A stretch of 62,210 nucleotides of DNA, filler included, from Asterionella formosa (GCA_002256025.1; 26 parts of 26 records of this genome joined end to end with filler, not necessarily neighbours in it), one strand, 5' to 3'; positions 1 through 62,210 are shown, numbered from the whole stretch's first letter. The notes: generated by a model not told the origin, from the sequence alone. Made by a program: numbers and translations.

Positions 1-1180
1 ACATTTTCTCCACAGTGGCGTCAATTGGAAAAGATGAAGACCCTCCTGAATACTGGGACGATTTGTGTCTAGAAAATACAACCTACATACCGAACAATTC
101 AAACACTAACACACCAATGCATCTTCAAGACGATTGGCTCACTTCAGATGAACAAGCACAAAAACAGAGGGAGCTGCATCGACAACAGCGGATTTGTGCC
201 ACATTTTCCCCTCCACACTCCATTATGGCAGCCTTGCTTACCACCTGAAGGACCATCAACACCAGCAGAAGATATCGGAATTTTAGAGGGAACATCTGCT
301 CCAATACCTCCTCCTAAAATACCTGTTCAACTCGGCACTGACAGTGCCTACACAAAACACATACCAGATTCTATTGCAATTAATCTTATTGCAAGTTCAC
401 CCCACTCTTCACCACCAGTGCCAGCAGTTCGACGATCTGAAAGAACAAATAAGGGTCAGTATAATTGTACAAAATATATTAACGAAGTATATTTGACCAT
501 GCTGGATCAAACCAAGCATGACAATTTCTACAAGAAACAGCTGGCATATTCGACAGAATTACTTACCTGTTTTGACACAGGTGTTCACAACATTAATGAC
601 CCTCGAGTGTATGCAGCCAAAACACGCCGCAAAGATGACCCTGATTCTCCAACGTTTCATCAGGCTATTCATGGCAAAAATTCAGAAAAGTACACAAAAG
701 CCATGCAAATAGAGATTGCAACACTCATTCTCCAACGTACCTGGGAACTGCAAACCTCCACGTATTAAAAGGTACATGGGTATTCAAACTGAAACGGCTC
801 CCGGACGGCACACCTTATCGCTTCAAAGCACGCTTTTGTGCACGAGGAGATCACCAAAAGGAGGGCATCGACTTCTTCGAGACCTATGCACCTGTTGTCC
901 TTTGGTCTACCATCCGCTTGCCATTGTTAACTGTTCTCACTGAGGGCTGGTCAACCCGTCAAGTCGACTACACCAATGCATTTGCTCAAGCCGATCTCAA
1001 AGAAGAAGTATATCTGGAATACCCTTGCATGTTTGGACCCAAGTCCGGCACTAATAAAGTGTTGAAACTGATAAAAAGTCTGTATGGACTTCGTCAAGCT
1101 CCTCGCACCTTCCTCTTTGAGAAACTTCGGGAGGGACTTTTGGAACATGGGTACACTCAATCTCAAATATGGGTTGGTGA
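1..1180 (+). mobile_element. Ty1/copia (CoDi-type) pol fragment, frameshifted and internally deleted
   Basis: Copia RT motifs in shifted frames: GTWVFKLKR..G...FKARFCARG, QVDYTNAFAQA, LIKSLYGLRQAPR. Near-identical to the reverse complement of about 34305-35465. After ...YTQSQI the sequence jumps to ATG GGT TGG TGA (MGW*). Confidence 0.9.
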
Positions 1181-1198
1181 CCCCGACTCTTTTTGGTT

Positions 1199-1472
1199 GA
1201 GAGGGAGAGTAACGAGAGTATGAGTGATGTAGTATGTACATATGATTATTATTTCATTGCCGGTTATAGGACCGTTACCATGGAATATCATAAGATGATG
1301 TCAGGATATTTGGTTTTGAATCACATATACTGCCATCATTAACTGTACTGCCATCACTTCCGGCATATATAATATATAGCTCACAAAATCTAATAAATAC
1401 TTTAGGAATTAGTCGTCATTACAAATCTTCCGCTTCTACAAGTTCTTAGAACAACCTCAAGAGTCTACTTCA
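1199..1472 (+). mobile_element. Polypurine tract and probable 3' LTR of the copia element
   Basis: GAGAGGGAG (1199-1207) follows the pol stop. An AT-rich segment with TATATAAA (~1366) then ends ...CTACTTCA (1472). The expected TG start reads AG, so both boundaries are tentative. Confidence 0.45.
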
Positions 1473-2305
1473 TCCTGTTTCATTGCAAGAGCTGTCAACA
1501 GTACTATTCATCTATAACCAGTCTTACTGGTAGCTACTGGTACCGGATCATACCAGTATGTGTTTTCCATGCAACGACTGTATATGGCCACATTAAAAAA
1601 TTTCTTATTGTTTTATGTTGCAATTGTGTAGAATGCAATTGCTTATTGATTTGTACTATATAACAGTGTGGATGGTGCAGAGTTACATGTGAATTCCAAC
1701 TGCTGGTACCACAACACATGTAAATAGTGATCTGTATTTTATATGCTTGGCATACATACCACTGAGTAGTGGATATGTACTACCAGTACTTGCATGTGTG
1801 TTTGTACAGCTGCCTATGGTATGGGGTCGATGAGACAGCAACTCCATCTTGACCATGACAAAATTATGGAGTTGAATATCTTCACGAATATTGACAATGA
1901 ACAATTATTGTTTCACACGTGTATTTAGACTGACATAGACAAGATTATCGTTGAATAATAAAAAATTTTGCAACAGCATGAAACAACAAAAAGTTAAAAT
2001 CAGCACTGGAAGTTGTTTTTGGTTGTCATTTGCTCAGTTTTGAAGATATGACCAAAGTAGCAACAGTTTTGAGTCCGCGAGCCCGTGATTAGCTTGATAA
2101 CTTTGACTAGATAAGGTTTTCTATGTTTTGTAGAAATTGATGAGAAAACTTGTGCAACAGTATTCTTGGAGAGGGTAGATCATTTCAAGATGCAACATAT
2201 TCCTCTACATCAGTTTTGTAGTGAGGACTTGTTTCATGTACACACTAATTGTTGTGGTCCATATTTCTATGGAATCTTGATAAGGTCATTTGACAGTTTA
2301 CTATA

Positions 2306-2405
2306 NNNNNNNNNNNNNNNNNNNNNNNNNNNNNNNNNNNNNNNNNNNNTTAATTAATTAANNNNNNNNNNNNNNNNNNNNNNNNNNNNNNNNNNNNNNN
2401 NNNNN
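2306..2405. other. Artificial contig spacer N44-TTAATTAATTAA-N44 (first of 25)
   Basis: The same 100-nt spacer, with stops in all six frames, starts at 2306, 4711, 7114, 9516, 11917, 14318, 16718, 19118, 21516, 23912, 26307, 28703, 31098, 33492, 35886, 38280, 40674, 43074, 45470, 47861, 50253, 52645, 55033, 57425 and 59817. Contigs between spacers are all about 2.29-2.31 kb. Confidence 0.99.
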
Positions 2406-3021
2406 GATTTGCCGGTTCCACAAACAAGGCAAGCTCTGATTACAAGATTCGACAATACCAATCACCGTGGTGACCAGCAGCCGCCATTCCCTCTCCATGC
2501 ACCTCCTATTGCTGTGGTTGTTGTTACTGCACCTCCTCCTGTTGCTATTCCCTCTCCTTCTACAACTGCTACTGCCGAGGATCCACCATTCCGTGATGAA
2601 GTTTGAGACTCCGCAAGCAAGTAATTAGATGCAAAGAAGCTCGAGATTAATGTAATGCATCAGAAGAATTCTCCAACGATGATGCTGCCCCTCCAAAAGT
2701 GTAAAACGTAAAGTAATAAGAAAATAATTTTTGTAGTATTAACGGAGTAAAAATAAACACGGTTTGGGGGTAAAATATATCCATGTACAGATAGAAAAAT
2801 ATGCACTGTAAGCCACCGCTATGCAATAATCTTAGTGACTTTGGAAAAATTATTTCTGCATGGCTAGATACACTGAATCAAAACTGATTCCTTAATAGTA
2901 TAGCAGAGAGCATTGTCTAACATAAGCTTTGTACTTGCGTCAAGTTTGGATCGTTGAATTACATAAATATTTTTAGTCGAAAGATAGAGTAAAATAGCGG
3001 TGGCTTACAGTTTTTAAGTGG
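2406..3021 (+). mobile_element. 3' end of a decayed pogo/Tc1-like DDE transposon (transposase C-terminus plus terminal repeat)
   Basis: PVPQTRQALITRF..TNHRGDQQ matches the C-terminus encoded at 47098-47808. There is a perfect 18-bp inverted repeat at 2805-2822/2994-3011. The end ...CAGTTTTTAAGTGG|TA matches 46454-46469 (reverse) and 51290-51319. Confidence 0.65.
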
Positions 3022-3546
3022 TACCTGGTACCGTTTCTCTTGGACTTGGAGACCTCCTCCGAATTTTAGATGCTTTGATTTGCCTGGAAGGTCCGGTAAT
3101 CAGCGCACATCGCGTGCAGGTTGCTTGTTTTCTGTTCATCGATTCACGTTCAAGAAAAAGGAAGGGGTATACCCCAAAAATTGTCGAACCCCAAAATTTT
3201 GCGCCACTCCGATATCCTTTTAAGGTTCTGCATTTGAACCCCTAGGCAAAAATTAAAATATTGCTTAGGGTTGCCGAAATTCCCTGTTACTACGCATGAG
3301 AGCATACTGGTCGATACTGCTAATTCATTTATTCGCCTGAAATATTGAACAATCTTGACCATCTCTTTTTGAGGTTACTTGGTTTTCTTTGTAGGTTTTC
3401 CAGATGTGAAGACATATTCCCACGTGATGGAATTCCGAACAGTTATAGCAATGACCGAAGGGCTAACGTAGCGGTACCAAGTACCTGCAAATAACAAAAG
3501 ATTTACCTTTCTTTATCCCAGATTAGTAAATTGTTTGTTTACCCAA

Positions 3547-3992
3547 GTGTCGTTTAATGTCGCTCGTGTTTGTAATTCTTGATTCCTGTCCATCATAGTA
3601 CTCGCAATAATAAAATTCTATAAAAACTGATGTCGTTGAGTTCTACATGAACGCTCGAAATTGCTTTATTTTCAGTCATCACCATGATGCCGGAACTTTT
3701 GTCCATCATAAAATGTTTGTATACGTGCCCTGGGTTATTTTCACTATCGAAGTAATAAATATGGTCATGAAAGGGCTTATGTGTATATGATATGGAACAA
3801 TATTGTTAATCACACATATCATCTACCGATATTTATCAATATAGCATATCGGAGTATAAACAAATATAGAATGCAGAATGGATCTTGTATGAAAACGTTC
3901 CATGACTGATCAGGACATTTTGAGAAATTACGAGCTATGAATTACACTTTTTATCCAGTGTACTGGAACACCGGTATCAGTACAACAGGTAT
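3547..3992. repeat. Interspersed non-coding repeat (putative non-autonomous DNA transposon), second copy inverted at ~32418-32866
   Basis: Shared blocks include TTTTCAGTCATCACCATGATGCCGGAACTTTTGTCC, TGATGTCGTTGAGTTCTACATGAA and CACATATCATCTACCGATATTTATCAAT. Confidence 0.8.
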
Positions 3993-4810
3993 GTTTATTG
4001 GAAAAATACCGGTGGTACTCCACTGACAAAATCTAGGATGATTTGAGTTAGGGTTAACAGCATTCCATCAATGTACATGTCATCAATATTATACAGAGAA
4101 AGACTATTTCCGGTGAAGAAATATTTGAACTAATGTTAATGAAGACGAACATACATTGAATAAGATGGGATGGAATATTTGGAAAGTTAAATGTTCTATG
4201 TAATGAACTATTCACAGGCATATTATCACCATTGGAGCTGCCGACAATGTAAGTAAAACAATATTCTATATATGTTATGAAGTAAAAGAATGATTGAATG
4301 ATCAGGAACAGATCATTATCATTACTTGGTTATCTGTATGAAAGTTTGGACAAAAGATCCAAGATCCAACTGATCTGAAATAAGTGGAGTTGAATCAATT
4401 GTAAATCGATTTCTAGTTTTATACGGAGCTGCGACAGAAAATAATAGGGAAAAACATAGTACCACCATAACCGTAGGTGCTACTTAAAGGTGCTGATAAA
4501 AGATGTAGACGTACTACCTGGTACTGGTAGTAACTCGTCAGCCTGGCTAATTATCGCGTCAGTTAAATTCATAAAAGCAATATTATGATAACTACCGGGT
4601 AGGTATGCCAGAACATATGGTGTTCTGTTGCTCGCTTATTACTCCGACTATTGGTTTTTAGTTTTACGATCATACAATCCTAGAACTATGATGATTTATT
4701 GTCCCACGGTNNNNNNNNNNNNNNNNNNNNNNNNNNNNNNNNNNNNNNNNNNNNTTAATTAATTAANNNNNNNNNNNNNNNNNNNNNNNNNNNNNNNNNN
4801 NNNNNNNNNN

Positions 4811-5052
4811 AGTATTTCAAATAATTATGTGAAGTATTTCAAATAATTATGTGAAGGTGATCACATAATATAGTGATGATCAGGAATGCATGCATGATAC
4901 TTTGATCAAATATTTAACGTGATGTATTCAGATAATATATAGACATGTTCAACTACGTATTTTGATGTATTCAACTAATTCATGTGATGCATTCAAAATC
5001 AACTAGGCTTATTTACGTGATGGTCACTTCACGTAATACGCGGCTTAGATGT
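4811..5052. repeat. End of a repeat family with 22-bp GTGAAGTATTTCAAATAATTA(T/C) units
   Basis: Same units at ~17420-17575. The motif CGCGGCTTAGATG (~5039-5051) is the reverse complement of CATCTAAGCCGCG at 17578-17590. Confidence 0.7.
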
Positions 5053-6027
5053 TATGTACCGATATTTGTTTAATAGAAAGAGACAACGGCCAATATAGAT
5101 ATTTGATTTATCATTTGTAAAACCACAAAATAAATTATCTCATTCAATTCGATTTAACACAGCTATACATCCAATGCTACTTTCACTAAGGCCAGCCACT
5201 TGCTAGAGATATGACTGTTTACTATTTGAAGTATCTCGGAAATACCTCTCATTTTCGACTGACTACAACGATTCGATGAACACTAAAATAGTACCGGTAT
5301 GCGACTCCTTTTTATATGGAACTACGGGTGCCAGTATATATAAAACATATCTACCAACGTTTCTTTTGATTTGATTTGTTAACCGAATTTCATTTGATAA
5401 AATAATCATTGTAGACAAATTGTAGCCTTTCCGAAAAAAAATTGCTTTGGTTGCAGCTCTTATTTTCTACTCAGGCCGACTACAATGACATGATCATCAG
5501 ATGAACGCGAATACATGCAACAGCTGTTTCTGTGTAAAAAAATTCGCATATTCGATAACGATTCACCATGTTCGTCAGATTTTCGGGAGGTCTGCATTGC
5601 TCGCCAAAAAGTATACTGACAAAGCATAGACTGCGCGCCAGCTTTTTGTTATGTAGAATGTACACATGGCTAGTACAAAGCAAAGGTATAGGAGGAGGAC
5701 CGTCCACGCCAGGTTTCTTTTAATGGAAAACAGCTACTGGCTAGAACGTGGTGAAGAAACAAATTATCACTTTCCTGGTAAAATGCATTATGCATTGTGG
5801 TTGTTTTTATTGCTGTCGTTGTCATTGACGTTGTCGCTATCTGTTGTTTCTGCTGTTATCCCTTTGGATCTAATTGTTTGAAACAAGGAGCTGGCTGGTG
5901 GTGCATTCTGGTTACTGTGGCTGTATACCCTTCTCTTGATTGTTCTTTGCCCTCCGTTTGAACTGAATATGCATTGTTTGTTAAGAAATACAAAAAGGTC
6001 TTGTGTGAGTTTAAACAGCTACTATGA

Positions 6028-7033
6028 TCTTACTCTGTGAATCATGTTCTTCACTTCCAGAAAAGCAACGAGGACTCTGTTGCGGGCCGGTTCTGGAAGA
6101 AACAGACAGGCAATTATTTTGTTATTCCTTGTCAGTAGTACAGAAAGGATGCATCTGAAAGTTCGAGAAATATATGGTAAGCAGTTAATATTTTGGAAAA
6201 TGGAGACAGGTCATGTGTTAGATTGTTGTTGTTCTTCCTCTTGTTGCTCTGCATCATCGTGTTCTTCGACTTGTGCTCTGAACTATGTTTGATTGTTGTT
6301 GTAGTTCCTCTACCTCAATTTCGTTCTTCCTCTTTCTTGTTCCGTTTGGAATTGGAACAGTGGTCAAGTCATGAACTTACTCTGTGAACCTTGTTCTTTT
6401 CCTACGGACAATCAAAATGTTTTTGGCAGGGCAGGGTTGAACCTTGGGAAGAATGAAATGTGTCGTGCTCTGTGTCAGGCAGGCTATCAATCATTTGTTT
6501 TTCGCATTGCCGAAGCGATTCCTCTGGTGCAAAGGGGACAATAATATACATGGTAAGCAAGTGCAATGTTTTCTTGCCTTTTGTTGCTTGATACTGTTTG
6601 CTGTTGCTTGTTGTGGGCGGATCTCCTCTCCTATTCTCCTTCGTCTTTGTTCGGAATTGTTAGCGCATGAATTGCTATTTGTAATGAATTATAAAAAGAG
6701 CTTGATTGTGTGCTTGTTACTTGCTTGTTGATCACGAACTTACTCTGCAAACGCTGTTCTTTGTCTACAGACAATCAATCTGTTGAGCGAGAGATTTGTT
6801 GGGAATCAGGCTGCGGCATGGTAGCTAAGCACAACGAAAATGATGCCTTTGTAACGATTGTTTGTTCATGAACTCACTCTACGATTGTTGTTCACTGATT
6901 GCAGACAATCATATGATCAGGGCTGGGTTGGCCATTGGGGAACATGGTAAGGAGCACAGCAGAAACGAAATCATGGCTTCGTAACTTTTTTTTCTCATCA
7001 ACTCACTCTGCAAATGTTTCCCTCTTTCTACAA
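6028..7033 (-). other. Candidate array of five 21-nt microexons (degenerate intron-exon repeat)
   Basis: 21-nt blocks at 7007-7027, 6878-6898, 6744-6764, 6381-6401 and 6034-6054 each end (C/T)AGA followed by a GT(A/G)AG donor on the minus strand. Three have GTAG acceptors preceded by a GATTGTC motif. Confidence 0.45.
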
Positions 7034-7213
7034 AAGACAATCAATCCGAGCAATGAGAATGAGCAGCCGGCTCATTTGCTATGAATTGATCTACCGGTAG
7101 TAGTAACATGGATNNNNNNNNNNNNNNNNNNNNNNNNNNNNNNNNNNNNNNNNNNNNTTAATTAATTAANNNNNNNNNNNNNNNNNNNNNNNNNNNNNNN
7201 NNNNNNNNNNNNN

Positions 7214-7825
7214 TGACCTTGTTCACAAAGGTGCACCCACCTCGGTCCACCATGAGAATGTAAGGCGAAGGCCAGGGCAACATCCCTGTTTTGTCCGTGC
7301 CCCGAGTTGGGAACCCTCCGCGAGTGTTCACATTGGGGCTGCAAAGATCCGAGTCGGCGTAGTAAAGGTTTTGCTGAATCGATCCACCGTAAGGAGGGAC
7401 ACCGAACAGGGCTTCGCGGTGATCATATCCGCCTTGTTTCACCAATGTTTGGGGCAGCTGAAAAGGAGGGAGAGGACGATTCAATTCGTGAGTGAAAACA
7501 GAGCAAGTGCGCCATCGCTGCGAATTCGACCAAGAGCAAGTTACAACGTTTCACTCGTTGCACCTCGGATACCAGCACTTGCTGGATTCGAAGCGACCCA
7601 TGGCGATGGTGTAGTGAGCCCACAATTGGGTCATTTCATCCATGGTATCATTTGTACATGCGTCTACGACCGAAGTCGGGGCGAACAAGCACCACATCGT
7701 AATCCTGCTTGCGAACTTACGTGGATCTGGAACTTGCTGGAAATAGTGCTGGTACCAGCTTCCACGCCAGCCACTAGCATAGCAATGGCGGCAGTGGCCA
7801 CAGACACTCCGTGAAGAAAGGCCAT
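7214..7825 (-). CDS. Vacuolar sorting receptor-like protein (PA domain), 5' part; exons 7825-7721 and 7457-7214
   Basis: Signal-peptide-like MAFLHGVSVATAAIAMLVAGVEA, then a phase-0 GTAAGT...CAG intron (7720-7458), then YDHREALFGVPPYGGSI...ILMVDRGGCTFVNKV, typical of VSR/PA domains. Confidence 0.8.
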
Positions 7826-8297
7826 GGCGACAAGGGTGGTCAGAAAAGGATTCGTCTCGTTTTGGGTTACAAACTTTGGCTTTCTCGTCGGCTGCACATT
7901 ACCGGTAGGACCGGTGGGCACTTTCGTATGTACGTTCGGTACCAGGTAGTCTAGATGCATGTTCAGTACCGGTAGTCTAGTATTAATATTTTGTTTACCA
8001 GGTACAACATATCATTTCATTTAGCACAACGGTAGTACGTACATTTGTACTGGTAATTATACATTCCGATACTTATATAGTACCTGGTACGCCTCTGGAA
8101 TATAGGTGGGATATTCATACATACTGGTACATGGTGACTGGCAAAACCGTTGTTTGAATACGGTATCTAGAACTGTATACAGCGGTAAAGATATTTAATT
8201 AATTAATATACATGTATGCCTCGACCATATACGATGCGTTGTATTTCAGCATTTCATTGGGTACCTGGTGAAGTATCTAACTAGAAGTAGTAGTATT

Positions 8298-8470
8298 TGT
8301 TGAATATATGAGCTTATTAATTAATCCTTATGTATAACTCATTTCCTGAACTGACATCAAAGTATAGAATGGGTGTTAGTCGAGTTCTCTCATTATTGAA
8401 TTCCGATATATTTGACATAACCCCAACTCTATATATATCTGTATCGATGTGCAGGATTGCTCACTCTCCC
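8298..8470 (-). mobile_element. PPT and probable short 3' LTR of a gypsy element
   Basis: On the minus strand GGGAGAG (8470-8464) is followed by TGAGC at 8463. The putative LTR ends ...TTCAACA at 8298. Confidence 0.5.
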
Positions 8471-8489
8471 ACACTTGAGGGAAAACCTT

Positions 8490-9515
8490 TTACCTATGAA
8501 AAGGTTTGATACGACGAATATTAATTCGTTCGGTAATATGCATAGTGCGTTGAAAAGTAACTGTACCATTGGCATGTACTTGAATAATAGTATAAGGACC
8601 TCGTCCACGATCATCCAAAGTAGTAGGATTATCCAATAATATTAAAATCTCGTCACCCACTTTGTAATCATAAGATCGACGACGGAAATTTGCACGACGT
8701 AAACGTTCGTCAATTATCACCTGTCGACGTTGATGTATTAATTGTAAATCTGTAATCAAAGGAATATTTAATATCATATCACGTTGGAAAACCCATGCTC
8801 CTGGTGAAATACGTAATATACTATGAATAGTAGCTCGAGCTGCATATGACGCAGCTGCAAAACATGTATCCACAATATTTTGGGCTTGAAATTCATTGAT
8901 TGGAGGATGAGCCTTTAACATAACTCGTAGACTATTGCTGATAGATTGATGGAAACGTTCACAGATAGCATTTGCTTGTGGATTCTTTACTGTGGTAGTC
9001 ACATCTTTGATTCCATTCAATATTAACATGTGTAAGAAAGGAGCACCAGTAAATTCACCTCCATTGTCATGTATACAACGTTCTGGACGGGGATATCTGG
9101 CTAACCAATCATTTTCAAATTTCATTGCAATATATTCTGATGTTTTATTGATGATACGTGAAATTTCTGCTAAATTGGTGACTGTGTCAATACAAGTTAG
9201 AGCACGAAATTCAATCGTTTGAGCAGCCACTGTTATCTTCCATGGACCAATTAGATCTACTGCGACTTCTGACCATGGTAATAATAATGCATTCCTGGGT
9301 GGAAGTTCACCAAAACCAGTACCAGGTAATTTTGTACGTTGACATGCTTCACATACTCTTACAATATGTTCCACTCTTGTTTTTAATATAGGGTGATAAA
9401 AATGTGTAGCAATTGTAGCATTTAATCTTGTCATACCCACATGAGCTAACATCTGATGATACCAATTAATAATAGGATCCAATAATGATGTAGGAATAGC
9501 AATACGCCAAGTATC
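8490..9515 (-). mobile_element. Ty3/gypsy integrase (5'-truncated by contig end)
   Basis: HHCC zinc finger (H..LAH.G...CEAC), DDE core (VAVDLIGP, IHDNGGEF, NPQANAICER), GPY/F module (GPYTI) and the end NIRRIKPF. The ORF is uninterrupted. Confidence 0.95.
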
Positions 9516-9615
9516 NNNNNNNNNNNNNNNNNNNNNNNNNNNNNNNNNNNNNNNNNNNNTTAATTAATTAANNNNNNNNNNNNNNNNNNNNNNNNNNNNN
9601 NNNNNNNNNNNNNNN

Positions 9616-11916
9616 CCTTGGTGGACATTACAGTGACCATGCCAGATGGCAAGGTCCTAGACACGGACAAAGAAGGAAGCAAGTTCCAGGCGTGGAAAAC
9701 AAGTCCCTTTGATGTTGCCCGTGTCATTAGTCAGGGACTAGCAGATGCCTCGTCTGTAGCACGAGTCACGTATGCGAGCTACGTCGAAGACTACAGTCCG
9801 GCAGAAGATGGAATGGAAGGAGAAGACACCTTGGCAGCAGCCATGGCTGATGGAGGAATTGAGGGCAAATCAGATCAAAAGACTGTGCTGTGGGATATGA
9901 CTCGTCCGTTGGTGGGATCTGTATCCAAGTTGGAGCTCTTGAAGTTTGAAGACGATCAGGAGGCAAAGACTGTCTTTTGGCATTCCTCGGCTCATATGCT
10001 CGGAGAAGCCTTGGAGCACTTGTATGGATGTAAACTCACCATTGGACCTCCTTTGGCGGGTGGATTTTACTATGATTCATACATGGGAAAGGAGGCGTTT
10101 AGGGAAGAAGACTGTAAGCGCAAACATAATTGTCTCTGTCTCGCCATATTGTCTGTTAACTCACCATTATTCTCGCAATAATCACCACAGACAAACCCGT
10201 CGAGGACGAAGTCTCTAAGATAATTAAGGCAAAACAAAAGTTCGAACGCATGGTCATTACAAAGGAGGAGGGGCTGGAGTTGTTCGCTGACAATCCTTTC
10301 AAGGTGAATATATTGAAGACCAAGGTGGCCGACGGAACACGCACCACTGTGTATAAGTGCGGTGACTTAATTGATTTGTGTCGGGGACCTCACTTGCCAA
10401 ACACAGGGAAGGTAAAGGCATTCGCTGCCACTCGTCACTCTGCTACTAACTGGCTTGGAGACACCAATAACGATACACTCCAGCGAATGTACGGAATTTC
10501 CTTCCCTGACAAGAAAATGTTGAAGATTTGGCAAGAGAACCAAGAGAAGGTACGTATCAACTAATCGACCAAACCAACACCAAATGAGAGAGCAAGGACG
10601 AAACAATACGAATCTCATTCTCGGATAAATAATGACCAGACGAACTGTACACCATTCATAAATTACGGAGCTCTTCACCACATTCAACCTGCTGTTGCGC
10701 TCTATTGTACTAAATGATTTCACTGACGTGTGTATATTCAAATTTGATTACAGGCCAAGGAACGCGATCACAGACGTATTGCTCAGAAACAAGATCTCAT
10801 CATGTTTCACGAGTTGTCAGCAGGAAGCGCTTTCTGGCTACCTCACGGTGCCCGGATTTACCGAAAGTTGATCAGCTTCATCCAAGGACACTACTGGGAT
10901 CGTGGGTACGACGAAATTATCACTCCCAACGTTTACAATTTGGATCTTTGGCACCAATCTGGACACGCTATGCATTACAAGGATGCCATGTTTTGCTTTG
11001 ACGTTGAGGGACAAGAATGGGCTATGAAGCCAATGAATTGTCCTGGACATTGCCTTATGTTTGCAAACTCCATTCGCTCGTACCGCGATCTTCCTCTTAG
11101 ACTTGCCGATTTTGGTGTGCTTCATCGAAATGAGCTTTCTGGTGCTCTCTCCGGTTTGACTCGTGTGAGGCGTTTCCAACAGGATGACGCCCATATTTAC
11201 TGTCGAGATGACCAGATTGAATCAGAAGTTTTAGGTGCATTGAACTTTATGAAGGACGTCTACGACACCTTTGGTATGACCTACAAGTTGGAGCTATCTA
11301 CTCGCCCAGCTAAGGCTTTGGGAGACCATGCTTTGTGGGATCGTGCTGAAGCCGCACTTGCAACCGCAATGGACACTTTTGCTGGTGAGGGTGGATGGCG
11401 AGTTAATGCTGGAGATGGTGCTTTCTATGGACCAAAGATTGACATCAAAGTTATGGATGCTATGGATCGTATTCACCAGTGTGCTACTGTTCAACTTGAT
11501 TTTCAACTGCCGATTCGATTCAACTTGGAATACAACACTGGTTCAAAGGAGAAAGGCAAGGAGTTCGCTCGTCCTGTCATGGTTCATCGCGCAATGCTTG
11601 GCAGCGTTGAGCGCATGTTCGCTGTATTATGTGAACACTTTGGAGGAAAGTGGCCTCTTTGGTTGAGCCCTCGACAAGTCATGGTTATTCCTGTTCATGC
11701 TGAATGGGGTGACTACTGTGAAGAGGTGCGCTCGAAGCTCCACAAAGAAGGATTTTATGCTGATGTCGATTTGTCGAAGGCAACTTTTCAGAAGAAGGTT
11801 CGAAATGCTCAGATTGCCCAATATAACTTTCAGCTTGTTGTTGGTGAGGCTGAAGTCAAGAACGGTACCGTCAATGTTCGTACTCGAGACAATGTCATCG
11901 AAGGAGAGATGAAGGT
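9616..11916 (+). CDS. TARS1: Threonyl-tRNA synthetase, cytosolic type (partial); exons <9616-10113, 10191-10549, 10754->11916
   Basis: Motifs [65 protein letters not shown] introns at 10114-10190 and 10550-10753 restore one reading frame. Confidence 0.97.
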
Positions 11917-12189
11917 NNNNNNNNNNNNNNNNNNNNNNNNNNNNNNNNNNNNNNNNNNNNTTAATTAATTAANNNNNNNNNNNNNNNNNNNNNNNNNNNN
12001 NNNNNNNNNNNNNNNNACAATAATTGCGGTTGTCGATACAGAAATTATATGATCGGCCATAAAAAAATATTGTTAGTTTGCCCCAAAATTTATGTGGGTT
12101 TATAAAAAATTTAGGAAGTTGTCGAAAATATCTTAGTTCACTCCTATCATATATATTCTATGATGCATCACATTTTATATTTTATATCA

Positions 12190-12295
12190 TACCCTTAAAT
12201 TATGTATATAGCCCAATTTGTCATAGTGGGCCACCCAAAATTTTAATTTGGGTGATCATATTTGACTAGCGTTTTTTTTGTGGTGGCTGTACCAA
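12190..12295 (+). repeat. Probable DNA-transposon end TA|CCCTTAAATTAT..., second copy at 51318-51421
   Basis: Shared TACCCTTAAATTAT...TGGGCC.CCCAAA...TGGGTGATCATATTTGACTAGCGTTTTT. Homology starts at about the TA in both copies. Confidence 0.6.
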
Positions 12296-12320
12296 TAATC
12301 GGCGTTGTAGATGTAAGTGA

Positions 12321-12954
12321 AGATAGAAGCGAAATGCATGTTGTTGTGTAAGCAAATCATGAACAGCTAACAATGAATTGCTTCTCCTTGTTAGTATGGC
12401 TGATTGGAACAAAGATTCAATAGTAATAGGAAAATGCGTGAATGCAAACTCAGATCTGTCAGGAGTAAATGGAACAAAGCAGGGGAACAACGGCAAGGCA
12501 ACCAGTACAACAACCTTCAGAATTGGATTGGGGGGAAGGTGGAATTGAAAGCGGCACCAACAATCATTGCGATGAGAGCATTGTAGAACATTCTGTAGCC
12601 ACTCGAGATATAGGAGCATAGAACCATTCTTAAATATAATTCTAAATTTCGATCAATTTCATCCTATTTTAGACAGTGATATCGATGAGAATTACGATCA
12701 TGCTAAGATAGATGTATGACAAAAGTATACACATCATATGATAATGTTTAACTAATTATATGATGCAATGGTATTATAACTATGATAGTATCATCATACT
12801 TCAAGCTCGGTAAAAGTTTACTGCATGATCATAATTATATGATACATTGATCATATTTTTGATCGAAAAACTATCATATATGTGAAAATCCTGTGCCACT
12901 TTGTGTACGATAGCCTTGATCCTATATTCATGATAGTATTTATTTACAGACGCA
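12321..12954 (+). repeat. ~630-bp interspersed repeat with ATCAT/ATGAT-rich tail, second copy at ~48960-49604
   Basis: Long near-identical blocks, e.g. GATAGAAGCGAAATGCATGTTGTTGTGTAAGC and GACAGTGATATCGATGAGAATTACGATCATGCTAAG. Confidence 0.9.
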
Positions 12955-13331
12955 ATGAGAGAAACGGTCATTGAAAGGGAGCAAGGATTTTAGGGCCCAT
13001 TCCCACAGACACTGAATGTTGGGGACACACAGCAAATGAATTTCGAAAATGGCCATGTTGGTCCATTCTGGATGTCACCGACACAAAGGGAAGCAAAACG
13101 ACATGACATTCAATTAGGGACCACCTCTACCAATGAAAGAAATCGTTTCGCCTTGGAATTAGACCTGAAAACAAAAGGAATCAAAACCAAGGGAAAGAAC
13201 AAGAAGGAGTTAGTTCAACTGTGCGTTTTGCATGAAATTCCTAGTACAGTCATAACTGTTGAAAATTTTCGTGAAGGATGGGAAGGAAGAGTGAAGGGTT
13301 TGCTGCAAGTTCTTTGGGAAAGAGGATTCAT
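12950..13331 (+). pseudogene. Fragment of an IS630-Tc1-mariner-related transposase
   Basis: GPFWM...EGWEGRVKGLLQVLWERGFI resembles the KG(L/M)xxVLxERG block of eukaryotic Tc1-like transposases. Similarity stops abruptly after GFI. Confidence 0.55.
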
Positions 13332-14697
13332 TGTCAGCGGATACTCCAGATGTTCACGAGAGGTGGGGAATTATGATTGGACAAACGATTCAACCAGAGT
13401 TCATCGACATCGGAAGATATGATTATAATGATTCCTTTATCCAGCATTATAGAGCTTCAAAGCAAGCTGTAAATAAAAATATCTTGAAAACCGTAGATAT
13501 TATTTATGTTGTACAGGGAAGACGGATTACAACATATCATAATGCATATTCGCCATTAATTACTGGTATTACATACAATTGGTGTGAACAAATCAATGTG
13601 CGATCTAATTGAATAAATGATAATAAGCTTTTCCTAATTCATGAATTTGTACATGTGCCTGGTGTATACTCCGAGGTCATGGTTAACCGCTATTTTGTCC
13701 AAAAATGGTCGATCAACACTTTCACGTATAAATATAGATTATACAAATGAATATTCAGTGTATGTAGCTCGTTCATAAATAGAGAAGCGCTACATGCTCA
13801 GCTACGCACAGATGGATCCTCGTTTCAGACTAACGGTATCAGAAATTCGTGACAAAACGTGTTATTCGATGTATAGGGTTCAAAGAGGTAAAATAATTTT
13901 GATAGAGGTTCAAAGCAGTTTTTGGTTGGTAGGGGTACCTGCGGCATTTGCCGCCTAGACTAGTCATTCACTCCAATACCATTGTTTCGTATGTTGGTAA
14001 CGGCTATTTACTGGGATCCTTCGGGGAACCGTTAAATCTAGATTTGCAAGTAGGGCAAATGTTGTGCAGGGTGGGCCTGGGTGAGTTTCCGAAGTTTCAG
14101 AGGCAAGGGTTTCGACAAGACAGGCTTCCAACCACGGGATGGCCTGGCTGCTGTACCGGAGGGGGAGACTGTGATGGTCTCCGTTCCGGTCTTACCAGTT
14201 GAATGACAATGGTGTGATTCAACAAATTTATGAAGGTTCCGATTCAACAGCCAGCAGCTCCTGCGAATTTTTTTTTGGGGGGGGGGGGGGGGGGGGGGGG
14301 GGCAACCCACAACGGGGNNNNNNNNNNNNNNNNNNNNNNNNNNNNNNNNNNNNNNNNNNNNTTAATTAATTAANNNNNNNNNNNNNNNNNNNNNNNNNNN
14401 NNNNNNNNNNNNNNNNNGTTAGTAAAGTGAAAGTTTAAGTTTTGACAACTTCCTCGTTGCTATCAATTTCATCAACTGTATTCGATTAACACAGTACTAG
14501 GTTCAAGGCCTACGATACGGTCGAATACGGTAGTTGTTACAACATTGTTTCGAGATAAAATAAAACAAAAGGAACAGCCATTCACATGGAAGGCTGGAGT
14601 TTCAACATTTTAATCTAATCAAGTTTTTTGAACACTTTATAGATTCGAGTAGCGCAGCTGAAGGCCGCAGCCACCAATCAAGGAACCAACGAACCCC

Positions 14698-16717
14698 ATG
14701 AGCGCCACCCCAGACGCAACGACAAGCGGCAGCTTAGCGAGTGGATGCGGCAGCACCGGTGGGAGAGGGCGAAGGGACAACCGTCCGCGTGGGAGCCGTG
14801 GCGGCCGGGCAAGGACACAAGCGACAAGCAACAACCGTGGCATTTTTAAGGGCAGCACAGAGGGCATGAACGGAAACGTATTTGAATGCTATGAAGAACA
14901 AAGCGACAGACGCCAGTACGCCAAAACGTTAGAAGTTCTAGACGGATATGTGAGGAAAACACTGAAGTACTCTGAAGACCTTGCCCCTTTGTTTGCCGAC
15001 ACCATGGCGGTTCCCATGGTAGACATGCCAGATGACCTAGATGACGATGCAGGACTGACCATGAAAATGATTTTCGCAGAAGAAGTAAAAACGTATGTCA
15101 AGCGCAATCATACCCTGAAGAGCAACCTAGCAACAGTGTATGCGGTGATTTGGGGCCAGTGTAGTGATGACATGAAGGCAAAGATCAAAACGCACGATGA
15201 CTACAAGGACAAGACTGTCAACAACGATTGTTTTTGGCTTCTAAAACAGATCAAGTCGATTACTCTACAGTTCGATCAGAGCAGGAATGGTTTCATTGCA
15301 CTTTTGGACGCCCAGACCAGCTTCCTCAATTGTCGTCAGTTACAAGGACAGTCTGCAGAAGACTACGTCGAGTGTTTGCGAGGATGGGCTGAGACCATCG
15401 AGTACCATGGTGGCACCGTGGCAGCAAATTACAAACTGGTACCCTTCCAGGATCAGGACGGGAATGGGCGTAGCACTGAAGAGCGAAAGGAGATCGCACG
15501 CGAACGCACCCTTGCAATCGCTTTGATTCGAAGTGCTGACCCCACCAGGTATGGCACCCTCATTACTGACCTGTCAAACCAGTATGCAATGGGAATTGAT
15601 CAGTACCCCACCGATTTATTGTCAGCCCAAAGCCTTCTCGTCAACTACAGAACTCCAACGAACACCAGCGTCAGGACAGACACACCACGCTCCCAGCCGA
15701 CTGGAAGCCCTGAGGCCAGTGCAATGACGTTTGCGCAACGTGGCGAAATCGCAGGAAACAATGGAGTGTTACATGATGGCATCGTCTGTTACAACTGCCA
15801 GAGCCTAGGACACTACGCGGGAGACTGCCCTGACAGGCAGGGATCGACGACCTCAGGCACTACATTGACGCAGTATGCATACATGCTTGCACAGACCGGC
15901 GACCCTGGGATTGATCCCAAGTGGATCCTTCTCGACTCGCAGTCGACAATCTCCGTGTTCAAGAATGCCGACATGCTCAGCAACATCCGGCGTAGCCCTT
16001 ACGTACTCAGGGCGCTCACAAATGGGGGCTACCAGGACTCCAACATGGTAGGAGATTTTCCCAATTTGGGTAAGGTTTGGTACAACCGTGAATCAATCGC
16101 CAACATCCTCTCCCTTGCTGAGGTGCGCAAGGTATGCCGCATCACCATGGACTCTGCGGACGAGCCAGCGATGTTTGTCCACAGACTCGATGGAACTGTG
16201 ATGAAATTTCTTGAGCACCCCTCAGGACTATATGTGTTTAGTTGTAACAACGATACTAACGACAATGTTACAGGTTATACCATGCTATCCACAGTAGCAG
16301 AACAGAAGAAACTATTCTCACGACGTGAAATTCAATCAGCCAATGCAGCCAGAGATTTGTATAGAAAGATCGGGCGGCCTGCCGAGGCGGAATTCCAATC
16401 CATCTTACGGAACAACTTGATTAGAAATTGCCCAGTGACGCCAGACGACGCCAAGCGCGCCCTCATTATTTACGGTCCAGACATCGCTGTCATAAAAGGT
16501 AAAACTACGCGGTCTCGCGCCGCCCCAAGAGCGCCAACGTTTGTGGCCGAACCGATTCCTGCCCCAATCCTGGAGCATCACCACAACGTAACGTTGTGCG
16601 CCGATTTCTTCTTTGTGCAGGGTCTACCATTTTTTCATACCATCTCACGCGGCATCGGTTTCCGAACCGTGGACCTGGTTCCCGACCGGACCAAGACTAC
16701 CATTCTACGCAAAATTC
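14698..16717 (+). mobile_element. Ty1/copia (CoDi-type) gag-pol N-terminal part, uninterrupted ORF
   Basis: Gag with CCHC knuckle CYNCQSLGHYAGDC, protease WILLDSQST, pre-integrase region (LYRKIGRP...NCPVT.DD...YGPD...KGKT) and the integrase start LCADFFFV. Confidence 0.92.
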
Positions 16718-17419
16718 NNNNNNNNNNNNNNNNNNNNNNNNNNNNNNNNNNNNNNNNNNNNTTAATTAATTAANNNNNNNNNNNNNNNNNNNNNNNNNNN
16801 NNNNNNNNNNNNNNNNNATCTTCAGTTTTCATAATTGTAACAGCAAAGCGAGCGAGAAATCACATGGTTCTGTTATTGTTCTCTACATTTATTTTACATT
16901 TTAGCCGTTCATTTCATAACAGGAGCATCTTTTTTAATGCATCAGTGAGTTGCAGTGCTGACTGGTGGCTTGCTAATACCGGTGTTCTGCTGTCAATTTG
17001 ACTGCTCCGTGAAACAGTTGAATAGCACATGTGTGTGTTGCTTTCTGCTGTTGCTTGTTCTATTAAATGAATTACTGACACACTGTTCTTTTGTAAATCT
17101 TTGCAGGTCAATGAAGAAGTCATTTTAAGGACAAGGAGGAAGCCAGTGTGATACATTCCTGTTGCGATTTCGCATCATGATGCCTTTTCAAGAATGAATA
17201 ATTTTTCATTCAGAATGAATGGTTTCTGTTTGTCTTGCATTGTCCTTACAGACATCTCATGATGCCTGCCTTCTCAAGACTGAAGATGCCATTCTGAAAG
17301 AACTGCTTTGTTTGATTGCATATCGAGATTTGTTTCCCATGAAATGTGAAATACCGGCAGTTGAATTAGAAATCAACATATTTGATTGTACTTTTAAATT
17401 ATGTAAACAAATTTAATAC

Positions 17420-17590
17420 ATTACGTGAACTATATTATAGAATTACGTGAACAAATTATAAGGCAATGTGAACTAAATTACAGAATTAAGTGAAGTATTC
17501 CAGATAGTTACATGAAGTATTTCAAATAATTACGTGAAGTATTTCAAATAATTATGTGAAGGTGATCACGTAATATACATCTAAGCCGCG
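17420..17590. repeat. ~7 tandem 22-bp GTGAA-anchored units ending in CATCTAAGCCGCG
   Basis: TGAA recurs every ~22 nt. The last units match 4811-4870. Confidence 0.75.
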
Positions 17591-17941
17591 AAATACGCCA
17601 CTTTTCGAAATTTGTTCTACATAGGAGTGTTAATTATGTGGTACTTCACATGAATTAGCTAATGCCACTCTTCCCGAAGAAAAGGTTACTTTTAACGGTT
17701 TCATGTGAAGATTTCACGAAAAACTTTGAACTCGAGACTGGTAGCTACTACTGCTTGTACTGATGGTGGAGGTGCTGCTGGCTGCTGCGACTCCTTCCAT
17801 ATTGACAACAACCACACTTTCAACATTGACACAGGAATGTGAATATAGAACACACTTTCCTCCCTCGTAGCCGAGCAGACTGGTGCATCTATCTTTCATT
17901 TTCTTCCATGTACGACGAAGTGTACAAAGAGATGATGGTGA

Positions 17942-19117
17942 GTGGTGGGGGAGTTGCGAAAAAAACCAAACAAGCAGTGGCACTCGAAAGTAGGGATTTT
18001 TATTGACAATGAACAGGATCATTTTGGATTGGATACAGAATATAAACTCATCAGGCCTGACTGTCCCTTGTTGTTTGCTGATGAAGTAGGTTCTAATACT
18101 TCACAATCAAGATGTGCAAAGTTGGAAGCGAGAAATTCCTATGCATTTCAGGAGGGCGACCGCAAATCCGTGCCTCAACCAAAGATGCCATTTCACCCTC
18201 CTAGGCTTCACTTCAGCCAACGGCAATACAGTTCTATGTGCACTCATCTTCGATTCAAAAACCTTGGACGAGGAAGAATGGGTTCTTGGTCTGGTGCATC
18301 AATTTGCTGCATGGGAGGGAGAAGAGGAAGACATACAAGGAAATAGTGGCGTGGCAAAGGAAAACAATACCCATAGTAAGGACCATTCTGTGCGTGTTGT
18401 TTACGGAAAAAGCTTACACACATATTGTTGTGTGAATGAAAGTGGCTCAATTACAGCAGAACTATTGGTTGGAATGCTAAATCACATTGATAAATATGGA
18501 CTGTTTCCCTGTGAAAATGCCCCCCAAGTGTGAGAACCAACAAGAAAGTCAATATCAGAGCGAGGATGGGGTCCCTTGACCTACAATGTCCTGTTGCATC
18601 CCGAAATTCAAACAACCAGCAGGACAAATCTGAAACCCATCCTTGAAGTTCTCACTGCAGCAACCACAAACACACTCCTAGGTGAATTGAATCTCCGATC
18701 TGGCCTGGTTATGCTAGTAAACTTGTTGAAAGAATAAATGACTTCTGTTAATGTGAAGAAGCCCAAAATGGAGTTGACCAGGAAGAGCAAGCAAGAAAAC
18801 GAAAAGAAATGGCAGATTCGCACATTGTGGGGAACAAGAAGAGGATCACTGCTGGCCTACTAGCATCAGCTAAATTGTTTGCACTTGGACCCAATTTTCT
18901 GGCTGCCACTCAGCAACGGGAGAAAAGGCAAGATGATGTGATACATGCAAAAGGAGTAAAAAGTCACAAGATTTTGCGCCCCTTGAAATGAAATTTCTAG
19001 CTTTGAAGGAACAAAACAAAACAGATGAGCAGATGTCTGTGGCAGATTTAAGATTTTTGGTGCGATGATACAGGCGCCAAGGCGACTTTCCATCGCCACA
19101 AACAAGATCAGGGCTAC
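17942..19117 (+). pseudogene. Decayed pogo-like DDE transposase
   Basis: LFADEVGSNTSQ (first catalytic D), HFTLLGFTSANG..VLCALIF and ESGSITAELLVGML, then KKRITAGLL...FALGP and RRQGDFPSPQTR. Several frameshifts and stops. Confidence 0.75.
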
Positions 19118-19217
19118 NNNNNNNNNNNNNNNNNNNNNNNNNNNNNNNNNNNNNNNNNNNNTTAATTAATTAANNNNNNNNNNNNNNNNNNNNNNNNNNN
19201 NNNNNNNNNNNNNNNNN

Positions 19218-21170
19218 TCATAGTGCGTTCGATAGAGATCATTCATTGAATAACGAAAGTAATCAATCTTGCGATCACTCTGTCGAGAGGGACAGCGAGC
19301 CACTTCCGAGGAGTGCGGCTGCTGCAAGCGATGCAGCATACTCCATTGGTAGTTATCGCTCTGACAAGAACGAGAATTCTGCCGATTCCTTCATCGGTCA
19401 AGATCAGAAGAGACCAGAAGGCACATCGGATCGCTCCATTGTCAGCTCGAGGAGCCATTGTTCCGACGACATTTCGATCGACTCCAATGGTGCTCCATTG
19501 TCAAGGAGTCCCATGGTCACCACCGGTGATCGCTCGGTTTATAGTGGTCATAGTCATCGATCCGATGCGCGCTCATTTGACTCTCGTGGTGAATTGTTAC
19601 CGAGGAGATCAGTTGACCCAGACGATCATTCCTATAGCCGCAGCAGCAGCTATCGATCAAATGAGCGCTCCTTGGATCCTTTCAACCAATCATTGCTCAG
19701 TAGACGAGACGACAGCGGTCATCATTCCTCCTATACAAGGAGCTACCTGTCAGGCGACCATACTATGGATACCAATGGTTCACCACGGACGTTCCGATCA
19801 GACTCTGAGAATCGCTCTGATTATCGGACCGACCATAGTGGGGGAAATCGATCAAATGTATTGGACGCCTCCGTAGCTTTGACGGATGTTGCAAAGGACC
19901 GGGACTCCACAGGTTCTGTCAGATCCTCGAAATATTCTTCAAACAAAGAGTCATCGCCAGAAAGTAATGCCGGTTCTCGTCATAGTGCGTTCGATAGAGA
20001 TCATTCATTGAATAACGAAAGTAATCAATCTTGCGATCACTCTGTCGAGAGGGACAGCGAGCCACTTCCGAGGAGTGCGGCTGCTGCAAGCGATGCAGCA
20101 TACTCCATTGGTAGTTATCGCTCTGACAAGAACGAGAATTCTGCCGATTCCTTCATCGGTCAAGATCAGAAGAGACCAGAAGGCACATCGGATCGCTCCA
20201 TTGTCAGCTCGAGGAGCCATTGTTCCGACGACATTTCGATCGACTCCAATGGTGCTCCATTGTCAAGGAGTCCCATGGTCACCACCGGTGATCGCTCGTT
20301 TTATAGTGGTCATAGTCATCGATCCGATGCGCGCTCATTGGACTCTCATGGTGAATTGTTACCGAGGAGATCAGTTGACCCAGACGATCATTCCTATAGC
20401 CGCAGCAGCAGCTATCGATCAAATGAGCGCTCCTTGGATCCTTTCAACCAATCATTGCTCAGTAGACGAGACGACAGCGGTCATCATTCCTCCTATACAA
20501 GGAGCTACCTGTCAGGCGACCATACTATGGATACCAATGGTTCACCACGGACGTTCCGATCAGACTCTGAGAATCGCTCTGATTATCGGACCGACCATAG
20601 TGGGGGAAATCGATCAAATGTATTGGACGCCTCCGCAGTTTTGACGGATGTTGCAAAGGACCGGGACTCCACAGGTTCTGTCAGATCCTCGAAATATTCT
20701 TCAAACAACGAGTCATCGCCAGAAAGTAATGCCGGTTCTCGTCATAGTGCGTTCGATAGAGATCATTCATTGAATAACGAAAGTAATCAATCTTGCGATC
20801 ACTCTGTCGAGAGGGACAGCGAGCCACTTCCGAGGAGTGCGGCTGCTGCAAGCGATGCAGCATACTCCATTGGTAGTTATCGCTCTGACAAGAACGAGAA
20901 TTCTGCCGATTCCTTCATCGGTCAAGATCAGAAAAGACCAGAAGGCACATCGGATCGCTCAATTGTCAGCTCGAGGAGCCATTGTTCCGACGACCTTTCG
21001 ATCGACTCCAATGGTGCTCCATTGTCAAGGAGTCCCATGGTCACCACCGGTGATCGCTCGTTTTATAGTGGTCATAGTCATCGATCCGATGCGCGCTCAT
21101 TGGACTCTCGTGGTGAATTGTTACCGAGGAGATCAGTTGACCCAGACGATCATTCCTATAGCCGCAGCAG
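19218..21170 (+). repeat. 762-bp tandem repeat, ~2.6 copies
   Basis: TCATAGTGCGTTCGATAGAGATC recurs at 762-nt spacing. Copies differ by only a few substitutions. Confidence 0.97.
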
Positions 21171-21515
21171 GTGTGCCCAACATTTAGATTTTTCAAACGA
21201 CCATGATAGGTCACCCGATCTTTGCCATGATGTGAATTCGTTCTCGGCAGAAGCTGAATTGAAAAGTAGGGTCGTTGACTCAGTCAATGGTAATAGCATG
21301 CGAATCGATATGAGCGAGGGTCAATCTTGGGACTTCGATCAAGATACTGCAGATATCTTAGAAGGGGTTGCTCTACAGTCGACAACAGGGAACGCAATAA
21401 TGTTGAGAGATGATACGAATGACGACGGAACCGCAAGCTCATGGTCTGATGGCTACAAGGGTAACAATTCCTTGCCTCTTCACGCTGCCTCTTTGCCAGA
21501 CAGATTGAGTGGCTC
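19218..21515 (+). CDS. Ser/Asp/Arg-rich repeat protein, open at both ends, function unknown
   Basis: One stop-free frame spans the contig. It is built from a 762-bp (254-aa) unit starting at 19218, 19980 and 20742. Confidence 0.7.
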
Positions 21516-21799
21516 NNNNNNNNNNNNNNNNNNNNNNNNNNNNNNNNNNNNNNNNNNNNTTAATTAATTAANNNNNNNNNNNNNNNNNNNNNNNNNNNNN
21601 NNNNNNNNNNNNNNNGATAACAGTTATAGTAGTACAAGCAATGTCTCCAAAAAATTATAAAGAGGTTCATGGAAACAAGCGACATGTGGCAAATGCTGCC
21701 GGTATGGAACAAAGAAGCAAGTACCAAAATGAGTTAACAAAGAAAAAGCGAATAGGCGATTATCCAAAGGGAACCAATCGGCGACAGGGAGTTAGTGGG

Positions 21800-22398
21800 G
21801 GTACTATCCCATCGTCGATGGGGACACCATCAGATGGGGTTGGGCCTATTTCCATTGTAAGGATTGACTTTTATTATCATGTTAAAATTGAAAGTAATGT
21901 TCCCGGCCAAACTACTATTCTCAGATGCCATCCGAAATGGAATAATGATTCAAATGCAGGAATCTCTGGTCGTGAATGGTTTGACTGGGTTGAAGTGAAC
22001 TGGGAGAAAGGAGATGGATCAAGTTCCTACACAGTTCCGGAAAAACTACTTCTTTGGGGAAATAATTTATTCTCCAACACAACAACCATTCTCTTAGCGT
22101 GAATTCATTCCTTGAAAAGTTCAGCTGAAATGAAAAATAATTCATAAACGTATGTTTTGTGCAAGAGGAGACACCTTATGCAATGATACAACTGGCTGAA
22201 TTGAGCGTTGTTGAATTTCATAACATATTTTCGGCAGCATTTGTTGTTCCTGCTTTGAAACCACAGGAATCAAGGAAATCTCTGAAACCGCAAAAAGTTT
22301 TTGAACAGGTACGGAAAGATAATTTTTTTGTTGCAATGCCTCCACTTCATTTATGGAAATCAATCAGGTGGGACCAATTGGGTGGGGCCAAAAACTAA
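21800..22398 (+). pseudogene. C-terminal region of a Plavaka/EnSpm-like transposase, disrupted
   Basis: LRCHPKW...EWFDWVEVNW...PEKLLLWG, then after frameshifts SAAFVVP...FFVAMPPLHLW. The pattern resembles Plavaka-type C-termini. Confidence 0.5.
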
Positions 22399-22618
22399 CA
22401 AGCGAACGTTGATATATACAGAAGAATAATATAAATAATAGGGTTAATATAGTTTCACATACTAGTTAAGTTATTAGAAGGTTTTCACAAACTAAAATGT
22501 CCTAAGGAATGATGAGATTGGATGATCCCAATGGTCCGCCCATGAATTGTTCTTTTTCACTCCAAGAGAACCTAAGATGGTCCTTTTCGTTTCTTCCGAA
22601 ACTTTTCTTCTCCACTTT

Positions 22619-23911
22619 TCAACTGCAGTTCGATATGAGCGAGTCTGTAAACTTTTTCAAATTGATTCCAGAAGAGCTATCATCAGTTACAAAATATTTT
22701 TTCAACTTTTTGTCAATTTTGACGCATCCAGAAATTTGTCCAAGAGGTAGATGGGTATACCATCTGAAGGTGGCAACTGTTTCATTCAATTGTTGGATCA
22801 TGGATTTCACCTTGCATCTTTCTTGAAAGATGAATTGCAAGGAAGACGTCCAAATACTTCGTTCAACATTTTTAAATCTAAATAGGATGTCAAAATTTTG
22901 TCGATACAAAATTGAAAAACAGTTATTTCCAACTGAAACATATCCTTACGAATGTTTGTTGTTGTCACTTGAGGCCAAACTGTTCCAAGATGAAAGTATG
23001 TTGACTTGGTTGGAGGGTCAGATGTAACAGATAACAAATCGTCTGTTCGATTAGTTGCTACCACCTGACGTTTTAAAACTTTCCAGAACTCGATCTCCAA
23101 ACGGAATTGAGCCCGGTTGCCAAGAAATTTGGTTTTGCCATTCCTTTCTAGTGCGTAGCAATAGAGTTTCCAATACTTTCACAATTGTAAATGGTCCACA
23201 TGACCATCCACTATCATCTTCTGGTTGAAATAACATGGAATCATGTTCAGTGGCCATTATGATCTGCAATGGTGCTTTGGTGCCAGTATAGAAAGATTCC
23301 AATAAAGCAAGTCAATTTCTTCAGGTGTATGGTATTCTTGTGGAAGATATCCTGTATCGGTGCATAACAATTTTAATTGTTTCGTGCATCCAGGGATGAT
23401 GCAGTACTTACGGGCAAGGTGAAATACTTGATCATAATGTTCATCCAAACTTGCATCTTTTCCTGGATCACGGACTTGACATAAACCATCATTTATAGGA
23501 AAAAGATAATGCACAAAATGGTTGTTTTCCTCCTCATCTAATCGTTTGCAATAAACAATTAGCACGTAGTTACTGTCATGATGAAGTGGATGACAATCAC
23601 CTTGGTATCTATAGCTACTGTTTCTCATTACCCTTTTCTGGGTTCTCATCCAGATCAAATATGAACTCTACATCAGTTGGATGAAGTTCATGAATAATAT
23701 AATGGATCATAGAGGTAATTGTTTCAAGGTCCCAATATGCAAGATCTTTAAAATCTGAAGATAATTTTTTGATACCTTTGACTCCATAAAATACAGAGAC
23801 GGAGGCGTATTTGCTTATTTCTTGTGGGGTACCTGTGTACAAATCTTTCCACAATTATAGTTGTCCATGAGTTTTCGGCAAACTCAAGGAAAATGCAGTT
23901 TGCTTTGGCAT
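22619..23911 (-). pseudogene. Ulp1/C48-like cysteine peptidase-related gene, frameshifted
   Basis: Successive minus-strand ORF pieces give NHFVHYLF (His), VRDPG (Asp) and FQPEDDSGWSCGPF (Gln/Cys), in the order of the Ulp1-family triad. Confidence 0.45.
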
Positions 23912-24011
23912 NNNNNNNNNNNNNNNNNNNNNNNNNNNNNNNNNNNNNNNNNNNNTTAATTAATTAANNNNNNNNNNNNNNNNNNNNNNNNNNNNNNNNN
24001 NNNNNNNNNNN

Positions 24012-26306
24012 TCTGAGAGAATGGAACTATCTTCGTCGTCTTTGCCTTGCGGAATCACTCTGGTGGTATGCTGAATCACTCTGGTGATATGCTTGGTTGG
24101 AGGCACAGTTTTCAGACCAGGTTGGACATGATCCTGCTGAAGGGAGATAGAATGTGGGAGCTTGATGATAGACCAGGTTTCACCTAAAGTTTCATCTGTG
24201 TTCCTATCTCGCTGGAGGGTAAGATGTGGACCCTTCTCGACCTGCTTATGATCCTTGCAGTTGATCCCAAGCAACTTCATATTCGATTTTTCAACAGACT
24301 TGAGAAATTCCAAAGAAGGACCAGCATCTGAGGCATCCTCTGAGGCGATGGAAATATCTTCTTCGTCTTTGCCTTGTCGATTAGCCTTGGTGGTGTGCTT
24401 TGTTAAGGCCACAGGTTTGAGGGCAGGGTCTAATACGACTGGAGGTGGTCGATGAGCAGGAAACACAGTGGTGGCATTGCCACTATTTTCCTTGCGCGCA
24501 ATTTTCTCTGATTGAACTGCTGATTCAAGAACTGAATCATGAGTATTTGAATCATAATTCTTGGCGCTCCAGTCAAATCTCAAGTGGACGGGATTTTTGA
24601 CTGGACTAGGAATATTGTTAAGCAAAGCTGGTGGGGTTTGGACAACAGCTTCTTTGGCCTTTACAATGTTCTTTTCCTTGGAAATCAAGGTTTCTTGCTC
24701 GATGTTTTTACGCCCCTCATTGTTAATGTTGGTCAAAGGTGCGTGGTTCAGGTAGGACCTGAACATCAACAAAATTCTCTTGGAGTCAAACCTGTTGGAA
24801 ACGCCAAAAGTAGGGTATTGAAAACTGTGCATCCACTTTGCACTCTCTTCCACACCCTTGTTCCCAGTGAGAGGCGACTTGCTATTATTTTTCGTCCAAT
24901 CTTCATTTGACGATGGGGACAACACTCGTTCCGCATACTGCAAGCACTCCTGACGAAATTGGTGGTAGGCTGCATCAGCCTGATACAGCAAGCTTGAAAA
25001 ATTTGCTGTGTTAGCTAGTGACACCCTTGAAACTGCCTTGAGAGCTGAGCCTTTGAGTGGTGATTGCTCGGCGTGAAGCAAGAGTTCCTGCTAGGTCAAA
25101 TTGTTTCGACATGGGATAAGGATGAGTTCCAGCTTGATCACATTCTGGTTACTTTTGTCGAAATTGACAACAGAAGGTCGTTCAGGATTGACACAATGGA
25201 GGAGGTCATTCTTTGAGGCAGTTGCCTTTGACTCACTACTATCATCATCTGTTAGACTAATCACATCATTGTCCTTGGAAGAAATTCGTAATTTCTTGGA
25301 AATGGAACTAGAAGGGGGCCAGGTAGCCTTCGATCGTTTCTTGATTATTGGCACAGCAACTTGTTGGGACTCCGGTTTGGAGACCAATTTGCTGGAGGTG
25401 GCAGGTGATTTGGAATCCGGTTTGGATACTTTTTCCTGTTTATGGCAGCTGGTTTAGAGTCTGGTTTCGATACTTTTTTGCTGGGAATCGCGGCTGGTTT
25501 GCAGTCCGATTCAGATTCTTCGTAAGGATTAGTTACAGGCATTGATGCAACATCTCGGCTCCTGGCTGTTGACTTCGCAGCGTTGTAAGCACTTGCCTTG
25601 GATGTGATGGCTTTGGTAGCATCATGCTTGGGAGTAGCCTTGGCAGAAGGCTTAAGTGCAACAGCTTTTGCAGCAATAGCTCTTGGAGGAGCCTTCATCC
25701 TCGTCTTTGCAGCTTTCTTTGGAACACTCTTCTGCAACACTCGGGATTGGGCCTGTGTTGATCCTGCTGTAACTATAGAAGCAGCCTTTTGCAAAGTGCC
25801 TCTCCTCGCACGCTTTCCGAGCGCATAAGAAGGCGCTTCCAAGCGGGCATACTCTGATCTGATAGCTGCCTTCGCATTCATCACCTCTGTCAGGCGATGA
25901 ATGCAAAAATAGAAATGTGTGAATGAATAAATGAATATGAATACAGCATATAAAGTAAACGAACATACCTTTTGGTTGCTTGTAGATGAAACCCCCAATG
26001 GGAAGAAACATCGAGTACACATAGGCTTGCTCTTCCAATTGATGATCAAGAAGATCATAATGAGTGGCTGAAAGAAGACTCCCAGTTATATTTGTTCGCA
26101 AACGCACGATAGGAAAGGTCTCGAAATTTGCTGGTTCTGGCATATCAGGTCCATAATTGTATGAATCAACATCGCCATCGTTCTTGTTCCTCTCATCATG
26201 AAGAAGGTTTTCAAGAGGATGATTGATCCTGTCCATCCAAGGAATAGGATTGCAGTGTACAAATCCCAAGGATTTATACCACTCAACCGCATTGCCCAGC
26301 ACCTGC
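24012..26306 (-). CDS. Unknown intron-containing gene: GNAT-like motif followed by Lys/Ala/Ser-rich low-complexity region; probably disrupted
   Basis: NAVEWYKSLGF resembles the GNAT C-terminal motif. A GTATGT...ACAG intron (25968-25887) joins ...KQPK to EVMNAK in frame. Frame breaks occur near 25440 and 25090. Confidence 0.45.
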
Positions 26307-26633
26307 NNNNNNNNNNNNNNNNNNNNNNNNNNNNNNNNNNNNNNNNNNNNTTAATTAATTAANNNNNNNNNNNNNNNNNNNNNNNNNNNNNNNNNNNNNN
26401 NNNNNNACTACTATGCCTACCGGTATGCCTATGACAAGTGGCTCATGTTCCTTCGAGTCCACGATTGCATCAAATGTGTTGCTTTTAACAGTACATGGAG
26501 TACCGGTAACTTGGATTGGTGGTTACCAATTAACTACTATCAGTATGACAAGTTGATCTTGTTCTTTCCAACACCATCATTGACGGACATACTGGATGCG
26601 TCACAGGATGGGTTGGCAAAAGTGTTGGGGGAC

Positions 26634-26932
26634 GTGTCGGGGACCACGTTGTTGGTGCAAGTGCTTGGGTATTTGTTTGTGTTCGTCTTGTCAAGGGCTT
26701 CGTTCTTGTCGTACTTGTTTGCATCTGTGTCGAGGGCCACGTTATTGGTGCAAGTGCTTGGGTATTTGTTTGTGTTCATCTTGTCGGGGGCTTCGTTCTT
26801 GTCATACTTGTTTGCATATGTGTCGGGGACCACGTTGTTGGTGCTTGTGCTTGTGTATGTGCTTGTGTTTGTGTTCGTCTTGTCAAGGGCTTTGTTCTTG
26901 TCATACTTGTTTGCATATGTGTCGAGGGCCAG
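26634..26932. repeat. 93-99-bp tandem repeat, ~3 copies
   Basis: GTGTCG(G/A)GG(A/G)CCA units start at 26634, 26727, 26820 and 26919. Confidence 0.9.
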
Positions 26933-26984
26933 GTTGGGGGCGAAAGTTGAAGTGTTGCTCATGTTGGGGGTGAATTTAGCGGAT

Positions 26985-28044
26985 ACAAAGGTTGCTAAAT
27001 ACATTTCCGACAAAGAAAGCAAAACACAAGTTTGTATGAAGGATGCCAGTGTGACTGCTATTGTAAATGCAATGTCAGACATTGTACTGAAAAGTACAAA
27101 GTAGTCAATCTGTCCTTACCCTGCTGTACAAGCTATGAAGTCCCCTCGTCTCAGTGAGCATACCGCCGAAGGATCGCCAGCGAAAGTATTCAAGCTTACT
27201 TGGCTGCCGACTGTCTCCCTGCATCCCTACTATGCACCTGGAGACGGAATGGTACCTCAAGTGAAAGCAAGCTCTGTTTCTGCTGCTCCGAAAGTCTACA
27301 GGGGGTCATCTCATCCTCATCCTCTACATACGAACTACTGGGTGGATTACAGGCCAGCCAAGGAATGGCACATGCGAAGAGACGATTTATGGGTCTTACA
27401 TTGCTACTTTTGTCGCAAATCATGGAAATCAAGAAAGATGGAGATTAAGACAATGCTGGATGGTGTGATTACGACAAAGGTTGCTAAATACATTTCCGAC
27501 AAAGAAAGCAAAACACAAGTTTGTATGAAGGATGCCAGTGTGACTGCTATTGTAAATGCAATGTCAGACCTTGTACTGGAAAGTACAAAGTTGTCAATCT
27601 GTTCTTACCCTGTGCAAAATATGAAGTCCCCTCATCTGAGTGAGCATCCCACCGAAGGATCGCCAGCGAAAGTATTCAAGCTTACATGGCTGCCGACTGT
27701 CTCCCTGCATCCCTACTATGCACCTGGAGACGGAATGGTACCTCAAGTGAAAGCAAGCTCTGTTTCTGCTGCTCCGAAAGTCTACAGGGGGTCATCTCAT
27801 CCTCGTCCTCTACATACGAACTACTGGGTGGATTACAGACCAGCCAAGGAATGGCACATGCGAAGAGACGATTTATGGGTCTTACATTGCTACTTTTGTC
27901 GCAAATCATGGAAATCAAGAAAGATGGAGATTAAGGCTATGCTAGATGGTGTGGTTGCAACAAAGGTTGCTAAATACATTTCCGACAATGAAGACAAAAG
28001 GCAAGTTTGTATGAAAGATATCAGTGTGACTGCTATTGTAAATG
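26985..28044. repeat. 486-489-bp tandem repeat, ~2.2 copies, carrying a 316-aa + strand ORF (27135-28085)
   Basis: ACAAAGGTTGCTAAATACATTTCCGACAA occurs at 26985, 27474 and 27960. Confidence 0.95.
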
Positions 28045-28110
28045 TACCGTCTGCACCACTTGAACTGAACAAAACTACTAAATGAAGAACAAAAACAACA
28101 AATACAGCGA

Positions 28111-28142
<32 letters not shown>

Positions 28143-28980
28143 TGAAATTCTATCAAGTTCGGTTTGCTCGCTGTGAAATGTTTCCTTAGAAGACACACTC
28201 GATCGTTCAAGTAACAACTGGTTTGGGACCCAGTAACCCCTACGGGGGTACGCCCTCGAGTTCAATTGTCTTCTTCTGGTCTGATCTCACAACAGGTAGA
28301 CCGTTCTCACAAACCAATGAGGCGGCGAATTACAACAATGTATTATAGAGCTATAGAGCTATGAAGCTTTTCTTTTCGTTGATGACTACTTTGTATTATA
28401 GTAGAAGGCATTAACTTATTTTCGGGTGTGACGATTACTTTGTCTTATAGAAGCTATAGCTATCGCTATAGCTATAGAACAATTGGACTTATTTCATTAT
28501 AGTGACTCTATAGCTACATCTTATATTCATCTCTACATTCTGCATTGTAGGTGCATTTGCGTTAGTCGGTAACAAACATTTGTACACTTCGAAATACTGG
28601 TACCGGTAGTCTGGAATGACATAATCATCATCATTGGGTTTTAGGGTTTTAGACACGAATATAGTGAACGACACTTGTTGCGATTCAAGCCCTTAGCGAC
28701 CGNNNNNNNNNNNNNNNNNNNNNNNNNNNNNNNNNNNNNNNNNNNNTTAATTAATTAANNNNNNNNNNNNNNNNNNNNNNNNNNNNNNNNNNNNNNNNNN
28801 NNATAACAATCGTTTTCTTGTTTCTGACACAATGCACAAATATGTCGTCTAACTCTCGGAGTAGTACCCTGGTACCCTGGTACTGGAGTACCAGGTACCA
28901 GACCTACTCAAGTGGTAGAAGTGTATACCGAAAGTACTTGACAAGTACCAGGTACCACCAGTACAGAAGTTACTTCGACT

Positions 28981-30290
28981 CAGGCCGTTGCTAACCATTG
29001 ACGCAAACCAAAACCCAAAAACTTATTTTTGGATTGGTTTTGGTCAACTGAGGCAAAAGCGATGCTATTGGTTTTTGGGAAATCCTAAATGTTGTCAACC
29101 ACCCATCTACAGTGACGCAGGATGACAAAACCATTATAAAAAAAGTAAAATATTTCTATTAGACTACTTTTATAAATGAAATATTATGATTGCTATTTGG
29201 GAATTAGTTAGTTTTCCCCGCAATTTCCCGGTAGTGCCGTAAATATATATATATACTCCGACCACACTTCTTCATGATGACATGCAACTGATGACAGCAG
29301 TTTCAGCAACCCAGACAGAATTGAATGCCGCTATCTCGACCATCACATCAGCAGGACTGAATCTAAAGGAAGGTATCACTGGCACCCTTCTTGACAAAGT
29401 TATTGAATTTAGGAACAAAGAGGATTCAAGGAATGGCATCAATCTCGATCAGATGGGTCGCCAATGGAAGGAATCGGCGCTATCGGCAATCGCGCAAAAT
29501 AAAAGGTATACAGCAGAACTTCTTGTGGCGGCTGGACGCTTTAAACTGGGAACAGAAGCACTGGATGATATAACTAGGATGAAAAGAAGAGCAGAGGAGA
29601 AGGAGAGTGAGAAAGCGAATAAGAAAGTTTTGAACTACACAGCAACATTGAACAAGGTGCAAGCGATCAGAGCGCTTAACAAACAGGAACACAAATGCAC
29701 CTTTTCGCAAACAAAAACATGCGATCATCTACTGCTTACTTACCAGATATATTGATACAATGGGATGTGGCGATGCACCAGTCCCAGTTGCCGGAGCTAT
29801 ACTGCCACCAGCAGCCTCAGTTGAAGAGGACGACGAGGATGAAGTTGTGGTGACAGAAGATTGATTTATGTGTTCCGCATAATAAATCGACTTCGATTTG
29901 TTGTTGTTGTTGTTCTCGCCAGTGTGGTATGGTACCCTGGTACCAGGTACCAGAGTACCAGTACCGTATAGCTATTGTTGTATATAGATGTGATATACCG
30001 GTACCGGCATATGATGCGTCCTATATGTAGTGATTCTGCGACGATATTAATTGGTTTTCTAGTGAATACATTCAAAGTAGTCAATATGGAATCCTACGTT
30101 TAGGTAACTTTGGGAAAAAAACCTAAACGTAATGCGTTTGGGTAACTTATTGGGATATGGGCACGGAATCCCCTAAACGTAATGCGTTTGCGTTGGGTTT
30201 TTCACTCCTGATGGCATCGTTTTTAGGGTTACCAAAAGCAAAACACTGTTTGGTTTGCGTTTTGGTCCACCCACCGTTAGCAATGGCCTC
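28981..30290. mobile_element. Putative non-autonomous TIR element (hAT-like termini) enclosing a DDE transposase fragment
   Basis: CAGGCCGTTGCTAAC (28981-28995) and GTTAGCAATGGCCTC (30276-30290) match 13/15 as an inverted repeat. Subterminal CCTAAACGTAATGCGTTTG occurs twice. No clean TSD. Confidence 0.45.
29282..29865 (+). pseudogene. C-terminal fragment of the pogo-like transposase family
   Basis: LNLKEGITGTLLDKVIEFRNKEDSRNGINLD...KRYTAELLVAAG...LG aligns with LNLSDGYAGTLVDRVVEYRNREDARNGIDLD...KRISAGLLASAG..LG at 47098-47808. Confidence 0.75.
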
Positions 30291-31430
30291 AATTACCGAC
30301 TTGTTCGACTGCCTTTTCCTGCAAATATTTCTCTCTGTTCTCCTCAGCCGATAGTAAATCTTTAGACGCGTAGTTGGGGTTTTTGATTTCGGTTCTATGT
30401 GGTATTGATTCATTTCCCCCCTCTGGGTCCCTGTCGCTGCAGTCGAGTTTGCACTTTAGCCATGGGTGGGACGTAGGGAGGGTGAATTTTATCTATTGAA
30501 TATAAATTTTTGCACAGCTTGGATTCAACAATGTTGCTTTGCTGAAAGCTGATTCGAAGAATTGCGAGCTTTTTGCCTTGAAACCCTTACATGGTTGTTT
30601 GTTGGCTGATTGACTCTTCCATGACCTTCTCTTGTGTGGTTTACTGTCATTCACTTGCCATCGAACCTCATCTTCATTTTTGGCTAGACAGAATTAGCTC
30701 CCGTAGTTGCTAACTAGGCCTCCACCTCAAATTTCGCTTGCTCCTAGTTTGTTCGTCGTTCCCTTGGTTTCAATGCGCGCTTCGTGCACATCCCCCTGTT
30801 TCCCTTGTCTATAATACTAACTGGTACCGGTACCTGGTACCTGGTACTACACATGGTGTAAGGAGGAATGATCATTCGCGATGTTGCCGACAAGGATGTA
30901 GGAGCCTGCCTCGTGCTGATGACATCTTTGGCTTTCTCCTTGCAGAGCGATCTTTTTCTTTGGCTGGGGCAATGGTCGTGTGGTGATTCACATGCAACAG
31001 TGCCCATAGTCAAAAATTTTCAGTTTTCCGGGTTTGTTATTAAAGCTAAAACTTGTTTTGCTAGTTTCCCCGAGTTTTTTGATGAGGCTTGTCTATANNN
31101 NNNNNNNNNNNNNNNNNNNNNNNNNNNNNNNNNNNNNNNNNTTAATTAATTAANNNNNNNNNNNNNNNNNNNNNNNNNNNNNNNNNNNNNNNNNNNNTCT
31201 GACTCTTCACATGGAGAAGTCCAGCATGTTGTGAAGGAACATGTTGACCACAAGGCTGGGCGAGGGTCTAACATTTCGTACCAGGATTCTTCGAAGGTGG
31301 TGGAGCATGAAGAACCAGCACCTATGCCAACCTATCCTGGAGCCATTGCGGTGGGAGGGAGAGATCGTGCACGTCCTAGTGCTGAAGTTACAAACAATGA
31401 ATGGAATGTAGAGGAGTCCCATGTAATCGG

Positions 31431-32015
31431 TCAACAACCACTTGCCGCAGCAGTTTGATTGTTGACGTAGGAAACAAAATCTTGAATTGTCTCCTGATCC
31501 AGCCTTGTATTTTGGGCGACACGAGTCACACGCCTAATGACACTGTCCTTATGGGCAAGCCAGCGCTTGATCCGTTTTTCAAGTGCCTTCAGTGACACAT
31601 TTTCGTTCCCAGGTTGCCTCTTAAGCTCAACACTGAGCATACTGGTGGTGCAGGCCCTATCTTGAAGCCGCAACTGGTCGAAAAGAGTCCTCAATCCTTC
31701 GAAATCAGCAGCACTTTTTGGAGAGCGGCCCGGGTGAGCGATTTTTTTCATCAACACCTGCCTCTGAATCACACCTTCTTCCTGCAGAGGAATCTCCGCC
31801 ACCTCCGCCGGAACCACAACCATTGCACCATCCAGCATGGACTTCCAGCTCCGGATCTGCTTTGGCTGAACCAAATATGCTCTGGCGGTTGCCTTGATAT
31901 TGTTGGGCTTGCTGTATGCTTCCGCAACAATAATTTTCTTTTGCATGATGCAGAGATATTTTTTCGTTGTCATGCTGATGATTCCGTAGAAAATGATTTG
32001 GTTGGCTAACCTCAA
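31431..32015 (-). pseudogene. pogo/Tigger-like transposase N-terminus (Brinker-like HTH plus CENP-B-like HTH), truncated before the DDE domain
   Basis: KKIIVAEA....NIKATARAYLVQPKQIRSWK and KRIKRWLAHKDSVIRRVTRVAQ. Confidence 0.7.
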
Positions 32016-32417
32016 TTTCTATCACGATTAGTTTTGTAGAACCTACACAATTTATTACATCGTAGAATCAGGTACAAATTGTATACACTCTAGAAATTTC
32101 TGTTGAAGTCATGACGAAATTCGGGCGTGCCAGTGCTCCAAAAATAGAAATTCAATTGATCCTAGATGCCGATTGAACCAAAAACAATACATCTTTTAAT
32201 GTTGCTATTTATGTTTTAGACTATGGAGAAAACGGTGGTGAAGTTGGTTTTTTCATAAAAGTTTGACAATCAAAAAAGTTCCAATGTCTTGTACTCCCCT
32301 CTAAGTAAAATCAGTCGTGGCTGTGTACATTGAGGGGTACGAGACACCAGGTTTTACGGTAAGCTAAAATGACCCTCGGGGTTATTATTCTACCGGTATG
32401 TTAAATACTAATTTATG

Positions 32418-32909
32418 TACCTGTTGTACTGATACCAGTGTACCAGTACACTGTAAAAAAAGGGTTTTATTTTTTAATAGCTCGTAATTTCTCAAAATGT
32501 CCTCATCAGTCATGGAACGTTTTAATACAAGAAGATCCATTATGTATTCTATATAAGTTTATATGACCATATGTTATATTGATAAATATCGGTAGATGAT
32601 ATGTGTGACTGTTTTCTATCATTTACACAAAAGCCCTTTCAACACCATATTTCATTGCTCATATAGTGCACACATCACGAAGGGCATATGTACAAACAAA
32701 TTATGAGGGACAAAAGTTCCGGCATCATGGTGATGACTGAAAATGAAGAAATTTAGAGCTTTCATGTAGAACTCAACGACATCAGGTTGTAAAGAAATTA
32801 TATTGGGTACTAACTATGATGGACAAGAAATCAAGAATTACAAATACGAGCGACATGATACGACACACAAGCAAATGAATGATATTTTTACAAACCGGTA
32901 TGCCAACAG
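32418..32909. repeat. Inverted copy of the 3547-3992 repeat with candidate termini CCTGTTG...CAACAGG
   Basis: Reverse-complement similarity to 3547-3992. TA|CCTGTTG at 32418 and CAACAGG at ~32903-32909. Confidence 0.7.
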
Positions 32910-33229
32910 GTTTATATAGGTCCTTCTATCACTCCCCCTAGTCCAATCGTATACATATACCATCATCATCATGCATCATATGTAGCTATATGTACTGCAT
33001 ATTGGTATCGATTTTATGAGGGTTGACAAAATTTTCGGCATCTTCCATCAGGAGCAATAATGAGTTGCATCTTTTACGTAGAATTCTATGATAAAAGGGT
33101 GAGACACTATGTTGGCAGCACGAGAAAAGGAGTTTTATCACAAAAAACACTTTTCACTCGAACAAGAAAAAAGTCGCTCGTCAATCACAATAGACAACTT
33201 CCATTACATTCAAGACAACGACATTGACA

Positions 33230-33491
33230 ATGCCTAGATGGGAAAAATATGTCTAACGGTTGAAAGCGAATGATCCAAGTTTGACTACACTTCATCTTGG
33301 AGGTAATTCAATTGGTGTTGACGGAGCCAAGGCCATTTCAGAGGCTCTCAAGGACAATACTGTCTTGACTGAACTTGGTCTCTCTAGTAATTCAATTGGT
33401 GATGACGGAGCCAAGGCCATTGCAGAGGCTCTCAAGGACAATACTGTCTTGACTACACTTTATCTCAATAGTAATTCAATTGGTGTTGACG
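33230..33491 (+). pseudogene. Ribonuclease-inhibitor-like (NLRC3-type) LRR gene with an early in-frame stop
   Basis: 28-aa (84-bp) repeats NSIGxDGAKAIxEALKDNTVLTxLxL. ATG at 33230 is followed by TAA at codon 9 (33254-33256). Confidence 0.75.
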
Positions 33492-33591
33492 NNNNNNNNN
33501 NNNNNNNNNNNNNNNNNNNNNNNNNNNNNNNNNNNTTAATTAATTAANNNNNNNNNNNNNNNNNNNNNNNNNNNNNNNNNNNNNNNNNNNN

Positions 33592-35885
33592 GGTACTCAA
33601 GGCAATTTGAGTCTGCATCTTGGATACCCAGAGGAGAGGGCTGCCTTTGTACAGCACAACATAGCCAGTACGGGACTTGACTGAAATGGGATCTTGATTA
33701 TCTTCAACAGCAAAAAGACCTGCAAAATCAGCATTGACATAACAATCCACTCTTTGTGAGTTTGTTGGTTTCAACAGAAGCCCCATGGTTTTTGTTTTCT
33801 GCAAATAGCGAAGAATGCGGCAAACGGCAATGGCGTGAGAATGACGTGGGGCATGGGAAAATCTAGCGGCTTGATGAACGGCATAAGCAATATCTGGGCG
33901 GGTATTTGCAGACAGGTACATCAGCACGCCAATGATTGAATTGTATTGCCAGGTTTCAGTGAAGCAACAGATCTCCATCGAAATCGATTCCTGATGGAGT
34001 AGTAGTCGATGGTGTATCCACTCCATTACATTTAGACATGCCAGTTGCTGCAAGGACTTTGTAAAATAGTCCGGTTTGAGTGAGATTATATTCCTGCAGT
34101 CCGGTTTTAAAAATTTGAATTCCAAGAAATGCACCAACTTCCCCTTCATTTTTAAGTGCAAAAGTGTGACGCTGTTCCTTTTCATGGACGCCGAGGCTTT
34201 GGATTTCAGCTTCAAGAACAAGTGAGTCCGCTCCAGCAAATATGGTGTCATCGACATAGCAGATACAAATAATTCCTTGTTTCATGAACAGGCATGGATC
34301 AATTTGAGATTGAGTGTACCCATGTTCCAAAAGTCCCTCCCGAAGTTTCTCAAAGAGGAAGGTGCAAGGAGCTCAACGAAGTCCATACAGACTTTTTATT
34401 AGTCTCAACCTTTTATTGGTGCCGGACTTGGGTCCATTCCAGATATACTTCTTCTTTGAGATTGGCTTGAGCAAATGCATTGGTGTAGTCGACTTGACAG
34501 GTTGACCAGCCCTCAGTGAGAACAATTAACAATAGCAAGCGGATGGTAGACCAAAGGACAGCAGGTGCATAGGTCTCGAAGAAGTCGATGCCCTCCTTTT
34601 GGAGATCTCCTCGTGCACAAAAGCGTGCTTTGAAGCGATAAGGTGTGCCGTCCGGGAGCCGTTTCAGTTTGAATACCCATGTACCTTTTAATATGTGGAG
34701 GTTTGCAGTTCTTGGCACAGATTCCCAGGTACATTGGAGAATGAGTGTTGCAATCTCTATTTGCATGGCTTTTATGTACTTTTCTGAATTTTTGCCATAA
34801 ATAGCCTGATGAAACATTGGAGAATCAGGGTCATCTTTGCGTCGTGTTTTGGCTGCATACACTTGAGGGTCAGTAATGTTGTGAACACCTGTGTCAAAAC
34901 AGGTAAGTAATTCTGTCGAATATGCCAGCTGTTTCTTGTAGAAATTGTCATGCTTGGCTGGTTTGATCCAGCATGGTCAAATATAATTTGTAAATATATT
35001 TTGTACAATTATACTGACCCTTATTTGTTCTTTCAGATCGTCGAACTGCTGGCACTGGTGGTGAAGAGTGGGGTGAACTTGCAATAGGATTAATTGCAAT
35101 AGAATCTGGTATGTGTTTTGTGTATGCACTGTCAGTGCCAAGTGGAACAGGTATTTTAGGAGGAGGTATTGGAGCAGATGCTCCCTCTAAAATGCCGATA
35201 TCTTCTGCTGGTGTTGATGGTCCTTCAGGTGGTAAGGCTGCCATAATGGAGTGTGGAGGGGAAAATGTGGTACGAATCCGCTGTTGTCGATGCAGCTCCC
35301 TCTGTTTTTGTGCTTGTTCATCTGAAGTTAGCCAATTGTCTTGAAGATGCATTGGTGTGTTAGTGTTTGAATCGTTCGGTATGTAGGTTGTATTTTCTAG
35401 ACACAAATCGTCCCAGTATTCAGGAGGGTCTTCATCTTTTCCAATTGACGCCACTGTGGAGAAACTGTCGTCAAAAACCACATGATATTGAGTGGTAATA
35501 CTCCCAGTTTGAAAATTAAGGACCAAAGGGACTTCGCTGGAGTGAATAGAGCTCAATCCAAGGAACACCTCTTCGTGATCGTGGTTGCCATCTAGGTAAT
35601 TTATTCCCTGACGGGACTTCGCTGGAGTGAATAGAGCTCAATCCAAGGAACACACCTCTTCGTGATCGTGGTTGCCATCTAGGTAATTTATTCCCTGACT
35701 GAAGAGTTGGGTCAAGAACATACACTCCTGGACATCCCCAAGTGTGAAGATCTCGCATTCGATTTCTGGGAATTGTGCTTCCAGTGTAGAGATCAGCTGG
35801 GCAAAGGGAATGATTATTTGGGGTATGATTATAAAGGTGCACCGCGTAAGTAACTGCCATAGGCCAAAGTGTGCTGGCAATCCCT
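33592..35885 (-). mobile_element. Ty1/copia (CoDi-type) pol fragment (IN C-terminus, RT, RNase H start), multiply frameshifted; same family as 1-1180
   Basis: WGCP.YVLDP, QYHVVFDD, CYVDD, TRPDIAYAVHQAARF, KSRTGYV, W.SKMQTQIALST. Confidence 0.95.
35528..35699. repeat. 85/87-bp tandem duplication inside the copia integrase C-terminus
   Basis: GGGACTTCGCTGGAG...TTCCCTGAC at 35528-35612 and 35613-35699. Confidence 0.95.
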
Positions 35886-35985
35886 NNNNNNNNNNNNNNN
35901 NNNNNNNNNNNNNNNNNNNNNNNNNNNNNTTAATTAATTAANNNNNNNNNNNNNNNNNNNNNNNNNNNNNNNNNNNNNNNNNNNN

Positions 35986-38279
35986 TTCTGGGAGCCAGTC
36001 TGGTACCTCATGAGCAATAGAAAGTATCCGGCGAAGAGGTACCTTCGTGGACGCTTTGTGGGGATTGCCTGGACGACGGGAGACAACATGTGCTACCGCA
36101 TCTGGACAGATGAAAAAGACCTCATCTCCAGAGAAATCCACCGTAGCGTGGTGCTCCCTCGGCATCCAGACGAGGAGTTTCCAAGAACCTTGGTCAAATA
36201 CACAAGCGACTACTTCTTCCCAACTCCCAAATTGCCGAAGAACGGTCCAGAAGTTGTTAGTGCCAACCTCGAGGGGGGGAGGAAAAGGGTACGGGAACAG
36301 AGTAAACAACCTGACGAAGCTGACAAGAACAACGGTGGAACTCGCATAACACCGGGGCCGCGTGAGGGCAGAAGTAAACGACCGGGCAGTGGAGATCACA
36401 CCACTTATACCCCAGGTACCGGGGCGCATAAAAACGTGGACATCGCGGAAGGAACCATACCGGAGAGTACTGATGTGGGAAACCTCGGCCCGGAGGAAGC
36501 AGAAGTTCGCAAGCGATGGCTTGAAATGACAGAAGCGGAGGCAAACCGCGTCCTAGAACTATATGCACCACCTACCGAGGGGGTAGACTATGCAAATATG
36601 AAAACTATTCTTAGTCATAAAACCACTACTAGGGATGGAGTGAAAACCATTACATTCCGAGTAAAGTACCGGTCGGGAGAAGTGATCCAGTGCGATCTCG
36701 ATGACCTGAAAATAGATGCGCCATACTCACTCGCAGTCTATCTCAGGCAGAAAAAGATCATGTCCCCTACCCTCAGGGAATGGTCTCAGAGAACGCTAGA
36801 GACCCTAGATACTTCATTGTATAGGACCAGGCTAATAGAACCAAATACTTCAATCCGGAGGCGACATGCACATGATGCTAGCGCCACAGTGGTGACCCTG
36901 ACCCGATGCAACTCAGCCTTCTCCAGTCGGCGGCGGGTGAAAACCAACTCGAAGCCGGGCAGGAACAAAAGGAGACCGCATCACTCAAGTGGATGTGAAG
37001 TCAAATATGGGGTGAAAATCCCCAGGACGGTAGGAGAAGCTATTGCCCTGGACAAGCTTAATGGTGATGACCTGTGGCACCAGGCAATAAAGAAGGAAAT
37101 TGGTGCTCTCATGGAGATGCAAACCTTCAACATTCTTGGACCGGACGAATCTAAATCCTTCAAACGGGATGGATTTCAGTACGCTCGACTGATGATGATA
37201 TTTGACGTCAAGCAGGATTTACGGAGAAAGGCCCGACTGGTTCTAGGAGGTCACATGATCGATGCCTCAGGACACGATACATACGCGACCAACATGAAAG
37301 GAATCAGTGCCAGAATCCTCATGCTTATTGCAAGTGCAAACGAACTCAGGGTATTAACAGGAGATATAGGGAATGCGTATTTGTATGCCAGCACAAATGA
37401 AAAGATATTCTGCAGGCTAGGAGAAGAGTTCAGCATAGCAGGGCATGGGGCAACTGGAAGGATTGCAGTGCTTGAAAAGGCACTGTATGGCACCAAGAGC
37501 GCAGCAAACCGATGGCATGCACACCTAGCAGACACCCTACGATGTATGGGTTTCACAACAAGCAGGTACGATGCAGACATTTGGTACCAAGCACGTAGTG
37601 ATGGCTCTGGCTATGATTACATCGGGACACATACTGATGACCTGATGATAGTGGCAAAGAACCCGGAAGAGTACTTTGAGGTGTTACAGGAGAAGTACAC
37701 GATAAAGAAGATTGGCCCACCTACATTTCACTTGGGATGTGATTACGTAAGGGGACCAGATGGCAGATGGAGCATAGGAACGGAAACCTACGTCAAGGAA
37801 ACCTTGGAGAGAGTGAAAACCATGCTAGGCCGGAAGGACCTTGGCAAGGATGACACACCAATCTCACCAACATTCCATCCAGAGCTAGACAATTCACAAC
37901 TACTAGATGTCGACCAACACAGGTTATACCAGCAACTAGTTGGAATAGCCCAGTGGTTGATAACATGTGGTAGGCTTGATCTTTGCTATGCCATTTCGTC
38001 TTTAAGTCGATTCAGCTCTGCACCGCGGATAAAACATCTAAATGCACTGGAGCGAGTATTCAAGTATATCAACAAGAATAGAGCACTGGCGATTAAGATA
38101 AATCCGGAAAACTATATCTTACCAAAGCATGACATCATGTACGAGGGCGCAGATTGGACTGAGCAGTACCCGGGGGCAATCGAAGAAATGGATGAGAAAT
38201 TCCCTACTCCACTAGGAAAGGAACTTAGCACAACCATATACTTTGATTCAGACCATGCCCATGATCAGAAAACGAGACG
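35986..38279 (+). mobile_element. Ty1/copia (CoDi-I-like) pol: IN C-terminus, chromodomain-like segment, RT, RNase H start; uninterrupted ORF
   Basis: KYGVKIPR...A..LD..NG...W..AIKKE, IFDVK..RKARLVLGGH, GDIGNAYL, KALYGTKSA, HTDDLM, GRLDLCYA and YFDSDHAHD. Confidence 0.95.
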
Positions 38280-38862
38280 NNNNNNNNNNNNNNNNNNNNN
38301 NNNNNNNNNNNNNNNNNNNNNNNTTAATTAATTAANNNNNNNNNNNNNNNNNNNNNNNNNNNNNNNNNNNNNNNNNNNNGAGCTATGCTGTACAGCAACA
38401 AACACAACATCACCATTGGGTGTGGCGAATTTCCTACGAAACGGGCAGAGGCGTATTTCTTACCAGTTTGTTGCTGTCATTGCCATTGTTCGACTTAACG
38501 GTGTCATTATTGCTCTCAACGCCCCTCACCTTCGTTCAATCAAGTGTTTCTATTCGTCGCAGAGCGAGAGTGGACATCATTGAAGCGAAGGCAACTGATA
38601 CATCTTCGGAATTGCAGTCGAGGTAATTCTTTCCTTCAGTTCGCGACTTCACTTACTGCTGTTAGTGAACCTCTTCCAAAGCCTTTTCTATACATCGAAG
38701 CAGAGGAGTAACGGGAGGTGGAGCTCTAGAATATCTGTTCTTGCTTTGTATCTAACTTTTGGCACGCGATCAATCTGATCAGTACAGCAAATAATTCAAG
38801 TCACAGAAAGCCCTAGCACAGAAAACGATTAGGTGTCAGGGTAAGAACGAGACAATAGAACA

Positions 38863-40673
38863 ATGTCGCCTGGCATAGACGGTATGCATATTGAAGATTC
38901 TGAAGATGGGATCGGTATCATAAAGCTTGAGCCGACCGCTTCGGAGGTGACACCAACGAACACTAGTGTACCAGCGCCTCCTCATCCACACCTCAACCAT
39001 TTGTCTGCTGGTCACTGGAGTGATGCAGTGGAGAATGCTGCGGACATGTGTGATATGAATCTTCAATCTATGGATGCGGCCATTGCATCTATTATTGACA
39101 CGTCTGGAGGAGCTGTATCAGCATCGGGTCCCTTGCCAGACGCAGTCGTTTCTGAGGACCCCAACTCAAAGCAGGCACAATTGCGAGCCATGTACTTAGC
39201 CGGTTTCAAAGCTGCCGCGCAAGCCCAGCATCACCAAACTCTGAGGGCCAACTTTGAAAATGCCAGGACTAGCACTGGGAGCGCCAGCACTGGATCCATG
39301 ACGGATCTGGCAGCGGTATCCACAGTTGGAGGCAGCGCCGTTGTATATCCTGTACCAGGAAATATTGCCGCTGGTGTGATTCAAATGCAAACTCCCCCAG
39401 CAGCAGTGCCAACGCTTCCAGGAATGTCTGTTTCATCGCCAGTTCATGGAATTAGCATTGCCACTGGTTTGGACAAGCCTTCAAACCGAAGAATTACTCG
39501 TGGGGCGTCGTCGTCAAGTTTATCTGCCTCATCACCTTCCTCATCGGCACCGTCGTCTCCCGCAGTTACTGGACAGTCGAATCCATTTCCGCGAAAGTTA
39601 ATGGAAATGTTACGAAAAGAAGACAACTCTGTTGTCTCTTGGTTGCCCAGAGGCGAGGCGTTCTCTGTGAGGGACCCTGACCGATTTGTGACCGATATAT
39701 TGCCCCGATACTTTCGTCACACAAAATTGACATCATTTCAGCGACAGCTTAATTTATATGGCTTCCGCCGAATTACTAAAGGCCCAGATGCCGGTGCGTA
39801 TCGTCATGCATTCTTTCATCGAGATCAACCAGATCAATGCTTGCTTATGAAGCGTTCCAAGCAAAAGGGTTCACCTCAGATGAAACCTGCCAATAGTCCA
39901 GGAGGAAGTCGACCGAGATCCGAATCAGTATCATCACAGCCATCGCCGTTGATGACCCCGGACTCAAGTCCGGGCAATTATCCGCTTGAACCGAATCAGC
40001 TCAGCAAAAGTGCGCCTACCGTGATTTCCTTCATGATGGCAAGGTGCGTCTATATTTATTCGTATTGAGAATTTCATTCTTTCTTATTCTCACCGATCCG
40101 TTTCCATTTTACAGACCTAATCCCCCACAATCTATAGGGGAATCGCACCAAGCTACTTTTCGGTCATTCTCCCCAGCGCCCCCACCTAACCTGCGACTTG
40201 GTGGAGCAGTCCCTCAAACAGGCTTGGGTATTCTGATGAATGGAAATAGCAATCGAAATAGCGGCAACAACGGAGGGGCGCGCAACACCCAATCGGCTTT
40301 GCCATATACCTTAGCCAATATGACGCCGGAACAACAACGAGCTGTACAGGACGACCTAGCTGACAGAGACCGACAAGCAAGTGCACTGGCGGCTGCAGGT
40401 ATGGTGGCAGAACGTGTGACGTTGTCACAGCCATGTCGACTGCACAATCAGGGACTTCAAGCGCCACCCCTCCTTGGATCATTGCAACCTATCAGTGAAC
40501 CAGAACCTATTGGAAATACCACTATTGATGGAATCAATTGGAGTTTGATGGATTTGGGTCCCCATTTGGATGACATGGAGATGGATTTTGCCAATTTGTT
40601 CGATCCGGCGCACGAAGTAGCGAATATGCATACAGAGGGTTGGCCAGGATGTGGAGAGACAACAACCGTAACT
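38863..40673 (+). CDS. Heat shock transcription factor (HSF-type DNA-binding domain); exons 38863-40043 and 40115->40673
   Basis: [10 protein letters not shown]...SWLPRGEAF...[22 protein letters not shown]...FHRDQP. A 71-nt GT-AG intron (40044-40114) restores the frame (..MAR|PNPP). Confidence 0.93.
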
Positions 40674-40773
40674 NNNNNNNNNNNNNNNNNNNNNNNNNNN
40701 NNNNNNNNNNNNNNNNNTTAATTAATTAANNNNNNNNNNNNNNNNNNNNNNNNNNNNNNNNNNNNNNNNNNNN

Positions 40774-43073
40774 AAAAAGTAGAAGTGGAAGTTGATGTTG
40801 GAGATTTCGGTCCAATATCAATATCATCCTCCACCAAAGACTCAAGCCTCGGGAGGCGAGAGATGGAATCTGCAATAGCATTGTCAGTCCCTTTCACATA
40901 ATGAAAAGTAGGATGGTATTCTTCAATGTAAAGTCTCCATCGTAGAACACGTTGAGTATGTAATGTATTATAAATAAGATTTCGATGATCAGTGTGAACA
41001 TGTAGAACTGCGCCCAATAACATAGAGCGAAATTCTTTGAAAGTTTCTACCACAGAAAGTAATTCTTTTTCAATTGTAGTATAATTCTTTTGAGCAGCAG
41101 ATAGTTTGCGAGAATAATAAGCAATTGGGAGATCATTTTGCATAATGACCGACCCTAATTGACAATCAGAGGCATCAGTAAAGATATGAAAAGGAAGATT
41201 ATGGTCAGGATAACGCATGAGTGTATCTGCCACTAACAATGCTTTCATTTCTTCAATAGCTTGTTGATGGATAGGTAACCAGACAAAGGGACTAGTTCCA
41301 ATTAAATCCGTAAGTGATCCAAGAACATGCGATCGTCTAGGAAACATGTCTCGATAGTAAGTAACAGCACCGAGAAATGATTGAACTTGTTTAAGATTGG
41401 TAGGTGAAGACATATTAATCAATGCTCGGACCTTTTTAGACCAAGGTTTCAGTCCATTAGGAGTTAACCAATAGCCTAACCAATCTGTCTCTTGGACGGC
41501 TCATTCACACTTAGATGGATTAATTGTAAAACCATTTGTCTGTAAACGATATAAAATAGTGTCCAATAAATGAAGGTGATCTGAAAAATTCATTGAAAAA
41601 CAACCCACATCATCAATATAAATTTCCACATCATCTAAATCACTAAGGATCTGTTCCATGGTTTCTTGTGCAATGTCAGATGATTGTTTCACCCCCATAG
41701 GGAGGCGTAAATATTTATATAAACCAAATGGAGTTGAAATAACACACAAGTTTTGACTCTCCTCATCCAATGCAAAAGTATAGTATTGCATAGAAACATC
41801 CAATTTGGTGAAAAATACATATCGAGCACGTTTAGTGAGAATATTTTGTATTCGAGGCAAAGGATATATATTGCGATTGATGACTTTATTAAGTTCACGA
41901 AAATCTGATACTCATCGGACACTTCCATCCTTTTTTGGAATAATAAAAGTGGGAGATGCCCATTTAGAAGCACCACATTTTTGGAGGACTCCAATATCAC
42001 ATAATCGTTGTAATTCCGTTTTGAAAACTTCTAAATGAATATGAGCGACCGGATATGCTCGTTGATGACGAGGAACAGCATTTGATAATAATTCCAAATG
42101 TACCTGTTTATGAGGATAGACTTTTAATTTGCCATCAAATAATGTTTGATATTTAACCAATATAGATCGTAAACATGATCGTTGTATTGTTGTCAAATGT
42201 ATCTGTTTATCCACCACTGTGTCAATATTTACGTAATTATATTCAGCAGCTTTAATTTCCAGCGCATATGAAGATTCCACAATCATAGGTGCATCGAAAT
42301 ATAATAATATATCTCGTAAACGTTCTTTATCATCAAAGAATGTGAGAGGATGCATAGGAACAATCATATCCATACAGGACATGGTGTTATTTACGAAGTC
42401 AATGGTTAAACCAATTTGACGTAGGAAATCACGTCCTAAAATAACGTCAAAGGTGCATTGACCATTAAAGACTTGACACTTTTGTTGTAAAATATGATCG
42501 GATCGATTAAATTCCGGTAAAATCAGGTCATATAGCATGACACTGGAATGAGATGAATAAGCACCAGCTATGGTATGTATTAATTGGGAAGTCTCGTCAG
42601 ACAAAGAAATACCTTGAGGCATAACCCGTTCATGTATTAAGGATAACGATCCTCCACTGTCGAATAATACTCGTAGTATTTGATGTATCGGTATATTATC
42701 CACCAATCTTGGCGCTAAAAGGGACATCGGAATCAAATCAATTGATGTTAATATATCCTTAGAAGTAAAACAGGAAACCGGAATTGGGCCCTGATATGTA
42801 TATGGAACATCATGTCCATCAATACAGTTATATATATCCCGCGTAACCTTAACCGCGGTATCCATAGTGTATTCAACCTGTAAATAAACAATATTATTCA
42901 GGTGATGACTAACGTGAGATATACTCAACGAGTCATTATAAATAGCATCGCTATTATCGCACATACCGGTACCTCTGTAATGGCGATCAGCAATCTGCTG
43001 TTGTATAGTAGGGACAAAAGTCACTATCTGGCCAGCAGGAGGGTTCGTGACCACTGAAATTTCCTGGGCAGAT
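40774..43073 (-). mobile_element. Ty3/gypsy pol (protease-RT-RNase H), copy A, with two TGG>TGA stops
   Basis: LFDSGG protease, [35 protein letters not shown]. Stops at 41912-41914 and 41501-41503 sit where the other copies have Trp. Confidence 0.95.
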
Positions 43074-43173
43074 NNNNNNNNNNNNNNNNNNNNNNNNNNN
43101 NNNNNNNNNNNNNNNNNTTAATTAATTAANNNNNNNNNNNNNNNNNNNNNNNNNNNNNNNNNNNNNNNNNNNN

Positions 43174-45469
43174 GATTGCTGATCGCCATTACAGAGGTAT
43201 GTGCGATAATAGCGATGCTATTTATAATGACTCGTTGAGTATATCTCACGTTAGTCATCACCTGAATAATATTGTTTATTTACAGGTTGAATACACTATG
43301 GATACCGCTGTTAATGTAACGCGGGATATATATAACTAACTGTATTGATGGACATGATGTTCCACATACATATCAGGGACCAATTCCGGTTTCTTGTTTT
43401 ACTTCTAAGGATATATTAACATCAATTGATTTGATTCCGATGTCCCTTTTAGCGCCAAAATTGGTGGATAATATACCGATACATAAAATACTACGAGTAT
43501 TATTCGATAGTGGAGGATCATTATCCTTAATACATGAACGGGTTATGCCTCAAGGTATTTCTTTGTCTGACGAGACTTCCCAATTAATACATACCATAGC
43601 TGGTACTTATTCATCTCATGCCAGTGTCATGCTATATGACCTGATTTTACCAGAATTTAATCGATCCGCTCATATTTTACAACAAAAGTGTCAAGTCTTT
43701 AATGGTCTATGCACATTTGATGTTATTTTTGGACGTGATTTCCTCCGTCAAGTTGGTTTAACCATTGATTTCGTAAATAAAACCATGTCCTGTAAGAATA
43801 TGATTGTTCCTACTATGCATCCTCTTACATTCTTTGATGATTGAGAACGTTTTCGTGATCTATAATTATATTTTGATGCACCTATGATTGTGGAATCTTC
43901 ATATGCGCTGGAAATTAAGCTGCTGAATAAAATTACGTAAATATTGATACAGTGGTGGATAAACAAATACATTTGACAACAATACAACGATCATGTTTAC
44001 GATCTATATTGGTTAAATATCAAACATTATTTGATGGCAAATTAAAAGTCTATCCTCACAAACAGGTACATTTGGAATTATTATCAAATGCTGTCCCTCG
44101 TCATCAATGAGCATATCCGGTCGCTCATATTCATTTAGAAGTTTTCAAAACTGAATTACAACGATTATGTGATATTGGAGTCCTACAAAAATGTGGTGCT
44201 TCTAAATGGGCATCTCCCACTTTTATTATTCCAAAAAAGGATGGAAGTGTCCGATGGGTATCAGATTTTCGTGATCTTAATAAAGTCATCAATCGCAATA
44301 TATATCCTTTGCCTCGAATACAAACTATTCTCACTAAACGTGCTGGATATGTATTTTTCACCAAATTGGATGTTTCCATGCAATACTATACTTTTGCATT
44401 GGATGTGGAGAGTCAAAACTTGTGTGTTATTTCAACTCCATTTGGTTTATATAAAATTTACGCCTGCCTATGGGGGTGAAACAATCATCTGACATTGCAC
44501 AAGAAACTATGGAACAGATCCTTAGTGATTTAGATGATGTGGAAATTTATATTGATGATGTGGGTTGTTTTTCAATGAATTTTTCAGATCACCTTCATTT
44601 ATTGGACACTATTTTACATCGTTTACAGATAAATGGTTTTACAATTAATCCATCTAAGTGTGAATGGGCCGTCCAAGAGACAGATTGGTTAGGCTATTGG
44701 TTAACTCCTAATGGACTGAAACCTTGGTCTAAAAAAGTCCGAGCATTGATTAATATGTCTTCACCTACCAATCTTAAACAAGTTCGATCATTTCTCGGTG
44801 CTGTTACTTACTATCGAGACATGTTTCCTAGACGATCGCATGTTCTTGGACCACTTACGGATTTAATTGGAACTAGTCCCTTTGTCTGGTTACCTATCCA
44901 TCAACAAGCTTTTGAAGAAATGAAAGCATTGTTAGTTGCAGATACACTCATGCGTTATCCTGACCATAATCTCCCTTTTCATATCTTTACTGATGCCTCT
45001 GATTATCAATTAGGGTCGGTCATTATGCAAAATGATCTCCCAGTTGCTTATTATTCTCGCAAATTATCTGCTGCTCAAAAGAATTATACTACTATTGAAA
45101 AAGAATTACTTTCTGTGGTAGAAACTTTCAAAGAATTTCGCTCTATGTTATTGGGCGCAGTTCTACATGTTCACACTGATCATCGAAATCTTATTTATAA
45201 TACATTACATACACAACGTGTTCTACGATGGCGACTTTACATTGAAGAATACCATCCTACTTTTCATTATGTGAAAGGGACTGACAATGCTATTGCAGAT
45301 TCCATCTCTCGCCTCCCGAGGCTTGAGTCTTTGGTGGAGGATGATATTGATATTGGACCGAAATCTCCAACATCAACTTCCACTTCTACTTTTTCAATTG
45401 AATTAGATGATGAACCTCTGCTTACATGTTTCCTTAATCATCCCATCTTGACAGACAATATTCAATATC
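43174..45469 (+). mobile_element. Ty3/gypsy pol, copy B, with stops and frameshifts in the 5' half
   Basis: Same start and end as 59917-62210. Lesions near 43337, 43842, 43917, 43929, 44108 and 44455. Confidence 0.95.
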
Positions 45470-46455
45470 NNNNNNNNNNNNNNNNNNNNNNNNNNNNNNN
45501 NNNNNNNNNNNNNTTAATTAATTAANNNNNNNNNNNNNNNNNNNNNNNNNNNNNNNNNNNNNNNNNNNNAACATGCTGAAGCAGGCTGTCCAGCTTCATT
45601 CCAACGCTCTGGGATTCAACAACTGCGCTTGACATTGAGCTGGGGTGCGGATGAGTCTTGTCCTTGTTGAATTCGACGTAGCTAGTTTGCAGAAGTATGT
45701 CCCACCAACAGGCACGGCGAGTTCAATGCGTTTTGTTTCGTGTTTCGACTGACGAAATGAGTACGGAGTGCTCACAGTTGAAGGTTTGAAATTTATGCTC
45801 ACGTTCGGGGGCAAGTGGTCTATCGTGATTTATGTGCTGTAGAACCTGGGAGCTACGAAGTAAAGCTTGCCACATACCAGGAACTATATATGCCTTGGGC
45901 AATGAGAAAATATCGAAATTGAATCAAATGCATCAGGCGGCGAGGTGGATGGCGGGAGCTGAGGCAGGCCGAGGCCCTGCCTGTGACAGGACAACGTCAA
46001 CATCACTCATGATAGAAAATCAATCTTATAGGCAGGATGAATGTACATAATTATATATGAATATAGTTTATAAATCAATGCTCGAAGATGTGCGTGGTGG
46101 AGTCGGTACGAGAGAAACGTTGACTACCGGTATGCCAGTTGGTGCTAGTGTATATCATAAGAAAAGCTTTCAAAACGAAAAGAAATTATGTTAAACCTGG
46201 CCGACTTTCCGTTGATTTTCACGATAACATAAATGGCATTCATGCTTGAAAGAAGCTTTTTTACAAATCATAAAGAAGTGGTGCTGCACAAGGCAGCAGC
46301 GCACTAGGGTAACTGGTACCCTGGTACCGTTATACCGGTATCCTCTACCAATACATGCAACTTGCGGTCCTTTGGCTTAAATAAACAATTTAATATGGGA
46401 TAAAGTAAGCTAACATTTTGAAGTACCCTGCATTCGCAATTTTTGGTACCAGGTA

Positions 46456-47860
46456 CCACCTAAAAACTGAGGGTCATATAAAGTTTACCCCATGTTTCGA
46501 CTCAAACTATTTTAGTCAAATTTCATGGTGACAACAAATCAAGTACGTAGCTAAATGTAGAACAGGCTCTCCGCTTTCAATAGGTCTATTTAATTAGTAA
46601 TGAAGCTTCATAAGTCAAGAGATATGAAGTTTTTAAAGTTGATGATTATGGTCGTTTTGTATGACTATCAATACATATTTTTTACCACGTACCTGAAGAA
46701 AATTTTATATTCAAATTCTGGTTTCGATTACCCTATTGTTCACTCTAAAGCTTTTTCCTGCCACAATATTATTTGTCCGTTGAATCATCTACCCATTTAT
46801 TATTAATTGTTTTCATTTTTTAAACCTTAAATAATAATGTGTTTGCCTTTTAACTCAAATATTATTTCAGTTTTTGGGTCAATAATCTTACTTTCATTCG
46901 TTTTGATGATGGTTTGATATAGATTTATATAGGGATTATTTACATTCGTCACTAATTAGTGTTCTGCTTACATCAGGCTACTGGTTTGGTATTACTACTA
47001 TGACAGATGTCAGCCAAGCGAGAATTTTTTGTTTGATTGCTTGTTTGCTTCTCCACCTTGCTTGCTCCGCTTCCGCCTCCTTGTTTCGTCGCTTCCTTCA
47101 TATTTCTCCTCTCAGCCAGCCACCCTTCATATTCTTCCTTGCCCGAAGCATGCAAGGCAGTGCGGCTGGAATTTCAATTTCCCCCTTATGTGCCAGCACA
47201 ATTGTCAACTCCAGGCCAAGGGGGAGAATAGGGGGGATGCGACTCGCAGCAAGAACCACAGCACTTTCGATCTCTTCTGCTGGCGCCTGCTGGTCTCCTC
47301 GGTGTGAGGTCTCTCCCAAGCGGGTAAGTAGGGCTTGTCTTGTTTGTGGTACCGGGAAATCTCCGTTGCGTCGAAACCATCGCACAAGGATCTTAATTTT
47401 AGGAACTGACAGCATATGCTCAGGCTTGTTGGCTGCGCATTGAGCCATAAATTTGTTCCGTAGCTTCATAAATTCATGCTGCCTTTTGTTTTGACGCTCA
47501 GTAACCAGTTCCTCTGCCTTTCTCTTTCTCACCAATGCAGATGCAAGCACATTTGGTCCAAGAGCATGAATGCCAGCAGATGCCAATAGGCCGGCAGAGA
47601 TTCTTTTCTTGTGGGAGTCGAGATGGGCTTGGGCAGTTTCCTTGCGTTGACGGGCTTGGGCATCAAGGTCGATTCCATTTCGAGCATCTTCACGATTCCT
47701 GTATTCAACAACACGGTCAACTAGAGTGCCAGCATATCCATCTGACAGATTTAATTCTTGGGGAGAAGTAGCATTTCCAGTGTTGTTGTTTTGGGTGCCA
47801 TTTTTCAATGTTGTCTTTGTAAGTTGGATTTCAGAGTGATTGAGAACATTATAGTTGAGT
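46456..47860 (-). mobile_element. 3' part of a pogo-like DDE transposon (transposase C-terminus 47098-47860 and terminal repeat)
   Basis: ORF is homologous to 2409-2606, ~18700-19117 and 29282-29755. Terminus TA|CCACCTAAAAACTG at 46454 matches the end at 3008-3023. Confidence 0.7.
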
Positions 47861-48959
47861 NNNNNNNNNNNNNNNNNNNNNNNNNNNNNNNNNNNNNNNN
47901 NNNNTTAATTAATTAANNNNNNNNNNNNNNNNNNNNNNNNNNNNNNNNNNNNNNNNNNNNATATGTCTATATACATAAATGTATGATTTCGACCATTTGA
48001 AAAATTGGTGATGACTCCCGTTTATTAAGGGGCTTAATTAAATCAGCCACTGACTTGTAGGTACAAGAATTGACACAAAAAAATTGAAAAACTCAGCAGG
48101 TCGTGGAAAACTATGAACTCATCATGCATTGTATATATTTGAATTATGTATAATCAAAATTGATATTAGTTTACACAGGATGTGCTGTATAATGAGCGTG
48201 TTTAAAACTATGCAAATGTTCAACTATATATACATTTAAACTTCTTACAAATCTTTATATATATGTATTCATGGCTGAAAAATATGAAATCATGTTTTCA
48301 TGCATTTACTTTGCTCCTGAAATGAAGGATTAACACAGATGATGACGCCGAAAACGAAAGTGATAATACAGCACAATGATACTTGCGGCTTAGAAGAGAA
48401 GGTCGGAATCAATTGATGGTAAGGCAAGAGCAAATGCCTTTCATGTTCCTTGTCATGCTTCATCCACTTCCTGAAATGAAGGATCTCAAGCAACACATGA
48501 TGCGAAAACCTGAAGTGACAATACAGCACGATAAGAATGAGTGAATATGATGGAGAAGGGCGGAATCAACAAGCTGTGCATAGCATCACGGTTTGTCAAG
48601 AGCAAATGCCAAGATGATCTATTGCTGGGATTACAAATACGGAATGACTCGTCCCCTTTCAGTGATTCAATAGCTCCTTTTCGATTTGGTGGCTGGCCAA
48701 CCATCAATGTGGAAAAAAGAAATCGGTAAATGCTGCCTATCAGCCATCTTTGCTTGGATCAATCTACAACTGTTAGAAAAACTGCCACATATGTGTTGCT
48801 TCTTTCAGAATAATGGTAGACAAACAGTATTTGTAAGTTACAAACAGCAGTGTTGGAGCCCATTTATTGATCGATACTTTGCTTCTCATTCAATCTTCGA
48901 CTGACACATTCTTCTACAGAAATATGCATCAGATACCTCAATTTGTGGTAAGTGAAGGC

Positions 48960-49604
48960 AGATAGAAGCGAAATGCATGTTGTTGTGTAAGCAAAACATG
49001 AACAGCTAACAATGAATTGCTTCTCTTTGTTAGTATGGCTAATTGGAACAACAAAACGGATTCAATTGTTTGTTAATGCAAACTCTGATCCGTCAGGAGT
49101 AAATGGAGCAAAGCAAGCAGGGGAACAACGGCAAAGCAACCAGTACAACAACCTTCAGAATTGGATTGGGGGGAATGTGGAAGTGATAGTGAAAGCTGAA
49201 GCACCAATCATTGCAATGAGAGCATTGTAGAACATTCTGTAGCCACTCAAGATATAGAAACCTAAAACCATTCTTAGCTAAATATAGTTCTAAATTTCGA
49301 TCAATTTCATCCTATTTAAGACAGTGATATCGATGAGAATTACGATCATGCTAAGATAGATGTATGACAAAAGTATACACATCATATGACCATGTTTAAC
49401 TAATTATATGATACAATGGTACTATTATAACTATGATAGTCTCATCATACTTCAAGCTTGGTAAAAGTTTACTGCATGATCATAATTATATGATACATTG
49501 ATCATATATTTGATCCAAAAACTATCATATATGTGAAAATCCTGTGCCACTTAGCGTACGATACCCTTGATCATATTTTCATGATATTTTTTATTTACAG
49601 ACGC
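48960..49604 (+). repeat. Second copy of the 12321-12954 repeat
   Basis: Direct alignment by eye, with small indels. Confidence 0.9.
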
Positions 49605-49709
49605 ACGTGTACCTACCTACTTGCAGCAAATCTTACAACTAAATCTATTGATTGCTCACAGCAGCCCTTCATTTGTACTTGTATACCGGAAAAGCTCCTC
49701 TGATTTGAG

Positions 49710-50252
49710 ATGAATTCTTCGAAGAAAACGAATCGCAATGAAGACAGTAGTGATGAAGAGTATGTGGTGAGTGAATTCTCAAACATTTCTACATCTTCAT
49801 CCAATGATCATGGCAATGCCACTGTAAGTATTGGTGATGCACAGAGAATGAGAGAATCCTTTCGCACGCATTCCAATGCTGTAGCTTTTGGTTTTTTCAA
49901 TGAAAACGCGGGATCAGGCACAACTCCAGTCAATTCGGAAACCGGAGCAACGACAGCAACAAAGAATGAAAAGGCGTGCACAGGTACAACTCCAGTCGAA
50001 CCCGGAACAACTGGAGCAAGAAGGAATGAAAAGGCGTGCACAGGTACAAGTCCAGTTGATCATGCGGAAACCGGAACAGCGACAGCAACAAAGAATGAAA
50101 GGCATGCACAGATACAGCTCCAGTCAATCATGTGGAAACCGGAACAACTGGAGCAACAAGGAATGAAAAGGCGTGCACAGGTACAAGTCCAGTTGATCTT
50201 GCGGAAACCGGAACAGCGACAGCAACAAAGAATGAAAGGCATGCACAGATAC
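49710..50252 (+). CDS. Unknown ORF with alternating 60-69-bp tandem repeats (frame changes within the array)
   Basis: CCGGA units at 49942, 50002, 50071, 50139 and 50208 alternate between two types. One unit is 68 bp. Confidence 0.4.
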
Positions 50253-51439
50253 NNNNNNNNNNNNNNNNNNNNNNNNNNNNNNNNNNNNNNNNNNNNTTAA
50301 TTAATTAANNNNNNNNNNNNNNNNNNNNNNNNNNNNNNNNNNNNNNNNNNNNGCCACCAGATAAGGTACAGTTGTACATGCGTGAATGCCAAGAACAATG
50401 AACTCATGATCGCAATCAAATAATCACAATATTGTAGCTCACCTTTATCAACAATAAGGTTCTCCTCAACAGAGCTACAATATCTGTTCTTCCTTTCTTT
50501 GTCCCTTTGTCTAAACCCTTGACATTGCGGTTCTCTTCAGTGGTTCATTCAGCTGACTCCCTAGCTGCAACAACAATCATTAACACAAGCTTTTCTGCTC
50601 CCATGCCCATTTGTCTCCCCATCATGCTCATTGCTGATTCTGGTACTAGTTCCGGCACAATTATGCCACATTTGATCTACCTGTAATCAACCCACAGCCT
50701 ACCACAAACCCTGTCACTATCCAACTTCCCAGTGGTGAACATGTCACCACATCTACACATAAGGCTGAGTCATCTCTAACTAGTAGTGTGCTTTTACCTG
50801 CTGTTCGGCCATCATGTACATCTCAACCCCAGTCTGCACAACTGTTATTTGTCAAGCAGCATTGGGCAGCTTTGCGATTCTGGATCTATGAGGTCACAAT
50901 CACCTGTAAAAACATGTCTGATGCATAGTGCACTCGAAAGCAAAATGACCTCATACCCCCAATTAATTATACTAAATTAATTACATCAGAAGAACATTAT
51001 TCTTCTTGTACATATACCGGTAGACGTATAGAAAAGGCGATGCCAGCTCAATAGAGTAAATGTGAAAATATCCATCTTTCGCAATTTCGTGTCGACTGCA
51101 ACCTTTGGGCCGTAATAAGTATTTAACAAGAACTTACACAATGCAACAATAAAAGTACATAAGTGTTTACTTGCTATATAAATCTGAAAAACTCCGCCTT
51201 CGTGACAATAAGTAAAATATCTTGCAAACTAAGTTCAAACCGTGCGTTTACTCCATTTAGCGGTGGCTTACAGCAGTTCAAAAGTCATCATAGTGGTGGC
51301 TTATAGTTTTTAACTGATACCCTTAAATTATTTATGTAGCCGAAATCACAATATTGGGCCGCCCAAATAATTAATATGGGTGATCATATTTGACTAGCGT
51401 TTTTTCTGGCGGCTGTACCAAGAATTGGCATTGTAGATG

Positions 51440-51930
51440 TGCTATTACACAACTTCTCAATTATTGCGCTACCAATCCAGAAGCCATGCTCTGCTACCCT
51501 AGCTCCATCAGTGACATGGCTTTCCATGTTGAAAGCGAGGCATCTCATCTGTTTGAAACAAATGGTCGTCCCTATGCTGCTGGCATTCATTTTCTCCATC
51601 CCAGCATATGGATTCTTCTATCATCTTAATGGTGCGATTTATGTGCATTGCTGGCTGCTTCATTTCATAATGGTAAAAAGGCTTATGCTATTTGCAACAT
51701 GCTTGCCGAACTTGGCCATGCACAACCTTCCACCCCCAGCCCATGGTTACTAATAATAGCACTGCCAGTGGTATTGTTAATGACACGACTGTCCACCAAA
51801 AACGTTCCAAAGCTATGTATAGTATGCGTTTTTCTTGCTGAGTCAGTGATCGGGCTCACCAGGGTAAGAGATGTCAAGTAAATTTTATAGTATGTTAAAG
51901 TTATCCAATAATCGCACTTGGGCCAAAACA
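51440..51930 (+). pseudogene. Highly decayed copia RNase H region (a further CoDi lineage)
   Basis: SDMAFHVESEASHL....R..AAG.HFL, LNGAI, LAELGHAQP.TP, NSTASGIVN and KRSKAM, spread across frames. Confidence 0.7.
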
Positions 51931-52047
51931 AATGGACACAATTAGTACCGGTTTTATTTGTCTGTACGCTAGTACAACCACGGGACTTGTCTTTTCCTCA
52001 GCCGTGGCACCTCCCGAAACCCTAGGGAATAATTTTAAGAAGACAGA

Positions 52048-52113
52048 TGGAGAATGCAGGAATCGAACCCCACCACCACAGATGATGTGCCAACCACTAG
52101 CTAAGCCACTCCC
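52048..52113 (-). other. tRNA-derived element (SINE head or tRNA pseudogene)
   Basis: A-box-like TGGCTTAG[CTAG]TGGTT, CTGTGG loop, B box GGTTCGATTCC, then TGCATTCTCCA. The acceptor stem does not pair well. Confidence 0.5.
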
Positions 52114-52420
52114 TGGATATATGTAGTAAAATGGACCCAAACAAATGAACACAATTAGTAGTACCGGTTTTATTCATCCATATGGTGCAATAGGACCTCC
52201 GTCTTATACTGCTGAATACCAGGCAGTACTCCTAAACATATGTAAGATGAAGTGTACAATGTATAGTGCATATTTTTTTTGTTTGGCTGGATTCATGCAC
52301 ATGATGATATGTACAGTTAGTACCCAAGATAGCACGCATTTCCTCTGAACTATAATTATTCAGCTGAAATAATGTTATTTTTTTTTATACTGGAATAAGC
52401 TATAGTGGAAAAATAGATTT

Positions 52421-52473
52421 GTTGGTTAGTAGCTCGACTTCCAAGGTGACAGGTTCAATTCCCGCATTCTCCA
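52421..52473 (+). other. Second tRNA-derived element
   Basis: TGGTTAG...CTTCCAA...GGTTCAATTCCCGCATTCTCCA shares the B box and 3' tail with 52048-52113. Confidence 0.45.
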
Positions 52474-53712
52474 CTTGCTTTGTTTATGTTGCTAGCTAGT
52501 AGTGGTCCCTAGGGTTCAGGTGTGTGTGGCAAACAACAAGGTACCAGTAAAGAAGTGCTGTGACCCACTGAGTTCTCCTATTCGTTTGATTAGTTCGACT
52601 ACACCTTTTCCATGCCTTGCGAGAATCAAACTTCCAGGTCTTGTNNNNNNNNNNNNNNNNNNNNNNNNNNNNNNNNNNNNNNNNNNNNTTAATTAATTAA
52701 NNNNNNNNNNNNNNNNNNNNNNNNNNNNNNNNNNNNNNNNNNNNTGCTTGATCAAAAAGACAAACAAGGATGTAACCACCATGACTCAAACTACCAGTAC
52801 TGGTAGTCAAAAACGTCACACTTTTTCTGAAATCCTTGCTATTCCAGTATAGCCATGATACTAAAGTAGGAGAAACAAAGGATGATGTCAATAGATTGAC
52901 CACTTATTACTAAGTAAAATATTGGTGTAGTTTCTGATACTGTATGTTGTCCTGATATCAAATTGAGAAAAAGCATAAGATCATATTCTGATGCCATTAA
53001 TGATTTCTTTAAAAATAGTTGAAAAAGAGATTGATGGAAATGCTAGAACAAGAAGGAGCCAAGAGCAATCACAGACAGTACAAAATGCCTGTGACAACAA
53101 CATCTTGGTTCCCTCCTTGTCTAAAATCCTGCCAGCAATGATATCCAGTCACACTATCCCTCCCACTTCATACATGAATTTCTGATAGGCCGCTCTGTTA
53201 AAGATGCAAAATGATGAACAGAGAGCATTGTTATCATACAATCTCCGATTCCGAGATGTGGAAGGGCGAAAAATTCGCAGACAACATTGGTGGGAAACTG
53301 GCAATGTTCGTTCAGGAAGGTTGGCATAAGAAAGCAAGGAATCCGTTGGGGTCTCCTGGATCTCCTTCATTGTAGAAGTGTAATCAAATAAATGTTTTGG
53401 TGGAATCATTATATGGATGATCAAATGGGGCGACAAAATGGCATCTGTTCTCCGGGGGAGTGAATGGCCTACTCATCAAGCTAATTGGGCGCTATCGCTT
53501 TGATGCTATAATCCGTTACCTCCATGTCGAGATGTCGAGACCCGTCCTGCCTGTTATGGCGGGCCTCTCTCAACTCATGCTGGCAGGCGGCGATTACCAG
53601 CTCCTTCAGGAAATCGCCACCATGCACCTACCCAACCCAACCAACACAACTGCTATGGCCTAAAAATGGGTGCCGAGACCAGCATACCGGTCTCGGATTC
53701 GGCCTAGTAAAG

Positions 53713-53864
53713 CCAAAATTACCCATAGCTGTGTACCCACGCTCGCATTTATGACGACTAAAGTCGCCCTTTCCATGGCCTTGTCTTGTCACGTGCTAGG
53801 AGTAGGTAAGGAGATTGTACGTGGGTACAGAGCTATGGGTAATTTTGGTTTAGGGTTAGGGTTA
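53713..53864. repeat. 29-bp inverted repeat followed by TTAGGGTTAGGGTTA
   Basis: Arms at 53713-53741 and 53820-53848 (one mismatch). Telomere-like hexamers at 53850-53864. Confidence 0.85.
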
Positions 53865-54458
53865 CAGAGCCATAGCGCCACTACCGGTAGTGCGTTTCAG
53901 TAAAAAATTGCTGCTCTTTCTGAATCTATAATATGAATGGTGTGGATATATATACATGGCTCGCGGTTAAGGCGTGGGCACATTTGTTCAGTGGAAAACG
54001 TGTTTTTAACTATAAATGGTATCAATATATTTATGGCTCGCCGTTACAGCGTGGGTATATTGCTTTAGTCGAAAAGTGTTGGCTTTTTATGAGTCTATAT
54101 ATATCTGGTTTGGATATGTATATATGGCAAGCGGTTTTATGTACATGTATATTACTCCAATACATTCGATGTGCAATTCCTCTCCCATCATACTGTTATC
54201 TGTTGCTCATATGGCGTGCTATTGTAATGTAGTTACGTCCTGTTACTAAACCCTTACATAGGAGGTATCCTTATCCTTTCTTGTATTGTTTATTTAATGG
54301 TCGTTTGCCTGTGGCAACACTATTCGAATTTGGTTATGATAAACCCAAACACAACCTCCAAATATTTTCAAAAGGTCACATCAGCCAGGTGCAATAAGTT
54401 CCAACAGTGGTACGCATTTTAGTGAATTTGTTACATCCATTGTCGAGCTCCCATCATA

Positions 54459-55032
54459 ATGAATCGTAAGACAAAAGGTAAGCATCTGGATAAGGAGGAT
54501 CGTTATGAGAAACCGCAAATTGACATGACTACCAAACCAGCCATTGACACGGCCACTACCTTGACAGCCTTATCGGCAAGGCGATTCAATCCCATTCCTC
54601 AAAAGCGTGCATTCATAACTAAAACGCCGCGTATACAACGCGCCCTCAGGAGTGACGGGCCAGTCCAAACACCGGAGTCGCTAAAAAAAATACCAGGAGA
54701 GAAAAGGAAATTTCGACCTGATCAGGCTGAGGCAGACTCTGGATCATTGAAAGTTGCGCCATCGAAGGAGGAGGAGGAGGGTATTCCAGTGCTGCGGGAA
54801 GAGTTGAAAGCAATACGATCTGATATGGCGCAGATGATGGCTGTGTTTATGGGTGCTATGTCTAACTTTCAGCCTCAGTGTCAGGATGAACTTCAAACAT
54901 TAACAGAAGCGGTATTATCTCATGAATCGAAAGCCACAGTTGGACCAACACAACAGTTGTTTGAACCTGCACTGTGTCCTGTTTGTCAGGTGCAGTTAAA
55001 CTTTCTGTCCGCTGCCACAGACCTACAGCTTC
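54459..55032 (+). CDS. Hypothetical protein (coiled-coil-like stretch and CxxC), 3'-truncated
   Basis: Open frame from ATG to the contig end, with LREELKAIRSDMAQMM and CPVC. No family recognised. Confidence 0.4.
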
Positions 55033-55132
55033 NNNNNNNNNNNNNNNNNNNNNNNNNNNNNNNNNNNNNNNNNNNNTTAATTAATTAANNNNNNNNNNNN
55101 NNNNNNNNNNNNNNNNNNNNNNNNNNNNNNNN

Positions 55133-57424
55133 GAGCGGAGAATGCTCAAATGTTAAATACACTTGAAGAAAACAAAACATTTTACACTGAACGTCAATTT
55201 CAGAGAGCTAAGCGAGCTCGTGATCTATTTCATGCCTTGGGTACACCATCAATTAATGATTTCAAGGCAATAATTCGTATGAATACGATCAACAATAATC
55301 CAGTGACTACCGATGATATCAAAATTGCAGAGAAAATTTTTGGACCTGACATCGGAACACTAAAAGGCAAGACAACTCGTCGCAAGCCGCTGCCAGTCGT
55401 GAACGACTACATCGAGATTCCTAAGGAGCTTATCCAAGCTCAACGTGAAGTGACTCTTTGCATGGATGGAATGAAAGTCAATGGACAATCATTTCTCACA
55501 ACAATTTCTCGAAACATTATGTATAGGACAGCGCAATGGGTCAAGAATCAGACAGCTGAAGTCTATCGAGATGCTTTGATTCAAGTATTCCGTGTTTATA
55601 ATACCGGAGGATTTAAAATTACAACAATCCACTGTGACAACGAGTTTCGACCTTTGATGGAACAAATTTCCAATGAATTTCAAGTCACTATGAACTACGC
55701 AAACCCACAAGAACATGTTCCCGAAGCGGAGCGAAATAATCGAGTGATTAAAGAACGCGTGCGCGCAGCTTATCATCGATTACCTTTCAAACATTTGCCG
55801 CGACTGATGATTAAGATTCTAGTGACAGAATCTGCAAGGAAACTGAATTTCTTTCCGGCAAAGAACGGGATATCCCCGTATTACAGTCCTCGTATGATTT
55901 TACATCAACGAAACCTGGACTATGCTCGACATTGCCAGTATACATTTGGCACTTATGTCCAAGCACATGAAGAACCTGTGTTTTCAAACACAAATGCACC
56001 TCGCAGCCTAGATTGCATTTTTCTACGCTACAATGACAATGTGCAAGGAGGTCATGAATTGTTACACCTACCTACAAATTCATTGATCACTAGACGAACA
56101 ATTACTCCTCTACCACTTACCCCAGCAATCATGAATCAAGTACACGCCCTTGCTGTGCAGGAAAATATGCCAGATGGTGTCAAGATAGCAAATCGAACGG
56201 GGCAACTATTTTATGATAGTGCTTGGATTGCAGGAGTGGATTATGATAATGAAGCATTTGAAGATGCACAAGATGAAGATTATGAAGATCAAGATGCTAG
56301 TGACAACGAAAGCAATGATGAAATTCTCGGAGAAGAAGACTATGATGAAATGACTCCGGACGAAATATATGAAGCAGAACAGCTCGAATTAAATGACAAT
56401 ACTCAAGAGGATGACCCTGAACCTGACGAGGGCAACAATGAGAATAATATTGAAATGAATGCAGATGATATCCAAGATGAGGATGAAGAGCCAGCAAATG
56501 AAACTGAAAATGAAGAGGCATTGTTAGAAGTCAATCCAAGCACTCAGGATGACTCAGACCCAAATGTTAAAATTACAAGGTCTGGAAGAGTCTCAAGACC
56601 ACCATCAAAACTAACTATGGTCCAAAATCATTTGCATACCCAAGCACACTGTCGAGAAGAATACACGATTGATAATGCGAAAGTGATCGCAAAGACAATG
56701 TGTTATATGAATGAGATGTGTATCGATAAAGAAGCATTTCACTTTGTTCAGTCATACAGCTTAAGGAAAGGCCTCAAGAAATTTGGCCAGAAAGGAAGAG
56801 ACGCTGCTTATAAGGAAATGAAACAACTACATGATAGAGTTGTGTTTGAACCGATTAGGATTGAAGACCTAACTGATATCGAAAAGCGACGTGCAATGGA
56901 AAGTCTAATTTTTTTGGTTGAAAAGAGAGACAAGAGCATTAAAGGCAGAGCATGTGCCAATGGCAGTTCGCAACGTGAATACATGGAAAGAGATGAAGCA
57001 GCTAGTCCAACTACCATGACTGAATCTGTTATGATAACAGCAACAATTGATGCGAAGCAAAATCGCGATGTTATGACTGCAGATATACCCAATGCATTTG
57101 TGCAAGTGGATATCGATGAGAAAGAAAAAGGGGAACGAATCATTATGAAGATTAGAGGTTTACTTGTCAATATGTTGACAGAACTCAGCCCCAAGACTTA
57201 TGAAAAATATGTTGTTTATGAAGGGAACAACAAGGTCCTATATGTTAGGATGATCAAGGCATTATATGGCATGTTACAGTCATCATTATTATATTACAAG
57301 AAATTTCGGAAGGATATTGAGTCAATTGGATTCAAGGTAAACCCATATGATCCATGTGTTGCAAATCGCATTGTTAATGGCAAACAGCACACAGTTACTT
57401 GGCACGTAGACGATTTGAAATCAA
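55133..57424 (+). mobile_element. Ty1/copia (CoDi-type) pol: integrase, acidic linker, RT; uninterrupted ORF
   Basis: DDE core LCMDGM / HCDNEF / HVPEAERNNR, then KGRACANGS, ADIPNAF, KALYGM, NPYDPCV and WHVDD. Pre-integrase motifs are related to 14698-16717. Confidence 0.96.
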
Positions 57425-59240
57425 NNNNNNNNNNNNNNNNNNNNNNNNNNNNNNNNNNNNNNNNNNNNTTAATTAATTAANNNNNNNNNNNNNNNNNNNN
57501 NNNNNNNNNNNNNNNNNNNNNNNNGTGAAGTTTTAACGGTTGCATGTGAAGTTTTAACTGTTTCATGTGAAGTTTTCACAATGAATTTTGAACGCGAGAC
57601 TGAATTAGTTGATGTTTCAAATAATTCATTTGAAAGTTCAACTAAGATCCTGCTATTGAGGCTAATTAATACATTCACAACACGCGTTTTACTTAATGAA
57701 ATAGTAAGGATATTTGTGGTGTCTAATGTCATCCATCTGAGATCAAAGTTTTACGGTTGTACACATCACATGAAGAACTCACACTTACCGGTAAAAAAGC
57801 TCCCTCTTCCTGGTTTTCATGTTATGTAGGTTATTACCAGTACTAGGTAAATGTACTACTAGCCAGTGGTAGGCAACCCGTTCATAATCATTCAATTAAG
57901 AGTTTACAGGAGAGAAGAAACCATTCGAACTCGTAATGTTTCCGCACACAGCGCACAAAGTATATCCGTTTCGTCCACTTCAGCATGACAATCTTGCCAA
58001 TCAACCCGTAAACAAACACATTCTACTTGTTCTCGTTGAAATTTTCAATTCTCACATGAAACTACATCTACTATTGAGATTCAGCATAGAAGGAGATACG
58101 AAAATGTGCGTAACAGACTACTGTCCACATAGCTATAGTTATAGAATGATTCTGATTAGAATGCATTTCATTTTCATATCACTCGCTCGTTTCTGCATTT
58201 GGCATACTGTACTTGAATTAACTATTGAACTTGTCCGCATCTTTGATACCATCAAGCAAGAGAGCGAAAGCAAGTGGCTCTTTTCAGTGTTGTTTGCTCG
58301 TAGGAAGAATTTGATATCTGTATCGTCATTTGCTTGTTGGAATTGTCCGTTGCCTCAAACTTGCTTGCCATGTGCGTGCACACACTGTCGACTGGTTTTC
58401 AATGGTATGTTGTTCTTGTATTCACTGTTGAACTTGTCTGCATCTTTGTTACCATCAATAGAGCGACGCAGACGAAGTGGGTCTCTTCATTGTTGTTTGC
58501 TCCTGGAAAAGTCGGTGTCCGTGTCTGTGTCATCCTCATCAATAGAGAGACAAGTTGCTTCTTTCGTTGGAAAAATTGGTACCGTATCATCATTCACTCC
58601 TTCGAACCACTGTCCGTTGCCTCAAACCTGATTAGCGTCCAAGTAACGGTATGTGCACTGTTGACTTTAGTACATTACAGGCGGAGTGACTTGTTAGCTA
58701 CTAAATTGCGTGATATAATAATATACCCTGTAGCACGTTGCAGAATACATTTGCTTCCCAATCATCTCATCATGATTGATAAGATGATACTGCGATATCA
58801 TGATAGGGTTACATCGATGCATACATCACCAAAGTATGATACGTAATATTGAATAAAGCACATCACATAGCTATGATTCATTGATCATAAAATTATGATG
58901 ATTTTATGAAATGTTTATGATATAATTTTGATCATGTTAAAATAATACAATGACCATAAAATACGATAAAATATGTACGCAAGTGTTACCAAGACATCAT
59001 AGAATATAAATCAAGCAATCATAAAGTATGTTAATTATTATATATGTTTGTCGTTTAATGTATACACTTAAAGTCAACACTTAATATGATAGTATTATAC
59101 AGTGGATAGGATCTAAGTATACAGATGCATTGATATGTACATCACTATAATATGATTTGTGACATGGATTGATGCATATCACATACCGGTATCCTCAACA
59201 ACCAGCCATCACGTTCATTGTTGTGTCGTCTTTCCTTGTT

Positions 59241-59462
59241 TTAGCTATATATATGCTCAGATCCGTTCTTCCATTGCAAATCTTCCTTCAATAGGTAAAA
59301 TTCGTCATCCTTGAGCATTTGCCTTCCAGCTGCATCATAGGACTGAAGCGCGTCCAGAAAGATACGCTCCTTTTCGGCTACTGTGAGACGAATGAGTTCC
59401 CCACTTTCCGGATCGACAACACAGTATTCCTTGTCAGGACTAGTTTCGTTTTTGCTTGATTC
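59241..59462 (-). pseudogene. PGRL1: Truncated PGRL1 (PGR5-like 1) exon fragment
   Basis: After a CATAG acceptor the translation is ESSKNETSPDKEYCVVDPESGELIRLTVAEKERIFLDALQSYDAAGRQMLKDDEFYLLKEDLQWKNGSEHIYS*. This matches the PGRL1 pattern E..FL.ALQ..Y..G...+..+EF..LKE+L.W.GS. Confidence 0.75.
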
Positions 59463-59916
59463 CTATGGGGAAAGATGGAAGTAAGAATTTTTATTTACTC
59501 ATAAATAGTTACTAACAAAATGGTGTCGTTTCTTTTGCTCCATCGACCGAGTCGGACAGAAGTGTCATGTTTATGACAAGTCTCTTCGTTCCAACCACTC
59601 CTCATATTCGAAACCCGTTTGATTCGTCGTTGTGGCAAGTTTTGTTTTGTTGCGCAGGAAGTCACAAATAGGCGGGAGACATCCATCAACCAAGTCGGAC
59701 AGAAGTGTCAGGTCAGTTCTTGTCTCATCTCTTCGTTCCAACTCCTTTTATTCGAAACCATTTGATACGGCGGGATACAACCTTCCTCGCTGTTTCCTAA
59801 GTCCAATGGTACCACCNNNNNNNNNNNNNNNNNNNNNNNNNNNNNNNNNNNNNNNNNNNNTTAATTAATTAANNNNNNNNNNNNNNNNNNNNNNNNNNNN
59901 NNNNNNNNNNNNNNNN

Positions 59917-62210
59917 GATTGCTGATCGCCATTACAGAGGTGGTATGTGCGATAATAGCGATGCTATTTATAATGACTCGTTGAGTATATCTCACGTTAG
60001 TCATCACCTGAATAATATTGTTTATTTACAGGTTGAATACACTATGGATACCGCTGTTAATGTAACGCGGGATATATATAACTGTATTGATGGACATGAT
60101 GTTCCACATACATATCAGGGACCAATTCCGGTTTCCTGTTTTACTTCTAAGGATATATTAACATCAATTGATTTGATTCCGATGTCCCTTTTAGCGCCAA
60201 AATTGGTGGATAATATACCGATACATAAAATACTACGAGTATTATTCGATAGTGGAGGATCATTATCCTTAATACATGAACGGGTTATGCCTCAAGGTAT
60301 TTCTTTGTCTGACGAGACTTCCCAATTAATACATACCATAGCTGGTACTTATTCATCTCATGCCAGTGTCATGCTATATGACCTGATTTTACCAGAATTT
60401 AATCGATCCGCTCATATTTTACAACAAAAGTGTCAAGTCTTTAATGGTCTATGCACATTTGATGTTATTTTTGGACGTGATTTCCTCCGTCAAGTTGGTT
60501 TAACCATTGATTTCGTAAATAACACCATGTCCTGTATGGATATGATCGTTCCTATGCATCCGCTCACATTCTTTGATGATAGAGAACGTTTACAAGATGT
60601 ATTATTATATTTCGATGCACCTTTGATTGTGGAATCTTCATATGCGCTGGAAATTAAAGCTGCTGAATATAATTATATAAATATTGATACAGTGGTGGAT
60701 AAACAAATACATTTGACAACAATACAACGATCATGTTTACGATCTATATTGGTTAAATATCAAACATTATTTGATGGCAAATTAAAAGTCTATCCTCACA
60801 AACAGGTACATTTGGAATTATTATCAAATGCTGTCCCTCGTCATCACCGAGCATATCCGGTCGCTCATATTCATTTAGAAGTTTTCAAAACTGAATTACA
60901 ACGATTATGTGATATTGGAGTCCTACAAAAATGTGGTGCTTCTAAATGGGCATCTCCCACTTTTATTATTCCAAAAAAGGATGGAAGTGTCCGATGGGTA
61001 TCAGATTTTCGTGAACTTAATAAAGTCATCAATCGCAATATATATCCTTTGCCTCGAATACAAACTATTCTCACTAAACGTGCTGGATATGTATTTTTCA
61101 CCAAATTGGATGTTTCCATGCAATACTATACTTTTGCATTGGATGTGGAGAGTCAAAACTTGTGTGTTATTTCAACTCCATTTGGTTTATATAAATATTT
61201 ACGCCTGCCTATGGGGGTGAAACAATCATCTGACATTGCACAAGAAACTATGGAACAGATCCTTAGTGATTTAGATGATGTGGAAATTTATATTGATGAT
61301 GTGGGTTGTTTTTCAATGAATTTTTCAGATCACCTTCATTTATTGGACACTATTTTACATCGTTTACAGATAAATGGTTTTACAATTAATCCATCTAAGT
61401 GTGAATGGGCCGTCCAAGAGACAGATTGGTTAGGCTATTGGTTAACTCCTAATGGACTGAAACCTTGGTCTAAAAAAGTCCGAGCATTGATTAATATGTC
61501 TTCACCTACCAATCTTAAACAAGTTCGATCATTTCTCGGTGCTGTTACTTACTATCGAGACATGTTTCCTAGACGATCGCATGTTCTTGGACCACTTACG
61601 GATTTAATTGGAACTAGTCCCTTTGTCTGGTTACCTATCCATCAACAAGCTTTTGAAGAAATGAAAGCATTGTTAGTTGCAGATACACTCATGCGTTATC
61701 CTGACCATAATCTCCCTTTTCATATCTTTACTGATGCCTCTGATTATCAATTAGGGTCGGTCATTATGCAAAATGATCTCCCAGTTGCTTATTATTCTCG
61801 CAAATTATCTGCTGCTCAAAAGAATTATACTACTATTGAAAAAGAATTACTTTCTGTGGTAGAAACTTTCAAAGAATTTCGCTCTATGTTATTGGGCGCA
61901 GTTCTACATGTTCACACTGATCATCGAAATCTTATTTATAATACATTACATACACAACGTGTTCTACGATGGCGACTTTACATTGAAGAATACCATCCTA
62001 CTTTTCATTATGTGAAAGGGACTGACAATGCTATTGCAGATTCCATCTCTCGCCTCCCGAGGCTTGAGTCTTTGGTGGAGGATGATATTGATATTGGACC
62101 GAAATCTCCAACATCAACTTCCACTTCTACTTTTTCAATTGAATTAGATGATGAACCTCTGCTTACATGTTTCCTTAATCATCCCATCTTGACAGACAAT
62201 ATTCAATATC
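59917..62210 (+). mobile_element. Ty3/gypsy pol (protease-RT-RNase H), copy C, apparently uninterrupted ORF
   Basis: The frame starting at 59918 reads without a stop to the window end (LFDSGG, RWVSDFR, YIDD, FTDASDY, EKELL). It is absent from the ORF track because no stop is reached. Confidence 0.93.

Follow-up and report, generated by a model that had tools for sequence, protein, structure and literature searches.

The small insertions that distinguish repeat copies in the alga Asterionella formosa form two classes, both of which we read as inherited scars of cut-and-paste excision from two sources, pogo-like elements and, as the best candidates for the second class, Plavaka-type elements (we put the probability of this whole account at roughly 0.7). 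The window (the whole stretch of 62,210 bases that was analysed) consists of 26 unplaced contigs of about 2.3 kb each, linked by the joiner N44-TTAATTAATTAA-N44. A preliminary description had reported from it five indels in which a TA is doubled around a short filler, and had taken them for footprints of Tc1/mariner/pogo elements. On rechecking the sequence, all five were found in place, as were 13 of the 13 listed sites of TACCGGTA (within 1 base), and the indels are real. Case 1 belongs to class A, the TA-bounded words, and cases 2 to 5 fit class B, in which a dinucleotide is repeated on either side of G, C or GC (XY becomes XY-G-XY, XY-C-XY or XY-GC-XY). The supposed restriction to TA does not hold for the G, C and GC fillers, since the repeat family of cases 2 and 3 also shows TT-GC-TT, CT-GC-CT, AG-GC-AG and TG-GC-TG indels; the footprint reading is well supported for case 1 and the TACC..GGTA words and does not extend to the fillers of cases 2 to 5 (Table 1).

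Words were counted against an order-2 Markov model in a 200-kb sample of the genome (199,901 bases), and the insertion set comprised 281 polarised insertions in repeats, 136 of which came from loci fetched for one repeat family. The sequence examined represents about 1% of the genome and is weighted toward the queried families (300 loci, about 650,000 distinct 28-mers).

The copies of each repeat differ in how clearly they polarise the five cases. For case 1, where Gypsy copy A lies on the strand opposite to copy B, 20 of 25 distinct contexts are short, three carry GGT, one (copy A) carries TACCGG and one is another variant; because the majority is short, the direction that had been left ambiguous is now an insertion in copy A. 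Case 3 is likewise an insertion (35 short and one long, n = 41), as is case 4 (23 short, four long, one other), though a CTA tandem reading of the latter is possible. The majority gives no polarity in case 2 (19 long vs 14 short and six variants), and case 5 is the weakest of the five, with only a short core common to its diverged tandem units.

Table 1. Scars and candidate donor elements in the window (strand "." as recorded).
Feature	Position	Strand	Remark
Case 1, class A scar TA-CCGG-TA, Gypsy copy A	42964..42971	.	1/25 contexts; singleton insertion
Gypsy copy C variant	59939..59943	+	3/25 contexts; GT-G-GT (class B) or GGT tandem, ambiguous
Case 4, TA-C-TA	43811..43815	+	class B or one-base pogo scar; also CTA tandem
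Case 2, TA-GC-TA (class B)	49275..49280	+	within CGTCT-ended element
Case 3, TA-C-TA	49420..49424	+	same CGTCT-ended element as case 2
Case 5, TA-GC-TA	6822..6827	+	diverged tandem unit, weak homology
Non-TA class B scar TT-GC-TT	48750..48755	+	4 bases absent in 34/41 aligned copies
Non-TA class B word CT-GC-CT	48733..48738	+	old, in most copies; absent in 5/41
Non-TA class B word TT-GC-TT	48879..48884	+	old; absent in 5/46
Non-TA class B word AG-GC-AG	48956..48961	+	absent in 13/47
Chain of three class A units	30825..30846	.	
Chain of two CCCTGG units	28865..28882	.	filler unexplained
Chain of two class A units	29933..29949	.	
Class A scar TACCAGGTA, then at once CCA-family end	46447..46470	+	TA|CCACCTAAAAACTG
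CCA-family pogo-like fragment, end 3021	2406..3021	-	flanks TACC(T/A)GGTA scar; 91% to L143 over 625 bases
CCGT-ended pogo element	31446..32359	-	97% to L101
Non-autonomous CGTCT-ended element, part, end 49603	47961..49603	-	93% to L128 over 951 bases
Second CGTCT-ended copy, end 12952	12312..12952	-	90% to L128 over 660 bases
CATCT-ended Plavaka-type element, end	4811..5051	-	
CATCT end at TA within another family copy	17578..17740	+	paralogues empty or TA-G-TA

The k-mer check that had been proposed against a Markov background revealed clear enrichment of the class A words. In the 200-kb sample, TACCGGTA occurred 68 times (1.6 expected) and TACC(A/T)GGTA 90 times (1.9 expected), a further word count under the same model gave 50 against 8.1, and in the window TACCGGTA was found 17 times against 0.5 expected. 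Among the 16 XY-CCGG-XY words, enrichment was restricted to TA (136 vs 3.3, both strands, same sample). Words of the TACC..GGTA type numbered six in long ORFs and 152 outside them (ORF coverage 41%), and class A density was 1.4 per kb in unique non-coding DNA, 0.45 in repeats and 0.08 in ORFs. By filler, the distinct contexts were 251 for CCGG, 250 for CC(A/T)GG, 177 for CCAG/CTGG and 26 for CC(G/C)GG. Similar motifs are interpreted as binding sites in passages of PMC3597505 and PMC3520976, and the high density in unique non-coding DNA would suit transcription-factor sites under selection, a role suggested for TACATGTA and TACCGGTA in promoters of Phytophthora. Such an origin is nevertheless highly improbable here, since the words arise in repeat copies as whole insertions of 5-7 bases at TA (eight events) and agree with element ends as well as with one family's target bias; selection may retain some scars, but it leaves the origin of the words unexplained. 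The scar reading may, by analogy, extend to the two Phytophthora motifs themselves.

Class A words are very probably excision scars of pogo elements, a reading well supported because strong enrichment, insertion polarity, matching donor ends and one filled/scar pair all agree. Their fillers repeat the terminal bases of resident pogo-like elements (TA|CCA…, TA|CCG…) in order, so that the suggested comparison of fillers with element termini succeeded for class A; for class B, it showed no TA-targeting element with G..C ends that would account for the fillers. CCA-family ends gave 291 matches in the genome (control, 0). TA lies directly upstream of 40 of 48 CCA ends and of all 14 CCGT ends, and paired ends were also found. 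The CCGT elements L101 and L106 contain DDE_1 above the PF03184 cut-off. The CCA-family ORF had no DDE match in Pfam; its nearest Atlas clusters are DDE_1 at 0.95, and its spacing is D..D(37)D. A genome search with Pfam DDE_3 (Tc1-type) matched 0 of 16 candidates, which does not prove its absence. In the filled/scar pair, the one found among 184 ends tested, the window's CCGT element ends at 32359 and the paralogous flank of L244 reads TA-CCCGG-TA at that TA, with no empty allele seen and the far flank absent. Large presence/absence insertions compared between loci were mostly deletions and yielded no scar pair.

Pogo-like elements duplicate TA and, as we infer for the overhang length, would be cut about three bases inside each end, the resulting 3' overhangs being sealed by end-joining. 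CCG overhangs could pair through CG to give TA-CCGG-TA or, with less overlap, TA-CC(G/C)GG-TA; CCA overhangs, with an A-A mismatch, could give TA-CC(A/T)GG-TA or TA-CCAG/CTGG-TA. Three-base overhangs do not predict the CCAGGG/CCCTGG filler, which occurred in 36 contexts against one for CCATGG. A preceding GG is common at CCA ends (26 of 48) and at isolated CC(A/T)GG scars (46 of 102 flanks) but infrequent at isolated CCGG scars (12 of 112 flanks), which resemble the unbiased CCGT ends. The CCA family thus appears to favour GG-TA-CC, and each of its scars would restore that target; scars may chain because of this feedback (adjacent pairs, 36 vs 4.4 expected), and one family seems to build its own target arrays. 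Passages on Sleeping Beauty (CAG; PMC8151067), Stowaway/Osmar (PMC4561436) and C. elegans Tc1 (taCATGta, as cited in PMC3520976) describe Tc1/mariner footprints that, like class A, keep the TA duplication, hold a few terminal bases between the TAs and are repaired by end-joining. Unlike these examples, class A has pogo-like donors with CCA/CCG ends, reaches about one scar per kb in the sampled contigs and forms chains, one family favouring GG-TA-CC. Homopolymers aside, the words most over-represented in the sampled DNA belong to class A, whose scars can be assigned to families through filler and target bias.

Class B accounts for 151 of the 281 polarised insertions, 96 of which cannot be slippage. 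Of these non-tandem events 66 lie away from TA, which separates them from Tc1/mariner footprints. The filler is G, C or GC in nine of ten dinucleotide classes. Among non-tandem events it is G or C in 60 of 61 of three bases and GC in 36 of 40 of four bases. Three- and four-base changes make up 179 of the 281 insertions vs 10 of 93 polarised deletions. For XY-GC-XY the observed/expected ratio rises from 1.00 in ORFs to 1.49 in unique DNA outside them and 1.75 in repeats. CG was rejected as a true filler (XY-CG-XY, 1.02 in the 200-kb sample and 1.06 in the window), and so was a flank-templated palindrome as the origin of TAGCTA (G after the ancestral TA in 0 of 5 contexts). Of the insertions, 47 of the 119 with three bases and 17 of the 60 with four admit a tandem-duplication reading by replication slippage, as do case 4 and Gypsy copy C, but the 96 non-tandem events share a fixed filler, and for these slippage and assembly error are rejected; as a general explanation the chance of either is close to nil. 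Against assembly error, three- and four-base indels of class B type in the CGTCT element recur in contigs of 3 or 4 of 4 public runs from four studies (read check on locus L043, small-share runs left out; one run is possibly the assembly's own source). These are variants between repeat copies, and no usable excision allele was present among the rows listed.

We regard class B as probably excision scars too. The preliminary description had kept hairpin or repair processes in reserve should fillers and ends disagree, which fits class B. Host repair with no transposon, in which a two-base staggered break is filled in, an untemplated G is added at each end and the ends are joined, would account for a constant, flank-independent filler and for a signal found throughout non-coding DNA. 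TdT-like polymerases, moreover, favour G. This explanation is quite unlikely: the 20 two-base insertions include at most 12 plain duplications lacking a filler, few beside the 151 events with G, C or GC, a disproportion hard to reconcile with stochastic addition; the G/C scars have the flank profile of CGTCT insertion sites; and class A scars show no added central GC (0 CCGCGG). Returning to excision, the Ac/Ds (hAT) footprints described in passages of PMC2921059, PMC4561436 and PMC8151067 resemble class B in that a base or two is added at the centre of what is left of the duplication and single exchanges are frequent, and their flank hairpin resembles the one proposed below. Ac scars take the complement of the flank base and alter an 8-bp duplication, according to the same passages, whereas in class B the 2-bp duplication stays intact on both sides and the filler is always one of G, C and GC, irrespective of the flank; the filler is not the complement of the adjoining flank base, which sets class B apart from hAT footprints.

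That Plavaka elements are the class B donor is a new and unproven proposal made here, to which we give about even odds. Genome matches number 593 for CATCT-family ends and 165 for CGTCT-family ends. The Plavaka-type ends are C…G, and six of seven pairs have a free 2-bp target duplication (GA, TA, TA, TT, GG, AC). The CATCT family (ends CATCT..AGATG, sharing 4/5 bases with PlavakaB; duplications GA, TA, TA in 3/3 pairs) belongs to Plavaka, CMCT clade. An ORF in L269, 300 bases behind a CATCT end, matches PF18759 (5.8e-12, 45.9 bits vs a cut-off of 26.3), with a DDE triad (D256, D363, E644) invariant in 45 sequences and with CWEC and HQQMH. Passages on PlavakaB (PMC12730594) and red-algal Plavaka (bioRxiv 10.1101/2025.02.11.637652) share with the CATCT family PF18759, the C(2)C and H(3)H motifs, CA..TG ends (CATCA..TGATG in PlavakaB), a 2-bp duplication and kinship to RAG1 and Transib; the word 'footprint' is absent from both texts. 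The CGTCT family (CGTCT..AGACG) is non-autonomous, has mostly CG..CG and some CA..TG ends, and shows a 2-bp duplication in three of four pairs; its ends are its one link to Plavaka, no transposase being found in the copies examined, and the second end is absent in 15 of 17 extended copies within the stretches examined.

Flanking sequence agrees with such donors for the G/C scars but not clearly for the GC scars. Dinucleotide enrichment of the scars follows the element flanks (rho 0.75, p 0.013; 0.058 without TA), and beyond the duplication G/C scars match the element flanks, CGTCT insertion sites included (z 4.1-4.5), while non-tandem GC scars (n = 36) reach z 1.1, or 1.9 for CATCT alone. Shifted controls range from -1.1 to 1.4 in these sets (1.3-1.4 for the GC set) and rise to 3.2-3.5 once tandem-ambiguous events are included, making the null a generous one. 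At the CATCT insertion within another family copy (Table 1), the TA-G-TA paralogue is L044, which is also readable as a TAG tandem; no site was found that pairs a copy filled by a Plavaka element with a copy reading XY-GC-XY. A clear CATCT remnant in L016 still has its bases in the usual C..G order.

The order of GC scars is the reverse of C..G ends, so a Plavaka origin needs an unusual hairpin cut. An element duplicating any two bases, here presumably a resident Plavaka-type element, would leave each flank with a single G at its 3' end; if one of the two were kept on joining, XY-G-XY or XY-C-XY would result, and if both were, XY-GC-XY. The RAG1-like transposase may hairpin the flank with the complement of the element's terminal C at the tip, as the RAG1-like fold, our one line of support, suggests. 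Tentatively, and at somewhat less than even odds, Plavaka transposases would hairpin flanking DNA one base inside their own end, so that each excision would write G, C or GC between the two copies of the duplication. The predicted model, compared with RAG1, ProtoRAG and HzTransib structures, has a catalytic core resembling RAG1 (E 2.9e-10, Z 18.4, rmsd 4.9, about 475 residues). RAG leaves blunt signal ends and flank-derived palindromes, with no constant G, unlike class B. According to a passage in PMC8151067, Hermes and Transib hairpin the flank. The fold is shared with RAG1, and the cut position is not fixed by it. A point against this reading is that a hairpin taking the G would leave the excised element short of its terminal 3' base, which would then have to be restored. 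Our literature search, thin on subscription papers, returned no description of these scars, of Plavaka footprints or of Plavaka excision data.

For the GC form at least, another element with G..C ends and a free 2-bp duplication, leaving one terminal base per flank in mariner style, would explain the G-then-C order directly and would suit GC scars that have no clear Plavaka flank profile. G-ended elements are present, namely TA|GGCTGATTTC, TAA/TCA|GGCCG and an GGCAATTCCCGC end with varied flanks. This alternative is rather unlikely: boundary searches of 300 loci (about 1% of the genome, biased to queried families) turned up no such element, the GG family (309 matches) is bounded by TTAA, and the GGCAATTCCCGC end showed neither inverted partner nor duplication. 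The GGGGTTCAAATGCAGG family was rejected as a G-ended donor, its true end being TTAA|GG.

Excision footprints are usually seen as rare by-products; here they apparently dominate the small insertions of repeats, and transposon traffic would then be a leading mutational force in this alga's non-coding DNA. Class B makes a concrete prediction about Plavaka cutting chemistry. Were the hairpin reading of Plavaka true, its scars would be the commonest small insertion in the repeats and would record in the genome a cleavage geometry not described so far, and the same scars would be expected in Plavaka-rich genomes such as those of red algae and mushroom-forming fungi. A young Copia family (30 loci) has almost no indels, with one event. 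The CGTCT-ended element that hosts cases 2 and 3 is itself a copy of a candidate class B donor family.

The preliminary description had read TA-filler-TA indels between paralogous repeats as footprints of Tc1/mariner/pogo excision, or as the product of a TA-centred insertion or repair process. The five paralogue indels that it claimed are all present in the sequence, the 13 TACCGGTA sites that it listed were all confirmed, and the feature is real and genome-wide within the samples taken. Tallies of fetched copies polarised three of the indels as insertions: case 1 in a Gypsy copy (1 long, 20 short, 3 with an extra GGT, 1 other), case 3 in a CGTCT-ended element (35 of 41 short, 1 long) and case 4 (23 short, 4 long, 1 other). 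Case 2, in the same CGTCT-ended element, is a real indel, but its copies are divided (19 long, 14 short, 6 variants) and leave it without polarity; case 5, in a diverged tandem unit, is also real, but the homology there is a short shared core only. The insertions belong to two classes, one of TA-specific scars (class A, TA-filler-TA) and one in which a G, C or GC separates two copies of any dinucleotide (class B, XY-G-XY, XY-C-XY and XY-GC-XY).

Class A words were counted in three large contigs (together 199,901 bases) against an order-2 Markov expectation, and the enrichment over background implied by the preliminary description was recovered (TACCGGTA, 68 observed and 1.6 expected; TACC(A/T)GGTA, 90 and 1.9; TACCAGTA/TACTGGTA, 50 and 8.1; TACC(C/G)GGTA, 11 and 0.6). 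The window itself holds 17 TACCGGTA (0.5 expected) and 12 TACC(A/T)GGTA (0.5 expected). Among the 16 dinucleotides flanking CCGG, TA alone is enriched. ORFs of at least 600 bases contain six class A words, against 152 outside, while covering 41% of the sequence. Scaling up from these three contigs, which are a non-random choice, suggests tens of thousands of class A scars.

TA-bounded elements starting with CC form two groups, the CCA family and the CCGT elements. Exact matches to the end of the CCA family number 291 (control, 0); its copies are 750–900 bases long, or 2.9–3.7 kb with a transposase. The ORF of this family gave no DDE match in Pfam, and its closest Atlas clusters are DDE_1 (0.95). 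The CCGT elements carry Pfam DDE_1. Under the Sleeping Beauty excision model, as set out in PMC8151067, three-base 3' overhangs would be left at the broken site; CCG ends annealing through CG would then give a CCGG filler, and CCA ends would give CC(A/T)GG or CCAG/CTGG. Across all sequence collected, the filler contexts numbered 251 for CCGG, 250 for CC(A/T)GG and 177 for CCAG/CTGG. CCAGGG occurs in 36 contexts, against 1 for CCATGG, and is unaccounted for by the donors found. One filled and scarred pair was obtained among 184 ends tested: a CCGT element end in the window corresponds to TA-CCCGG-TA at the same TA in the 90%-identical flank of another locus (L244).

Target preference gives an independent link between CC(A/T)GG scars and the CCA family. 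Of 48 CCA ends, 26 have GG ahead of the TA, as do 46 of 102 flanks of isolated CC(A/T)GG scars. For isolated CCGG scars the figure is only 12 of 112 flanks, which resembles the unbiased CCGT ends. CCA ends directly adjoin a scar in 9 of 48 cases, and adjacent class A scar pairs number 36 (4.4 expected). Because each scar recreates GG-TA-CC, feedback is the simplest reading: the restored target would admit further CCA-family insertions and so chain the scars. Class A is explained as excision footprints, of the same kind as the textbook type and unusually dense here.

Class B emerged from comparing two sets of 30 loci, one of Gypsy and one of the repeat hosting cases 2 and 3, where many XY-G-XY, XY-C-XY and XY-GC-XY insertions lie at non-TA sites. 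Insertions were tabulated without a preset pattern from 4,913 clean indel sites, excluding alignments below 80% or above 99.7% identity and keeping events for which at least five other copies covered the site and at least 60% were without the bases; 281 distinct polarised events resulted. The three-base events number 119; among them are 61 non-tandem XY-f-XY cases, with f being G or C in 60. The 60 four-base events include 40 non-tandem ones, 36 with GC as filler. Altogether 151 of the 281 insertions fit class B, and 96 of those are non-tandem. The preliminary description had caught the TA subset of class B; 66 of the 96 are not at TA. Deletions of 3–4 bases are scarce (10/93). XY-GC-XY is not limited to repeats: although absent from ORFs (1.00), its enrichment extends to other unique DNA (1.49) as well as to repeats (1.75). 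Indels of this type, 3–4 bases long, also separate copies of one element (at L043) in contigs of four sequencing runs, each from a different study; one of these runs is possibly the source of the assembly. Excision scars are the most likely explanation of class B.

In the 200-kb sample, class A reaches 1.4 per kb in unique non-coding DNA and 0.45 in repeats, opposite to XY-GC-XY, which is strongest in repeats; the two donor groups may therefore target different chromatin.

Two abundant families, CATCT (593 end matches) and CGTCT (165), combine C..G ends with a free two-base duplication, seen in 6 of 7 pairs having both ends (GA, TA, TA, TT, GG, AC). A Plavaka ORF lies behind a CATCT end, which is consistent with PlavakaB, described in PMC12730594 as having CATCA..TGATG ends and 2–3-bp duplications, in a clade with EnSpm, Transib and RAG1. 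The full-length protein P0001, 99% identical to that ORF (L269), gave a structure model (pLDDT 81.7) matching RAG1 (E 2.9e-10, Z 18.4), followed by ProtoRAG and Transib. Residues ~717–914, modelled within the whole protein, align with BAH domains of ZMET2, AIPP3, EBS and DNMT1 (Z up to 8.6, middling), and this C-terminal part may read chromatin marks.

The dinucleotide preference of the scars tracks element flanks (rho 0.75, p 0.013; p 0.058 without TA). Scored by a profile of flank positions -8 to -3 against matched local sites, the 60 non-tandem G/C scars stand above background (z 4.1 for the CGTCT profile, 4.5 for both families; shifted controls -1.1 and 1.4), although the shifted control reached z 3.2–3.5 in sets with tandem-ambiguous events. 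The 36 non-tandem GC scars showed no flank-profile excess (z 1.1; controls 1.3 and 1.4), and no filled/GC-scar pair was found among the loci compared. One TA carries an element in the window and none in most copies; L044 has TA-G-TA there, which is also a TAG tandem. The odds that Plavaka is the class B donor are roughly even; a G..C-ended donor outside the families found is a less likely alternative.

The net effect in class B is a gain of one G at the 3' end of both flanks. A hairpin on the flank, carrying at its tip the base complementary to the element's terminal C, would account for G, C and GC fillers; Ac scars with single-base exchanges (PMC2921059) offer a parallel, class B being shifted one base inward. 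The released element would, however, be without its terminal 3' G, a difficulty for the hairpin. Host repair adding G is another, less likely reading. A one-base C overhang would yield G and C fillers, but CG instead of GC, and XY-CG-XY is not enriched. Class B also fails the tests that define mariner and Ac footprints. The literature searched contained no description of class B scars or Plavaka footprints. For TACATGTA in Phytophthora, a footprint origin was weighed and rejected in PMC3520976.

The window consists of 26 unplaced contigs of ~2.3 kb, artificially linked rather than a single locus, from an assembly of 68.4 Mb in 15,436 contigs. Because the linker is N44-TTAATTAATTAA-N44, TTAATTAA counts are inflated and false long ORFs are created. 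Gypsy, Copia and DNA-transposon fragments are plentiful, and public DNA runs containing the window are mainly freshwater samples. From the look of its genes, the organism is provisionally taken as a freshwater alga, probably a diatom. Further elements and candidate scars are listed in the table.

Features located in the window and in other fetched loci of the same genome (L numbers)
Position	Feature	Remarks
Window 3220-3292; L191-L220	TTAA-bounded element, GG ends	309 subterminal motif matches in genome
Window 17578	Filled TA	TA-G-TA in L044, also a TAG tandem
Window 19218-21170	Tandem units, 762 bases	Serine-rich open frame
Window 26985-28044	Tandem units, ~486 bases	CxxC motifs in the open frame; nothing in Pfam above cut-off
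Window 28865-28882, 29933-29942, 46317-46326	CCCTGG/CCAGGG filler between TAs	
Window 28982; L007, L050, L106, L220	TAA or TCA followed by GGCCGTTGCTAAC ends	Presumably Harbinger-like, by end pattern
Window 32359	CCGT element end	Scarred counterpart in L244
Window 53720-53841	TA-bounded hairpin element, 122 bases	Begins CCCATAGC; adjoins telomere-like TAACCC units
L016:1003-1013	TA-CATCTAG-TA in Gypsy copy	Six bases of CATCT end plus terminal G, normal order; the CATCT family thus leaves traces
L027:1569; L010:551	Plain 8-base duplications in Gypsy loci	May have been left by an element that duplicates 8 bp
L082:297-2628	Pogo element	Ends TA followed by CAGTG; in the 200-kb sample TACATA is enriched (217 vs 136) and TACATGTA rare (7)
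L135:1885; L122:2266; L254:2034; L240:1058	Six-base insertions	Read as two stacked one-base scars (TA-C-TA-G-TA, TA-C-TA-C-TA)
L146:422-425; L042:3541	CCA-family elements end to end	One TA common to both; fits GG-TA-CC preference
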